A stretch of DNA of 64,000 nucleotides, taken from assembly GCF_018977255.1 (NCBI RefSeq), contig NW_024704771.1:2418001-2482000 (forward strand). Reading direction: 5' to 3'. The first letter of the stretch is position 1. Each line of letters opens with the position of its first letter. This stretch comes from Callorhinchus milii (lineage: Eukaryota). Under the pieces are notes generated by a model that made no database searches, was not told the origin of the DNA, and saw only the letters and a list, made by a program, of their open reading frames with translations. Positions 1-64,000 of the stretch are shown in pieces. A program made the position numbers and the translations under genes.

Positions 1-169
1 AATGTCTCCTCTCAAGCAAATTAAGGCCTAACTTATTCAGTCTATCCTTGTAGCAGTAAGGAATTTATTAACTTGTAACATGGTACATTGTTTATTTACT
101 GGACACCTCACTGGGAGCGAGGAGATCTGGGACTAACTCTCACTATCTTCTCTCTAATAGTGAGATCCT

Positions 170-953
170 TTAATCCTTTGATAAGAAAGACAGAGATTGG
201 ACTGAGGACAGAGTCGATTTGATAAAACTCTTTTTAAACTCCTGCACGACCACTTCATCACAGTTCACAGCTTCCCCTCGGCTGACAATAATTACACACA
301 CAATAGAGCTGCCCCACCACCTTTTTATTATAATAATAATAATAATAATCCTTGCAATTGATACAGGGCCTTCTCATGTTGTTGAGATGTCTCACAGAGT
401 TTTACGGAATATTGTATAATTTGGGGGCGAAAAGCGGTAACCAATTGCGTAAAGCAGTGTCCCACAAACAGTCGTGGATTGAGTGACCAAACTATTATAA
501 ATTTTTTTTAGGGGTTTATTATCCCCGGAAAAGCAATCCGACAATCGACCGATGCTACTTACTGCGAGATAACCAGGTCATATGAAGTAAGGAAACTTTC
601 CCAATGTTTCGCCCTGCCCATGAATCAAAACCAAGTCCTTTGACTTGCGAGGCGAGTTATAGGATTCCCCATTTATTTAATACATTCTTAGAAGTGGGGA
701 CTTATTCAAAAGGGAAAGGAGTTTTTCCCGGTGTCCTGGCCAATGATCCTGGATTCATTCCACCTGCCTCTCTTCCACCCCACCCTTTCAAGGCACGTCT
801 CCAGGAATGGATTAACTAATGAATCAGGTAAACCAAGCTTTAGAGCCCTGAGGTCTGAGGAGCCCTGGATATGTTGATGCTTTTACCTTCTGCTCTCCCC
901 CGGGCAGTGCAGTGAGCGGTAGGAGGTAAGAGCGTGGAGAGCAGGAGCCACGT
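170..953 (-). other. Candidate last two exons (887-953, 170-281) of an unidentified small gene
   Basis: GT-AG sites, matching phase, 37-codon terminal ORF, two AATAAA at 91-96 and 64-69; no recognised homolog. Confidence 0.3.
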
Positions 954-3900
954 CTGGCAGCAACAGACATTCTTTTGGAGGTCAGTCTGGTGTCTGACAC
1001 ATGCGGAAACCCGTGCTTAAGAGTCTCCAAACCGAGCTGAGAATTCCATGACTCTTAACCCACCTCCACATGGAAATCCCAGAGATAGATTGATGGAATG
1101 GAATGCACAAACTCTCACCCTGGAGGGACACAACCTGCTAACCTGCTATGGGGTCCTGTAGCTCAGTGATTGGGGCACTCACCTCGCAAGCGAGAGGATC
1201 CGGGTACAATTCTCGGACAGGCCAAAACCCTAGACAATTTCCCTTCCTTCACACGCCTCTGTTTACTTAGCAGTAAGTAGGAACCTGTTTGTTGGCCGAT
1301 TGGCAGCTGGTTTTTCTGGGGTAATAATCCCTTCAAAAAAAATATAATTAAAAAAAGGAATAATTTGGTCACTCAATCAATCCACGACTGTTTGTGGGAC
1401 GCTGCTGTGCACACTTGGCTGCCGTGTTTCGCCCACAAAATATACACTTTACAGTATATTCTGTGAAACGCTTTGAGACGATTCGAGGAAATGCTAAGGG
1501 GCTGTATCAAATGCAAGGATTATTAGTATTATTACCTAATTTCAGAAAGTATTAGGCGGAAGTTGGCAAGAGATGAGGTTTGGGAACCCCACAGTGTGCG
1601 TTGGGGGGAACTGGAGTCATTTTCTGTGTGTTCACTGGAGTGTGTGAGGGTGAGAGAATGGCAGTGTGTGTGAGTTGGAGGAGAGGGTGGACAGGCTTTC
1701 CGATAGTCGTGAGGATGATTTGACGGCCTGTGAGTTCCTGATCTCGGCGCTGAGCGAAGGTATACGTCACTCACACGTCACTGGCAGGACCAAGGCCTCA
1801 AAGTGAAGCCATTACAAACACAGTCACTGTTAAGGTAAACCCAATGAACAACGGCAAGTTACAGGGACAGGTCACAGCAGTTTAAATACAAAACTTATAT
1901 ACTTAATCAAATAAAATCAGCTCACAAAATACACTTTACAGTAGAGTATATCTTATGAAGCTATTCGAGATGTCTCAATGACGTGACAAGGTGCTAGATC
2001 AAATGCAAGGATTATTATTATTATTAAAACAAAATAGAGCCTATGCAACCTATAGGGTACGTTAACATAGTTTTTGTGGTAAATGTTTTTTTTAATTTGG
2101 TCAGCCTCATGCAGGAAACCCTTTGTAAGATATACTATAAAGTGTAGTGACTGTGTGTATTTTGTAGGAAACACGGCAGCCAATTTACACACAGCCAAAG
2201 GGTCCAACAAACAATACAATGCAATATTACATTTGTATCGCACCTTTCACGTTGGGAGGACATCCTAAGGTGCTGGGTAGTCAGGGATTTGAACCCGGTG
2301 GGGGTGATTGGGTAATGGTGGGTGGGGGGTGGGTAGGGTAGGAGAGGAGCCAAAGGCACGGTTGAGGAGGAGGGTCTTGAAGGAGACAAGGGTCTGTGGG
2401 ATGGAAATCCATAGGGTGGGGGCATAGAGGCTGAAGGCCTGAGCGTCGATGGTGGGGCTGGCTGAACGGGGGACGTGGAGCAGGCCAGATCCTGCTGAGT
2501 GGAAGGAGCGGACAGGTTGAAAAGTGGTCAGCGGGTCACAGAGGCAATCACAACGCGAACAAATGATTTTGTAACAACATTTCTCCAGCGCCCGTCACAT
2601 GGGGTAGCACCTCGGAGCACTTAAAAGTGGCGGAGCTGTACTGCCCAGAAAGAGAGGAGGGGGGAGAGGTGACCGTAACCTATAATATGAGGGCAACCTG
2701 CGCCTAATACTTTAAGGAATTAGGTAAACAGAATGCGTCCCTCCAGGGAGAGAGGGCAGATTCCATCAGGTGGGATCCATGGAAATCCCAATTCAGTTAC
2801 TCTTAAGCACGGTGATGTGTTTCTGCGTGTGTCATACACCTGACTGCCCAGTGCATTACTGTATACACACAGATAATCCCTATCCCATCACACGTAATCC
2901 AGATAATCCCTATCATCCATCACATACCGGCCTGCGATGCTACCTCGGAGTGGAGTCCTGTAGCTCAGTGGTTAGAGCAAGACAGAGGACCTGGGCTAAA
3001 CCTTAGGCAATTTCCTTACTCCACACAAGCGCCTCTGTTTACTCTGCTGGTAAAGTAGGATAAAGTAGGTTGTTAGTCAATTGGGGGAGGGGAAATAAAT
3101 ACTCGCTTTTCCAGGGGAAATAATTCCTTCAAAAATAATAATACAGAATAATATATTGGTCACTCATCCACCACTGTTCTGTGGGACACTGCTGTGCGCA
3201 ATTGGCTGCCACGTTTAGCCCGCAGGATATACAGTCAATTCTCTTCACAGTATTTTCTATGAAGCAGTTTGAAACGTCTCGAAGACTTGATAAGGAGCTG
3301 TATCAAGCGCAAGGATTATTATTATTATTTATTATTATTATTATTATAATTTTCCCAGTCTGTCTATTGCTCCCCTGTCTCCACCCCCTGTAACTAACAG
3401 CAGCTGATATTCGGACTGATTCTAACTGGTCAGGTTCCACCTTCGATCTGCCTGGAAACAGCTCACACCGAGAATCGACAGCCTCTTATAGAGGCGTTCC
3501 CACTGACATGGAAAGTCCCTGTTCTCTGTCTGTCTGTCGGTCTCTCTTGATTATTCTGTATCTCGCTCTCTCTCTCTCTCGTTTACCCTGTGTCTTACTC
3601 ATCGTGTCTGTGCCAGTGCTCACCCCACCCCACTCTGTCACTTTCAACTCTAACCCCATTCCCTGCTCTCTCTCTCTCTCTCTCTCCCCCCCATCGTGCC
3701 TGTGCTGGCGCTTGCTTTCCCCACACGGGAGCTGTCTGCTGTAACCCCATTCCCCCGCTCGCTCACTCTCTCTCTCCCCCCCCCCCCCCCCCGTGTCCAT
3801 GCTGGTGCTCGCTCAAATAATTGCCAACTTCTTGCTTAAAAGTTATTATCAAATCGGCTTCCGCCGCCCTTTCAGGCAAATGCATTCCAGTATATTCTAT

Positions 3901-4029
3901 GAAGCGCTTTGAAATGTCCTGTAGCTCAGTGGTTAGAGCACTTGCCTTGCAAGCGAGTGGTTTCAATTGCGGGCCGGGCAGAACCATGGGCAAGTTTCCT
4001 TACTCCACACGCCTGATAATAATCCCTCC

Positions 4030-4550
4030 AAAACAAAAGGGAGGTGAGGGGATGGGAGGGGTGGCCGATGGCATGGTCGAAAAGGAGGGTTTTGAGGAGG
4101 GACTTGAAGGAGGCTAAGGAGGGGGCGAGGAGGAGTGACTGGGGGATGGTATTCCAGAGGTTAGGAGAAGAGTGGCTGAAGGCTCTCCCGCCAATGGTGG
4201 GGCGGGTGGGTCGGGGGACGTGGAGCAGGGCAGCGCCGGCTGAGCGGAGAGCACAAGCGGGTTGGCAGGGGGTTAGGAGGTCACAGGGGTAGGGTGGGAC
4301 GAGGCCATGGAGGGCTTTGTAATGTGAGGACCAGGATCTTGAACCGGATCCTCTGAAAGATAGGGAGACAGTGGAGTCGGCCGAGAGTGGGGGAGATGGC
4401 GTCACGGAGTTTGGTGCGGGAGAGGACACGGGCTGCAGAGTTCTGGATTATCTGCAGCCGGTGGAGGGAGGAGCTGAGAAGGCCGACAAGCGGGGAGTTT
4501 GCATAGTTGAGCCTGGAGGTGATGAAGGCATGAACAAGAGTTTCAGCGGC
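4030..4550 (-). mobile_element. L2 fragment
   Basis: IGGRAFSHSSPNLWNTIP..LASFKSLLKTLLFDHA. Confidence 0.8.
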
Positions 4551-4969
4551 TTTTATTTTATTAAAACAATAATAAATTGGTCATTTTCAATGCATGACTG
4601 TTTGTGGGATGCTGCTGTGTGCAATTGGCTGCCGCGATTCGCCCACAAATATACAGTCAATTCACTTTACAGCATATTCTTGCAGCATCAACCTCCATGG
4701 TTGCACACTTCAACGCACCAAGCCAGTCAGGAACCTATGCGAAAGCCCAACGTGAAAGGCGCTATACAAATGTAACCTTGTTGTTGTTGTTGTTGTATTC
4801 TGTGAAGCGCTTTAGACGTCTAGAAGACATGAAAAGCGCTATATCAAAGGCAGGATTATTATTATTATTATTGTTATTATTCGCTGTCTCTCTCTTGTTT
4901 ACTCTCTGTCTTGCTCTCTCTGTCTCTCTCTCTCTGTATATATCATTCGTTCTCTTTCTCGGTCACTCA

Positions 4970-5420
4970 GTTGGGTGGCAGCCTGGCTCAGTGCTATCGC
5001 TCTCGCCTCTGAGTTAGAAGATTGTGGGTTCAAATCGCACGTCGGGATTTGGACTCACAATGACAAAGATGACATTCCAGTGCGGTGCTGGGGTCGGGTG
5101 GGGTTTGCATTGACAGAGGAGCCGTCCTTTAGATGAGACCTTAAACCAAGCTCCAGTCTGTGCCTGTTCAGGTGGTGCTGTTTGAAAAGAGTTTCTCTCT
5201 CTCTCTCTCTCTCTCTCGGTGTCCAGGCCAACAAACCCCCAGATGAAATTGACCGCCTGTTTCATGGCTGTTTGTGGGACGTCGCTGTGCGCAAATTGAG
5301 CTGCTGCTTTTGCCTAGCAATACAGTCACTCCATTTCACAGCATATCCTGTGAAGCACCTTGGGACGTCCTTCGAACGTGAAATGGCGCTGTACCAAACG
5401 CAAGGATTATTATTATTTGA
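4970..5420 (+). mobile_element. DeuSINE (SacSINE1/AmnSINE1-like) full-length copy
   Basis: tRNA-like head, central GATGAGAC.TTAAACC..TCAGGTGG block, Deu core GTGGGA..GCTGTGCGCAAATTG.CTGC, L2-like tail. Confidence 0.75.
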
Positions 5421-6002
5421 GACGCCTCAAAGCCCTTCACAGGATACACTGTAAAGTGACTTGACTGCGTGTGTAACAGAGAGAAGAGGTTGTGGGATGT
5501 GGCCGTTGAGAGTTAGCTGATCTCCTTTGTGGGGGGGAAGGGGGGGGGGGGTTCCTCAGTAAATATCCGATGGTGAGCTCACGGGGTGACGAAGGGTTAA
5601 CAGTTAAAGCTGGAGGCCGGGGCGATGGACCTCACACAAGCACTTGATAAAATAACAACGACAACTTGCATTCATATAGCCCCCCCACCCGGAGCAGCAT
5701 CCCAGAGCTTGACAGTAGCGGATCATGACGCTGAGCCGGGGGGAGTGGGGGGTGAGGGGAGGGGGTGGGGGGCGGGGGGTGGAAGGGTGACTGTAGCCAC
5801 AATCGAAGAGGAAGGAGCCAGTGGAGCCTGGCGAGGGCCTGGGGTAACAAGAAGCAGTGTGGGGGTTGAGCACGGCTAAGAATCCTGGATGATAATCATA
5901 CGGATTCCCACCCACCCCTCACGCACGCTCTCGCGCGCTCTCAGTCCCAGCCCACTCAGGTCTTGAGAGCTGCTGATGTTTGTTCAGTCTGCGGCTTATC
6001 AA

Positions 6003-6037
6003 TTCCAGGAAACCCCAAATAAAGTGAAAGTGAAACT
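6003..6037 (+). promoter_or_regulatory. Interferon-responsive module upstream of TAPBP: GAS (TTCCAGGAA 6003-6011), kB-like (GGAAACCCC 6008-6016), ISRE/IRF-E (AAAGTGAAAGTGAAACT 6021-6037)
   Basis: Consensus matches TTCN3GAA and GAAANNGAAA, 80-115 nt upstream of the ATG. Confidence 0.72.
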
Positions 6038-6117
6038 TAAGGCAGGTTCAGTGCCAGTGAAGCTGGGCCAGAGTCGGCACTGAGCAGTCGGACCAGCTCC
6101 CAGCTCTCTAACCCACC

Positions 6118-6178
6118 ATGAGGGAGATCGGTATCATCTTCCAGCTCTCGGTCCTCCTCGGCCTCTCCTCTGCCACAG
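6118..6178 (+). CDS. TAPBP: TAPBP exon 1, signal peptide [20 protein letters not shown]
   Basis: Kozak-like CACCATGA, hydrophobic core, phase-1 donor G|GTAAG. Confidence 0.9.
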
Positions 6179-9100
6179 GTAAGCCTCCCCGAGAGGACAG
6201 GTGCATGTCAGGGTCAGTGTGAGAGCCAGAGAGAGAAGCTACCTCTCTCTCTCTCCTGCTCACTCCTCTCTCTCTCTCTCTCTCTCAGCAGCTCTCTCCG
6301 GGCTTCACAAGCCGAGATCCAAGAGCGCAACATTTGCTCGAATATTAATCACGATCCTCGCACTTCGATGCAGCGTCTTAAACAAAGAGCCTCGCTAAAG
6401 TTTGCGCAATGGGATGCGCCAGAGGCCTGAGGGAGAGGGAGGGAGAGAGAGAGAGAGAGTGCGTGCGTTGCATTAATCTGAGACGCTGTCCTTTGGACGA
6501 GACGTTAAACCTCACTTTCGTGTCTTCGGCCCGTTCAGGCAGACGTTAACGATTTCNNNNNNNNNNNNNNNNNNNNNNNNNNNNNNNNNNNNNNNNNNNN
6601 NNNNNNNNNNNNNNNNNNNNNNNNNNNNNNNNNNNNNNNNNNNNNNNNNNNNNNNNNNNNNNNNNNNNNNNNNNNNNNNNNNNNCACACATCGAAACAGA
6701 GACACACACACATACAGACACACACAGAATATAGAAAAACACACACACACACATACAGCCACACACATATACAGACACACACATATACCCAGTATATATA
6801 TAATTAGATTGATAAATAGTCCACTCCGTAGACACCGACCTGCTTCAGGTCCCCCGCACTTCCCGCCCCGTCATTGGCGGTCAGGCATTCAGCATCTCTG
6901 CCCCCAACTCTGTAACTCTATCCCACAATCTCTCCACCTCACCCCCTCACTTGCCTCCTTCAAGTCCCATCTGAAGACCTTCCTCTTCGATTGTGCCTTC
7001 GGCCACCCTCCCACCGCCATCCCCACCCCTCCTGCCCTCTAACCCTTCTGACCCCCAACTCCCAGCTCGGGTCCAATGCCCCGGATTGTCCAGCGCCGTG
7101 GGACGTCTTTCTGAAAGTTTGATTTGTTGTTTTTGCTGTTGTAGATTTAGACAGGGCCTTTAATATTGAGAGGATGCTTCAAAGCACATCAAACATAAAA
7201 GCACATACACACACACAGAATCACACACCTAGAAACACACACCTAGAAACACACACAGACAGAAACACACAAACAAACACACAAACACACGCACACAAAC
7301 ACACACATAGGAACACACCCACACAGAAACAAACAGAAACGCACACACAGAGCACACACATAGAAACACACATGTAGAAACACACGCACGCTAGAAATAC
7401 ACACACACACGCAGAAACACACATAAAACACACACAGAAATTCACACACACACAGAAACACACACAAATACACGCAAAGAGGTACCACCACCCCCCACCC
7501 CCCACCCCCAGGGACAGCCCAAACTGCCAGAGCCCAGGGAGAGGCGAGAGGAAGTGAGCCAGTATTTGATAGTTTATCGGGGTTTAATGTCCACGGACAA
7601 CTGTTGCCCTCTTTCCGCCCTCCCGCCCCCACTTCACCTCCCCCCCAACCTCCGCTGCTGCTCCCCAGCCTCGCTGCAGACTACCAGCCCCACCACAGGC
7701 GAGAGAGACGGGAACCCACAGGGCAGTTGGATGTGAACTTAGCAAGGAGCCAAGTTTCACCTAAAGTGTTATAAGTGAAAGTAAAATGGAGGCTGTGTCT
7801 GCCCTCTCTGCCTCCACAGGCGCTCCGTCACTCAAGCTCTCTCACCCTATATATACCTGGTGATGAGGGGGAGGAGAGAGAGAGAGAGAGAGAGCTGCAG
7901 TGTCGGAGGCACCGTCCTTCAGATGAGATAATACACCCTCACTCCCCGTCTGTGACTGTTCAAGTGGACTTTAAAAATCCTGTGACGCTATTGGAAAAGA
8001 GAAGGGAGTTTCTCTCTCTCTCTCTCTCTGTCCCGGCCAATGATAATAATAATAATCCTTGCGCTGATATAGTGCCTTACATGTTTTCGAGATGTCTCAA
8101 AGTGCTTCCCGGGATATACTGTAAAGTGCATTGACTGTATTGTTTGACCCTCAACTGTCCTTTCTCCCCCACATCCATGCCATGACCCGCTCTGCCATCC
8201 CCCACCTCCGCAACATCACCCGGCTCAGCCACTGCCCCCGTCAGGCTGCCGAACCCTCATACATGCATTCAAGGCTGGACTACGGAAACGCCCTTCTTGT
8301 CGGCCTCCCCCAACTCCCCCCTCCACAGGCTGCAGATCATCCAGAAATCTGCAGCTCATGTCCTCTCCCGCACCGGGCTCCATGAGCCCATCAACCCCAC
8401 TCATCCCTCAGAGGATACCGTTCAAAATCCTTATCCTCACTTTCAAGGCCCTTGCACGGCCTTGCCCGCTCCTACCTCTCTGACCTGCTGACCCCTTATC
8501 AGGGCTCGCTCTGCGCAGCGGGCTCTGTCCTGCTCCATGTCTCCCGCCCAACCATCGGCGGCCGGACTCTCAGCCTCTCTGCTCCCACCCTTTGGAACTC
8601 CATCCCACAGTCCCTTCGCCTCGCTTCCTCTCTTGCATCCTTCAAGGCACAACTCAAGATCCTCCTTCTCAACCATGTCTTCAGCCGCCCTCCTACCCTT
8701 TCTGTCCTCCCTCATCCCAACCCTGTCGTCACCCACCACTCGGGGTCTGATCCCTGACTGTTCAGCACCTTGGAACTTCCTCCCAACATGAAAGGCGCTT
8801 TACAAATGTAATTTTGTTGTTGTTGTATGTTTTGTAGCCGGAACGTGGCAGACAATTGTGCACCGCAGGGTCCCACAAACACTCGTTGAGACTGTTTTTG
8901 TTTTTGTTTTGTAAAACCACCCAAGATAGGCATTTATGCAAATTAAAAATACTAAAATTCATAATAGACATCTAGGCCTGTCATTTAATACTATTTTTAA
9001 TCCAACATGGGCGAAGGGAGGCGAGGCGAAGGGACTGTGGGATGGAGATCCATAGGGTGGGGCAGAAGGGCTGAAGGCCCGACTGCCGATGGTGGGTCGG

Positions 9101-12100
9101 GCTGGGCGGGGGGCGTGGAGCAGGCCAGAGCCTGCTGACCAGAGGGAATGGACAGGATGATATGGGGTCAGCAGATCACAGAGGGTAGGGAAGGGCAAGG
9201 CCATGGGCAACTGTATCCTCTGGGGGACAGAGTTCTGTATTCTTGTGTAACTTTGCATTGTCTACAGACTTTTACAAATCTGCCTTTTCATTACCACAAT
9301 TCCCAACCACTAAATGAAGATTAAAAGTCACTTTTGATGTTGACATTTGCAGCGCACTTAAAATAATATTTGTCTAAAAAATATCAGCATGTTTTCGAAA
9401 TATAAAATCAACACCATTCTCACTTTAGCTATACACAGTGTCTGCAAACAACTCACACCAAGGAACAGATTTGATCTTGGACACAATTACTCATTAGCAG
9501 CAAGAAATGCAGTTTTAGCCATCTCCATCTTTAATATCTAGAGAAACGTAAAACAATCATCTAAATATAGAAACATAGGAACAGGAGGAGGCCATTCAGC
9601 CCCTTGAGCCTGTTCCGCCATTCTAGAAGATCATGGCTGATCTGTACCTCAACTCCAATTACCAGCCCTCGCTCCGTATCCCTTAATACCCCGACCTAAC
9701 GGCTATAATCCACAGCCTTTTGGGGGAGAGAGTTCCAGATTCCCACTAGCCTTTGGCTGAAAATCTCCTGCTAATTTCACTGCTAAATGGCCTGGCTCTA
9801 ATTTTAAGATGATGTCTCCTTGTCCTGGATTCTCCCACTAGAGAAAATAGTTTATCTGTGGCTACCCTATCGAACTTCTTTTTTTCTTTTAAAAATCTCA
9901 ATTAGTTCACCCCTCAACCTTCTGAACTCCAGGGAATCCAGATCAAGTTTATGCAACCTGTTCTCATAATTTAAGCGCTTAAACCCATATAAAACTGTTC
10001 ATTCACTTCATGGCTTTCATAATATTAATAATCCTTGTATTTGATATAACGCCTTATTACATCTTCAAGATTTTTCAAAGCACTTCACACAATCAAGTGC
10101 ACGTGTATATTTTGTGGGTGAAATTATGGGATATTACTGTGTGCAAATTAACTGCTGTGTTTGCTTAATATTATTATTATAATAATTGTTATTATAATAT
10201 TATAATAATTGAGACTCGTAAGAAGAATAGAAGCCCATATTATTAAAGGGACAGTGGCAGCGGATACAGAACTGTCTGGGAGACAGAAAGCAGAGAGTGG
10301 TGGTGAACGGTTGTTTTTCTGACTGGAGGGAAGTGTGCAGTGGGTCCCCAGGGGTCAGTATTGGGACCACCGCTGTTTTTGATCTATAAAAATGACTTGG
10401 ACTTGGGCACAGGGAGTACAATTTCCAAGTTTGCAGATGTTACTGAGCCAGGAAAAGTAGTAAATGGTGAGGAGGATAGTGGCAGCCAACAAGCGGACAC
10501 GGACAGACTGGTAAAATGGGCAGACATGTGGCAGATGAAGTTTAATGTGGACAAATGAGAAGTGATGCATTTTGTGAGGAAGAATGAGGAGAGTTAATAT
10601 AAGCTGATGGTACAATCTTAATGGGGGTGAAGGAACAGAGAGACCTGGGGGGTCATATAAGTAAGTCTTTGAAGGTGGGGCAGGTCAGATAGATACAACT
10701 GTTAAAAAAGCATACGGGATACGAGGCTTTATAAATAGGGGCATAGAATACAAAATTCAGGAATTTTGTGATGAACTTTATAAAACACGGGTTAGGCTTC
10801 AGTTAGAGAAGGTTAAGAGGAGACTGAAAAGTTTTCAAAATGGTGAGGGAATTCGATAGGGTGAACAGGGAGAAACTATTCCCACTGGCGGGTGGGTCAG
10901 TAACCCGAGGACACCGATTTAAAATAGTTGTTAAAAGAAATAGAGGGAAGGGGAGGAGACATTTTTTCACGCTGTGAGTTGTTGGGATCTGGAATGCATT
11001 GCCTGAAAGGCTGGTGGAAGCCGATTCGATAACAACTTTTAAGAGAGAAGTAGATAATTATTTGGGGAGGACAAGTTGCAGAGCTATGGGGAGAGCGCGG
11101 GGAGTGGAATTCATTTAAAAGCTCTTTTCAAAGAGCCGGCACAGACACGATGGGCTGAATGGCCTCCTTCTGTGCTGTATAATTTTATGATTCTATGAAT
11201 AATCATTGCATTTGTTACCGCGCCTTATCGTGTGGGAAGGACGTCTCAAAGCGCTTCACGGGATTTACTGTGAAACGGAGTGATCCATAGTAACTGCACT
11301 TGTATGCACTTGTGGAGTCCTGTAGCTCAGTGGTTAGAGCACTCGCTTTGCAAGTGAGAGACCTGAGTTCAATTCCAGGCAGAGGGCCAAACCTCGGGCA
11401 AGTTTCCTTACCCCACACAGAGCCTAATAATAATCCTCCAAAACCAAAAACAATAATAAATTGGTCATTTTCAATCCACGACTGTTTGTGGGACATTGCT
11501 GTGCGCAATTGGCTGCCGCGTTCGCCCACAAACATACAGTCAATTCACTTTACAGTGTGTTCTGTGAAGCGCTTTGGGATGTCCTCCCGACGTGAAAAGC
11601 GCTATATCAAATGCAAGGATCGTTATTATTATTATTATTATTATTATGAAGCTCTTTGAGCCGTTTCACTGAGGTTAGGAGGTGCTGCACCAAATATTGA
11701 TACAGTGGACGCCACTTAAGCCAGACATGTCAGGGCTGGCCGTTTTGTCCGGTTTAAGTGGCGTCTGAGGCTAACTGATGTTTCCTTACCTTTTCCCACC
11801 CAGCAGAGGAGCAGTGGCGCCTCCTCCCTACCTCCCATTACTGCTCCCATTGGACAGGAAGGGGACCAATTAGCGGAGGCTCCCAGGTGATGGACAGCCA
11901 CTTGTGCTTGGATGGGCTCCACCATTCACAAACACCGGGTTTGCCCATCAATCACGATTAGATTCCTTTCATTCCTTCCCTTGTTCCTTCCTGTTCCTCT
12001 GCGCTCCCCCAACCCCTCCCACCCCCCCAGCCTCGTGCTGCTTCTGAATGGCTGGAGTCACTGTTAATCAATTGCAATTCGACTCCTCCCATCGCCACCC

Positions 12101-15100
12101 TCTCGAGACGCGGAGTGAGTTAACGCAGCAGCAAATATCTCGGCGTATCGCTCGAGTTAATTGAAATGTTTAAAAAAGAAGTAAGAATACAAATGAATCG
12201 GCGGCCTTTTTGTCTGATTTACCCAGCGGCTGGGGGTTAACAGGCGTCCGGCTAAAGCGGCTTCCACTGTATTATAATAATAATGCAAGGATTTGATATA
12301 GCGCCTATCAGCGCCTATAGACACCTCAAAGCCCTTCACAGAATATACTGTTAAGTGAATCGACTGTGTACTTTGTGGTGAAAAACAGCAGCCAATTGCG
12401 CACAGCAGCGTCCCACAAACCGTCACGGATTGAAGTGACCAATTATTTTTTGAAGGAATTATTATTGGGAATTATAAGTACTGTGAGACGTCTCGAAGAA
12501 GTGAAAAGCGCTATATCAAATGCAAGGATTATTATTATTATTATTATCCCCGGAAAACTGATCCGTATAATAGTCTAATAACCGGGTTCCTACTTACTCA
12601 TCGGTAAACAGAGACGTGTGGAATAGGGAAACTTGCCCAATATTTCACGCTGTCAGGAATCAAACCCACGTCTCTCGCTTGCGAGGCGAGTGCTCTAACC
12701 ATTGAGCTACAGGACTCTGTGATGTACAATATAAAGTCTCCAGGGATGATCTTAAGGTTAGAATGAACGAATCAACGATGTGTGGGACCGGACCGGAAGC
12801 ACAGAGTGTTTGGAGATGTGAGTGGGTTTGGGAATCTCTGGGAATAGATGTGCGACTCGTGTCTTGGCTGACTGTCTGTGTCTCTCCTCTCCCTCAGTAC
12901 CCGGCCTGCCCCCCTCGCCGGGGGATGTGCTGGTGGATTGCTGGTACATCGAGGAAGGGGGCGGCCAGAGAGGCAGTTTCCCGAAAGCCGTGACTCAGGA
13001 AAAATCCCAACTTCACCTGCGCCGCGTCTCACACAAACCCGGAGCCGAGCAGGACATCCCCGAGCGGGTCTCCCCGAACGCGGACTTGAAACCCGGAATG
13101 CTGTTTGACGTCACAGGTGAGGCCGGTTCTGTCACACGCAGCGACACGTGAGTTCATTGTATTTTGCATGACATCGTCTCGGAGCTGAACTGGCTCCAAG
13201 GTGACGAGCCTAGCAATGGGATGTCGGAATCGAGCCAACCCTGCGTGACGGTATCTCGCCCGGTTCCTGAGCCACGAGGGTCCACAGTATTCCAGGGCAC
13301 TGCTGATGACAGCACAGCCCGGCCTGGCCCAACCAGGACCTGGAAGAGCAGACCAGTCACTGGGGGCAGGGAATCCTCTCACTCAGCTCCTGTTAACCCT
13401 ATAGCCAAAGCCCTATCGGGTCGGGTGGTCCTGGCTGGACAAGCAGCGGGAAAGTTCCCCAGACAGTGATATCCATGGCAAACTGCGTGGTTTTACCTGG
13501 TTAGTCTCCAGCAATTACCCGATGCACACTCTGGGATCCCCCAAGTTCTGGCTCTCGCCAACCTGCGCTGAATCCTCTCTGGGATTAAGTAAACCGGATA
13601 TGTCCCTCCAGGGAGGGAGAGTCTGAATCCCGTTCCAGACACGGGGAGACGGGGAGGCTTCCGCGCGGAGGCTTAAGTGACTCTCAGTCTAGATTGGAGA
13701 CTGCTTAAGTACGGTGATGGGTTTCTGCGTGTGTCTGAATCCGACCTGGTCCCAAAAACTAGTTAACGGAGATTTCTTTTTCGCGTCAATGACTAGATTA
13801 TTGGAACGTGATCTGTGACCCCGGGTTTCGACGCCTTGAGCTGGCGGCCCCGAAGCCTCACTGCGAGATTAACAATTACGTGCCCCAGGATTCCCACGTG
13901 CTGTGGGCTCAGGGCCTGACCCAGGACCAGAAGACCCCGGCCTACGCCTCAGGCTCCTGGTTCTCCTCCGACATCCAGGCGGCCGACGGGAACCTCCGTG
14001 TGGCCAGTGTCCACCGGCTGGTCTCAGCCCCCGGAGAGCCGGGCACCGCCCCACGGAAAACATCAGGTACCGTGGGGGGGGGCGGGGGGGGGCGGGCAAT
14101 AATGTGTGGGCTCCACGCTCCCAGCAACCGCATCCCCATTCACCCGCACATGCACACGCACGCTCACACACAGGCACACGCATGTGCACGTACATACACA
14201 CACACACACACAGTAGGTCAACTCTGACCCCAACCTCCACTGACTCATGTTCCCACTGACTTCAGTTCCTTTGCCTGTATCTCGGTGGTTCTCTCTCTCT
14301 CTCGGCGTCGGCCCGTGTCTCTGTCTGTCTNNNNNNNNNNNNNNNNNNNNNNNNNNNNNNNNNNNNNNNNNNNNNNNNNNNNNNNNNNNNNNNNNNNNNN
14401 NNNNNNNNNNNNNNNNNNNNNNNNNNNNNNNNNNNNNNNNNNNNNNNNNNNNNNNNNNNNNNNNNNNNNNNNNNNNNNNNNNNNNNNNNNNNNNNNNNNN
14501 NNNNNNNNNNNNNNNNNNNNNNNNNNNNNNNNNNNNNNNNNNNNNNNNNNNNNNNNNNNNNNNNNNNNNNNNNNNNNNNNNNNNNNNNNNNNNNNNNNNN
14601 NNNNNNNNNNNNNNNNNNNNNNNNNNNNGTGTAACGTCCTCTCTCCCTGTTGGCAGTGGTGCTGAACGTGTTCACACGCTCTGCGCTGGTGCGCACACGC
14701 CTGGGGGGGGACGTGCTGCTGGACTGTGGATTTACGATGGACAGACAGACGGGCTTCGGGGTGGAGTGGCGTTACCAGTACAAGGGCAGCGGACACCTGG
14801 TCTACGCCTATCACGGACCCCGAGACCAGGTCCACGTGGCCCGGGACGGCACTGAGATGCTCTTCTATGAGCTGCACAGTCAGGGAAACGCGTCACTCCT
14901 CATCCGCAACGTCACTCTGGAGCACGAGGGCACTTACATCTGCACCGTCTACACACCCAACCTCCACACACAGCAGTCAATAGACCTGGAGATCGCAGGT
15001 ACACACCGCCCCCACACACAGCACCGCGCGCACACACACACACACAGCACCGCGCGCACNNNNNNNNNNNNNNNNNNNNNNNNNNNNNNNNNNNNNNNNN

Positions 15101-15582
15101 NNNNNNNNNNNNNNNNNNNNNNNNNNNNNNNNNNNNNNNNNNNNNNNNNNNNNNNNNNNNNNNNNNNNNNNNNNNNNNNNNNNNNNNNNNNNNNNNNNNN
15201 NNNNNNNNNNNNNNNNNNNNNNNNNNNNNNNNNNNNNNNNNNNNNNNNNNNNNNNNNNNNNNNNNNNNNNNNNNNNNNNNNNNNNNNNNNNNNNNNNNNN
15301 NNNNNNNNNNNNNNNNNNNNNNNNNNNNNNNNNNNNNNNNNNNNNNNNNNNNNNNNNNNNNNNNNNNNNNNNNNNNNNNNNNNNNNNNNNNNNNNNNNNN
15401 NNNNNNNNNNNNNNNNNNNNNNNNNNNNNNNNNNNNNNNNNNNNNNNNNNNNNNNNNNNNNNNNNNNACACACAGCACCGCGCGCACACACACACACACA
15501 CAGCACCGCGCGCGCACACACACACAGCACAGCGCGCACACACACACAGCACCGCGCGCACACACACACACACACACAGCAC

Positions 15583-15616
<34 letters not shown>

Positions 15617-16007
15617 GCACCGTGCGCGCACNNNNNNNNNNNNNNNNNNNNNNNNNNNNNNNNNNNNNNNNNNNNNNNNNNNNNNNNNNNNNNNNNNNNN
15701 NNNNNNNNNNNNNNNNNNNNNNNNNNNNNNNNNNNNNNNNNNNNNNNNNNNNNNNNNNNNNNNNNNNNNNNNNNNNNNNNNNNNNNNNNNNNNNNNNNNN
15801 NNNNNNNNNNNNNNNNNNNNNNNNNNNNNNNNNNNNNNNNNNNNNNNNNNNNNNNNNNNNNNNNNNNNNNNNNNNNNNNNNNNNNNNNNNNNNNNNNNNN
15901 NNNNNNNNNNNNNNNNNNNNNNNNNNNNNNNNNNNNNNNNNNCACACAACACCGCGCGCACACACACACACACAGCACCGCGCGCAACACACACACACAC
16001 ACAGCAC

Positions 16008-16039
<32 letters not shown>

Positions 16040-19000
16040 GCACCGCGCGCACACACACACACACACAGCACACAAACACAGACTCTTCACACACAGCACA
16101 ACAAAGACTCCTCACACACACACAGCACAGACTCCTCACACATACACAGACTCCTCACACACATACAGCATCACACACACACACACTGATACCTCACACA
16201 CACAGCAACACACACACAACACACACAGACTCCTCACACACACACACACACACAGACTACTCACACACAGCATATACACACACACACTCAAAGACTTCAC
16301 ACACACAAACTGATGCCTCACACACATACAACACAGTGTGCACATACACACTGACTCCTCACACACACATTCAGCACATCACACACACACACACATACAC
16401 ACTGACTCCTCACACACACATTCAGCACATCACACACACACACACATACACACTGACTCCTCACACACAGATGCACACACTGACTCTTCACACACACACA
16501 CATTGATGCCTCACACACACACAGCACAGTGTCAACCCACACTGACTCCTCACACACACAGCACTACACACACACACTAACTCATCACACACACAGCACC
16601 ACACATACACACACTGACTCCTCACATACACATACAATAACTCCTCACACACACGCACACACAACACACACACATGCACACACTGACTCCTCACACACAC
16701 AGCACCACATGCACACACACACACAAACATACACACTGACTCCTCACACAAACACACACACTGACTCCTCACACAAACACACATACTGACTCCTCACACA
16801 CATACTCACACACACACTGACTCCTCACACACACAGCACCACATGCACACACACACACAAACACACACACTGACTCCTCACACAAACACACATACTGACT
16901 CCTCACACACATACTCACACACACACTGACTCCTCACACACACAGCACCACATGCACACACACACACAAACACACACACTGACTCCTCACACAAACACAC
17001 ATACTGACTCCTCACACACATACTCACACACACACTGACTCCTCACACACACACACACACACACATGCCTCACACACAGCACAGCACAGTAACACACACA
17101 CTGATTCCTCACACACACACTGATTCCTCACACACACAGCACCACACACACACACTAACTCATCACACACACAGCACCACACACACACACACAAACACAC
17201 ACACACTGACTCCTCACACACACACTGACTGCTCACACACACACACACTGACTCCTCACACATACACACACTGACTCCTCACACACACACTCATACACAC
17301 TGACTCCTCACACACACAGATCACACACACATGCCTCACACACAGCACAGCACAATTACACACACACACACACACTGACTCCTCACACACACAGATCACA
17401 CACACATGCCTCACACACAGCACAGCACAATTACACACACACACAGACACACACACTGACTCCTCACATACACAGCACAACACACACACACGCACGCGAC
17501 AACACACACACACGTACAAACACTGACTCCACACACACACCACCACACACACACACTGACTTCTCACACACACACACTGACACCTCACACACACATACAG
17601 CACAGTGCGCGTGCACACACTGACTCCTCACACACACACTCACACACACACTGACTCCTCACACACACACAGAGCAGACACACTGACTCCTCACACAGCA
17701 CAGCACACATACACACACACACTGACTCCTCACACACACATACACACACACACACTAACTCCTCACACACACGCCCACACAACACACACACACTGACTCT
17801 TCACACACACATACACACACATGCAAACACTGACTCCTCACACACACGCCCACACAACACACACACACTGACTCTTCACACACACATACACACACATGCA
17901 AACACTGACTCCTCACACACACGCCCACACAACACACACTGACTCTTCACACACACGCATGCACAACACACACACACACATGCAAATACTGACTCCTCAC
18001 ACACACACACTGACTCCTCACACACAGCACCACACACACACACTCCTCACACACACTAACTCCTCACACACACGCACAACACATGCACGCACACATGCAC
18101 ACACTGACTCCTCACACACACGCACAACACAACACACATGCAAACACTGATTCTTCACACACACACGGATGCCTCACACACACATACAGCACAGTGCGTG
18201 CACACACACTGACTCCTTACACACACACACACACTGACTCCTTACACACACACACACACACAGACTCCTCACACACACACTGACTCCTCACATACACACA
18301 CACTCACACACATATGCACTGACCCCTCACACACACACACACACACAGACTCCTTGCACACACACATGCCTCACACACAGCACACACACACACACAGCAC
18401 ACACAGATATACACACTGATCACACACACACACAGCACACATACACACGCAGCATACACACACAGCACAACACACACAGACATACTCACTGACTCCTCAC
18501 AGACGCATAGCACAACACACGCACGCACACATGCCCACACTGACTCTTCACACACACGCACGCACAACACACACACACATGCAAACACTGACTCGTCACA
18601 CATACACTGACGCCTCACACACACATACAGCACAGTACGCAAACATACACTGACTCCTCATACACACAGCACAGCACACACTCCTCACACACACAGCACC
18701 ACACACACACACTGACTCTTCACACACAGCACCACACACACACACACACACTGACTCCTCACACACACTAACTCCTCACACACACGAACAACACATGCAC
18801 ACATGCAAACACTGATTCTTCACACACACACTGTCGCCTCACACACACATACAGCACAGTGCGTGCACACACACTGACTCATCACACACACACAGCGCAG
18901 TACACACACACACTGACTCTTCACACACACACTCCTCACACACACACAGTGCAGCGTGCACACACACACACACACTGACTCCTCACACACAGCACCGGAC

Positions 19001-22000
19001 GCACACACACATACACACACTGACTCTTCACACACAGCACCGCACACATATACACACACACACACACAAACTGACTCCTCACACACACATACTGCGCACA
19101 CAGCACAGCACGCATATACACACACACAGCACACGCACAAGCACACACTCGTCACTCACAGCACACACACACACAATCCTCACACACAGCATACACACAC
19201 ATACCCTCACTCCTCACATACAGCATAGCACACACCTACGCTCACATACGCACACACACCCACACAGCACCACACAGCACACACAAATACACAGCACACA
19301 CTCAAATACACACACAGCAGACACATACACGCATGCACTCATTCCTCACACACAGCACACACACACAATGCTCACACACAGCACACACACACATACACTC
19401 ACTCCTCACCCACAGCACAGCATACACACATAGACTCACATACACACACTCACATACACCTGCACACACAGCACCACGCAGCACACACACATGCACACAT
19501 ACACAGCACACACTCACAAACACACACAGCACACACATACACACATGCACTCACTCTTCACACAAATCACATACACTCACATACACCAACACGTATAAAC
19601 GCACACATACAGCATGTACACACACTGCTCACACATAACAAACACACACACAGCACACACACTCACTCCTCACACACAGTACACACACAGCACACATATA
19701 CACACAGCACATACACACACACATACACAGCATACACAAACACAGCGCAACACATACACGCACATTCACATACACACACACGCATACATACTCAACACAA
19801 ACATACATACTCACTCCACACACAGCACAACACACGCACATACACACACGCATACATCACACATAAACACATACAGACAGCACAGCACACACACACATAT
19901 ACACACATACACATAGTACACACAGCGCACACACATACATACACACATAGCACACACACATTCACATATACACACACACATAAACCATACATACATACAG
20001 ACACACACACAGACATACATACATACATACATACATACATACAAAGACACACAAAGACACAAATATATACATAGCACAACGCATACACACACACAGTACT
20101 GCACACACACAAAGTAAAGCACACAGAAACACACAGTACAGCACACAGCCACACACGCACACATTACAGCACACACACAGTACAGCATACACAGCACATT
20201 ATAGCACACACCATACATACCGTGTTGNNNNNNNNNNNNNNNNNNNNNNNNNNNNNNNNNNNNNNNNNNNNNNNNNNNNNNNNNNNNNNNNNNNNNNNNN
20301 NNNNNNNNNNNNNNNNNNNNNNNNNNNNNNNNNNNNNNNNNNNNNNNNNNNNNNNNNNNNNNNNNNNNNNNNNNNNNNNNNNNNNNNNNNNNNNNNNNNN
20401 NNNNNNNNNNNNNNNNNNNNNNNNNNNNNNNNNNNNNNNNNNNNNNNNNNNNNNNNNNNNNNNNNNNNNNNNNNNNNNNNNNNNNNNNNNNNNNNNNNNN
20501 NNNNNNNNNNNNNNNNNNNNNNNNNNNNNNNNNNNNNNNNNNNNNNNNNNNNNNNNNNNNNNNNNNNNNNNNNNNNNNNNNNNNNNNNNNNNNNNNNNNN
20601 NNNNNNNNNNNNNNNNNNNNNNNNCCCCGCCCTGTGCTGTATTTGCCCAGAGCCCCCGAAGGTGACCCTGAGCCCTGACCCGCTGTACGCGGTGCCGGGA
20701 GGGGAGGAGAGGCTGAGCTGTGAGATCACCCGGTATTACCCGCTGGACGTCAGTGTCCGGTGGGTGAGGGCGATGCCCGGGGTCGCCAACAGCTCCCAGG
20801 AGGTGAGGAGGTCCTGGCAGAGCGGCCACCACCAGAACCCCGACGGCACCTACAGCATCAGCAGCTACATCCAGATCCAGCCCCAGGCCAGCGATCACGG
20901 AGCCGTCTACACCTGCACCGTCCAACACGTCTCCGTCACGCAACACGTCAGGAAAAGCATCACCTTGAGGGTCGCAGGTAACCGGAGCATTCCGCTACAA
21001 CAACAACAACAGCAACAACCACATCAACCACAACATCAACTACAACCACCACAACAACCACCACAACAACAACATCAACTACAACCACCACAACAACCAC
21101 AACAACCACAACAACCACAACATCAACTACAACCACCACAACAACCACAACAACCACAACAACCACAACATCAACTACAACCACCACAACAACCACAACA
21201 ACAACCACATCAACCACAACATCAACTACAACCACCACAACAACCACCACCACAACAACAGCAAAAACAGCCACAACAATGACCACAACAACAACAGCAA
21301 CAACCACAACAACCACAACATCAACTACAACCATCACAACAACCACAACATCAACTACAACCATCACAACAACCACAACAACAACAACCACATCAACCAC
21401 GAGGTCAACTACAACCATCACAACAACCACCACCACAACAACCACAAAAACAACAACCACATCAACCACAACATCAACTACAACCACCACAACAACCACC
21501 ACCACAACAACCACAACAACAACAACCACATCAACCACAACATCAACTACAACCATCGCAACAACCATCACCACAACAACAGCAATTACAAAAACAACAA
21601 CAACAACCACAACAACAACAACCACCACCACAACAACAGCAAAAACAACCACAACAATGACCACAACCACAACAACCACAACAACCACAACAACCACAAC
21701 AACCACAACAACCACAACAACCACAACAACAGGAAAAACAACCACAACAACAACCACCACCACAACAACAGGAAAAACAACCACAACAATGACCACAACC
21801 ACAACAACAACAACCACCACAACCACAACCACAACAACAGCAACAACAACAACCACAACAGCAACCATCACCATAACAACAACAATCACAAAAACAACAA
21901 CCACAACAACATCAACAACTTTTAACAACATCAATAACATCAGCAACATGAACAACATGAACAACATCAATAACTTCAACAACATTAACAACATCAACAA

Positions 22001-25000
22001 CATCATCAACAACATTAACATTAACGCGTACCTGTAGCACATTTCACATCGGGAGGACGTCCCAAGGCGCTGACAACAACATTATCCTATAACATCAATA
22101 ACAATAATATTATCAACAGTAACACCAACACGGATCACATCATCAACAACAACCACCACCACATCCACAACGACAACACCATCAGTACACTCACACTCAT
22201 ATTAAGGCATTTCATATAGAATAAGGTGAGGAGACATTTTTTCACACAGCGAGTTGTTGGGATCTGGAATGCATGACCTGAAAGGCTGGTGGAAGCCGAT
22301 TCGATAGCAACTTTTAAGAGAGAAGTCGATAATTATTTGGGGAGGACAAGTTTGCAGGGCTATGGGGAGAGAGCGGGAGAGTGGGATCGATTTGGATAGA
22401 TCTTTTCAAAGAGCCGGGACAGACACCATGGGCCGAATGGCCTCCTTCTGTGGGCCATTCGGCCCATGGTGTCTGTGCCAGCTCTTTGAAAAGAGCTATA
22501 TAATTCTATGATTCTAAGGTCTTGGGTTGCCCGTGGCAAGGTTGGACATCAAGCAGGGGGAGGGGAGGGGACTAAGTGACAAGAAGCACAGTCAAAGAGT
22601 TGGGATTTGAAGACAGATAGAGAGGCGGTGAGACAGAGGGGCAGAAGGTAGTGGTTTAATGACTAGCACAGTCATACACAGACACAAAAGGCCAAATAGC
22701 CTCCTTCTATGCTGTGTAATTCTCCGATTCTATGACTGAAGACTCGACCACTAATGGTAGTGTGATGAGGGGAGTGCTGGGGACACACAGCATGCAGTTA
22801 GCAAAGCAGAACTGTGACACTATCACCAGCTTACTTTGGGGTGCCATACGGAGGAAGGGTCTATCCGGAACAGCCCCACCTTTGCACTGTTGTGGATTGT
22901 TTGGAGCACTCGCCTCGCAAGCGCGAGGAACCTGGGTTCAATTCACAGCCGGGGGCGAAACCTGAGGCAAATTTCCTTACCACATACACACACACACACA
23001 CACTAATAATCCTTGCATTTGATATTTGATATAGCCCTTTTTTACGTCTTCTAGACGTCTCAAAGCGCTTCACAGAATATGCTGTAAAGTGAATTGACCG
23101 TATATTTGTGGGTGAAACGCAGCTGCCAATTGCGCACAGCAGCGTCCCCACAAACAGTCGTGGATTGAAAGTGACCAATTTATTATTGTTTTGTTTTTGA
23201 AGGGATTATTATTAGGCTCTGTGTGGAGTAAGGAAACTTGACTACCTGGAATTGAACCCAGGTGTCTCTGAATTGAACCGCTGAGCTCCACGCCCCTCTT
23301 AACCTAGCAGGAAGTGGTAACCCGGTTGTTAGCTGATTGGTGGATCGCTTTCTGGGGATAATAATCCCTTAAAAAAACATAATAAAAAATAATAATTTGG
23401 TCACTTCAATCCACGACTGTTTGTGGGACACCTCTGTGCACAATCGTTGGCCGGGTTTCCCCCACAAAATCTGCAGTCAATTCACTTTACTGTATATTCT
23501 GTGAAGCGCTTTGAGACATCTCAACAATGTGACCAGATGCTATACCATATGCAAGGATTATTATTATTATCACTGGGGGGGAGGGGGGGGTTCTTGAGAG
23601 GGGAGCAATTGGATGTGTATCGGAAGCCGCCCCCCGCGCCCCCAAACCTCTGTTTACACTGAGGGTCTCGGGTTAAGGGATGGAGGGAGGATTATGTCTC
23701 CCAGCATCTCGGGGAAGGCAGGGGAGCATGATAGACCCTCAGACTGACCATCAATGTTGACTCTCTTGCTCTCTCGTTCTCTGTGTCTGTCTCAGGAGCT
23801 GCTGGGCCCTCTATAGAGGATATAATGGGGCTGCTTATTTGTGCCTTTGTCCTTTATGGAGTCCTGAGGCTGATCTTCTGGATCTACAATAAATCAGGTA
23901 AGTGACTCACTCCCCACGTCCATTACTGGATCACAAGGTGGGTTTGATCACCTCCTCTCAGACCTCCTGCTCGCCTGACCTCCCATCCAGCTGCTTCTTA
24001 AACGAGTTCAGCGTCTTGGCCTCAGCCACCGTTCTAAGTCTGCTCGCTCTGCTCAGCGGTCTCCGGCCTGCTGCATGTCCCCCGACCACCTCTCCCCACC
24101 CATCTGCGGTCGGGCCTTCAGTCTCTCTTGCTCCCACCTTTTGGAACACCATTCCACAGTCCTTCTCTTGCCTCCTTCAAGACCCTTCTCAGATCCTCCT
24201 CTTCAACTGTGCTTTCGGTCGCCCACCCACACCCACCCCCACCCTCCCTCCTCCCCGACCTTCCGATCCCAACCACCAGCTCAGGTCCACACCCCTGACA
24301 GCCCGACACCCTGGGATGTCCTCCCGACATGAACAGTGCCGTGGAAATGTAATTTTGTATTGTATTGAATTCCACAATCCTCAACCATAACAAACTCTGC
24401 CCCCACCCCCCGCCCCACCCCCTCCGCCCCCAGTCCTGACCAGGGCCTCACTGGCTCCCTTCACAGAATGGATTGATTTCCTGGATTCTCGCGCTCGCAT
24501 ACAAAGTGGAGTCCTGTAGCTCAGTGGTTAGAGCACTCGCTTTGCAAGTGAGAGAGACCTGAGTTCAATTCCAGGCAGAGGGCGAAACCTTGGGCAAGTT
24601 TCCTTACTCCACACAGAGCCTAATAATAATCCCTCCAAAACCAAAAGCAATAATAAATTGGTCATTTTCAATCTACGACTGTTTGTGGACATTGCTGTGC
24701 GCAATTGGCTGCCGCGTTCGCCCACAAACATACAGTCAATTCACTTTACAGTGTGTTCTGTGAAGCGCTTTGGGACGTCCTCCCGACGTGAAAAGCGCTA
24801 TATCAAATGCAAGGATTATTATTATTATAGGATTATAAAGTGGGAGGGAGAGAAAGTGTAAAGAAAATGTTCATAAATCTCTGTTGTTTTTTGCTTCTAG
24901 TTTATCCTCTGATCTTCGGCTCGGTTCAGCAAGAGAAGGTGAGAAAATAAAACCTCCCAAATATCATCACCGACCATCGGCCCGGAAACCCGATCTCCCC

Positions 25001-25296
25001 CCCCAACCCTGACCCCAAACTTAACCACTGACCCCAAACCCAACCTCAACCCCTGACCCCCTGACCACCAACCTCAACCCTTCACCCCTGACCCTAACCT
25101 CAACCCCTCACCCTTGACCCCAACCTCAACCCCTGACCACCAAACTCAACCCTTCACCCCTGACCCTAACCTTAACCCCTCACCTCATCCCCAGTCCTGA
25201 AATGCCCCAGACTTGACCGCTGACCCCTGACAGCCCCTGTTGCTGTCTTCAGTAACGCTGTCTGTCCTCTTTGCCCCTCAGGAGAAACGTAATTGA
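6118..25296 (+). CDS. TAPBP: Tapasin (TAP-binding protein), complete 8-exon gene, 1374-nt CDS, 457 aa
   Basis: Exons 6118-6178, 12898-13116, 13797-14066, 14657-14998, 20651-20977, 23796-23897, 24901-24938, 25282-25296 join in frame at GT-AG sites. Product: signal peptide, N-domain (DCWYIEE...[12 protein letters not shown]...W), IgV ([27 protein letters not shown]), IgC1 ([27 protein letters not shown]), connecting peptide/[24 protein letters not shown], tail ending KEKRN*. GPSIED plus TM basic residue plus dilysine tail fit tapasin rather than TAPBPL. Confidence 0.95.
7180..7475. repeat. (CA)n/(GAAA)-interrupted microsatellite
   Basis: Direct inspection. Confidence 0.85.
8130..8810 (+). mobile_element. 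L2 fragment
   Basis: [14 protein letters not shown]; [18 protein letters not shown]. Confidence 0.8.
9570..9990 (-). mobile_element. CR1 3' fragment
   Basis: AGAAACATAGGAACAGGAGGAGGCCATTCAGCCCC inverted tail. Confidence 0.75.
10215..11198 (+). mobile_element. CR1 LINE 3' fragment with degenerate RT
   Basis: [19 protein letters not shown]...ISKFAD...WQMKFNVDK, typical CR1 tail GGCCTCCTTCTGTGCTGTAT..(ATTCTATG). Confidence 0.85.
11314..11647 (+). mobile_element. Young tRNA-Ala-derived SINE, internally deleted subfamily
   Basis: A box TAGCTCAGTGGTTAGAGC, B box GTTCAATTCC, Deu core, tail GGGA(C/T)GTCCTCCCGACGTGAAAAGCGCTATATCAAATGCAAGG(ATT)n; near-identical to the copies at 24508, 26731 and 62707. 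Confidence 0.85.
12270..12715 (-). mobile_element. Older full-length tRNA/Deu SINE; representative of dozens of copies and fragments (e.g. 330-660, 2955-3350, 28470-28850, 39280-39640, 40790-41160, 51195-51555)
   Basis: Shared head CTGTAGCTCAGTGGTTAGAGCACTCGCC, middle AGCAGTAAGTAGGAACC, Deu core and (ATT)n tail. Confidence 0.8.
12898..13116 (+). CDS. TAPBP: TAPBP exon 2 (N-domain, first Cys and editing loop)
   Basis: ctccctcag|TA...ACAG|gtgag; 219 nt; [33 protein letters not shown]. Confidence 0.93.
13200..13745 (+). mobile_element. Unclassified interspersed repeat of about 550 bp; related copies at ~990-1140 (-), 2700-2850, 32385-32935, 48535-49040
   Basis: Shared blocks CAGTATTCCAGGGCACTGCTGATG, CAGCTCCTGTTAACC, GTCCCTCCAGGG, CTTAAG(T/C)ACGG, GGGTTTCTGCGTGTGTC. 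Confidence 0.7.
13797..14066 (+). CDS. TAPBP: TAPBP exon 3
   Basis: gactag|AT...TCAG|gtacc; 270 nt; [34 protein letters not shown] resembles human FRRYPRGAPAPHCEMSRFVP...WASGLT; acceptor less certain than donor. Confidence 0.88.
14331..14628. other. Assembly gap; others at 6557-6684, 15060-15467, 15632-15942, 20228-20624, 29758-29893
   Basis: Runs of N, all adjacent to simple repeats. Confidence 0.99.
14657..14998 (+). CDS. TAPBP: TAPBP exon 4, IgV-like domain
   Basis: ggcag|TG...GCAG|gtacac; 342 nt; [27 protein letters not shown]. Confidence 0.95.
15001..20227. repeat. CA-rich micro/minisatellite filling TAPBP intron 4 (units such as CACACACTGACTCCTCA and CACAGCACCGCGCG), interrupted by N gaps
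   Basis: Direct inspection. Confidence 0.95.
20651..20977 (+). CDS. TAPBP: TAPBP exon 5, IgC1 domain
   Basis: ttgcccag|AG...GCAG|gtaacc; 327 nt; [26 protein letters not shown]. Confidence 0.95.
20994..22030. repeat. (ACA/ACC)n degenerate trinucleotide array grading into (AAC/ATC)n, at the start of TAPBP intron 5
   Basis: Direct inspection. Confidence 0.95.
22215..22517 (+). mobile_element. CR1 3' fragment containing a fold-back duplication
   Basis: Closely similar to 10960-11198. Confidence 0.8.
23796..23897 (+). CDS. TAPBP: TAPBP exon 6, connecting peptide and transmembrane helix
   Basis: tctcag|GA...TCAG|gtaag; [34 protein letters not shown]. Confidence 0.93.
23935..24360 (+). mobile_element. 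L2 fragment
   Basis: [16 protein letters not shown]; L2 tail. Confidence 0.72.
24508..24828 (+). mobile_element. Young tRNA-derived SINE
   Basis: As the 11314 copy. Confidence 0.85.
24901..24938 (+). CDS. TAPBP: TAPBP exon 7, cytoplasmic tail [13 protein letters not shown]
   Basis: ttgcttctag|TT...AAG|gtgag; phase 1 to phase 0. Confidence 0.8.
25000..25185. repeat. C-rich telomere-like degenerate repeat (AACCCCTGACCC/CTAACC) in TAPBP intron 7
   Basis: Direct inspection. Confidence 0.75.
25282..25296 (+). CDS. TAPBP: TAPBP exon 8 coding part, EKRN-stop
   Basis: ttgcccctcag|GAG AAA CGT AAT TGA; completes a KxKxx ER-retrieval motif. Confidence 0.78.
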   Translation, partial: EKRN

Positions 25297-25504
25297 ATCG
25301 GTGACTGCGGTGAAGAGAAGAAAGAATGATGGTGAGCGTGAGCTGAACAAACGATCGCACTCTCCCCCCCCACTCACCGCCCTCCCGCAGTGTCTGGGCT
25401 GTCACACAGTGACTGGCTGATGCTATATTATAGCGAGGATTACTATTATTATTTATTAATATTTTCTAAGTCGGGAAGACAGGGTTGGTGATTTCTTTCA
25501 TGTG

Positions 25505-25935
25505 TCAGCCGGGCTCAGCTGGTAGCGCTCTTCTCTCTTAAGTCAGAAGGTTGGGGGTTCAAGCCCCAGGTCAGAGTCTTGGAATAACATTGTCTAAGCT
25601 GATGCTCTCCAATGCAGTGATGGGGTGAGCTGCATTGTCGGAGGTGCTGTCCTTCGGGCGAGACATTATTAAACCTCAGTCCCTGTCCGTGTCTGGTGGA
25701 CGTTAAAGATCCCGCAATTAGAAAAGAGAAGGGAGGCTTTCTCTCTGTCCCGCGGTGTCTTGGCCAACAATCCCCTCAGATAAAACTGGTGATTCACTTC
25801 GCGGCTGCTAATGGAGGTTTGCTGTGTGCCAGTGTGCCGCGTTTGTCTACAAAACACGCTCACGGCGTTCTGCAGTGAATCCTGTGAAGAAGCGCTTTGG
25901 GATATCCTGACGTGAAATGCGCTCTATGAAATAAT
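25505..25935 (+). mobile_element. DeuSINE copy just 3' of the TAPBP stop
   Basis: Same head, centre and tail blocks as 4970-5420. Confidence 0.72.
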
Positions 25936-26730
25936 AATCATAATCCTTGCATTTGATACAGCGCCTTATCAGGTCTTCGAGACGTCTCAAAGCGCTTCAC
26001 AGAATCTACTGTAAGGATTGTAGGATTATTAAGTGGTGGGATGGCTTGTGAATGGACGAACAGTGACTAACTGTGGGCTGTGTTTTCAGAGCGGCCTTTG
26101 GGCGGACACAGGGAAGCTGTGAAGTGGATGGTGAACTTGAAGTGGACGCTCCCCCCTTCCATCCTCCCCCACACCCGTCCAGACTCCATCTCCGCACAAT
26201 CTGCTTTGTATTTTTGTATTTTTTTTTGCTGTGATTCTCTGCCTCGGGATTTTCTTTGTAGTCTGGCTGTGAATCGGACTGTGCTGTGTACATACTGCGC
26301 TGCTGAAGGGGTTAAACTGCCCAACGTCGGGGGAAACTAAGGGGAAGGGGAAACAACAAGAACTACTTGCCCCAAAGCATCTCAGGCCTGGGGAAGGGGT
26401 GGGAACAAGAGGTAAGGGGGGGTGGGATAGGGGCTGGGACATGAGGGGTGCGAGAGGGGGGAGGGAGGGAGAGGGAGGGAGGGGGAATGAGAAGCAGGAG
26501 ACGGAGAGAATAATTCTGATTTAAGGTTTGGTTTCGCGGCTCTGAGTGCTGGCAGTCATTTTAAATGGGATTGAAAAATTACTCACTGAGCAATGATTTA
26601 AGACGCACCAAGTCCCCAATATGGGAGCTTGATCATTTGCAGCTTCCAAGCAGAGGCGAGAGTGCTACCAACTGAGTCAGGCAGACGGACAGTAATGCAA
26701 ACGTGGAAATACTCCACATGGAAAAAACAT

Positions 26731-27049
26731 GGAGTCCTGTAGCTCAGTGGTTAGAGCACTTGCTATGCAAGTGAGAGACCTGAGTTCAATTCCAGGCAGA
26801 GGGCGAAACCTTGGGCAAGTTTCCTTACTCCACACAGAGCCTAATAATAATCCCTCCAAAACCAAAAACAATAATAAATTGGTCATTTTCAATCTACGAC
26901 TGTTTGTGGGACATTGCTGTGCGCAATTGGCTGCCGCGTTCGCCCACAAATATACAGTCAATTCACTTTACAGTGTGTTCTGTGAAGCACTTTGGGACGT
27001 CCTCCCGACGTGAAAAGCACTATATCAAATGCAAGGAATATTATTATTA
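26731..27049 (+). mobile_element. Young tRNA-derived SINE
   Basis: As the 11314 copy. Confidence 0.85.
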
Positions 27050-29517
27050 CTCTAAATTGTCTCGTTTGGCAAATTGTACATGTTTTTGAAGTCTGCAAAT
27101 ACTGTGAGCGTGCAATTTCTATAGATGTGTAAACTGCGCATATTAGATGACTGAGCAAATAAAGAATCAAACGGGGAAACCAAATGAATAGAAAGGCCTC
27201 AATTTATTGTCTAATTCTCTGGATAATGCCACCGAATCGAATATAAACACGTGGGCGTCCCCGACGTCTGCTGGTCACAAGTGGAACTGCAGCAGGTCTC
27301 AGCACCACTTTGCACATCACACGGCCCAATTTTGGCCCTGATTGTAATGTGTGGAAAGTGATGTGTTCTCCATAGGGAACGGTTAGAAAAAGGAATCGAG
27401 CATCCAGCGTGCAGTGCCCACAATCCACAGAAACTCACAGAACTCAGACCACATGACTGTCCAGCGCCTTTGGACATCCTCCCGACCTGATTTACAAGTG
27501 TAATTTTGCATAGTGGATCAATCCTACCCAAAGGAGTGTTGAGCAGAACGAGGCTGATCTCTAGTGTTAGAGGAATCAGCTATGAGTTGGGTCAATAGAA
27601 CATTTTTACAAAAAAATTGTGGAACACTTTACAAATCCTGTGGGAAATTGCAGAAGGCTCTGTTAAATTTTGCAGGGGTTGATAGGTGCGATTGAGGTAG
27701 ATTTTACTGCAAAATTTTTTCACTTTATTGATAAAAACTAAACATACGGAAATAACACATATTAGATTATTCCAAAAATAATTATTAATTGTTGAACTGC
27801 ACCTGTGTGTCCGGAGCCTTTTCGCCCACAGCGATGTTTTATCATAAAATTGTACAGCACAGAAGGAGGCCATTCGGCCCATTGTGTCTGTGCCGACTCT
27901 TTGAAAAGAGCTTCCAAATCAATCCCACTCCCCGCTCTCTCTCCATAGTCTTGCAAACTTTTCTTCCCCAAACAATTATCCAACAGATTATTTGACAGAG
28001 GTGTAAATATATTTTGATGGCAAGCTCAATTGTGTTTGTACATAATTTACCTTGATATGTGTTATCTTCTACTCAATTTATGTGCAGTAAGAATTGCCGT
28101 GATTGCATCTCATACTATTAGCATAGGAGTAATAATGAAAATAAGATTTAACCTTGAGGTAGTTCAGAGTATTAAAGAGAGTAGTTTTAATGTGTTCACC
28201 TCACTATACTCATCATGTATCAAAAAAGAAATCCTAGGATTGAAGAATATGACCGTATATGATGCACAATAAAGCATTGGAGAAAGTTCAGTACTGACGT
28301 TGTGTGGTAACCTGTGAAAAGTGCAATCATACTGTTCCTCAGATTATTCGCTCATTCCTGATAGAATTTTGCATTTTATTTACGTTCTTTGAACTTAGAG
28401 TTAAGTCTAAAATATCCAATAATTACCTTCGAATTACGTATTACACACCAACATCCAACCACATGGAGCCCTGCAGCTCAGAGGATAGAGCACTGGCTTT
28501 GCAAACGAGAGACCTGGGTTTGATTCCCGGCAGGGTGAAACGTTGAGCAAGTTTCCTTACTCCACACGTCGCTTTTACTTAGCAGTAAGCAGAAACTTGG
28601 TTGTTAGTCGATTGGTGGATCGTTTTTCCGTGAGTAATAATTGCTTCAAACAAATAATAATAACAATAGATTGGTCACTTCAATCCACAACTGTTTGTGG
28701 GACGCTGCTGTGCGCAATTGGCTGCCGCGTTTCTCCCACAAAATATACAGTCAATTCACTTTACAGTATAATTCTGGGAAGGGCTTTGAGATGTCTTGAA
28801 GACGTGATAAGGCGTTATACCAAATGCAAGGATTAATATTATTATTATCCTGACCGACAATGTCCCAGATAGATTTGAGTCGCTGACCAGCCCTTGGATT
28901 CAAAGGATTGAATAAAATCATTTACAGTAAATCCTACGAAGCACTTTGAGACAGTTCACTGACATATTAAAGAGATGTATGAAATGCCAGGATTATTGCT
29001 ATTGTAATTATACTAGATTTGGGAATCTAAAATATAACATTGCATAGATACCTTGTATTTGGTACAGTGGTCCCAGACACTGCTCAGGATGTACTGTAAT
29101 GTACTGCAGTGTATCCAACTGTATATCAACCACTCCACTCCCTCCGCTCAGAAGGCTCTGACCTGCTTCATATCCCCCGCCTGGCTCACTCCTCCATCAC
29201 CTGCCGGGCCTTCAGCCTCTCTGCCTCTACCCTTAGAACTCCATCCTTTGCCTCTCCCCTTTCCTTGCCTCCTTCCTCACGTCTCAACACCCACCTCTTT
29301 GACTGAGCCTTTAGCCACTCTCCCACCCTCCCTGCCCTCCACCCACCCTAAACCCGTCCCCAGCTCGGGTCCGAAACACTGACTGTCCAGAGCCTTAGGA
29401 CGTCCTCACAATGTGAAAGGCGCTGTGGAAATGTAATTTATTGTTGTAGTGACTGAGTGATTTGAGGAGACAGCTCATGTGAAGACTGTGAAGACAGGCA
29501 AGTTATTGCTGTTAATG

Positions 29518-29523
29518 TTTATT
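29518..29523 (-). terminator. C4 polyadenylation signal AATAAA
   Basis: About 70 nt downstream of the C4 stop codon on the minus strand. Confidence 0.7.
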
Positions 29524-29590
29524 AAATGAAAGGGTTTCGGTTTAAAACAATGAACAGAAACTAGACAATCTGGTTCATTGTGAGGGCTGA

Positions 29591-29732
29591 CTAGCCCTTG
29601 CAGCCGTTGGTTTCAAAGGATTGAATAAAATCATTGACGGCTTTACAGGCGTTTCTGTATTTGGAGAGAAGACATTGGTCGTCAGATGGGATCTCCTCAA
29701 TCCAGGTCTTAGAGTCCAGGACATACTGTATC
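29591..29732 (-). CDS. C4: C4 exon 41 (terminal)
   Basis: [20 protein letters not shown]...[18 protein letters not shown]; 142 nt. Confidence 0.94.
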
Positions 29733-32700
29733 CTGTACAGGGTGGGGGGAGGCGGGGNNNNNNNNNNNNNNNNNNNNNNNNNNNNNNNNNNNNNNNNNNN
29801 NNNNNNNNNNNNNNNNNNNNNNNNNNNNNNNNNNNNNNNNNNNNNNNNNNNNNNNNNNNNNNNNNNNNNNNNNNNNNNNNNNNNNNNNNNNNNGGGGCAA
29901 GAGAGGGGAGAGAAAGAGAGAGAGGAAGAGAGATGGAGGGGATTGGGTGGAAGGGAAGAGGATGGAGATAAAAAGGTGGGAGAGTGAGAGAATCAGTCAG
30001 TGATGACCCACTTGCTATATTTTTGCTATTAACAAAGGTTTCAAAGAACGTGAAGGTTGTGAGATGTCCAGAAAATGTGAAAAGCGCTATATCAAATGCA
30101 AGGATTATTATTATTATTATTATTATAATAATAATAATGTACAGCATAGAAACAGGCCAATTTGTTGGCAGGTTTATCTCACAAAATATAGTCAATTCAC
30201 TTTACAGTATATTCTGTGAAGCACTTTGAGACGTTTTGAAGACACTAAATCAAACGCAAGGATTATTATATTATTATTATCCCTCTCTCCCTCATGTGAA
30301 GGTCTTGACTGCACCTAAAATATGATTCAAGACAGTGAGTTCCACAATCTCTGTGTTATCCTCTGCATTCCTCCTAGATTCTCTTTAAGATCCTATGGTC
30401 GCTATCTTATATTTGTATCTCCTTATCTGAGTGTGCTCTGACCAGAGAGAAGAGAGACTTACATTTGATGATGATCCCGAGTTTTCCCCTCTTTTCCCAT
30501 TATCAGAATTCACTCCCAAGCCTCAGCTTGAGTGGGCACGATCTCCGGTTCAGAAAGTGGCGGATGGCTCCATGTCCCAATCCGGCCTCGTTTCCTGTCA
30601 AAGCAGAGACCCAATAATGTCAAAGCGACATTTAAACTACAATACAATACAAATTACATTTGATTATTGCCTTTCATATTGGCAGGACGTCCCAAGGCGC
30701 TGGACAGTCAGGGATTTCGACTTGAGCTGGGGGTCCAGATAGGAGAGGGTGGAGGGCGGGGAGGGTAGGAGGGCAGCCAAAGGAACGGTCAAAGGGGAGG
30801 GTTTTTGACCGAGAATCACGCACTTTGAATGAAAGCCCCAAATAGGCTCACGGACTAGCCGAATGACTTCCTGTGCACTAAAAATGGCTTCCTAGCAGCT
30901 GTTGCCATTGTCACTTCCTGTGCGCCACGTCGAAGGAGAGTGTGACTCACGGCTGTTTAGTATTGGTTGGGTGATGTTGACAACATATTTTTCAAAGTAG
31001 GCCGTATGATTGATGCCCAGGAGCTGTACCTTGAAGGCTGGAAAAGTGAATATCATTTATTAAACAACAACAACTTGCATTTGTTTCGCGCTCTTCACGT
31101 AGGATAGCGTCCCAGAGCACTTGAATAAACCCATTTATACGTTTCCTTACACACCAACCAAAGTGGCAGTAAAATATCTTACTAGATGCACCTCATCAAA
31201 ACACACCTCGCTAAATTTGCCTCATTAACCTCAGCCCAATAACCTCACCTCAATAACACAGCTCACGAAATATATTTGCCTACAAATTTCACAGTCACTA
31301 CACTATAGAGTATAACTGGATGGTACCAGGAATGAGGGACTTGAGTTTTGTGGAGAGACTAGGGAAGCTAGGATTGTTCTCCTTGGAGCAGAGAAGGTTA
31401 AGGGGAGATTTAATTGAGATGTTCAAAATTATGAGGGATTTAATGGAGTAAACAGTAAGAAACTGTTTCCACTGACCGGTGGGTCAGTAATTAGAGGACA
31501 CAGATTTAAAATAGTCATCAATAAAACCAGAGGGGAGATGACGAGAAATTGACGAGAAACAGCGAGTTGTTTGGATCTGGAATGCGTTGAAGGCTGGTGG
31601 ATGCTGATTCAATAATGACTTTCAAGAGAGAAGTGGATAGATGTTTTGGGAGGACAAATTTGTAAGGATATGGGGAGAGAGTGTGGGTCGGGGTGGGGTG
31701 GGGTGGTGATTTTAACTTCAAACCATGACTGCTCACATACCCCGTCCCCCTCTTACCACATTGTCTTGGTCCCAGACACACCTTTTCTCTCTCTGGTCTG
31801 GCTGTTTTGCTGCAATTTTTTCTCTCCTCACCTTTGTTCTGCAATATTAACACCTCTATTTCCCATACTGCAGATTCTTACATTTGATATAGCACCTTAT
31901 CAGGACATCAAGATGTCTCAAAGCACTTCACAGGACTCACTGTAAAGTGTGGTGACTGTATATTTGGTGGGCAAAACTCAGCAGCCAATTGTGCATAGCA
32001 GTGTTCCACAAACATTCGTGGATTGAGTGACCACATTTTTTTTTGGAGGAATTATTATTCTTGGAAAGCGATCCACCAATTGACTAACAACTGGGTTCCT
32101 ACTTACTGCTTGGTAAACAGAGGTGTGTGGAGTAAGGAAACTTGCCCTGCCGGGAATCGAACCCAGGTCACATACCATAATCCACCACTGGACTGTAACA
32201 GGCAAAGTCGATTCGAGAGAAGCTGTTCAGCTGTGGGGACAAGATGTGCTCGATGTGAGGACAAGGACCTGATGGCAAAAAAAAATTGTTCTGATTAAAC
32301 ATAACATGCATCATAGGTACAGAAGGAGGCCATTCAGCCCGTTGAACCTGTTTCATCAGTTTTCTTTAAAAAAAATTAGAAACCCATCATGGACAAGCAG
32401 AGGGAAAGCTGCCAGACAAAGTTCTCAATGGGAAGCTGTGTGGTTATCAATGGTGACCCTCAACTCCCAATCTGTGGTCCCCAAGCCTCAGCTCTCGCCA
32501 ACTAGTGCCCAATATAAGATAGCCAGTGCTCGATCTACTATGGAGTTTAGTTGGCTGTTCTTTACACAGAGGGTGGTGAGAGTGTGGAACTCATTGCTGG
32601 AAACTGTGGTTGAAGCAAAAAAGCAATGTATTTAAGCAGAAACATACCAGACGCACATACATTTCCACATAGATCTCAGTCTGGTTTGGAGCACAGTGAT

Positions 32701-35700
32701 GGGTTAGATACCCGGCTGATCACAGAGATGGGTTTCAGCGTGTGCTGGACACCTGGTTAATCATGGAGATGGGTTTCTGTGTGGGTCAGACACCAAGCTG
32801 ATCATGGCAATTGATTTCTACATGAGTCAGACACCCGTCTGAGCAGGATGATGGATTTCTGTTTGGTTCAGACAACATAATGCTGGGTTTCTGCATTTGT
32901 CAGACACCCAACTGATCATGGAGATGGGTTTCCAGTCGATGGAAGAACCACTGACCCCTCACTCTGCCCCTTTTCCATGCTTGTGGTTATTTCTCTGGTA
33001 ACTTACCCTCCGCGCACTCACACACATCTGTGTGGCACAGTGTAGACACCAGGACGCTGTGCTCGGGGGCACTATATGTCACGGTACATTTGACACCTGC
33101 AAATCAGACACATGTGTCAACCTCGTCATATTAACCCTCACGGCTTAAAATGAGCCTTACATCTGACACAGCCATTTCAGTGTAGTGACTATGTAATTCG
33201 AGGGCAGCCAATTTGAGTGCAGTGATGTCCTGCAAACAGCTACGAAATGAGCTGTGAAATGATTTTACGCGGGTGTTGTTGGCCAGGACACCGGGAGAGA
33301 GTGAAAGAGAGAAACTCCCTCCTCTTTTCCAATAGCGTCACAGGATCTTTAACATCCACCTGAACAGGCACATTCGGTGAGCTCAGTTTATTGTCTCATC
33401 TGAAGGATGATGCATCGCTCCCACAAACAGTCATGAATTGAGTGACCAATTTACAATTTTTTTAAAGGAATTATTAACCCCAGAATAGTGATTTGCCAAT
33501 CGAGTAATAATTGGGTTCTGACTTACTGCTGGGTAAACAAGGAGTGTGGAGTAATGATTCTTCACCTGCCTGGGAACCGAGCCTAGGTCTCTCGCTTGTG
33601 AGGTGAGTGCTCTAACCACTGAGCTACAGGACTCCAGACGTGTGAGAATGGAAATTTACACTGGGGAGATATAGATTGCTCTCCCCCTGCCACCCTCCAC
33701 CCTCCCTGCTAGATCCCTTGTGCCCTATTGCACCTTGTCAAGTCGTGTGCCCCCATCCCATGCCTCCTTGTTCCCATCTGGTGCCCCCTAAACCCTACCC
33801 CGCCATCTGTCCATATACAGTCCAGCATAGAAAACAATAATAATAAATTATAATAATGATAATCCTTTCATTGGATATAGCGCCTTCTCAAAGTGCTTCA
33901 GAGAATATTCTGTAAAGTAAATTGACTTTATATATTGTGTGCGAAACACGGCAATCAATTCTGCAAAGCAGTGTCCCATACACAGTGGCATGATTGAGTG
34001 ATGAATTATTATTTATTTTTAAATCATACTAATTTAAAGTTATAGAGAGACATTTGGATGCCTCTTGGTGGCCAGTGGTGATGGCAAAGTCCATGATTAC
34101 TTACTGGGATTGTAGAAGTCATAAAGGGTGGCGGTGGCTGGCTGTACTAGACCCACAGGGACAACTTGGTTTGCAGCAAAGACCACACACTCTTTCTTTA
34201 CACGGACCTAAATAATGGGAAACAGAGTGAGAGAGAGGGAGAGAGAGACAGGAGTTTGGGAGAGAAAGAGAGTGGGGAGGGGGAGGCTCACGGAGAGAGA
34301 GACAGACAGGGGGAGAAAGACAGAGAAAGCGAGAGAGGGGGATAGAGGAGAGAGGGAGGGAGATGGAGATTGGGACGAAGGGGATGAGAGAGTGGGGAAG
34401 GGGGAAAGAGTGAAGGAGGATAAGAGAGGTGTGAGAAGGATAAGAGGGAGAGAAGGAGAAAATGAAGAAGAGGAGAGAGATGAGAGAGAAGGAAGGAGGA
34501 AGGGGAGGAAATGAGGGAGGGGGTAATGACAGGGAATGGAGAGGATGTCAGGAGGGAAGGATGTCAGGAAGAAGAGAAAATAAATTTATAAATTTATATA
34601 GCACATTCAATGTCAAAACATCACGGTGCTTCACAGATAATTGCTATCACATATAGTTACTATTCTCTGTAGAACATGTCAGTCTGGACTGTGAGCTCAC
34701 AATCCCATGTGGGGCTCAAACCCTCAGTATTCACACACAGAGTCAGTGACTCGCGAACCTATAAGAGCTCAATAGTTGTGATTGTAGACGGTGCAAATAA
34801 TACAATACAAAATCATATTTATCCAGCGCCTAACACGTTGAGATGTCCCAAGATGCTGAACAGTCAGGGATTAATACCCAGGTGTGGGTGGGGTGGGGGT
34901 GGGGGTTTGGGATCAGGGAGGGTGGAGGGGATGGGTTTGTGGGTCTGTGCTAGTGTATTTCTTTCTGCCCATTTGTGAGTGTTTGTACCCCGCAGTCCCT
35001 TTGCCTTGCCCCCTCCCTTGCCTCCTTCAAGAACCATCTCAAGACCCGACTGTGTCTAAGGTCACCTTTCTACCCTTCCTCACCCTCAATCCTTCCTGAT
35101 CCCAACCACCAGATGGATCGTCGACTGTCCAGTGCCTTGGAATGTCTTCCTGACGTGAAAGACGCTTTAAATTGTAATTTGTTGCTGTTGTTGTTGTATG
35201 TTTCTTTCTCTCTCTGTCTGCCTGTGTGTTGGTCTGTCAGTTGGTCAGTCTGTCTGTCTGCCTGTGTTTCTGTCTGTCTACCTTTCTCTCTCTATCACTC
35301 ATCTCATACTTACGCAGATCAATTCCCTCCACCTCATTTCTATTCCAGTGTCTTGGGACATCCTCCCAACACGAAAGGCGCTATACACAAGCCATTTTGC
35401 TGTTGTGTTGTATTCCACCAAAGTTACCCCGACCAACTATCACCAACCCCAGAGCCCAAGCCTCACCCAGCCTCCGACCATGTACAACCAATAAGATGTG
35501 AGCCATGATAAGATGTTAACCCACAACACCCACCATGTCGAGGTACAGCAGAACTTTGCCATCCTTCAACTCATACTGGTCGATGTATTTATCCACTCCA
35601 TTTTTTAACTGAAAGACAAGCAAATAATAATAATAATCGTTACATTTGGTACAACGCCTTTCACTTCCCAAAACACTTCACAGGATTCGCTAACAGTTAC

Positions 35701-38700
35701 TGTTTTGTGGACGAAAGCGGCAACCAATTTGCGTACAATAATATTCTTACACTAGAGTGAGTGTAGAGTGAGTGACTGAGATTATTTAGGGGATTGTGTT
35801 GAGCAGGACATCAGGAGAGGGAAACTCCCTTCACTTTTCAAATAGAGCTATGAGATCTCTAACCTCCACCTGGGGACGAGGCACAGATGGTGAGCTCATT
35901 TTAAGGATGCACTAACAACCAGGTTCCTACTTACTGCGAGGTTAACAGAGGGTGTGTGTAGAGTAAGAAAATTGCCTAATATTTCGCCCTGCCGGGAATC
36001 AAACCCAGGTCTCTTGTGTATGAGGTGCTCTAACCACTGAGCTACAGGTCTCCACGAGGACCATTTGGTTGAAGCATTGATTGTGTACCTTTTCGAGATG
36101 AGTTGTATCTGGTTCAAACCCACTGAGCAGGGAGATGTCAACAACTGCCATTCCAGACTTGATCTCATTCAGTTCGATCTCATCCTCCCGCCTGGCACAA
36201 GAGAGGAGGCACATGGTATCAACACCACATTGACAATACAAATAATAATCCTTTACCTTTCATGCAGAGCCTTTCGGGTCAGGCGGGCATGTCAAAGTGC
36301 TTCACAGGATATACATTTTCACCTACAAAATACACCGTCAATTCACTTTACAGTAAATTCTGTGAAGCGCTTTGAGACATCTCGAATGATGTTTGTGGGA
36401 CTCATGATAAGGCCCTATATCAAATAAAAATAATTATAATCCTTGAACAGGATAGATGCAACCTCAGTTTAATAATAATAGCTACATTTGATATAGTGCT
36501 TTTCACGTCTTTGAGATATCTCAAAGCTCTTCACAGAATATACTGTAAAGTAATTTGACTGTATGTTTTGTGGGCAAAACGCGGCAACCAACTCCACACA
36601 ACAGAGTCCCACAAGCAGTTGTGGAGTGAGTGACAATTTATTATTGTTATTTTTTTGAAATAACATAATTATTTAGTTATTTGGGGGAGCTGGGGAAGCG
36701 CAGAATTTTCAGAGGTGCCTGGCTTCACTTTGAGATGTTAAACCGAGGTCCCATCTATACCTGTTTGAGTGGACATTAAAGAGCCCTTGTCAGAATTCGA
36801 AAACAGAACGGAGTTTCTCACTCTCCTGGTGTCCCACTGATTAGTCATTTGTTCATTTTATGGTTGTTTGTGGGAATTGCTCCCTGCAACCTGTCTGCTT
36901 TGTTTGCCCACTAAACACGCAGTCACTTTACAGTGACTTTGAGTGAAGCTTTGAGTGTTTCTAACTTGGTGATGAGCTGAATGCCGAGGATTGTAATGAA
37001 TTAGGTGTGGAGTTGAGACTTTTGCTGTCTTTCAATCTCAACTGCACACCGAATCCAATTTGACTGCATTGCAAAAGGGACCCATTTGATTTTAAGAAAT
37101 CTGTTTAGACGTGGCACAGGGTCAAACTCGGGATTTCACTGACTTCGCTCTACCATCTCTGTCTCCTCCAACATGGCTATGATTGACAGACTGGGCTACC
37201 AGCCAATCAGTCAGTGGCTGCTGTCCAGCCCTTGATTGGCAATTGCTTTTCAGCCAGGGACCGGGGCGGGGGGGGGGGGCAGATGAGGAGCTGTGATTGG
37301 GCTGTCAGTCAGTCAGTCAGTGGGTGGGCTGTGGGTCGTTGAAAATATCAACCCAATTACAAAAGAAGGCCAGATAAACAAGTCAGTTTTGTCCGACTTT
37401 GGCCAACCTTAACTGATTGGGAGGTTCATGAGACCCCTCTGACCACCACCACTGGTTCTGCCACTGCAGATAGACTTGATACAGCCCAAAGGATACAGAG
37501 GAGGGTAACCAAAATGATTGAGGGGATGGAGGGACTCGACTACGAGGAGCGATTAGATAAACTGGGGATGTTCACGCTGAAGGAGAGAAGGTCGAGGGGT
37601 GATACGATTGTGGTCTTTACGATTCTGAAGGGACTAGATAATGTAGATCATGATAAGCTGTTTTATCTTGTACTGAACAGTAGAACTTGAGGACACAGCC
37701 TGAGATTGAAGGGGGACAAATTCAGAGCAAATCTGTGGAAACACTACTTCAGTGAAGTGAGTATTAAACTTATGGAACAGGCTCCCTAGGGAGAACGTGG
37801 AAGCAGAAGATGTCATTTGTTTCAAGAATAAATTAGATAGATTTCTACTAGAAAATAATATATTGGGTACAACAACAAAAAGTTACATTTGTTAGTACCT
37901 TTCACATCGTGAGGGCATCCCAAGTGCTAGACATACAGTATTTACGACCCAAGCTGGGGGTCAGGATTTGGGAGGGTGGAGGGCAGGGGGGGAAATGGGA
38001 CATAGTATATAGTTTGGGACATGACATGTTAAGCGACTGCCTGGAAGGTGAACCAGTCTTCTTTCGCCAGCAAATTCTTATGTTCTTATGATATATCCCC
38101 CACTCCGATCCTCTGCCAATATGCTCACCATGTGCAGACTGTGTAGTAAATGGTTCGGTCAGCCTCTGTCTTGACAACCTCTCGCTTCCTCCGTGACCTC
38201 AAGTCATGCCAACCAATGAGGCCCAATGACTGGTCTTCAGGAAGAATTGTGTTATTGTATTCAAAGTGAGAGTCTGAAGAACAACAATAACTTGGGTTTA
38301 TATAGTGCCCTTAGCATAAGGTGGCATGTTGAATTAACAACAACAGTAAAATTATATTTCCATAATGCCTTTCACATGAGTAGGACATCCCTAGGTGCTG
38401 GAGAGTCAATGTTTTGGACCCAAGCTGGGGGTCAGGATTGGGAAGGGTGGAGGACAGGGGGGGAAGGAGGGTGAAGGAGGAGGTGGGGAACTTGAAGCAG
38501 GCTGGAGACTGATGAATGGAGGGAGCGGGAAGTTTGATAGGGGGGTAGAAGGTCACATAAGTAGGGGAGAGCAAGACCATGGAGGGCTTTGAAGTTGAGG
38601 ACAGGATCTTGAACTGTATCCTCTGTATGATGGGAAACCTGTGGAGTCGGGCAAGAATGGGGGTGATAGGGTCACAGAGCCTGGAGAGGATGCGGGCTGC

Positions 38701-41700
38701 AGAGTGCTGGATGGTCTGCAGCCTGTGGAGGGAGAAGTTAGGGAGGCCAACAAGCAGGGAGTTTGCATACTCAAGCCTGGATGTTATGAATGCGTTTAGG
38801 GTTTCTGCGGCCTACGGTGTGAGATAGTGGCAAATCCAGGTCTCTTGCATGCAAGGCGAGTGCTCTAACCACTGAGCTACAGGACTCCAGAGAGGAGAGT
38901 GTTACTGGCTTCAAGGTATGACTTACCCAGGTATTCCATTTTGCTCTGTATGGTGACCTCCAGTTTGAAGTGTGTGCATGGGTTTGAAAGCTCCTCCAGG
39001 AGACGGTAAGTTTTGAGAAGCTGAAAATTAATAATAATCCTTACATTTGAAACAGCACATGCTCACATGATTGAAACACCTCAAAATGCTTCGCAGGATA
39101 TACTGTAAAGTGCAGTGACTGTATAATTTGTAGACAAATGAGGCAGCACAATTTGTGCACAGCGCCATCCCACAAATAGCCATGAAATGAGTGAAGACTT
39201 TTATCTGCAGAATAATCAGCAGGTCAGCATGAGAGTAACTCCCTTCTCTTTTCTAATAGGTCACAGGATAATAATAAAAAAAATAATCCTTGCGTTTAAC
39301 ATAGGGCCTTATCATGTCTTTCAGATGTCTCAAAGTGCTTCACAGAATATACTGCAAAGTGAATTGACTGTATATTTTGTGGGCGAATCGTGGCAGCTGA
39401 TTGCACACACAGTGTCCCACAAACCGACTTGGATTGAGTGACCAATATATAATTATTATTTATTTTTGAAGGAATTATTACCCCTGGAAAACTGATCCAC
39501 CAATCGACGAACAATCAGGTTCCTACTTACTGCTAAGTAAACAGAGGCAAGTGGAGTTACAAAACTTGCCCAATGTCTCGCCCTAGCAGGAATCAAACCC
39601 AGGTTTCTCGCTTGCAAGGTGAGTGCTGTGAGCTACAGGACTTCACAAATAATAATTGTAAATGACTTACATTCAACGTTCCATTCCCGGTACCTGATAG
39701 CTTGACCTGAATTTTGCTTCCCAGCGGAAACTATGAGAGCAAGAAGTCAAACAGAATATTAATAATAATAGTAATGATATGGCATTTATTACAATGTCTG
39801 TGACATCCAAATCTCACAGTGCTTCTCAAGTAATTTTAATAATAATTCTCACACTTGGTTTCTCATTCTATAATGTTGTTGCATCTCAAAGTGCTTCACA
39901 GGATTGTACTGTGAAGTGCAGTGACTGTGAGTTTTGTGCACAAATGCAACAGCCAATTTATGCGCAGTCCCACAAACAACCATTAAGTAAATGTTCATTT
40001 TTATTTGGTGGGGGCAGGGGGCATTTTCAGCCATTATAACTTGGCTGAAAATGCACTTCAAACAATGCAGTGTGCACCCACCCCACCCCTCCCCGCCCCA
40101 CCCAGCACTGCACTGAAGTGTCAGCCCGGATTATATGAGTTGCAAGTTGTCAACATGCGGCTTCAACTCATAACCTTCTGACTCTGTTCCACTATTGGCA
40201 AACATGCTTTTAGTCACTCTGTTACTGCCTACCTCTGCCTTTCCCCATCTTTGTCCATCTTCAGATCTGAAGACCTTCCTCTTCAACCGACCATATGGTC
40301 ACCTCCCCTCCCTCCCTGGTTTTGTGTCAAGCTCTGTCACTGTTAAGCCCCCCGAGGTGCTGCCTCCACATGAAGGGCGTTGTGTAAATGCAATTTGTTG
40401 TTATTTTAATGTCTGTACCTTCAACTCGGTGCGGCTCAAAGCATTTCTCTTCTGTAAGTAGATTTGCGTCATCCTTCCATTCTCACTGAATTCCACATCC
40501 ATGTTCAGCTGTTCCTTCTCAAAGGTAATCCTGTGGTAAGTAGACAGAGCTTCTAGAGCCACCACTGTGTCCTGCACCGGGAATAAGAGGGGAAGAAATA
40601 GGCAAATGACCTAGGGTTAGCGGAAACAAGTTATGAGACAAGCTAAAGGGGCTCTTCAGCCTTGAGAGAAGACAACTCAGAGAGGATCTCTTAGGTGTGT
40701 CTAAAATTTCAAATGAGATTGAAAAAGTGAGCTGAGCCGCGATTCTGCTCCACCCTCGCCTACCCCCAGGCAAGCGACCGTCACACAGGAGGCCTGTAGC
40801 TCAGGGTTAGAGCACTCGCCTCGCAAGTGAGAAGACCTGAATTTGATTCCCAGGCACGGTGAAATGTTGGGCAAGTTCCTTACTCCACAAGCCTGTTTAC
40901 CTAGCACTAAATAGGAACCCGGATGTTAGTTGATAGCGGATCGCTTTTCTGGGGGTAATAATCCCTTCCAAAAAACTAATAACAATAAATTGGTCACTTC
41001 AATCCACAACTTTTTGTGAGACACTGCTGTGTGCAATTGGCTGCAGTGTTTTCCCCACAAAATATAGTTAATTCACTTTACAGTAATGTAAGTGTACTCT
41101 GTGAAGTGCTTTGAGACGTCTTGAAAACGTGATAAGGTGTAAGGATTATTATCATTATTATTGAACCGGAAGAAATTCCTACCTGTGTTGAGCGGAATCC
41201 TCCACCATAGTTACGTTGCTCTGTCAGCCATTTGGCAATGGTGGATGCAAATGTCTCGTCCTTCATCATGAGGCTTTGCAGCAGAGCATAGGACGTTGCT
41301 TCCACCGCCAAGGCTGAGGCGTGGGAAGGGTTCTTCTCTCCCCCAACTAGTTCCACATCCGTCACCTTCCAGTAGCGAATGTCTTTCTCTGTGTGAACAA
41401 AAACATAAATGCTGCTTGGCCCATTACATAATAATCCTTGCATTTGATATAGCACCTTATTACATCTCCGAGTTGTCTTTTGAATTTAAGATCCTCATCC
41501 TCACCTACAAGGCCATTCACGGCCTCGCTCCCCCCCTACCTCTCTGACCTACTATCCCCCTACCTGCCCGTACCCTCCGTTCCTCTGGCTCCGGTCTACT
41601 CCACATCTTCCGCCCCAACCGCCCTACCATTGGTGCCCAGGCCTTCAGCCTCTCAGCCCCGAGGCTCTGGAACTCTATCCCCCAGTGCCTTTGCCGCTTC

Positions 41701-44700
41701 CTCCCTTTCCTCCTCAAGACCTCAAGACCTTTCTCTTTGACCGTGCCTTCAGCTCCCCTCTCGACTCTCTACTCCCTCCTCGCTCACTCCCTTCCCTCCC
41801 CTCTACCTGACCATTTCCCCACTGCTCGGGTCCTGACCCAACTGTACAGCGCCACTTGGGACGTCCTCCCGACGTGAAAGGCGCTCTATAAATGGAATCT
41901 TGTTGTTGTTGTTGTTTTGGTGCTTCACAATAAAATGAATTGACTGTACGTTTTGTAGGCAAAACGTGGCGGGCAATTGCACACAGCTTTGTCCGTCCCA
42001 CAAACAGTCGTGGATTGATTGATCAATTTTTTTTACATTCCTTGTCAAGATTTGCTGGATCCCTGTCACACAGGATTGACTTCAAAGTCCTCACACTTTG
42101 CACCTGAGCACCAGCCCCACCTCTCTGACCTGCTCAAACCTACTCCTGTAACCATCGCCGTCATTCATCTGTGTCCGGTCTCCTGCTGATACCTCATCCC
42201 ATCTGCTCCAGTATTGACCTCTGGGCTTTCAGCTGCTATGCCCTGAACATATGAAACTCTCTGCCTCAATCCTTCTGCCTTGTCCCCTCTTTGCCAATCT
42301 TCATCTCACGCCTGAAAACTTTCCTGCATAGGCCTACGGTCAGCTCCCCTTTCTCCACAGCTTGCGCCAACTTTCCCATTATTAATTGAATGGCGGATTG
42401 CTTTTCAGAAGTAAAAATTCCTTCAAAAAACCTATAGTAATAAATTGGTCATTTTAATCCACGACGGTTTGTGGGACACTGCTGTGCACAATTGGCTGTC
42501 GCGTTTTGCCCACAAAATATACGGTCAATTCACTTTACAGTGTTTTCTATAAAGCGTTTTGAGACGTCTCGAAGACGTGATGAAGCGCAATATCAAATGC
42601 AAGGATTATTATTATGAGTAGTAAATGTTCTGAGATGCTACCCTGCATGAAGGGCGCAATATAAATCCAGGCTGTTGTTACTATAATGTGCCCCACTACA
42701 GCGCAGGTTCCATTATAATACGGTTTGAGTCGCTGCTGTTTCCTATACTAAAATGGCTATCTTCCTTCTTATTAAGTCAGCGCTGTTTTCCAGGATGTGG
42801 TTTCAGCAGCGACCCAATGACCCGATAGTCAGCCATTTTCTGGATACAAACTGACCGACTTCTAGAGTCACCTGGTCGTCGATGACACCACTTCCTGTTT
42901 TGCTTCCTCTGTGTGGGAGGGGGGAGGTGACCGTAAGCACAATCAAAAAGGAAGATCTTTGGGTGGGATTTGAAGGGGGTAGGGAGGGTGGGAAAGGGGG
43001 TAAGGCAGAGGCATCGTGGAGAGAGTTCCAGAGTTTTGGGGTGTGGTGGCTGAAGGCATGACAACCGACAGTGGCAATGCCACCCACTGTTACCTCTCAG
43101 CGAACTCACCTCTGTTGTAATAGGCCAGGTCCTTCAGCTTTCTGTGAGCCTTCACTGACCCAGGACTATCTGGACTGGCCAACGTGAGTGCATAGGCAGC
43201 GATAGCGGTTACAAAGGGGTGCTTGATACTCGGCACTTCCTTGTGCAGAAAACCGAGAGCCTTCGCGATACTATTTTTCTGGAAAAAAAGCCAAGAATAA
43301 GCCTGGAATCTGACCTTGAATCAAGACCCTTTTCTTCGACAGTGCTTTCGGTCACTCTCATACCCTTCCTGCCCCAAATTACCCCAAACCCCTCCCACTG
43401 CTCAGGTCCAAATCGCTGGCTGTTCAGTGTCTTTAGATGTCCTCCCGATGTGAAAGTTGCAACACAAATGCAATTTTGCATTGAATCGTATTCATAAAGC
43501 AATTCCCAGGCACTCCCAACATTGGGATCATAGTGTGTCTCTACCGAATTGGGAGGTGCCATCTTGTAAATGAGGAGGTTAAACCTTGCTATCCATTTAT
43601 GCCTGTTCAGGTGGCAGTTAAAGTTCCCATAGTGATAATCGAAAAGAGAAGAGAGTTTCTCTCTCCCTTCAATTCCCCAATCTCCTGCAAAACTCCCCCC
43701 CCAAATTAGTTGCTCCATGACTATTTGCGAGATGTTGCTTTGTGCAAATTGGCTGCTGCATTTGCCTACAAATACCGGGTAAAATCTGTGAAGTGCTTGG
43801 AAATGTCTCAATAATGTGAAAAGCCACTTTATCAAATTCAAGAATTATTATTATTATTACTATTATTATTTTGTGCATAGCAAAGTCTCACATAGAGTTA
43901 CAGGAAGAATGTATGATTTTGTTGGGGGATTGTCAGCCAGCACAATAGGAGAGAGAAATTCCTTTCTCTTTTTAAATAGCACCATGGGATCTTTAACGTC
44001 CACTTTAATAGGCACAGATGGGGCCTTGGTTTAATGCCTCAGCTGAAGGATGGCATCTCCAAAAATGCCACACTCCCCCCCAGCATTACACTGAATTGTC
44101 AGACTAGACAGTGAGCTCAGGGTCCCCAAATGAGGCTTGAACCTTCAACCTTGTGACTCAGATTTGGGGGAGAGAAAGTAAGAAGGTAAGTTATCTATCA
44201 CCTTACCACTTGTGTAACTGGGATGATGTCATGTCTCTTATATGAATCCAAGGAATGCTGCAAGGCGATGGTAACAAAAGCGGTCATGGATACCAAGCTT
44301 TCAACTCCTCCCTGAAAATACACAGGGGAGAATTTTAAAGACAGGTGCAGAAAAGAAAAACTAAAGTGTAAAATCATACAACGACACCAGACACAACCGA
44401 TCACACCCAACCACCCACAACCACATGCAACCAAACACACACGTCCATGTAAACACTCGCAATTACACACATCTACACAGACATATGCAACCAGCCACAC
44501 AACCACACAGTGACACACTCAACCAGCCACACACAACCCAACGAGACCCTCACAAGCAGACACTCACAACTACACAGAGAAAAGTGTGGGAGAGAAGAAA
44601 TAGTGTTAGAACTTTACACAAGATTGGTTCAGGTGAAGAAAGCCTTTGGTCCCATCTAATCTGATTCTTCCAGAACACACACCCATAGTGTCCTAGAATC

Positions 44701-47700
44701 ATAGAATTATACAGCACCGAAGGAGGCCATTCGGCTCATCATGTCTGTGCCAACTCTTTGAAAGAGCTATGCAAATTAATCTCACTCCCCTGCTCTATCC
44801 CAATAGCCTTGCAAACTTGTCCTTCTCAAATATCTATCCGCTTCCCTCTTGAAAGTTGTTATCAAATCTGCTTCCCCCACCCATTCAGGCAAACCATTCC
44901 AGATCGAAACAACTCAGTGTGTGAAAACAAATCTCCTAACCTTCCCTCAGGGTCTTTTGACAACTATCTGTCCTTCCATTACTGGATCAAGCTGCTTTTT
45001 AAATAACCCCCAGTGTCCTGGCCTAACCCACCATTCCTGGTAATCCTGTTCCCATTGTCAGTTCCTCTCTGGCTAAAGAAAAACATCCTGGTGTCTTTAT
45101 CCTGAAATTGACCTTTACAACTCCAAACCAATGTCCTGCTGTCAAGGTTCATCTGAAAGTATTGATCTAAATTTATGTGACCTGCATCTCTCTTGCCATC
45201 ACGGGATGGGGATCTTCAAAGTGGCCGGAGCTGTTCTGAGCATTGATCAGATAAGAAACAGATTTGTGGATGAACATGTCGTTGACAATGATGTGCTTCC
45301 TGGCGATCGAGAGGATTTTAACCATAAATGCTGTTAGCCTGAAAAGGTAAAAAAAAAAAGGCGATGAGGAGAAATTTCAGCTCATATTTATGCTGATACT
45401 CCTGTGGAGGGCCGTCCTTTCTATGAGATGTCAAACCAAGCTCCCTATCTGTATCTGTCCAGGTGGACGTTAATGAACCCTGTGGGAGAAGGGATTTCTC
45501 TTTCCCAATGTCTTGGCCAACAATACCCTAGATAAAATTGGTCATTCATTTCATGGTTCCTTGTGGGACAAATTGGCTGATGCATTTGCCTACAACACGC
45601 AGTCGCTAAATTTTGCATGTTTTATTTATACAGTGCCCTTCATTGGGGTAGCATCTTGGTGCACTTAATGTTAGTGGAATTTGATGCTGAGCCGGCGAGA
45701 AAGGGGAGGTGATCATAGGCACGGTCAAGGACAAAGGTATTCAGGTGCGATCTGAAGAAGGGGACAAGGTGGAGGGCCTGAGGCAGGGAATGATAGGTTC
45801 TCGGTGCGCAGTGGCTGAAAGATGGCTACAGATGGTGGAGTGAGCGTGGGTACAAGGGATATGCAGAAGGACTGAACCAGCTGACTTCATAACAGATCAT
45901 GGCTATGAAATCTATCACAAAATGTGATATTTCTTCACCCCAATAAATACATGTAAATCTCACCACACACTGCTTGGAGTTTCCTTCCACGTTCCATATG
46001 ATCCATCCGCTTTCTGATACTCCAGAATCTTTGTATAACCTGGAATTGAACCATGGAGTTTGTATTAAAATAAGTCCTGTAACTCAGTAACCTCCCATCA
46101 CAAGCGAGAGACCTGGTTTTGATTCCAGTTTCCTTACTCTACATGCCTCTGTATACCTAGTAATAAGTGGGAACCCAGTTGTCAGTCGATTTGCAGATCG
46201 CTTTTCCGGGGGTAATAATTCCTTAAAAATTAATAACTTGGTCACTCAATCCACAACTCTTTCTGGGACACTGCTGTGCACAATTGGCTGCTGTATTTAG
46301 CCAATAGTCCACTGGCTCCCTGTCACTGAACAGAGTGATTTTAAGATCCTCACAAGATCCTCACATCCATCGTGCCCTGGCACCTCCCTACCTCTCCGAC
46401 CTGCTTACTCCCCAAACCACAACCGCTGCCTCCGCTCGACTGGCTTCGGCCTTCTCCATGAATCATGTGCCCTCAGTTCCACTATCGGTGGCCACACTTT
46501 AAGCCACTACACCCTGAAACTCTGTAACCCTCTTCCTCCATCCCTCCACCTTGCCCCTTCCTTCCCCATTTTCAGGTCGTGCCTGAAGACGTTACTATTC
46601 GACTGTGCCTACGGACACCTCCCCCTTCCCCTCAACTCGGAGTTGTGTTCCACCACTGTCAAGCACTCTGGGAGGCTACAATGCATGAGGGGTGCAATAT
46701 AAATACAAGTAATTGTTGTTGTTATTTTTCAATCCTATTTAAAATCTTATCCCGGTTCCCCTCTGAGATGCTTCCCTCGAGACTGAATTGGCTTAACCTT
46801 GTCTAATCTCTGAATTGTCTTAATCCAGACTTTGGCTTGTGTCAGACAGAATGAGCCCATCATTCCCTTATTCAGACTCTGTGTGAGGATGAAGCAGGAG
46901 GAAGCTGAGATCAGCACCTGTCTTAATGTTGGCCAGAGCCTGGTCCTTGCGCTCTGATGGCAGATGCAGCCACTGCTGGCTCTGGTCCAAGTATTCAACG
47001 GCGTAAACCGTGGGAGCCAAGTGCATTGCAGTCTGCTCTGCACACCCGGTTGGTACTCTGATCAGACGGTTAATACCCTCTGGAGACAGGGAGTTTTCAA
47101 TGGATTCACCCATCAGGTCACCTGCACCAGCGTGGGAGAGAGGATGGTAGAGAGAAGGTTAGTAACTATTAGCATGTGCAATGCCAGTGTGTTGCGCTTG
47201 AGTCTGAAGTTTGTGAGTTCAGGCCGCTCGTTGAAACTCATAGAATCTAAGTTGATGCTCCAATGAGGAGTACTGCATTGTTGGAGATGTCATTCTTCAG
47301 ATCAGTCATTAACCCGGGATCCCCTCTGTGCCTGTTCAGGTAGAAATGAAAAATCCTCTGGAATTATTGGAAAAAGAAGGGAGTTTCAGCCAACAATCCA
47401 CCAAATAAATTTGGTTATTCACTTGGTTGTTTGCTGTACATTGCTGTGTGCAAATTAACTGCCTTGTTCACTCACAGAAAACATGCAGTCACTGCACTTT
47501 ACAATAAATCATGTGAAGCGCTTTGAGACATCTTGACAACACAAGACACTATATTAAATACAAGGATTATTATTAATAATAATGACCATCAACAATCCTT
47601 GCATTTAATCAAGGACCTATGATATTGAAAACAAAAACAGAAGTCGCTGGGAACACTCAGCAGGTAAGGCAGCATCTATGGAGAAAGGCAGTAAGTCAAC

Positions 47701-50700
47701 ATTTCAGATCCATCACCCTTCGTCAGAATGGGTCAAAATCTATGATATTGAATCAGCTCAAAATACCGCGTATGGAATTGCTGCAGTGACTCTCTTTTTG
47801 TGGATAAATAGGGCATTTGGTTTACAGCAAAGTCCCACACACGTGAACTAGTGATTATCTGGGGTATTGTTGACCAGGACACTGGGGGAGAGAAAGTCCC
47901 TTTACTTTGCCAATAGCATCCGGGATCTTTAACATCCACCTGAACAGGCGCAGAAGGGATCTTGGTTTAACGCCTCATCCAAAGGTCAGCACGTCTGATA
48001 ATGCAGTGCTCTCCCACTGGAGCATGAGCTTGGATTGTGAGCTCAAACTCCCAAAGATGATAAGGATTAAAGAACATTATTTAAATATTAAACAACATTA
48101 AAGTCATCTTTTAATCACAAAGGTTAAACCATTTCAGATTTCATGCTAGAGTAGGTTAACAACATGAGTGTGTACAATTCGGTACCATGACCTCTAGCCT
48201 ACATTGGTTTATTCAGTCTTTACCTTACCTCTGGCTTTGATGTACAGGTAGGATTCTGTGTCAGGGACCTGGTTAAGAGGAGTTTCTGTATTTATGTCAT
48301 GCGAGCGTCTCACTGAAACAAAAACGCATGAAGGAAATCTCTGTTATAACGCATTTCTTTATGGCAAATTTAGTTTGGCATATGCCTGTTGCCCACGGGA
48401 AGCTTGCAGGAAGCTCCTGGTACCTACCACCAATCTAGTGAGGGCTCAAAACCCACATTTGCAGATTTTGAATGACCAAATAGTGACTATCTTCCTTGGG
48501 GTTAGGTAAGTGGGGTCTCTTTGGAAATGCTTGTCAATGGAATGTCAGAATTGAGCCAGCCTGTGTGACGGACTCCAGTCCAGTTCCTGAGCCAGGTCTG
48601 CAGTATTCCAGGGCACTGCTGATGGCAGCACAGCCAACCTGGCTGATTGGCAGGACTTGGAAGGGCAGACCAGCCATTGAGGGCAGGGAGTCATCAGCTC
48701 CTGTTAACCTGAAAGCCAAAGGCCCTAATGGGTAGGATGGTCATGCAGCAGGAAAGCTTGCCAGCCAGTAATGCCAATGGCAAGCTATGTGGTTTTAGCT
48801 GGCTAGATGTTACCACAATGCACACTCTGGGGTCCCCAAGCCTTGACTCTTGCCAACCTGCTCTGAATACTTTTCGAAGTTAGGTAAGCAGGTCGAGTCC
48901 CTCCAGGGAGAGAGTGTGCCTTCCATACCAAGAATCTATCTCTGGAATTTCTATATGTAGGGGAGGTGCATGGACATCTCAATTAGTTTGGATACTTTTA
49001 AGTATGGTAATGAGTTTCCACATTTGTCAGACACCCGGATGACCAAAAAGTAAATGCCTGTTCACCTTCCATGTGCCCACCTATACAAAATAGATGACTC
49101 CAGTTGTCAGGTCACCGCCAACTTCACTTCCTGTTCTCACGAGCAAAACAGGAAATGTCGTCGGCAGCGACCTGATGACCCTGACTCCTAGAGGTTGGCC
49201 ATTGCAGCTTTGCTCATGAGCTTAAAAAAATGATCACAAGGCCCTCCCGGCAATGCTACATCCTGTCTTCCGTACACAAACAAGACACGAAATCGGCTGT
49301 GATCTGATAATCTGAATGTCAGTCATTTTGCCATCAGTGCAGGAAGCAGTCACCCACCCCACTTAGCATTTGTACAATGGAACCTCACCCAGTGGATTAA
49401 TAAGAAGGCTCGTCTCTTCGGTCTTCATCACACCTTCCTCCTGCAAAATAAAGGGCTAACGTAGGTTAACAGAGCAAAACATTTTGCTGAAGTCACAAGA
49501 TCAGATAAGAAGTCCCTTCTGCCCATCTGATCTCATCCCTCCAGAGCACCAACCCTACCGTCCACCCAAGATGGCATCAAGCTGCTTTGTAAATTAATTC
49601 CAACGTCTTGGCTTCAATCACCCTTCCTGGTAACTCTGTCTCAAATATTAATGACCCTTTGCTCCATCTCAGTCCTCAGGGAGGCATCTTCCTTTGGATA
49701 ACAATATTCCTTGCAATTGATGCAGCGCCTTATCACATCTTAGAGATGTCTCAGAGTGCTTCACAGAATATAGTGAAAAGTAAATTGACTGTATATTTTG
49801 TGAGTGAAATGCGGCAGCCAATTGTACACAGCAATGTCCCACAAACATTCGTGGATTCAAGTGACCAGTTTATTATTTTTTTTAATGAATTATTACCCCC
49901 AGAAAAGTGACCCACCAATCGACTAACAACCTGCTGGACAGCAGCTTACTGCTAGGTAAACAGAAGCATGTGGAGTAAGGAAACCACTGAGCTACAGGAC
50001 GACATGATAAGACATGAAACCAAAGAAAGAAACAGGCACTACATTTGATAACTATTTGTGGTGGAGTCCTTTGAGACATCTTTCTGTTGTAGTCACTGTC
50101 AAATCATAATAATAATAATAGAAATGTAATTTCATTTGATATAGTGTCTACTTGTATCATGAAGATAACTCAAAGCTCTTTATAACAATCCTTGCAGTGC
50201 CTGTGTATTATGAAGGCAACGTGGCAACCAATTTTCACACGGCAACATCCCACAAACAGCCATCAAGTCAGTGTCCAATTTTATCTGAGTGATTGTCAGC
50301 CAGAACACCATGAGAGAGAAAATCCCTTTTGCTTTCCAACAATACTACAAGATTTTTAATTGTCCACCTGAGCAGGGCACCAACGGGATCTAAGTTTAAT
50401 AGACAGTGCTTCTAACAACGTGCCCCCCTCCCACAAACAAGTCAATGGAGTGTGAGCTCAAAGTCTCCAATATGGGCCTTGAGCCCATAACCTGCTGACT
50501 CCGAGATGAGTGTGTGATAGACTGAGCCAGGTTTAGACCTGGACGTGAGTATGATAATAATAATCCTTCAATTTGATATAGTGCCTCATCACGTCTTCTA
50601 GGCATCTCAAAGCATTTCACAGAATATAATGTAAGGTGTGTCGACTGTATATTTTTTACATGTGTATCTTGCTTCATACCACAACTCTCAGGTGCTTGAG

Positions 50701-53700
50701 AAGAGCATCTCTCTGTCCACTTGTGCTGAGTGCAACCACATGGATCGGGATATTCCCAGCCACCAGTGGAACGATTGGAAAGCCCAGGGAATGGGCAGAG
50801 TTTCTTCTGACAGTAATAACTCGGGCTTCATCCTTTGAAGTGGCCGGGCTACAGAGACCATCAGCTCCCCTCATGTACACGAAGACCTGAGAGACACGGA
50901 GTGTGTGGGAAGGGATAGGGGAGAGTGGGGGTGAGAAAGCACAGGGTCACACATTCGCTATTCTCCACATGAAACAATCCCCATCTTTATACACATTCAT
51001 GGAATTAAGTAAGGAACCTTCCATAACCAGTTACAGAATTAATCTTTAATAACTAGTCACACTGATACCAAATGTAATTGGTAGTTATTAAACAGACTTT
51101 ACCCACAGAGTCATGAACACGGACACAAATACACACAACCTGGGTTAGTAACAGCCTGGGTTAGTTGATAGACATGGTGAGTTAATAAGTAATAATAACA
51201 ACCCTTGCATTTGATATAGCACCTATCACGACTCTGAGATGTCTCAAAGTGCTTCACAAGATTTACTGTAAATTAAAGATATATTTTTGTGGACGAATGT
51301 GGCAGCCAACTGCATATAGCAGTGACCTACAAAAGTCATGGATTGAGTGATGAAATTATCATCATTATTTTTTTTGAGGGATTATTATCCCCGGAAAAGC
51401 AATCTGCCAATCGACTAACAGCCGGTTCCTACTTATTGCTAGGTAAACAGAGGCATGTGTGTGTATGGAGTAAGAAAACTTTTGCCCTGCTGGGAATCAT
51501 TCCCAGGTCCTCTTGTTTGTGAAGTGAGTACTCTAACCACTGAGCTACAGGTGTCCACATGCCAGACCGATTCACAGATTGGATTTGTTACAGCCTGGGT
51601 TAGTTGATAGACCAGGTTAGTTGTCAGACCAGGTTGACAGATTGGGTTTGATGACAGACGAGTTCTGTTGGCCTCTGTACCTGGATATCCTGGGCGAGAT
51701 AGTTGTACAATATCACTCTCACATCCACCTGCTCATTCCTTGTCACCGCATTCGGGAGTCTCATTGATATAAAAAACTCCTGGAATACTGTCAGTTTCTT
51801 GGATTCCGCGACACAGAATCCTGAAGAATTAAAACAAAATTCCAACATTTGTAAACTGTTCCCTAAATCCATCTTTTTTATACTGATTTATGCAATTTTT
51901 ACACAGATTTCACAATTTTACATAATTAATAATGATATTCCTTGCACTTGATATAGCACCTTATTACAACAACAACAAGATTTCATTTATTGAGCGCCTT
52001 TTATGTCGAGAGGACGTCCCAAGGCACTGGACAGTTAGGTCGGGACCTGAGCAGGGGGTAAATGGTCAGGGTGAGGGGAGGGAAGGGAGGGAGCGAGTAG
52101 AAAGTCGAGAGGGGAGCTGAAGGCACGGTCGAAGAGAAAGGTCTTGAGACCGGCATTGAAGGAGGAAAAGGAGGAGGCGGCGAAGGCACTGGGGGATGGA
52201 GTTCCAGAGCCTCGGGGCTGAGAGGCTGAAGGCCCGGCCACCGATGGTAGGGCGGTTGGGGCGGGGGATGTGGAGCAGACCGGAGCCAGAGGAACGGAGG
52301 GTACGGGCAGGTAGGTAGGGGGATAGTAGGTCGGAGAGGTAGGAGGGACAAGGCTGTGAATGGCCTTGTAGGTGAGGATGAGGATCTTGAATCAATCCTC
52401 TGGGGGATGGGGAGCCAGTGGAGGTGAGCGAGGGTGGGAGTGATGTGGTCCGTGTCTGGTGCGGGACAGTACACGAGCTGCAGAGTTCTGGATGACCTGC
52501 AGCTTGTGGAGGGAGGTGGCGGGAAGGCCGGCGAGGAGAGAGTTCCCATAGTCCAGCCTTGAGGTGATAAAGGCGTGGACCAGAGTTTCAGCCGCGTGAG
52601 GGGTGAGGTAGTGCCGTAGTCTGGCGATGTTTCGGAGGTGATGGAAGGCGGTGCCAGTTGTGGTGCGGATATGAGGAAGAAAGGACAGCTCAGGGTCGAA
52701 CAGAACCCGAGGTTCCTGACCGGCTTTGAGAGGTGAAGAGTGCAGCCTTGGATGCTGATGCTGTCAGCACCTGAGGTGCGGAGGCGCTGACGTGAGCCAA
52801 TCAGGAGGGCCTCAGTTTTGCACATGTTGAACTAAAGAAAGTTGTCTCTCGTCCAGACTCGATGACAGACAGGCAGCTGTCAGGACATCGGGGTCGTGGA
52901 GTTGAGGGTAGAGGAGGAAAGGTAGAGTTGGGATTATCAGGTATTATCATTGAGCCATCTCAAAGCACTTCACAGAATATACTGTTAAGTGAATTGACTG
53001 TATATTTTGTAGGCAAATCCAGGCAGCCAATTGCACACAGCAATTTCCCACAAACAGTCATGGATTGAGTGACCAATTTTTTTTTGAACGAATTATTCTA
53101 CAGTGTGCATTGTTTTTGGGAGAGTGGGGCATAACTGCTGGAGTCTAAAGACCTAAAACCATTGAGAGCACTGTCTGGTAAGTTTACCATTGTTTAACCC
53201 AAAGCACATTACAGGTTATTACACATTACTGGGCTGCTGTGCTCACCCACAATTTACTGTACAGTTACAGTATTTTGTGGGTGAGCACAACAGCCCAGTT
53301 TACACACAACAATGTCCACATAAACAGCTATGAAGGTAAGTGACCAATTTATTTTGGGGATTGTTGGAGAGACAGAGGGAAACCCCTTCTCTTTTCCAAT
53401 AGCATTGCGGGATCTTCATAATAATCCTTGCATTTGATATAGCAGTTTATCACGTTTTTGGGACGTCTCAAAGTGCTTCTTATAATATACTATAAAGTGA
53501 ATTGACTGTATATTTTGTGGGCAAAATGCGGCAGCCAATTGTGCACATCAGTGACCACATTCAGTCGCGGATTGAGGGGCCAAATTATTATTAATATTTT
53601 TGTTGGAAGGGATTATTATCCCTGGAAAAGGGATCACCAATCAACTAAGTACCGGGTTCCTACTTACTGTTAGATAAACAGGTGTTTGTGTGGAGTGAGG

Positions 53701-56700
53701 AAACTTGCCCAACATTTAACTGTGAGGAGAGAGTGAGGAGTGAGGTTCAATGTCTCACACAAATGTCAGAAACTCCCTTGTGCTGATTGGAGCAACAGTT
53801 TAGATTTTCCTGATGTTGGGGTTGAACCCACAATCTCTGCTTCTGAGCCGAGTGCACTATTGACTATGTCACACTGATGCACAATCGGAAATCTGCTCCA
53901 ATGCTCAGCTGAAAGAACGATACCAAGACTTTAAGGGTTGAATTATGAGGATAAGTTGCATAAAGTTAGTTTCTATTCCCTTGTCTTTAGAAGGTCGAGG
54001 GGTGATCTGATTGAGGTGTTTATGACGAGAAACGGATTTGTTAGTGTAGATGCAGTGAAACTATTTCCCCTGGTGGGGGAGTCAAGAACAAAAATCATTT
54101 TAAAATTAGAGCCAGGCCATTTAGGAGGGAAACCAGGAGGCAGCTTCTCACCCAAAGTGTGGTGGAAATATGGAACGCTCACTCTCAAAAGGCTGTGGAT
54201 GCTGGATTCACTCACATCTTCAAGACTGAGGTATATAAATATTTGTTAGCTCAGATTATTAAGGGATATGGGACAAGGACGAGTAACTGGGCTTGAGGTA
54301 TAGATCAGCCATGATCTTATAAAATGGCAGAACAGGCTGGAGTGGCTGAGTAGCCTACTCTAGTTTCTATTATCTATGTATTTATGATATTAAGGAATTG
54401 GTTTACCTTTATTGTCAAACATGGCGACTGCTTGAATCTCCCAGGTTGTGATGGAGTCAGGAATGCGAGCCGACAATCTAAAATTTTTTTGAAAAAATAT
54501 TTGTTATCCCTTACTAACAAAGAAAAATAATTAACAAATCTTTATACTTTTCAAATATCTTAGTGGTCTCGCCCCCAACCCCCTGATGCCCCCCTTCTGT
54601 GACCTCCCACCCCTGCCCATTATTGTCACAAGGCAGCCAATTGCGCACAGCAGTGTCCCACAAACATTAATGGATTGAGGGGCCAATTTAATAAATTTTT
54701 TAAGGAATTATTACCCTTGGAAAAGCAATCCGCTAATCAACTAACAACTGAGTTCCTACTAACTGCTAGGTAAACAGAGTTGTGTGGAGTAAGGAAACTT
54801 GCCTGATATTTCACCCTGTTCAGGAATCGAACCCAGATCTCTTGCGTGGGAGGCGAGTGCTCTAAACACAAGCTACAGAACTCCTATTTGAATGATATGA
54901 GTTTAAATTCCAATGTGAGGCTTGATCCCACAATTTTATGAGTGCTGTTGTCTGAGCCAGCCTGACCCGGTGGGCACTTTAGAGTTGGAGGGACTTGAGG
55001 ATAGAGTCCGAGCAATGGGGACTGAGTGGGTAAAACATCCCTCACTGATGGGGTAAAATGTTTCTGAGGGAAGATCTTACGTGTGGTTTCCTGGACCCTG
55101 AACTCGGTGGTTCCCCCACAGCCAACTGTGAGGGAAGATACTGCGAACATGGATTGACGTCTCATCAAAAAACTCCTCAAACTCCAATGGCAGAGCTGTG
55201 AGGGGAGGAGATACAGAGTGTGATGATTATACAGAGCTGTGAGGAGAGAGAAAGTGGAGATTATACAGAACTGTGAGGAGAGAGGGTGGAGAGTGCCGAG
55301 ATGTGAGGAGAGAAAGGGGAGATTACACAGAGATGTGAGGAGAGAGTGTGGAGATTACAGAGATGAAACAGACAGGCAGAAAGAGAGACAGAAAGAAGAG
55401 GCAGCCTGGCAGGAGTTGGATGGGTAGGCTGGCAGGCAAGCAGGCACACAATGAAACAGACACAGACAGAATGAGAGATAAACAAAGAATCAAAGATAGA
55501 AAGAAATACAGAGAGACAGACAGCCAAATGGACAGGGGGTGAATGGATGGACAGACAGACGAACAGAGGATGGAAAGACACACAGAAAGAGGAAGAGACA
55601 GACAGACTAATAGAGAGACAGAGACAGAACATACAGATAGACAGAGGGACAGACAGAGACAGACAGAGCCAGACGAAGACAGACACAGACACAGACACAA
55701 GACAGGCAGAGACAGACAGAGACAGACACAAACAGATAGAGACAGACAGAGACAGACAGATGGCGTTTCTTACATCTGGCCACTGACCGCACATTCAGTG
55801 ACTGGTTTCTCCTTAGCTCGACTCCGTACTGACAACAGAGCAGGAAGACCGCCCTGCACCTCCGCTCTCTCACCCTCTCCACTCGACGGCCACAGCTGTA
55901 CCTCATCGGGATCTTGGTCAGTCCATCCGTACAGCACTTCCTGAGCCTGGGCTCAGTGTACTGATTCACTGGAAGACAAACAGGCAGAGCCGTCAGCCTG
56001 TCAGCCTGGCTCAGTCAGCAACACTCACGTCTCTGAGTCAGAAGCTTGTGGGTTACAGTCCAACATTGGCCACAAAATATAAAGTCAATTCACTTTACAT
56101 TATATTCTGTAAATTTCTTTGAGACATCTTGAAGGCCCTATATCAAATGCAAGGATTATTATGTCAGCTCACAATCTAAGATGCTTTATTGCAGAATGGA
56201 TGGATTTCCAGATCCTCACACTCACACACAAATCATTTCACCTTCCTACCCCTCTGACCACTCACACTCTACTCCACTACCCAATGCTCAGCCATTGCTC
56301 GGCTGGCTCTTATTTTCTGCATGTCCCTCATACTCTCTGCTCCACAATCGGCAGCTGTACTTCTAGCCATCATGCCCTGAGGCTCTCCTACTGCCTTCCT
56401 CAATCATTGCCTGTCTGCAACTCAATGTTGACAAGACGGAAGTCACATTCATTTGCTCCCATCAATATCTTCTATCCTGCAACTCTGACCTCCTTAACCT
56501 CTGCGACGTATCCCTCAGACTACCGAACCGTGTGCAACGTAAGCGTCAGGTCCAACTTACAGCTGTCCTTCCTTCCCCACATCCGGTCCCTGACCAGGAC
56601 CACATTCCTCTGCCTCTGTAAAATTGCTCACCTCCATGACTTCTCGACTCAACTTCTCAAAGGCCCTCTATTCCACTAACTCCACCATGCACAGGATCCA

Positions 56701-59700
56701 GCTAATCCAAAACACTATTGCCCACATACTCATCCGCACTAATCTCCGTACCCCCATCACACCAGTTCCCTATCACTAAATGGATCAATTTCAAGATCCT
56801 CACACTCATTTTCAAATCCCCTCATGCCCTTGCAGCTCTCTACCTCTCCGACCTGCTTCACAACTCACAACCCATTCCTCTGTTATTGTTGTTTGTTGTT
56901 GTGTTGTCGACTTGCTTCGGCCTTCTGCATATCCCTCGTACCCTCCGTTCCACCATTGATGGCTGCGCTATCAGCCATTATGCCCAAAACTCTGCAGCCC
57001 TCTTCCTCTATCCCTCAATTTTACTCTTTCCTTCCCCATCTTCAGGTCATATCTGAAGACCATCCTATTCAACTGTGCCTTTGGTCACCTCCCCTGGCTC
57101 GGCGTCATGCTCTACCACCGTCAAGTGCTCTGGGACGCTTCCCCTGCATGAGGAGACGCTAAATAAATGCAATTTTTTGTGGTTGTTATCTTGAGATTGC
57201 ATCTGAAGTTCTTCCTCTTCGACAACACTTACAGTCACCTCGCCTCTCACCTGGCTTGGCGTGAAGGATGCTATATAAGTGTAAGTTGTTGTAAATCACG
57301 CTTACATCCTTCCTCTTTGAACGTGCCTATGGTCAGCTCCTCCTACCCTCTCCCTTGGTGTCCGACCCCTGTGCAGCGCTCTGAGACATTACTGTTCAAG
57401 ATAGGGTACTGTGTAAATGTGAATTATTGTTTTGGTTCCTACATTTGTTGGTGTATTCTTTCTGAACATCCAGCGATCGTTTCTGCCTCCTGGCATCTTC
57501 CTCACATGAATATCCTGAATGTGGAACAAACAGTGCAACAAGGTTGTTTTGGAGACTTTTAAGCATGATGGTAGGTTTTTGCATGGTTCACACACCCGGT
57601 TGAATGAAAAGAAGCAATAACTTACAGAATCGAGATGCTTCTGAACAAGCAATCTTTCAGGCGGGAAACTGAGGGGTATTTTTTACCTTTACGAAATTCT
57701 GACTTTGCCACATCAGAGAGAAATGTCAGTCCGGCATCCATAAATACTCCAACAGTGTTTGCTCCACCTCCATAATAACACCCTAGGTCATACGAGTTCA
57801 TCGCTTCAAAGACCTTTTGACAAACCAACAAGGTTACTGCCATTACCACAACAAATATAAACCAACAGCAACTTGCATTTATTGGGTAACACTAGTAACA
57901 CTTCACAGTGATTAACAGTGGTGGGTCTTGTCACTGAGCCAGAGAGAGGTGGGAGTTAGGCAGGGTCAAAGAGGAAGGTCTGAAGATAGGTGAGGTAGAG
58001 GGAGCGAGGTAGAGGGATTGAAGCAGAGTGATAAAGTTTCGGGTGCAGTGACTGATTGAAGAAAGCATTGGAGAAACCGAAATAAGAGGTAATAACAATC
58101 CTGGCATTTGATGAAGCAACTCTCACATCACACGATATACAGTAAAGTGAAATGACTGTGTATTTTGTGGGAAACGTGGTATTCAATTCGCGCACAGCAA
58201 AAGCACAAACCAATTTTATTTGGAGGATTCGTGGCCAAGAGAGAGGTACTAACTTCTCTTTTCCAATTGGCCATTGGGTCCTTTAAAGTCCACCTGACCA
58301 TAGTCCTTGTGGTTTAACGTCTCAACCGAAGTACTGTGCCTCCGATAATGCAGCATTCCCTCCAGCACTGAACTGGTGTAGAGTGAGAGAGTGATTGTAG
58401 ACGGTGTGTGATGTGGAGTCATGAGAAAGTCACTGCATCACATCACTCTGGAATTCCCTTCCTCACTCCCTTCGCCTCGAGGGCACTATATAAATTCAAG
58501 TTGTTGTTGTTGTTGCAGAATGAGACTCCACATACCTTTCTGGCTGTCAACTTGTACTTGTTGTTCACAATGTAAACAGCTGAATCCACAGCCACCATGG
58601 CCACATCGGCAGCATCATCCGTGCTCAGTATGACATTAAGGTCACTGCCGGGAGCGTGCCTTTGATCCATCTCCTTTACTTCAATCTGACAAAGGCGAGC
58701 ACAGAGCCACATATCACATGAAGGGTCAATATACTATAATAATCATAATAGTATAGTGCCCTAATACATCTCACAGGATACACTGTAATGTGTAGTGACT
58801 GTGTACTTTGTGGGCAAAACACAGCAGCCAGTTATGCACAGCATTGCCCCGCAAACAGCCACTCAGCGAGTGACCAAGGTTATTTGGGGGATTTGTCAGA
58901 CAGGACACCAGGAGACAACCTCCCTTATCTTTTTGAATAGAGCCAGAAGATCTTCAACACCCACCTGAACATGCAAAAGGGACCTCACTTTAACATCTGA
59001 ATAATTAATATTGATAAGTGATAACAATTAACATTAATTATTAATAAATAACATTAATTAATAATAGCTAACATTAATTTATAATAATCAACTAATAATA
59101 ACTAGGAATGATAATTAATTAATATTAATAATTAGTGATTAACCGTTAATCGTAATAAGTAGATCGAGTTCAAGATTCTGGTCCTCACCTTTAAATCCCT
59201 CCATATAACTCTATGTTACTTTATGTAACATTGTGTTACTCTATGTTATACACTACTCTATGTAACTCTGTGTTACTCTATATTATTCTATGTAACTCTA
59301 TGTTACTCTGTGTTACCCTGTGTTACCCTGTGTTACTTGATTTTACTCAATGTGATGAGTTGGTTGTGAAAGCCTTACCTTTCCCTCACATTCGTCCTTC
59401 ACATCGACCCATAAAGAGTTGGCCACCATCTCGCTCCTGTGGTCATTACCGATGTAATAATAGGCAATGAGGCGAAACGTCGGGACCAGACTCACATCCA
59501 CTGGGATGGTAAGTTCAGTCTTTTCCAACCTGCGGGTCTTACCAGCTCGAACTACTCTGCCCTTGTTTGTAACCTGTGGGTACAACAAACCAGAGAATTA
59601 CTGGGCAGGACTGGGGTAAAGGAGGAGAGATGACAAGACGGGTCTCAGCCTTGACTCAGTTATGCTCTCACCTCTAGACTTAGAAGCTTGTAGGTTGGAG

Positions 59701-62700
59701 CCACTGTGTGTCAGATTGTAGGCTAACATTCCAGTGCAATGCCGGGGGGGAATACTTACCCGGAACAAACTCTGGACCACCATCACCAAACGGATTGAAT
59801 TCAAGATCCTCACACTCGTGTTCAAATCCCTTCACCTCTCTGACCTCCTCACTCCGCAATCCACCACCCAGTGCCTCTGCTCAACTACCTCCCATCTCCT
59901 GCTTGTCCCTCGCATCCTCCTCTCTACCATTGGAGGTCGCACATTCAGCCACGTTGCCCTCAAACTCTGGAAGACTCTCCCTCTGTCTCTCCACTTTCTC
60001 CCCTCTCTCCCCTTTTTCAAGTCCTGCTAGAAAAGCTTCCTTTTCGACCATGCTTATGGTATCCACCCCAACCACACCAGGACACTGGAAGAGAGAGAAA
60101 CAAACTTCTCTTTCCCAATAGTGCAGTGGGAACATTTTAATGTCCACCTGAACATGGCACAGATAGGTCTTGGGTTTAATGTGTCAATCTGAGCACGGTG
60201 TCTCTTTCAACACAGCGCTCCTCCAGCACTGCACGTGAGTGTCAGCCTAGACTATGTGAGCTCAAAGTCCCCGATATGTGGTGAGAAAGGGAAGAAGTTT
60301 CAACCCACAACTTACTGACCCCAGTGTCCAGCACATTAAGATTTATGAAAGTCTAAAAATTTACTGACCAGATAATAAATGTAGTCAACATCTCCAAGTT
60401 CCGGCTCAGTCACAGCTTCCAGTTGCACAGTGAGGACCTGTCCGGAGCGGACGAGAGTAGGCTGAACGTACATGTGAAGGTAGCTCCTGCTCACAGATTG
60501 ATAGGCATGGACAATATGCACAGCTTGACTGAACTCTCTCCCCCGAGTCCCCTCACCAGCAGTGATCTGCCAAGGGTACATCTTCATTAGCTCAGATAAA
60601 TAATCACATTATCGTACATTGAATTGCAGAGCCCTTTAGGTTGGGAGGACATCTCAAAGCACTTCACTGGATTCAATGTAAAGTGCAGTGACCGTGTATT
60701 GCAGGTGAACATGGCAGTCAATTTGCACACAATGATACACCACAAACAACCATGGAAGCGAGCAACTAATAGAGGAATTAGCTGTGAGCACCAATTAAGA
60801 CAAGCTGTGGCTCTTTAGTCTTGAAAGAAGATGATTCAAAGAAGTGTTTAAAATTTTAAACAGGATTGAAAAAGTCAACCCAGAGCAATATTTTAGGTTG
60901 CACCAAGAACAAGGGGATGCAGATTTAGAGTGGCAATTTCAGGACAGATACCAGGATGTTTTCCTTTTCCCAGAAGGTAATCAAGAACTGAAACAGGATT
61001 GCCAGGAAGGGTGGTTAAAGCCAGGACATTGGAATTTGTTTTAAAAGCAGTTCGATGGGGAACAGTTGGGCAGGAGTTCTGGAGGAATGGGCAGAATGGC
61101 TTTTTTTTTATTCGAACCAATCCATCTCTTTCACAGGCTACAAATATGCAGAATTGTGTACTCCAGTGCTGCGCAGTCCTTGATATGAAAATGGCTTCCA
61201 AATTCAGGAAAGAATAGTCTAGAGAACAGTCTGAATCCTCCGGCTATCGGGAATTTTTCAGGCTATGGATGGACAGGCAGTTGATCCACAGGCAGTGGAT
61301 GGACAGGATCTGATGGACAGACTGTGGATGGACAGGCAATGGATTAACAGAGAGTGGATGGACAGACTGTGATGGACAGGCTGTGATGGACAGGCTGTGG
61401 ATCTCCAGGCAGTGGATTGACAAGAGTGGATGGACAGACTGGGGATGAACAAGCAGTGATGCACAGGCTGGAATAGACTGGCTGTGATGGACAAGCAGTG
61501 GATAGGTCAGGCAATGGATGGACAGGGAATGGATGGACAGGCTGTGATGGACAGGCAATGGATAGACAGGCAGTGGATGGATAGACAGCGGATGGAAAGC
61601 TGTGATGGCCAGGCGGTGGATCCACAGGCAGTGGATTGACAGATAGTGGATGGACAAGCTGTGATTGACAGGTGGTGGATGGACAGGCAATGATGGACAG
61701 GCTGTGATGGACAGGCAGTGGAAGGACAAACTATATGGCCAGGCAGTGGATGAATAGAATGTGTTGGACAGGCAGTGGATGGAAAGGCTGTGATGGACAG
61801 GCAGTGGATAGAGACTATGTTGGACTGGCTGGGGATGGACAGGATGTGATGGACAGGGACTGGATGGACAGGCTGTGATGGACAGGCTGTGATGGACAGG
61901 CAGCGATGGATAGGCAGCGATGGACACGCTGTGATGGACAGACTGTGATGGACAGGCTGTGATGGACAGACTGTGATGGACAGGCTAGGGATGGCCAGGC
62001 TGTGATGGACAGGCAGTGGGTGGACAGGCAATGGATGGTCAGGCAGTAGAGGAATAGGCAGTGGATGGTCAGGCAGTAGATGGACAGGCTGTGATGGACA
62101 GGCAATGGATCCATAAGCAATGGATTAACAGGCAATGATGGACAGGCTGTGATTGACAGGAGGGGGATGGACAGGCTGTGAAGGACAGGCAATGAATGGA
62201 CATGCAGTGGATGGACATGCAGTGGATGGACATGCAGTGGATGGACAGGCTGTGATGGACAGACTGTGATGGACAGGCTGTGATGGACAGACTGTGAAGG
62301 ACAGGCTGTGGTGGACAGGCTGTGATGGACAGGCAGTGATTGACAGGCTGAGGCTGTGGATGGACAGGTGGTGAATGGATGCTCACATTCACAGAGAGAA
62401 TGCTGGCGTTAGCGGGGGCAACCACTTCAAACACCACTGTGCCGGTCTCATCCGTGTACAAGGTATATCCTTCTACTGTCACTGGAATATTTGGGGTAGG
62501 AGATTGGTCAGGAGACGTCACCAACACCTAATAAAAAGCAGATCACATACAGTGAGTATCACACAGTGAGTCTATTACACAGTGAATATATCACACAGTG
62601 AGTGTAATAGTAATACTATTAATAATCCTTGCATTTGTCACAGCACCTTATCAAGTCTTCGAGATGTCTCAAAGTTCTTTGTACGATATAATGTAAAGTG

Positions 62701-63694
62701 AATTGTGGAGTCCTGTAGCTCAGTGGTTAGAGCACTCGCTTTGCAAGTGAGAGACCTGAGTTCAATTCCAGGCAGAGGGCCAAACCTTGGGCAAGTTTCC
62801 TTACTCCACACAGAGCCTAATAATAATCCCTCCAAAAAACCAAAAACAATAATTAAATTGGTCATTTTCAATCTACGACTGTTTGTGGGACATTGCTGTG
62901 CGCAATTGGCTGCCGCGTTCGCCCACAAATATACAGTCAATTCACTTTACAGTGTGTTCTGTGAAGCGCTTTGGGACGTCCTCCCGACGTGAAAAGCGCT
63001 ATATCAAATGCAAGGATTATTATTATTATTATTATTAATTGACTGTACATTTTGTGGGTGAAATGCAGCAGCCAATTGTGCACAGCAGTGTCTCACAAAC
63101 AGTCGTGGATTGAGTGACCAATATTTTTTTGTTTGAAGGAATTATTATCCCCGGAAAAGTGATTCGCCAATCGACTAACAGCTGGGTTCCTACTTGCTGC
63201 TAGCTAAACAGAGCCGTGTGGAGTAAAGAAACTTGCCCAATGTTTCGCCCTATGTTTCGGTCTATGCAGCTGGTTGAGAACAGCTACAAAATGATTGCAC
63301 TTAATCATAATCCTTGCATTTCATATAGCGCCTTATCACATCTTCGCGACATCTCAAAGCACTTCACAGAATATACTGTGAAGGGGTAGGAAACTTGCCC
63401 AATATTTTGCTCTGCCGGGAATTTTAACCTAGGTCCCTCACTTGAGGGCAAGTGCTCTAACTACTGAGCTACAGGGCTCCACACAGTCACCTGTGTTGCA
63501 GTGAGAGCTATGTGGATGTTGGGGTTTTATTCAAAGAGAAGGGTATTATTTATCTGCTCTATACGATGGCTTTCTTACCACCACGGGAAATGGAAGGCCA
63601 GGTGCGAAGTGTCGCCGAGTCTTTGATAAATCGATCACATATGGCGTTGCAACAAATGGAATTCCACTCACTTCGGTTTCCTCCAATTCACCAC
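29591..63694 (-). CDS. C4: Complement component C4, exons 10-41 (5' exons lie beyond the window); one apparent frameshift in exon 40
   Basis: 32 exons with GT-AG sites and consistent phases. C4-type motifs: [21 protein letters not shown], beta-alpha junction RRQKR, six-Cys anaphylatoxin ending [24 protein letters not shown] thioester, alpha-gamma junction RSRRKRE (three-chain structure, absent from C3/C5), [31 protein letters not shown]345C end NGCKG*. Confidence 0.93.
30463..30594 (-). CDS. C4: C4 exon 40, contains a 1-nt deletion giving a premature TGA at 30503-30505
   Basis: [19 protein letters not shown] in one frame and [14 protein letters not shown] in the shifted frame; 132 nt where flanking phases require 133. 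Confidence 0.9.
30951..31037 (-). CDS. C4: C4 exon 39
   Basis: [29 protein letters not shown]; 87 nt. Confidence 0.9.
31310..31700 (+). mobile_element. CR1 3' fragment
   Basis: GGAGCAGAGAAGGTTAAGGGGAGATTTAAT..GAGATGTTCAAAATTATGAGGG CR1 ORF2 end. Confidence 0.75.
32176..32268 (-). CDS. C4: C4 exon 38
   Basis: GPCP...[13 protein letters not shown]; 93 nt. Confidence 0.93.
33007..33096 (-). CDS. C4: C4 exon 37
   Basis: KCTVTYSAP...[13 protein letters not shown]; 90 nt. Confidence 0.94.
34105..34207 (-). CDS. C4: C4 exon 36
   Basis: [29 protein letters not shown]; 103 nt. Confidence 0.94.
34215..34575. repeat. Purine-rich (GA)n-type low-complexity tract
   Basis: Direct inspection. Confidence 0.85.
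35534..35608 (-). CDS. C4: C4 exon 35
   Basis: [25 protein letters not shown]; 75 nt. Confidence 0.93.
36089..36191 (-). CDS. C4: C4 exon 34
   Basis: [23 protein letters not shown]; 103 nt. Confidence 0.93.
37468..37870 (+). mobile_element. CR1 3' fragment
   Basis: ORF2 C-terminal signature GAGAAGGTCGAGGGGTGAT...AGGGGGACAAATTCAG. Confidence 0.72.
38129..38273 (-). CDS. C4: C4 exon 33, alpha-gamma junction RSRRKR
   Basis: [30 protein letters not shown]; 145 nt. Confidence 0.92.
38340..38820 (-). mobile_element. L2 fragment
   Basis: Degenerate [18 protein letters not shown] motifs. Confidence 0.7.
38927..39020 (-). CDS. C4: C4 exon 32
   Basis: [31 protein letters not shown]; 94 nt. Confidence 0.92.
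39671..39730 (-). CDS. C4: C4 exon 31
   Basis: [20 protein letters not shown]; 60 nt. Confidence 0.92.
40419..40571 (-). CDS. C4: C4 exon 30
   Basis: [12 protein letters not shown]; 153 nt. Confidence 0.92.
41183..41388 (-). CDS. C4: C4 exon 29
   Basis: VEATSYALL...[16 protein letters not shown]; 206 nt. Confidence 0.95.
41465..41915 (+). mobile_element. L2 LINE 3' end, close relative of the 51965-52830 copy
   Basis: Same C-terminal motifs; tail GGGACGTCCTCCCGACGTGAAAGGCGCT..(TTG)n. Confidence 0.85.
43110..43278 (-). CDS. C4: C4 exon 28
   Basis: SIAKALGFL...[10 protein letters not shown]; 169 nt. Confidence 0.92.
44207..44311 (-). CDS. C4: C4 exon 27
   Basis: [21 protein letters not shown]; 105 nt. 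Confidence 0.92.
44695..45050 (-). mobile_element. CR1 3' fragment
   Basis: Inverted tail CATAGAATTATACAGCACCGAAGGAGGCCATTCGG. Confidence 0.72.
45182..45338 (-). CDS. C4: C4 exon 26, isotype/catalytic segment [13 protein letters not shown]
   Basis: [10 protein letters not shown]...[15 protein letters not shown]; 157 nt. Confidence 0.94.
45964..46039 (-). CDS. C4: C4 exon 25
   Basis: [26 protein letters not shown]; 76 nt. Confidence 0.93.
46918..47121 (-). CDS. C4: C4 exon 24, thioester motif GCAEQ (47033-47047)
   Basis: [41 protein letters not shown]; 204 nt. Confidence 0.96.
48229..48312 (-). CDS. C4: C4 exon 23
   Basis: [18 protein letters not shown]; 84 nt. Confidence 0.88.
49389..49440 (-). 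CDS. C4: C4 exon 22
   Basis: [17 protein letters not shown]; 52 nt. Confidence 0.9.
50680..50886 (-). CDS. C4: C4 exon 21
   Basis: GLCSPAT...[15 protein letters not shown]...[10 protein letters not shown]; 207 nt. Confidence 0.92.
51681..51820 (-). CDS. C4: C4 exon 20
   Basis: GFCVAE...[30 protein letters not shown]; 140 nt. Confidence 0.93.
51965..52830 (-). mobile_element. L2 LINE 3' portion, little diverged
   Basis: [13 protein letters not shown]...VRNLG, then [53 protein letters not shown] and a terminal tail. Confidence 0.85.
53925..54385 (+). mobile_element. CR1 3' fragment
   Basis: [23 protein letters not shown]...FPLVGESRT. Confidence 0.8.
54407..54477 (-). CDS. C4: C4 exon 19
   Basis: [13 protein letters not shown]; 71 nt. 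Confidence 0.93.
55081..55195 (-). CDS. C4: C4 exon 18
   Basis: [27 protein letters not shown]; 115 nt. Confidence 0.92.
55350..55760. repeat. (GACA/GAGA)n simple repeat in C4 intron 17
   Basis: Direct inspection. Confidence 0.9.
55774..55968 (-). CDS. C4: C4 exon 17, anaphylatoxin (C4a) core
   Basis: [20 protein letters not shown]...[10 protein letters not shown]...SVAR; 195 nt. Confidence 0.94.
56190..57290 (+). mobile_element. Cluster of degraded L2 fragments
   Basis: Repeated TTCAAGATCCTCAC..TCCACCAT(C/T)GG.GGC motifs. Confidence 0.6.
57443..57514 (-). CDS. C4: C4 exon 16, beta-alpha processing site RRQKR
   Basis: [24 protein letters not shown]; 72 nt. Confidence 0.9.
57687..57813 (-). 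CDS. C4: C4 exon 15
   Basis: [31 protein letters not shown]; 127 nt. Confidence 0.93.
58536..58685 (-). CDS. C4: C4 exon 14
   Basis: IEVKE...[23 protein letters not shown]; 150 nt. Confidence 0.92.
59000..59340. repeat. AT-rich (ATTAATA) tract and a 10-mer (T(A/T)ACTCT(A/G)TG) tandem repeat
   Basis: Direct inspection. Confidence 0.8.
59379..59573 (-). CDS. C4: C4 exon 13
   Basis: VTNKGRVV...[11 protein letters not shown]...[16 protein letters not shown]; 195 nt. Confidence 0.93.
60369..60566 (-). CDS. C4: C4 exon 12
   Basis: ITAGEG...[12 protein letters not shown]...DYIYYL; 198 nt. Confidence 0.88.
60745..61060 (+). mobile_element. CR1 3' fragment
   Basis: [19 protein letters not shown]2 end. 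Confidence 0.65.
61255..62370. repeat. Minisatellite with a ~14-15 nt unit (TGTGATGGACAGGC / AGTGGATGGACAGGC) in C4 intron 11
   Basis: Direct inspection. Confidence 0.95.
62387..62527 (-). CDS. C4: C4 exon 11
   Basis: [20 protein letters not shown]...ASILSVN; 141 nt. Confidence 0.85.
62707..63036 (+). mobile_element. Young tRNA-derived SINE nested in an older inverted SINE
   Basis: As the 11314 copy; splits an older minus-strand copy at GTGAATTG|ACTG with AATTG on both sides. Confidence 0.85.
63579..63694 (-). CDS. C4: C4 exon 10
   Basis: [39 protein letters not shown]; 116 nt. Confidence 0.93.
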
Positions 63695-64000
63695 CTGCAG
63701 CAAAACACGCGGCTTTAATATTATAATAATAATAAGCCTGGGATTTAATATCACACTGGGAAGTCATCTCAAAGTGCCTGGAAGTATCTATTGTAAATTG
63801 CAGTGGCTATGTGTTTCATAGATGAATGCTGGGGCCAATTTGCACACAGCAACATCCCCACAAAAGCCATGAAGTTAGTGACAATTTTATCTGGGGGATT
63901 GTCAGCCAGGACAATCTCTTTCTCAATAGTGCAGTGGATCTTTAATGCCCACCTGAACAGGTACAGATGGGCTTTGTTAAACGTTTCATTTGAACAATGC

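Follow-up and report, generated by a model that had tools for sequence, protein, structure and literature searches.

Alanine at the thioester-catalysing position of a tapasin-linked, non-histidine complement C4 gene in Callorhinchus milii

The window that we analysed, a 64,000-nucleotide stretch of elephant shark (Callorhinchus milii) DNA, carries a complement C4 gene whose product has alanine where human C4A has aspartate and human C4B has histidine at residue 1106. The locus corresponds to the publicly recorded "complement C4-A/C4-like", the second C4 gene of the elephant shark (XP_042200730.1 / XP_007908431.1 / V9K886). We consider it likely, with good if incomplete confidence, that this is an ordinary non-histidine, C4A-like C4 paralogue and not a separate specificity class. 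The switch between histidine and non-histidine residues at this column decides the main target of activated C4, carbohydrates on the one hand and proteins such as immune complexes on the other.

In proteins of the C3 and C4B type, an acyl-imidazole intermediate reacts fast with hydroxyls and water. Human C4 with alanine or asparagine at residue 1106 reportedly behaves like C4A, and hydrolysis of C4A-type thioesters is said to be roughly tenfold slower. Aspartate at residue 1106 gives human C4A its preference for amide bonds, and histidine there gives C4B its preference for ester bonds (PMC3916388, citing Carroll et al. 1990). A preprint describes the catalytic histidine as working via an acyl-imidazole with a preference for hydroxyls (bioRxiv 10.64898/2025.12.13.694092). 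A preliminary description of this DNA had read the alanine as the mark of a third specificity class of MHC-linked C4, amine-preferring and with a longer-lived reactive thioester.

Spliced alignment places 32 coding exons of the C4 gene in the window, running from 63.7 kb down to 29.6 kb and covering residues ~334-1686 of XP_007908431.1 (Table 1); all 31 introns have GT-AG borders (31/31), and 1292 consecutive codons are open. The 5' exons, which encode MG1-MG3, lie past the end of the window, and MG1-MG3 together with a signal peptide are present in the public C. milii models. The top match to the TED region is XP_007908431.1 ('complement C4-like [Callorhinchus milii]'), an older model that differs from the window translation at six residues, and XP_042200730.1 ('complement C4-A [C. 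milii]'), whose gene lies on scaffold MU249860.1 of GCA_018977255.1 at about 2.45-2.49 Mb, is identical to that translation. V9K886 (UniProt 'Complement C4', 1686 aa) is a third C. milii sequence, and only a few residues distinguish the three. No extra C4-like exons were found elsewhere in the 64,000-nt window, and comparison of the window with the His-type C4 locus of the same species revealed no overlap, SINE-like repeats alone being held in common. An N gap at 29758-29893 lies inside the last C4 intron.

Table 1. Features of the analysed window, with positions counted from its first nucleotide
Feature	Position	Strand	Remarks
Tapasin (TAPBP) gene	6118..24947	+	tail-to-tail with C4; tblastn of V9KRF2
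Tapasin exons, about	6118-6189, 12864-13115, 13796-14065	+	
Tapasin exons, about	14653-14997 (IgV), 20650-20979 (IgC1), 23774-23896 (TM), 24900-24947	+	
Complement C4 gene, non-His paralogue, partial	29591..64000	-	tblastn and spliced alignment to XP_007908431.1
In-frame TGA TAA after ...RLGSEF	30500..30505	-	one-base frame break, exon 30594-30463
Alpha-gamma processing site RSRRKR	38182..38199	-	points to three-chain C4 architecture
TED exon with catalytic-position column (LTAFMVK...)	45182..45338	-	157 nt, AG/GT borders
Ala codon GCA	45194..45196	-	at human C4B His1106 / C4A Asp1106 position; C. milii residue 1097
Thioester exon	46918..47121	-	GCAEQ 47047-47033, then T-A-M-H 47032-47021
Anaphylatoxin (C4a) exon	55774..55968	-	six Cys; ends ...VRSVAR ahead of the activation cleavage site
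Beta-alpha chain processing site RRQKR	57477..57491	-	spliced gene model

The identification of the locus as C4, already made in the preliminary description, is borne out by a best PDB match to human C4, by the presence of the thioester, the ANATO domain and both processing sites, and by a position inside C4 in the phylogenetic tree. Judged from the sequence, the RRQKR site, the six-cysteine ANATO exon, the RSRRKR site and the C345C exons, whose frame is broken in this assembly, make up the three-chain plan of a C4, unlike that of C3 or C5. The Pfam domain ANATO (PF01821) is on record for the product, and the stretch downstream of RSRRKR (...TIYYTVCTW) is like that of the human gamma chain. 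In a HMMER search against all PDB sequences, human C4 (1hzf) ranked first with 3e-66, followed by C3 (4e-46), C5 (5e-45) and A2M (5e-38). The AF2 model of the TED (pLDDT 87.8, pTM 0.90) found its best structural match in C4Adg 1hzf, with TM scores of 0.87/0.91, a predicted fold that the protein would share with human C4A.

The exon that holds the catalytic position (45338-45182) is 100% identical to XP_007908431.1, and its end, MQ/gt, is the same in Heptranchias. An ungapped HMMER alignment sets the alanine-bearing peptide over FQDPCPVLDRSMQGG of human C4A (PDB 1hzf, E=3e-66) with the alanine under Asp1106, and MAFFT alignments of 120 and of 69 homologues put it in the same column. Reading of the exon on the minus strand and the agreement of HMMER with MAFFT therefore uphold the earlier assignment of a GCA-encoded alanine to the thioester-catalysing position. 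The coordinates first given for the surrounding peptide are right for the place of the alanine codon and need correction for the rest: the full 13-residue peptide occupies 45220-45182, whereas 45182-45215 spans 11 residues. It also holds that GCA is at least two substitutions away from any histidine or aspartate codon, the distance being two from GAY (Asp) and three from CAY (His).

PVMAREMQ is read in 3/3 C. milii sequences (XP_007908431.1, XP_042200730.1 and V9K886), and a check for histidine or aspartate in place of the alanine found neither in any available sequence from this species. The Pristiophorus orthologue also has alanine at the column. In the Heptranchias orthologue the alanine codon is GCG as opposed to GCA in C. 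milii. The coding sequence of this orthologue is ~59% identical at the protein level, a distance at which synonymous sites would be saturated. We ruled out a sequencing error at the alanine codon, since the same residue is present in three C. milii sequences that differ elsewhere and in two shark orthologues, with GCG in Heptranchias. H-type C4s carry histidine at the catalytic column and D-type C4s carry aspartate; the C. milii protein, with alanine there, is neither. Compensation by the upstream histidine of the DPHP motif was likewise rejected, because the same histidine is found in His-type shark C4s (DPHPVIHR) and in turtle D-types (DPHPVMDR).

The thioester motif GCAEQ reads intact on the minus strand, as the preliminary description had it, and GCAEQ, not GCGEQ, is the usual C4 motif outside mammals (homologue alignment; also PMC7768046). 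The protein is like human C4A in being a three-chain C4 with an intact thioester and no histidine at the catalytic column, and it differs from human C4A in having alanine for aspartate and GCAEQ for GCGEQ. An Ala-type C4 of this kind would possess everything needed for activation and covalent attachment; what it lacks is the histidine that, once the protein is activated, forms the acyl-imidazole by attacking the thioester. Without that histidine, the exposed thioester would be left to direct reaction with nucleophiles only, and such direct reaction would favour amino groups and be accompanied by slower hydrolysis, as in human C4A. By analogy with human C4, we infer that amino groups are the preferred nucleophiles of the C. 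milii protein, that they attack its thioester directly and without catalysis, and that its activated state lasts longer. This part of the earlier proposal is reasonable because amine preference and a long-lived thioester would be expected of any non-histidine C4.

Comparison of orthologues revealed that the residue at the catalytic column is far from fixed. Alanine is found in Callorhinchus, Heptranchias and Pristiophorus, methionine in Heterodontus, Hypanus and Leucoraja, valine in Mobula and Pristis, threonine in Stegostoma, and aspartate in Sphyrna and Cetorhinus, the only two with aspartate among the sequences compared. Across the 10 non-His members of the tree the column reads AAMADVTVMD, a total of five states, and it ranks 7 of 319 TED columns in entropy within this clade while being flanked by an invariant P-V...Q-G-G. 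The column is histidine in 15/15 members of the His-type clade. The partner glutamate at +2 is conserved as E/D in the His clade and reads EDDDNADAAK in the non-His clade, where the thioester motif is retained in 10/10 tree members. Placing alanine at the root of the non-His clade takes 5 amino-acid changes and 6 nucleotide steps by parsimony, compared to 7 and 8 for aspartate, and alanine is probably the ancestral state of the chondrichthyan non-His clade.

The presence of five different residues (A, M, V, T, D) at this position, together with the decaying +2 glutamate, argues for loss of the catalytic apparatus with no special role for alanine. The pattern suggests that residue identity here is unconstrained and that alanine is interchangeable with several other 'not-His' residues in the lineage; the variability could instead be due to diversifying selection for different specificities, not to neutrality. 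We regard as unlikely the proposal that alanine defines a genuine third C4 specificity class, functionally unlike both the His-type and the Asp-type. Callorhinchus, Heptranchias and Pristiophorus have all kept alanine, with synonymous codons that differ, which would fit that proposal, as would its inferred ancestry in the clade, and because aspartate is charged and alanine uncharged, fine differences in nucleophile preference are conceivable. However, methionine, valine, threonine or aspartate occupies the position in the same orthologous gene elsewhere, the partner glutamate is unconserved, aspartate has no catalytic role in the known mechanism, and the human 1106 Ala/Asn variants are reportedly C4A-like. 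We therefore do not accept the third class put forward in the preliminary description, since the decaying glutamate and the ease with which A/M/V/T/D replace one another argue that the decisive feature is the missing histidine and not the alanine in its place.

A different residue, His989, lies four positions beyond the thioester glutamine. It is diagnostic of the non-His clade, where it never varies, and its column is among just three in the TED that combine invariance in this clade with absence from the H clade. In the AF2 model a helix begins at model residue 28, with Gln30 and His34 one turn apart on the same face. Among 202 thioester proteins, 0/71 with the canonical histidine carry histidine at +4, and the residue turns up again in a sardine C3-like protein and in amphibian C3-like paralogues whose catalytic column is A/M. 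Its standing among the three clade-diagnostic columns, the modelled placement of glutamine and histidine on one helix face, and this distribution are each consistent with a relocated or auxiliary histidine, whereby the clade-invariant +4 residue (GCAEQTAMH) would take over or modulate catalysis and the protein would not be simply uncatalysed. Against this, the recurrence covers no more than about three independent lineages, and a nucleophile held a single helical turn away from the thioester would lack an obvious activation switch and might, by its proximity, make the native thioester unstable. Most C4s have Tyr/Phe/Leu here, and the histidine may be no more than a packing variant. A catalytic role of His989 is unlikely, and we give the relocated histidine as a whole very little credence. 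If true, the +4 arrangement would have arisen more than once and would represent a previously unrecognised thioester-protein reactivity class.

The history of the gene was assessed with a maximum-likelihood tree of 69 rows and 1688 columns from which the catalytic column had been taken out, with C3-like rows as the outgroup. The Ala gene falls within C4, and the C3-like rows lie outside. All cartilaginous-fish C4s form a single clade (support 100) made up of two subclades. One is the His-type chondrichthyan subclade (support 98), with the elephant shark His-type C4 basal; the other is the non-His subclade (support 100, 10 rows), in which the C. milii Ala gene is basal and the branching of rays and sharks matches the species tree. 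The D-lineage C4s of bony vertebrates (birds, turtles and ray-finned fish) group apart, and a tree constrained to unite them with the chondrichthyan non-His clade is worse by 199 lnL units (AU p = 1e-75). Orthology of the Ala gene with the D-lineage is thereby ruled out, and the separate clades together with the AU rejection make it the chimaera orthologue of hammerhead C4-2 / 'c4a-D' and no member of the D-lineage. An 11-residue lineage signature is present in 13/13 members of the chondrichthyan non-His lineage, C. milii included. On this tree, the chondrichthyan non-His lineage is a cartilaginous-fish-specific duplication that predates the chimaera-elasmobranch split, and its non-His C4 arose independently of the bony-vertebrate D-lineage.

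These relationships set the C. milii paralogue apart from human C4A, the product of a recent mammalian duplication, in that the C. milii paralogue predates the chimaera-elasmobranch split. With the elasmobranch 'c4a-D' genes and Sphyrna zygaena C4-2 it shares both the orthologous clade (support 100) and the 11-residue signature, although Sphyrna C4-2 has aspartate at the catalytic column where C. milii has alanine. Like the bony-vertebrate D-lineage, it is a non-His C4 with GCAEQ that has been kept alongside a His-type C4; unlike that lineage, to which it is non-orthologous and which is uniformly Asp, it carries alanine. The elephant shark His-type C4 (LOW QUALITY PROTEIN: complement C4) has the same species, scaffold, domain plan and GCAEQ motif in common with the Ala gene, at 55% TED identity, but reads PVIHRDMQ with the catalytic histidine and has TSIL after the thioester in place of TAMH.

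The neighbour of the C4 gene in the window is tapasin, for which the best match is V9KRF2 ('Tapasin long form [C. milii]') and the PDB matches are tapasin/TAPBPR; public annotation lists the neighbour as a 457-aa V-set+C1-set protein. The tapasin coding exons are untouched by the N gaps at 6.5 to 20.6 kb, which sit in the intervals separating them. The 4.1-Mb scaffold also carries the His-type C4, which stands beside a tubulin gene at a distance of about 0.8 Mb from the Ala gene. The MHC linkage named in the preliminary description is supported accordingly: tapasin is the next gene, arranged tail-to-tail, and the His-type C4 is ~0.8 Mb away. Within 10 kb of the Pristis orthologue there is an MHC class I gene, and within 10 kb of the Heptranchias orthologue only a 7tm gene. 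In Heptranchias, Heterodontus and Pristis alike, the contigs that carry tapasin and the two C4 types are identical in length and most likely represent one chromosome. The C. milii gene is thus like elasmobranch 'c4a-D' in standing beside MHC class I-pathway genes (tapasin in C. milii, the MHC-I gene in Pristis), whereas the bony-vertebrate D-lineage is reported outside the MHC.

Near its 3' end the gene contains a frame break. The exon at 30594-30463 is one base short of the frame found in XP_007908431.1 and V9K886; the 61 C345C codons past the break are intact in the next frame. All C345C/NTR exons are present in the assembly, with the frame broken at ~30505, and XP_042200730.1 ends at the break with 1625 aa; the other C. 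milii sequences, XP_007908431.1 and V9K886, are intact and continue to 1686 aa. An error of assembly could explain the break, as could a truncating allele. It could also be taken, along with the relaxed catalytic dyad, as a sign that the gene is a decaying, non-functional copy in the elephant shark and the alanine a symptom of lost constraint, given that the one-base break leads to TGA TAA and costs the assembly the last 61 C345C residues. We find such a pseudogene very unlikely. The gene keeps 1292 open codons and 31/31 GT-AG introns, two other C. milii sequences are full length at 1686 aa, and one of these, V9K886, is probably mRNA-derived. Moreover, at least 10 species, drawn from both sides of the chimaera-elasmobranch split, retain orthologues with an invariant thioester, and hammerhead C4-2 is a named transcript record.

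The alanine state of this non-histidine C4 paralogue has been described before. Holocephalan C4 'with catalytic H or A' is attributed to Nonaka et al. 2017 in PMC10751288 (Verissimo et al. 2023), and two C4 genes with the GCAEQ motif are reported for the elephant shark in PMC7768046. On the strength of these sources, the alanine state of holocephalan C4 and its MHC linkage are already in the literature. Because the alanine state had been noted, the alanine finding by itself adds little. Collectively, these data offer a modest refinement: the cartilaginous-fish "D-type" C4 is an "anything-but-His" lineage that accepts A, M, V, T or D and has tapasin and MHC class I genes for neighbours. The A/M/V/T/D pattern provides natural evidence for the textbook view that the aspartate of C4A is non-catalytic, and the clade supplies ready-made natural variants with which that view can be tested.

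Alignment of the thioester region placed a histidine four residues past the thioester glutamine (GCAEQTAMH) in the window C4, and we observed that this +4 histidine is invariant in the non-His C4 clade of cartilaginous fish and missing from the His-type clade. When 202 thioester proteins were evaluated, none (0 cases) combined the canonical histidine with one at +4. The +4 histidine was seen again in amphibian C3-like paralogues (Leptodactylus, Rhinatrema, and Bombina), in which the catalytic column holds Ala or Met, as well as in a C3-like protein of sardine.

Features of the window (forward-strand numbering)
Feature	Position	Strand	Remarks
Tapasin (TAPBP) gene	~6118-24947	plus	complete-looking; best match V9KRF2, 'Tapasin long form [Callorhinchus milii]'
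SINE-like repeat	e.g. 11313-11647, 24507-24828, 26729-27049, 62622-63180		~320 bp, many copies
Long low-complexity tracts	~16000-20200 and ~20970-22100		both within tapasin introns, beside N gaps
38-bp stretch	28888-28925		92% identical to part (29601-29638) of last C4 exon
Penultimate C4 coding exon	30463-30594	minus	1 base short relative to the frame of XP_007908431.1 and V9K886
TGA TAA	30500-30505	minus	in penultimate C4 coding exon, directly after ...RLGSEF
+4 His codon	47021-47023	minus	clade invariance of this His read from alignment columns

At the 3' end of the gene, the one-base deficit in the penultimate coding exon brings the tandem stop into frame, and the C345C domain thereby loses 61 residues. 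The current RefSeq model (XP_042200730.1, 1625 aa) terminates at this stop. The frame break may be an error in the assembly; alternatively, the allele sequenced may be a truncating one. A short exon-like stretch lying ~700 bp downstream of the C4 gene is probably a trivial fragment.

C4 and TAPBP are arranged tail-to-tail, and none of the N gaps of the window overlaps any TAPBP coding exon found. One of the low-complexity tracts in the tapasin introns is A/C-rich on the plus strand, with extreme GC and AT skew and a T-H-T-H translation; the other, of ~1.1 kb, is of triplet type. Copies of the SINE-like repeat show 84-96% identity to those at L001, the elephant shark His-type C4 locus, and this repeat is the sole sequence common to the two regions. 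At the Val-type orthologue of the sawfish Pristis pectinata (P0013), an MHC class I gene (MHC_I plus C1-set) lies on the opposite strand, no more than 10 kb away.

Within the His-type clade we noted a third C4 lineage, found in sharks only (related proteins P0029, P0033-35, P0040, P0056, and P0073). Its Heterodontus member retains GCAEQ and carries Asp, and the remaining members have GCTEQ and a one-residue deletion, with residues G, S, P, or R in the vicinity of the catalytic position. A skate C4 (P0050) with GCVEQ and Ser groups among the His-type genes of rays.

We surveyed the catalytic column of the 'c4a-D' lineage in related proteins P0001-P0020, P0089, and P0129. Among the elasmobranch sequences seen, Asp was present only in Sphyrna and Cetorhinus, with Ala, Met, Val, or Thr taking its place in other members. 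By parsimony on these sequences, Ala would be the ancestral state of the 'c4a-D' lineage and Asp a derived one.
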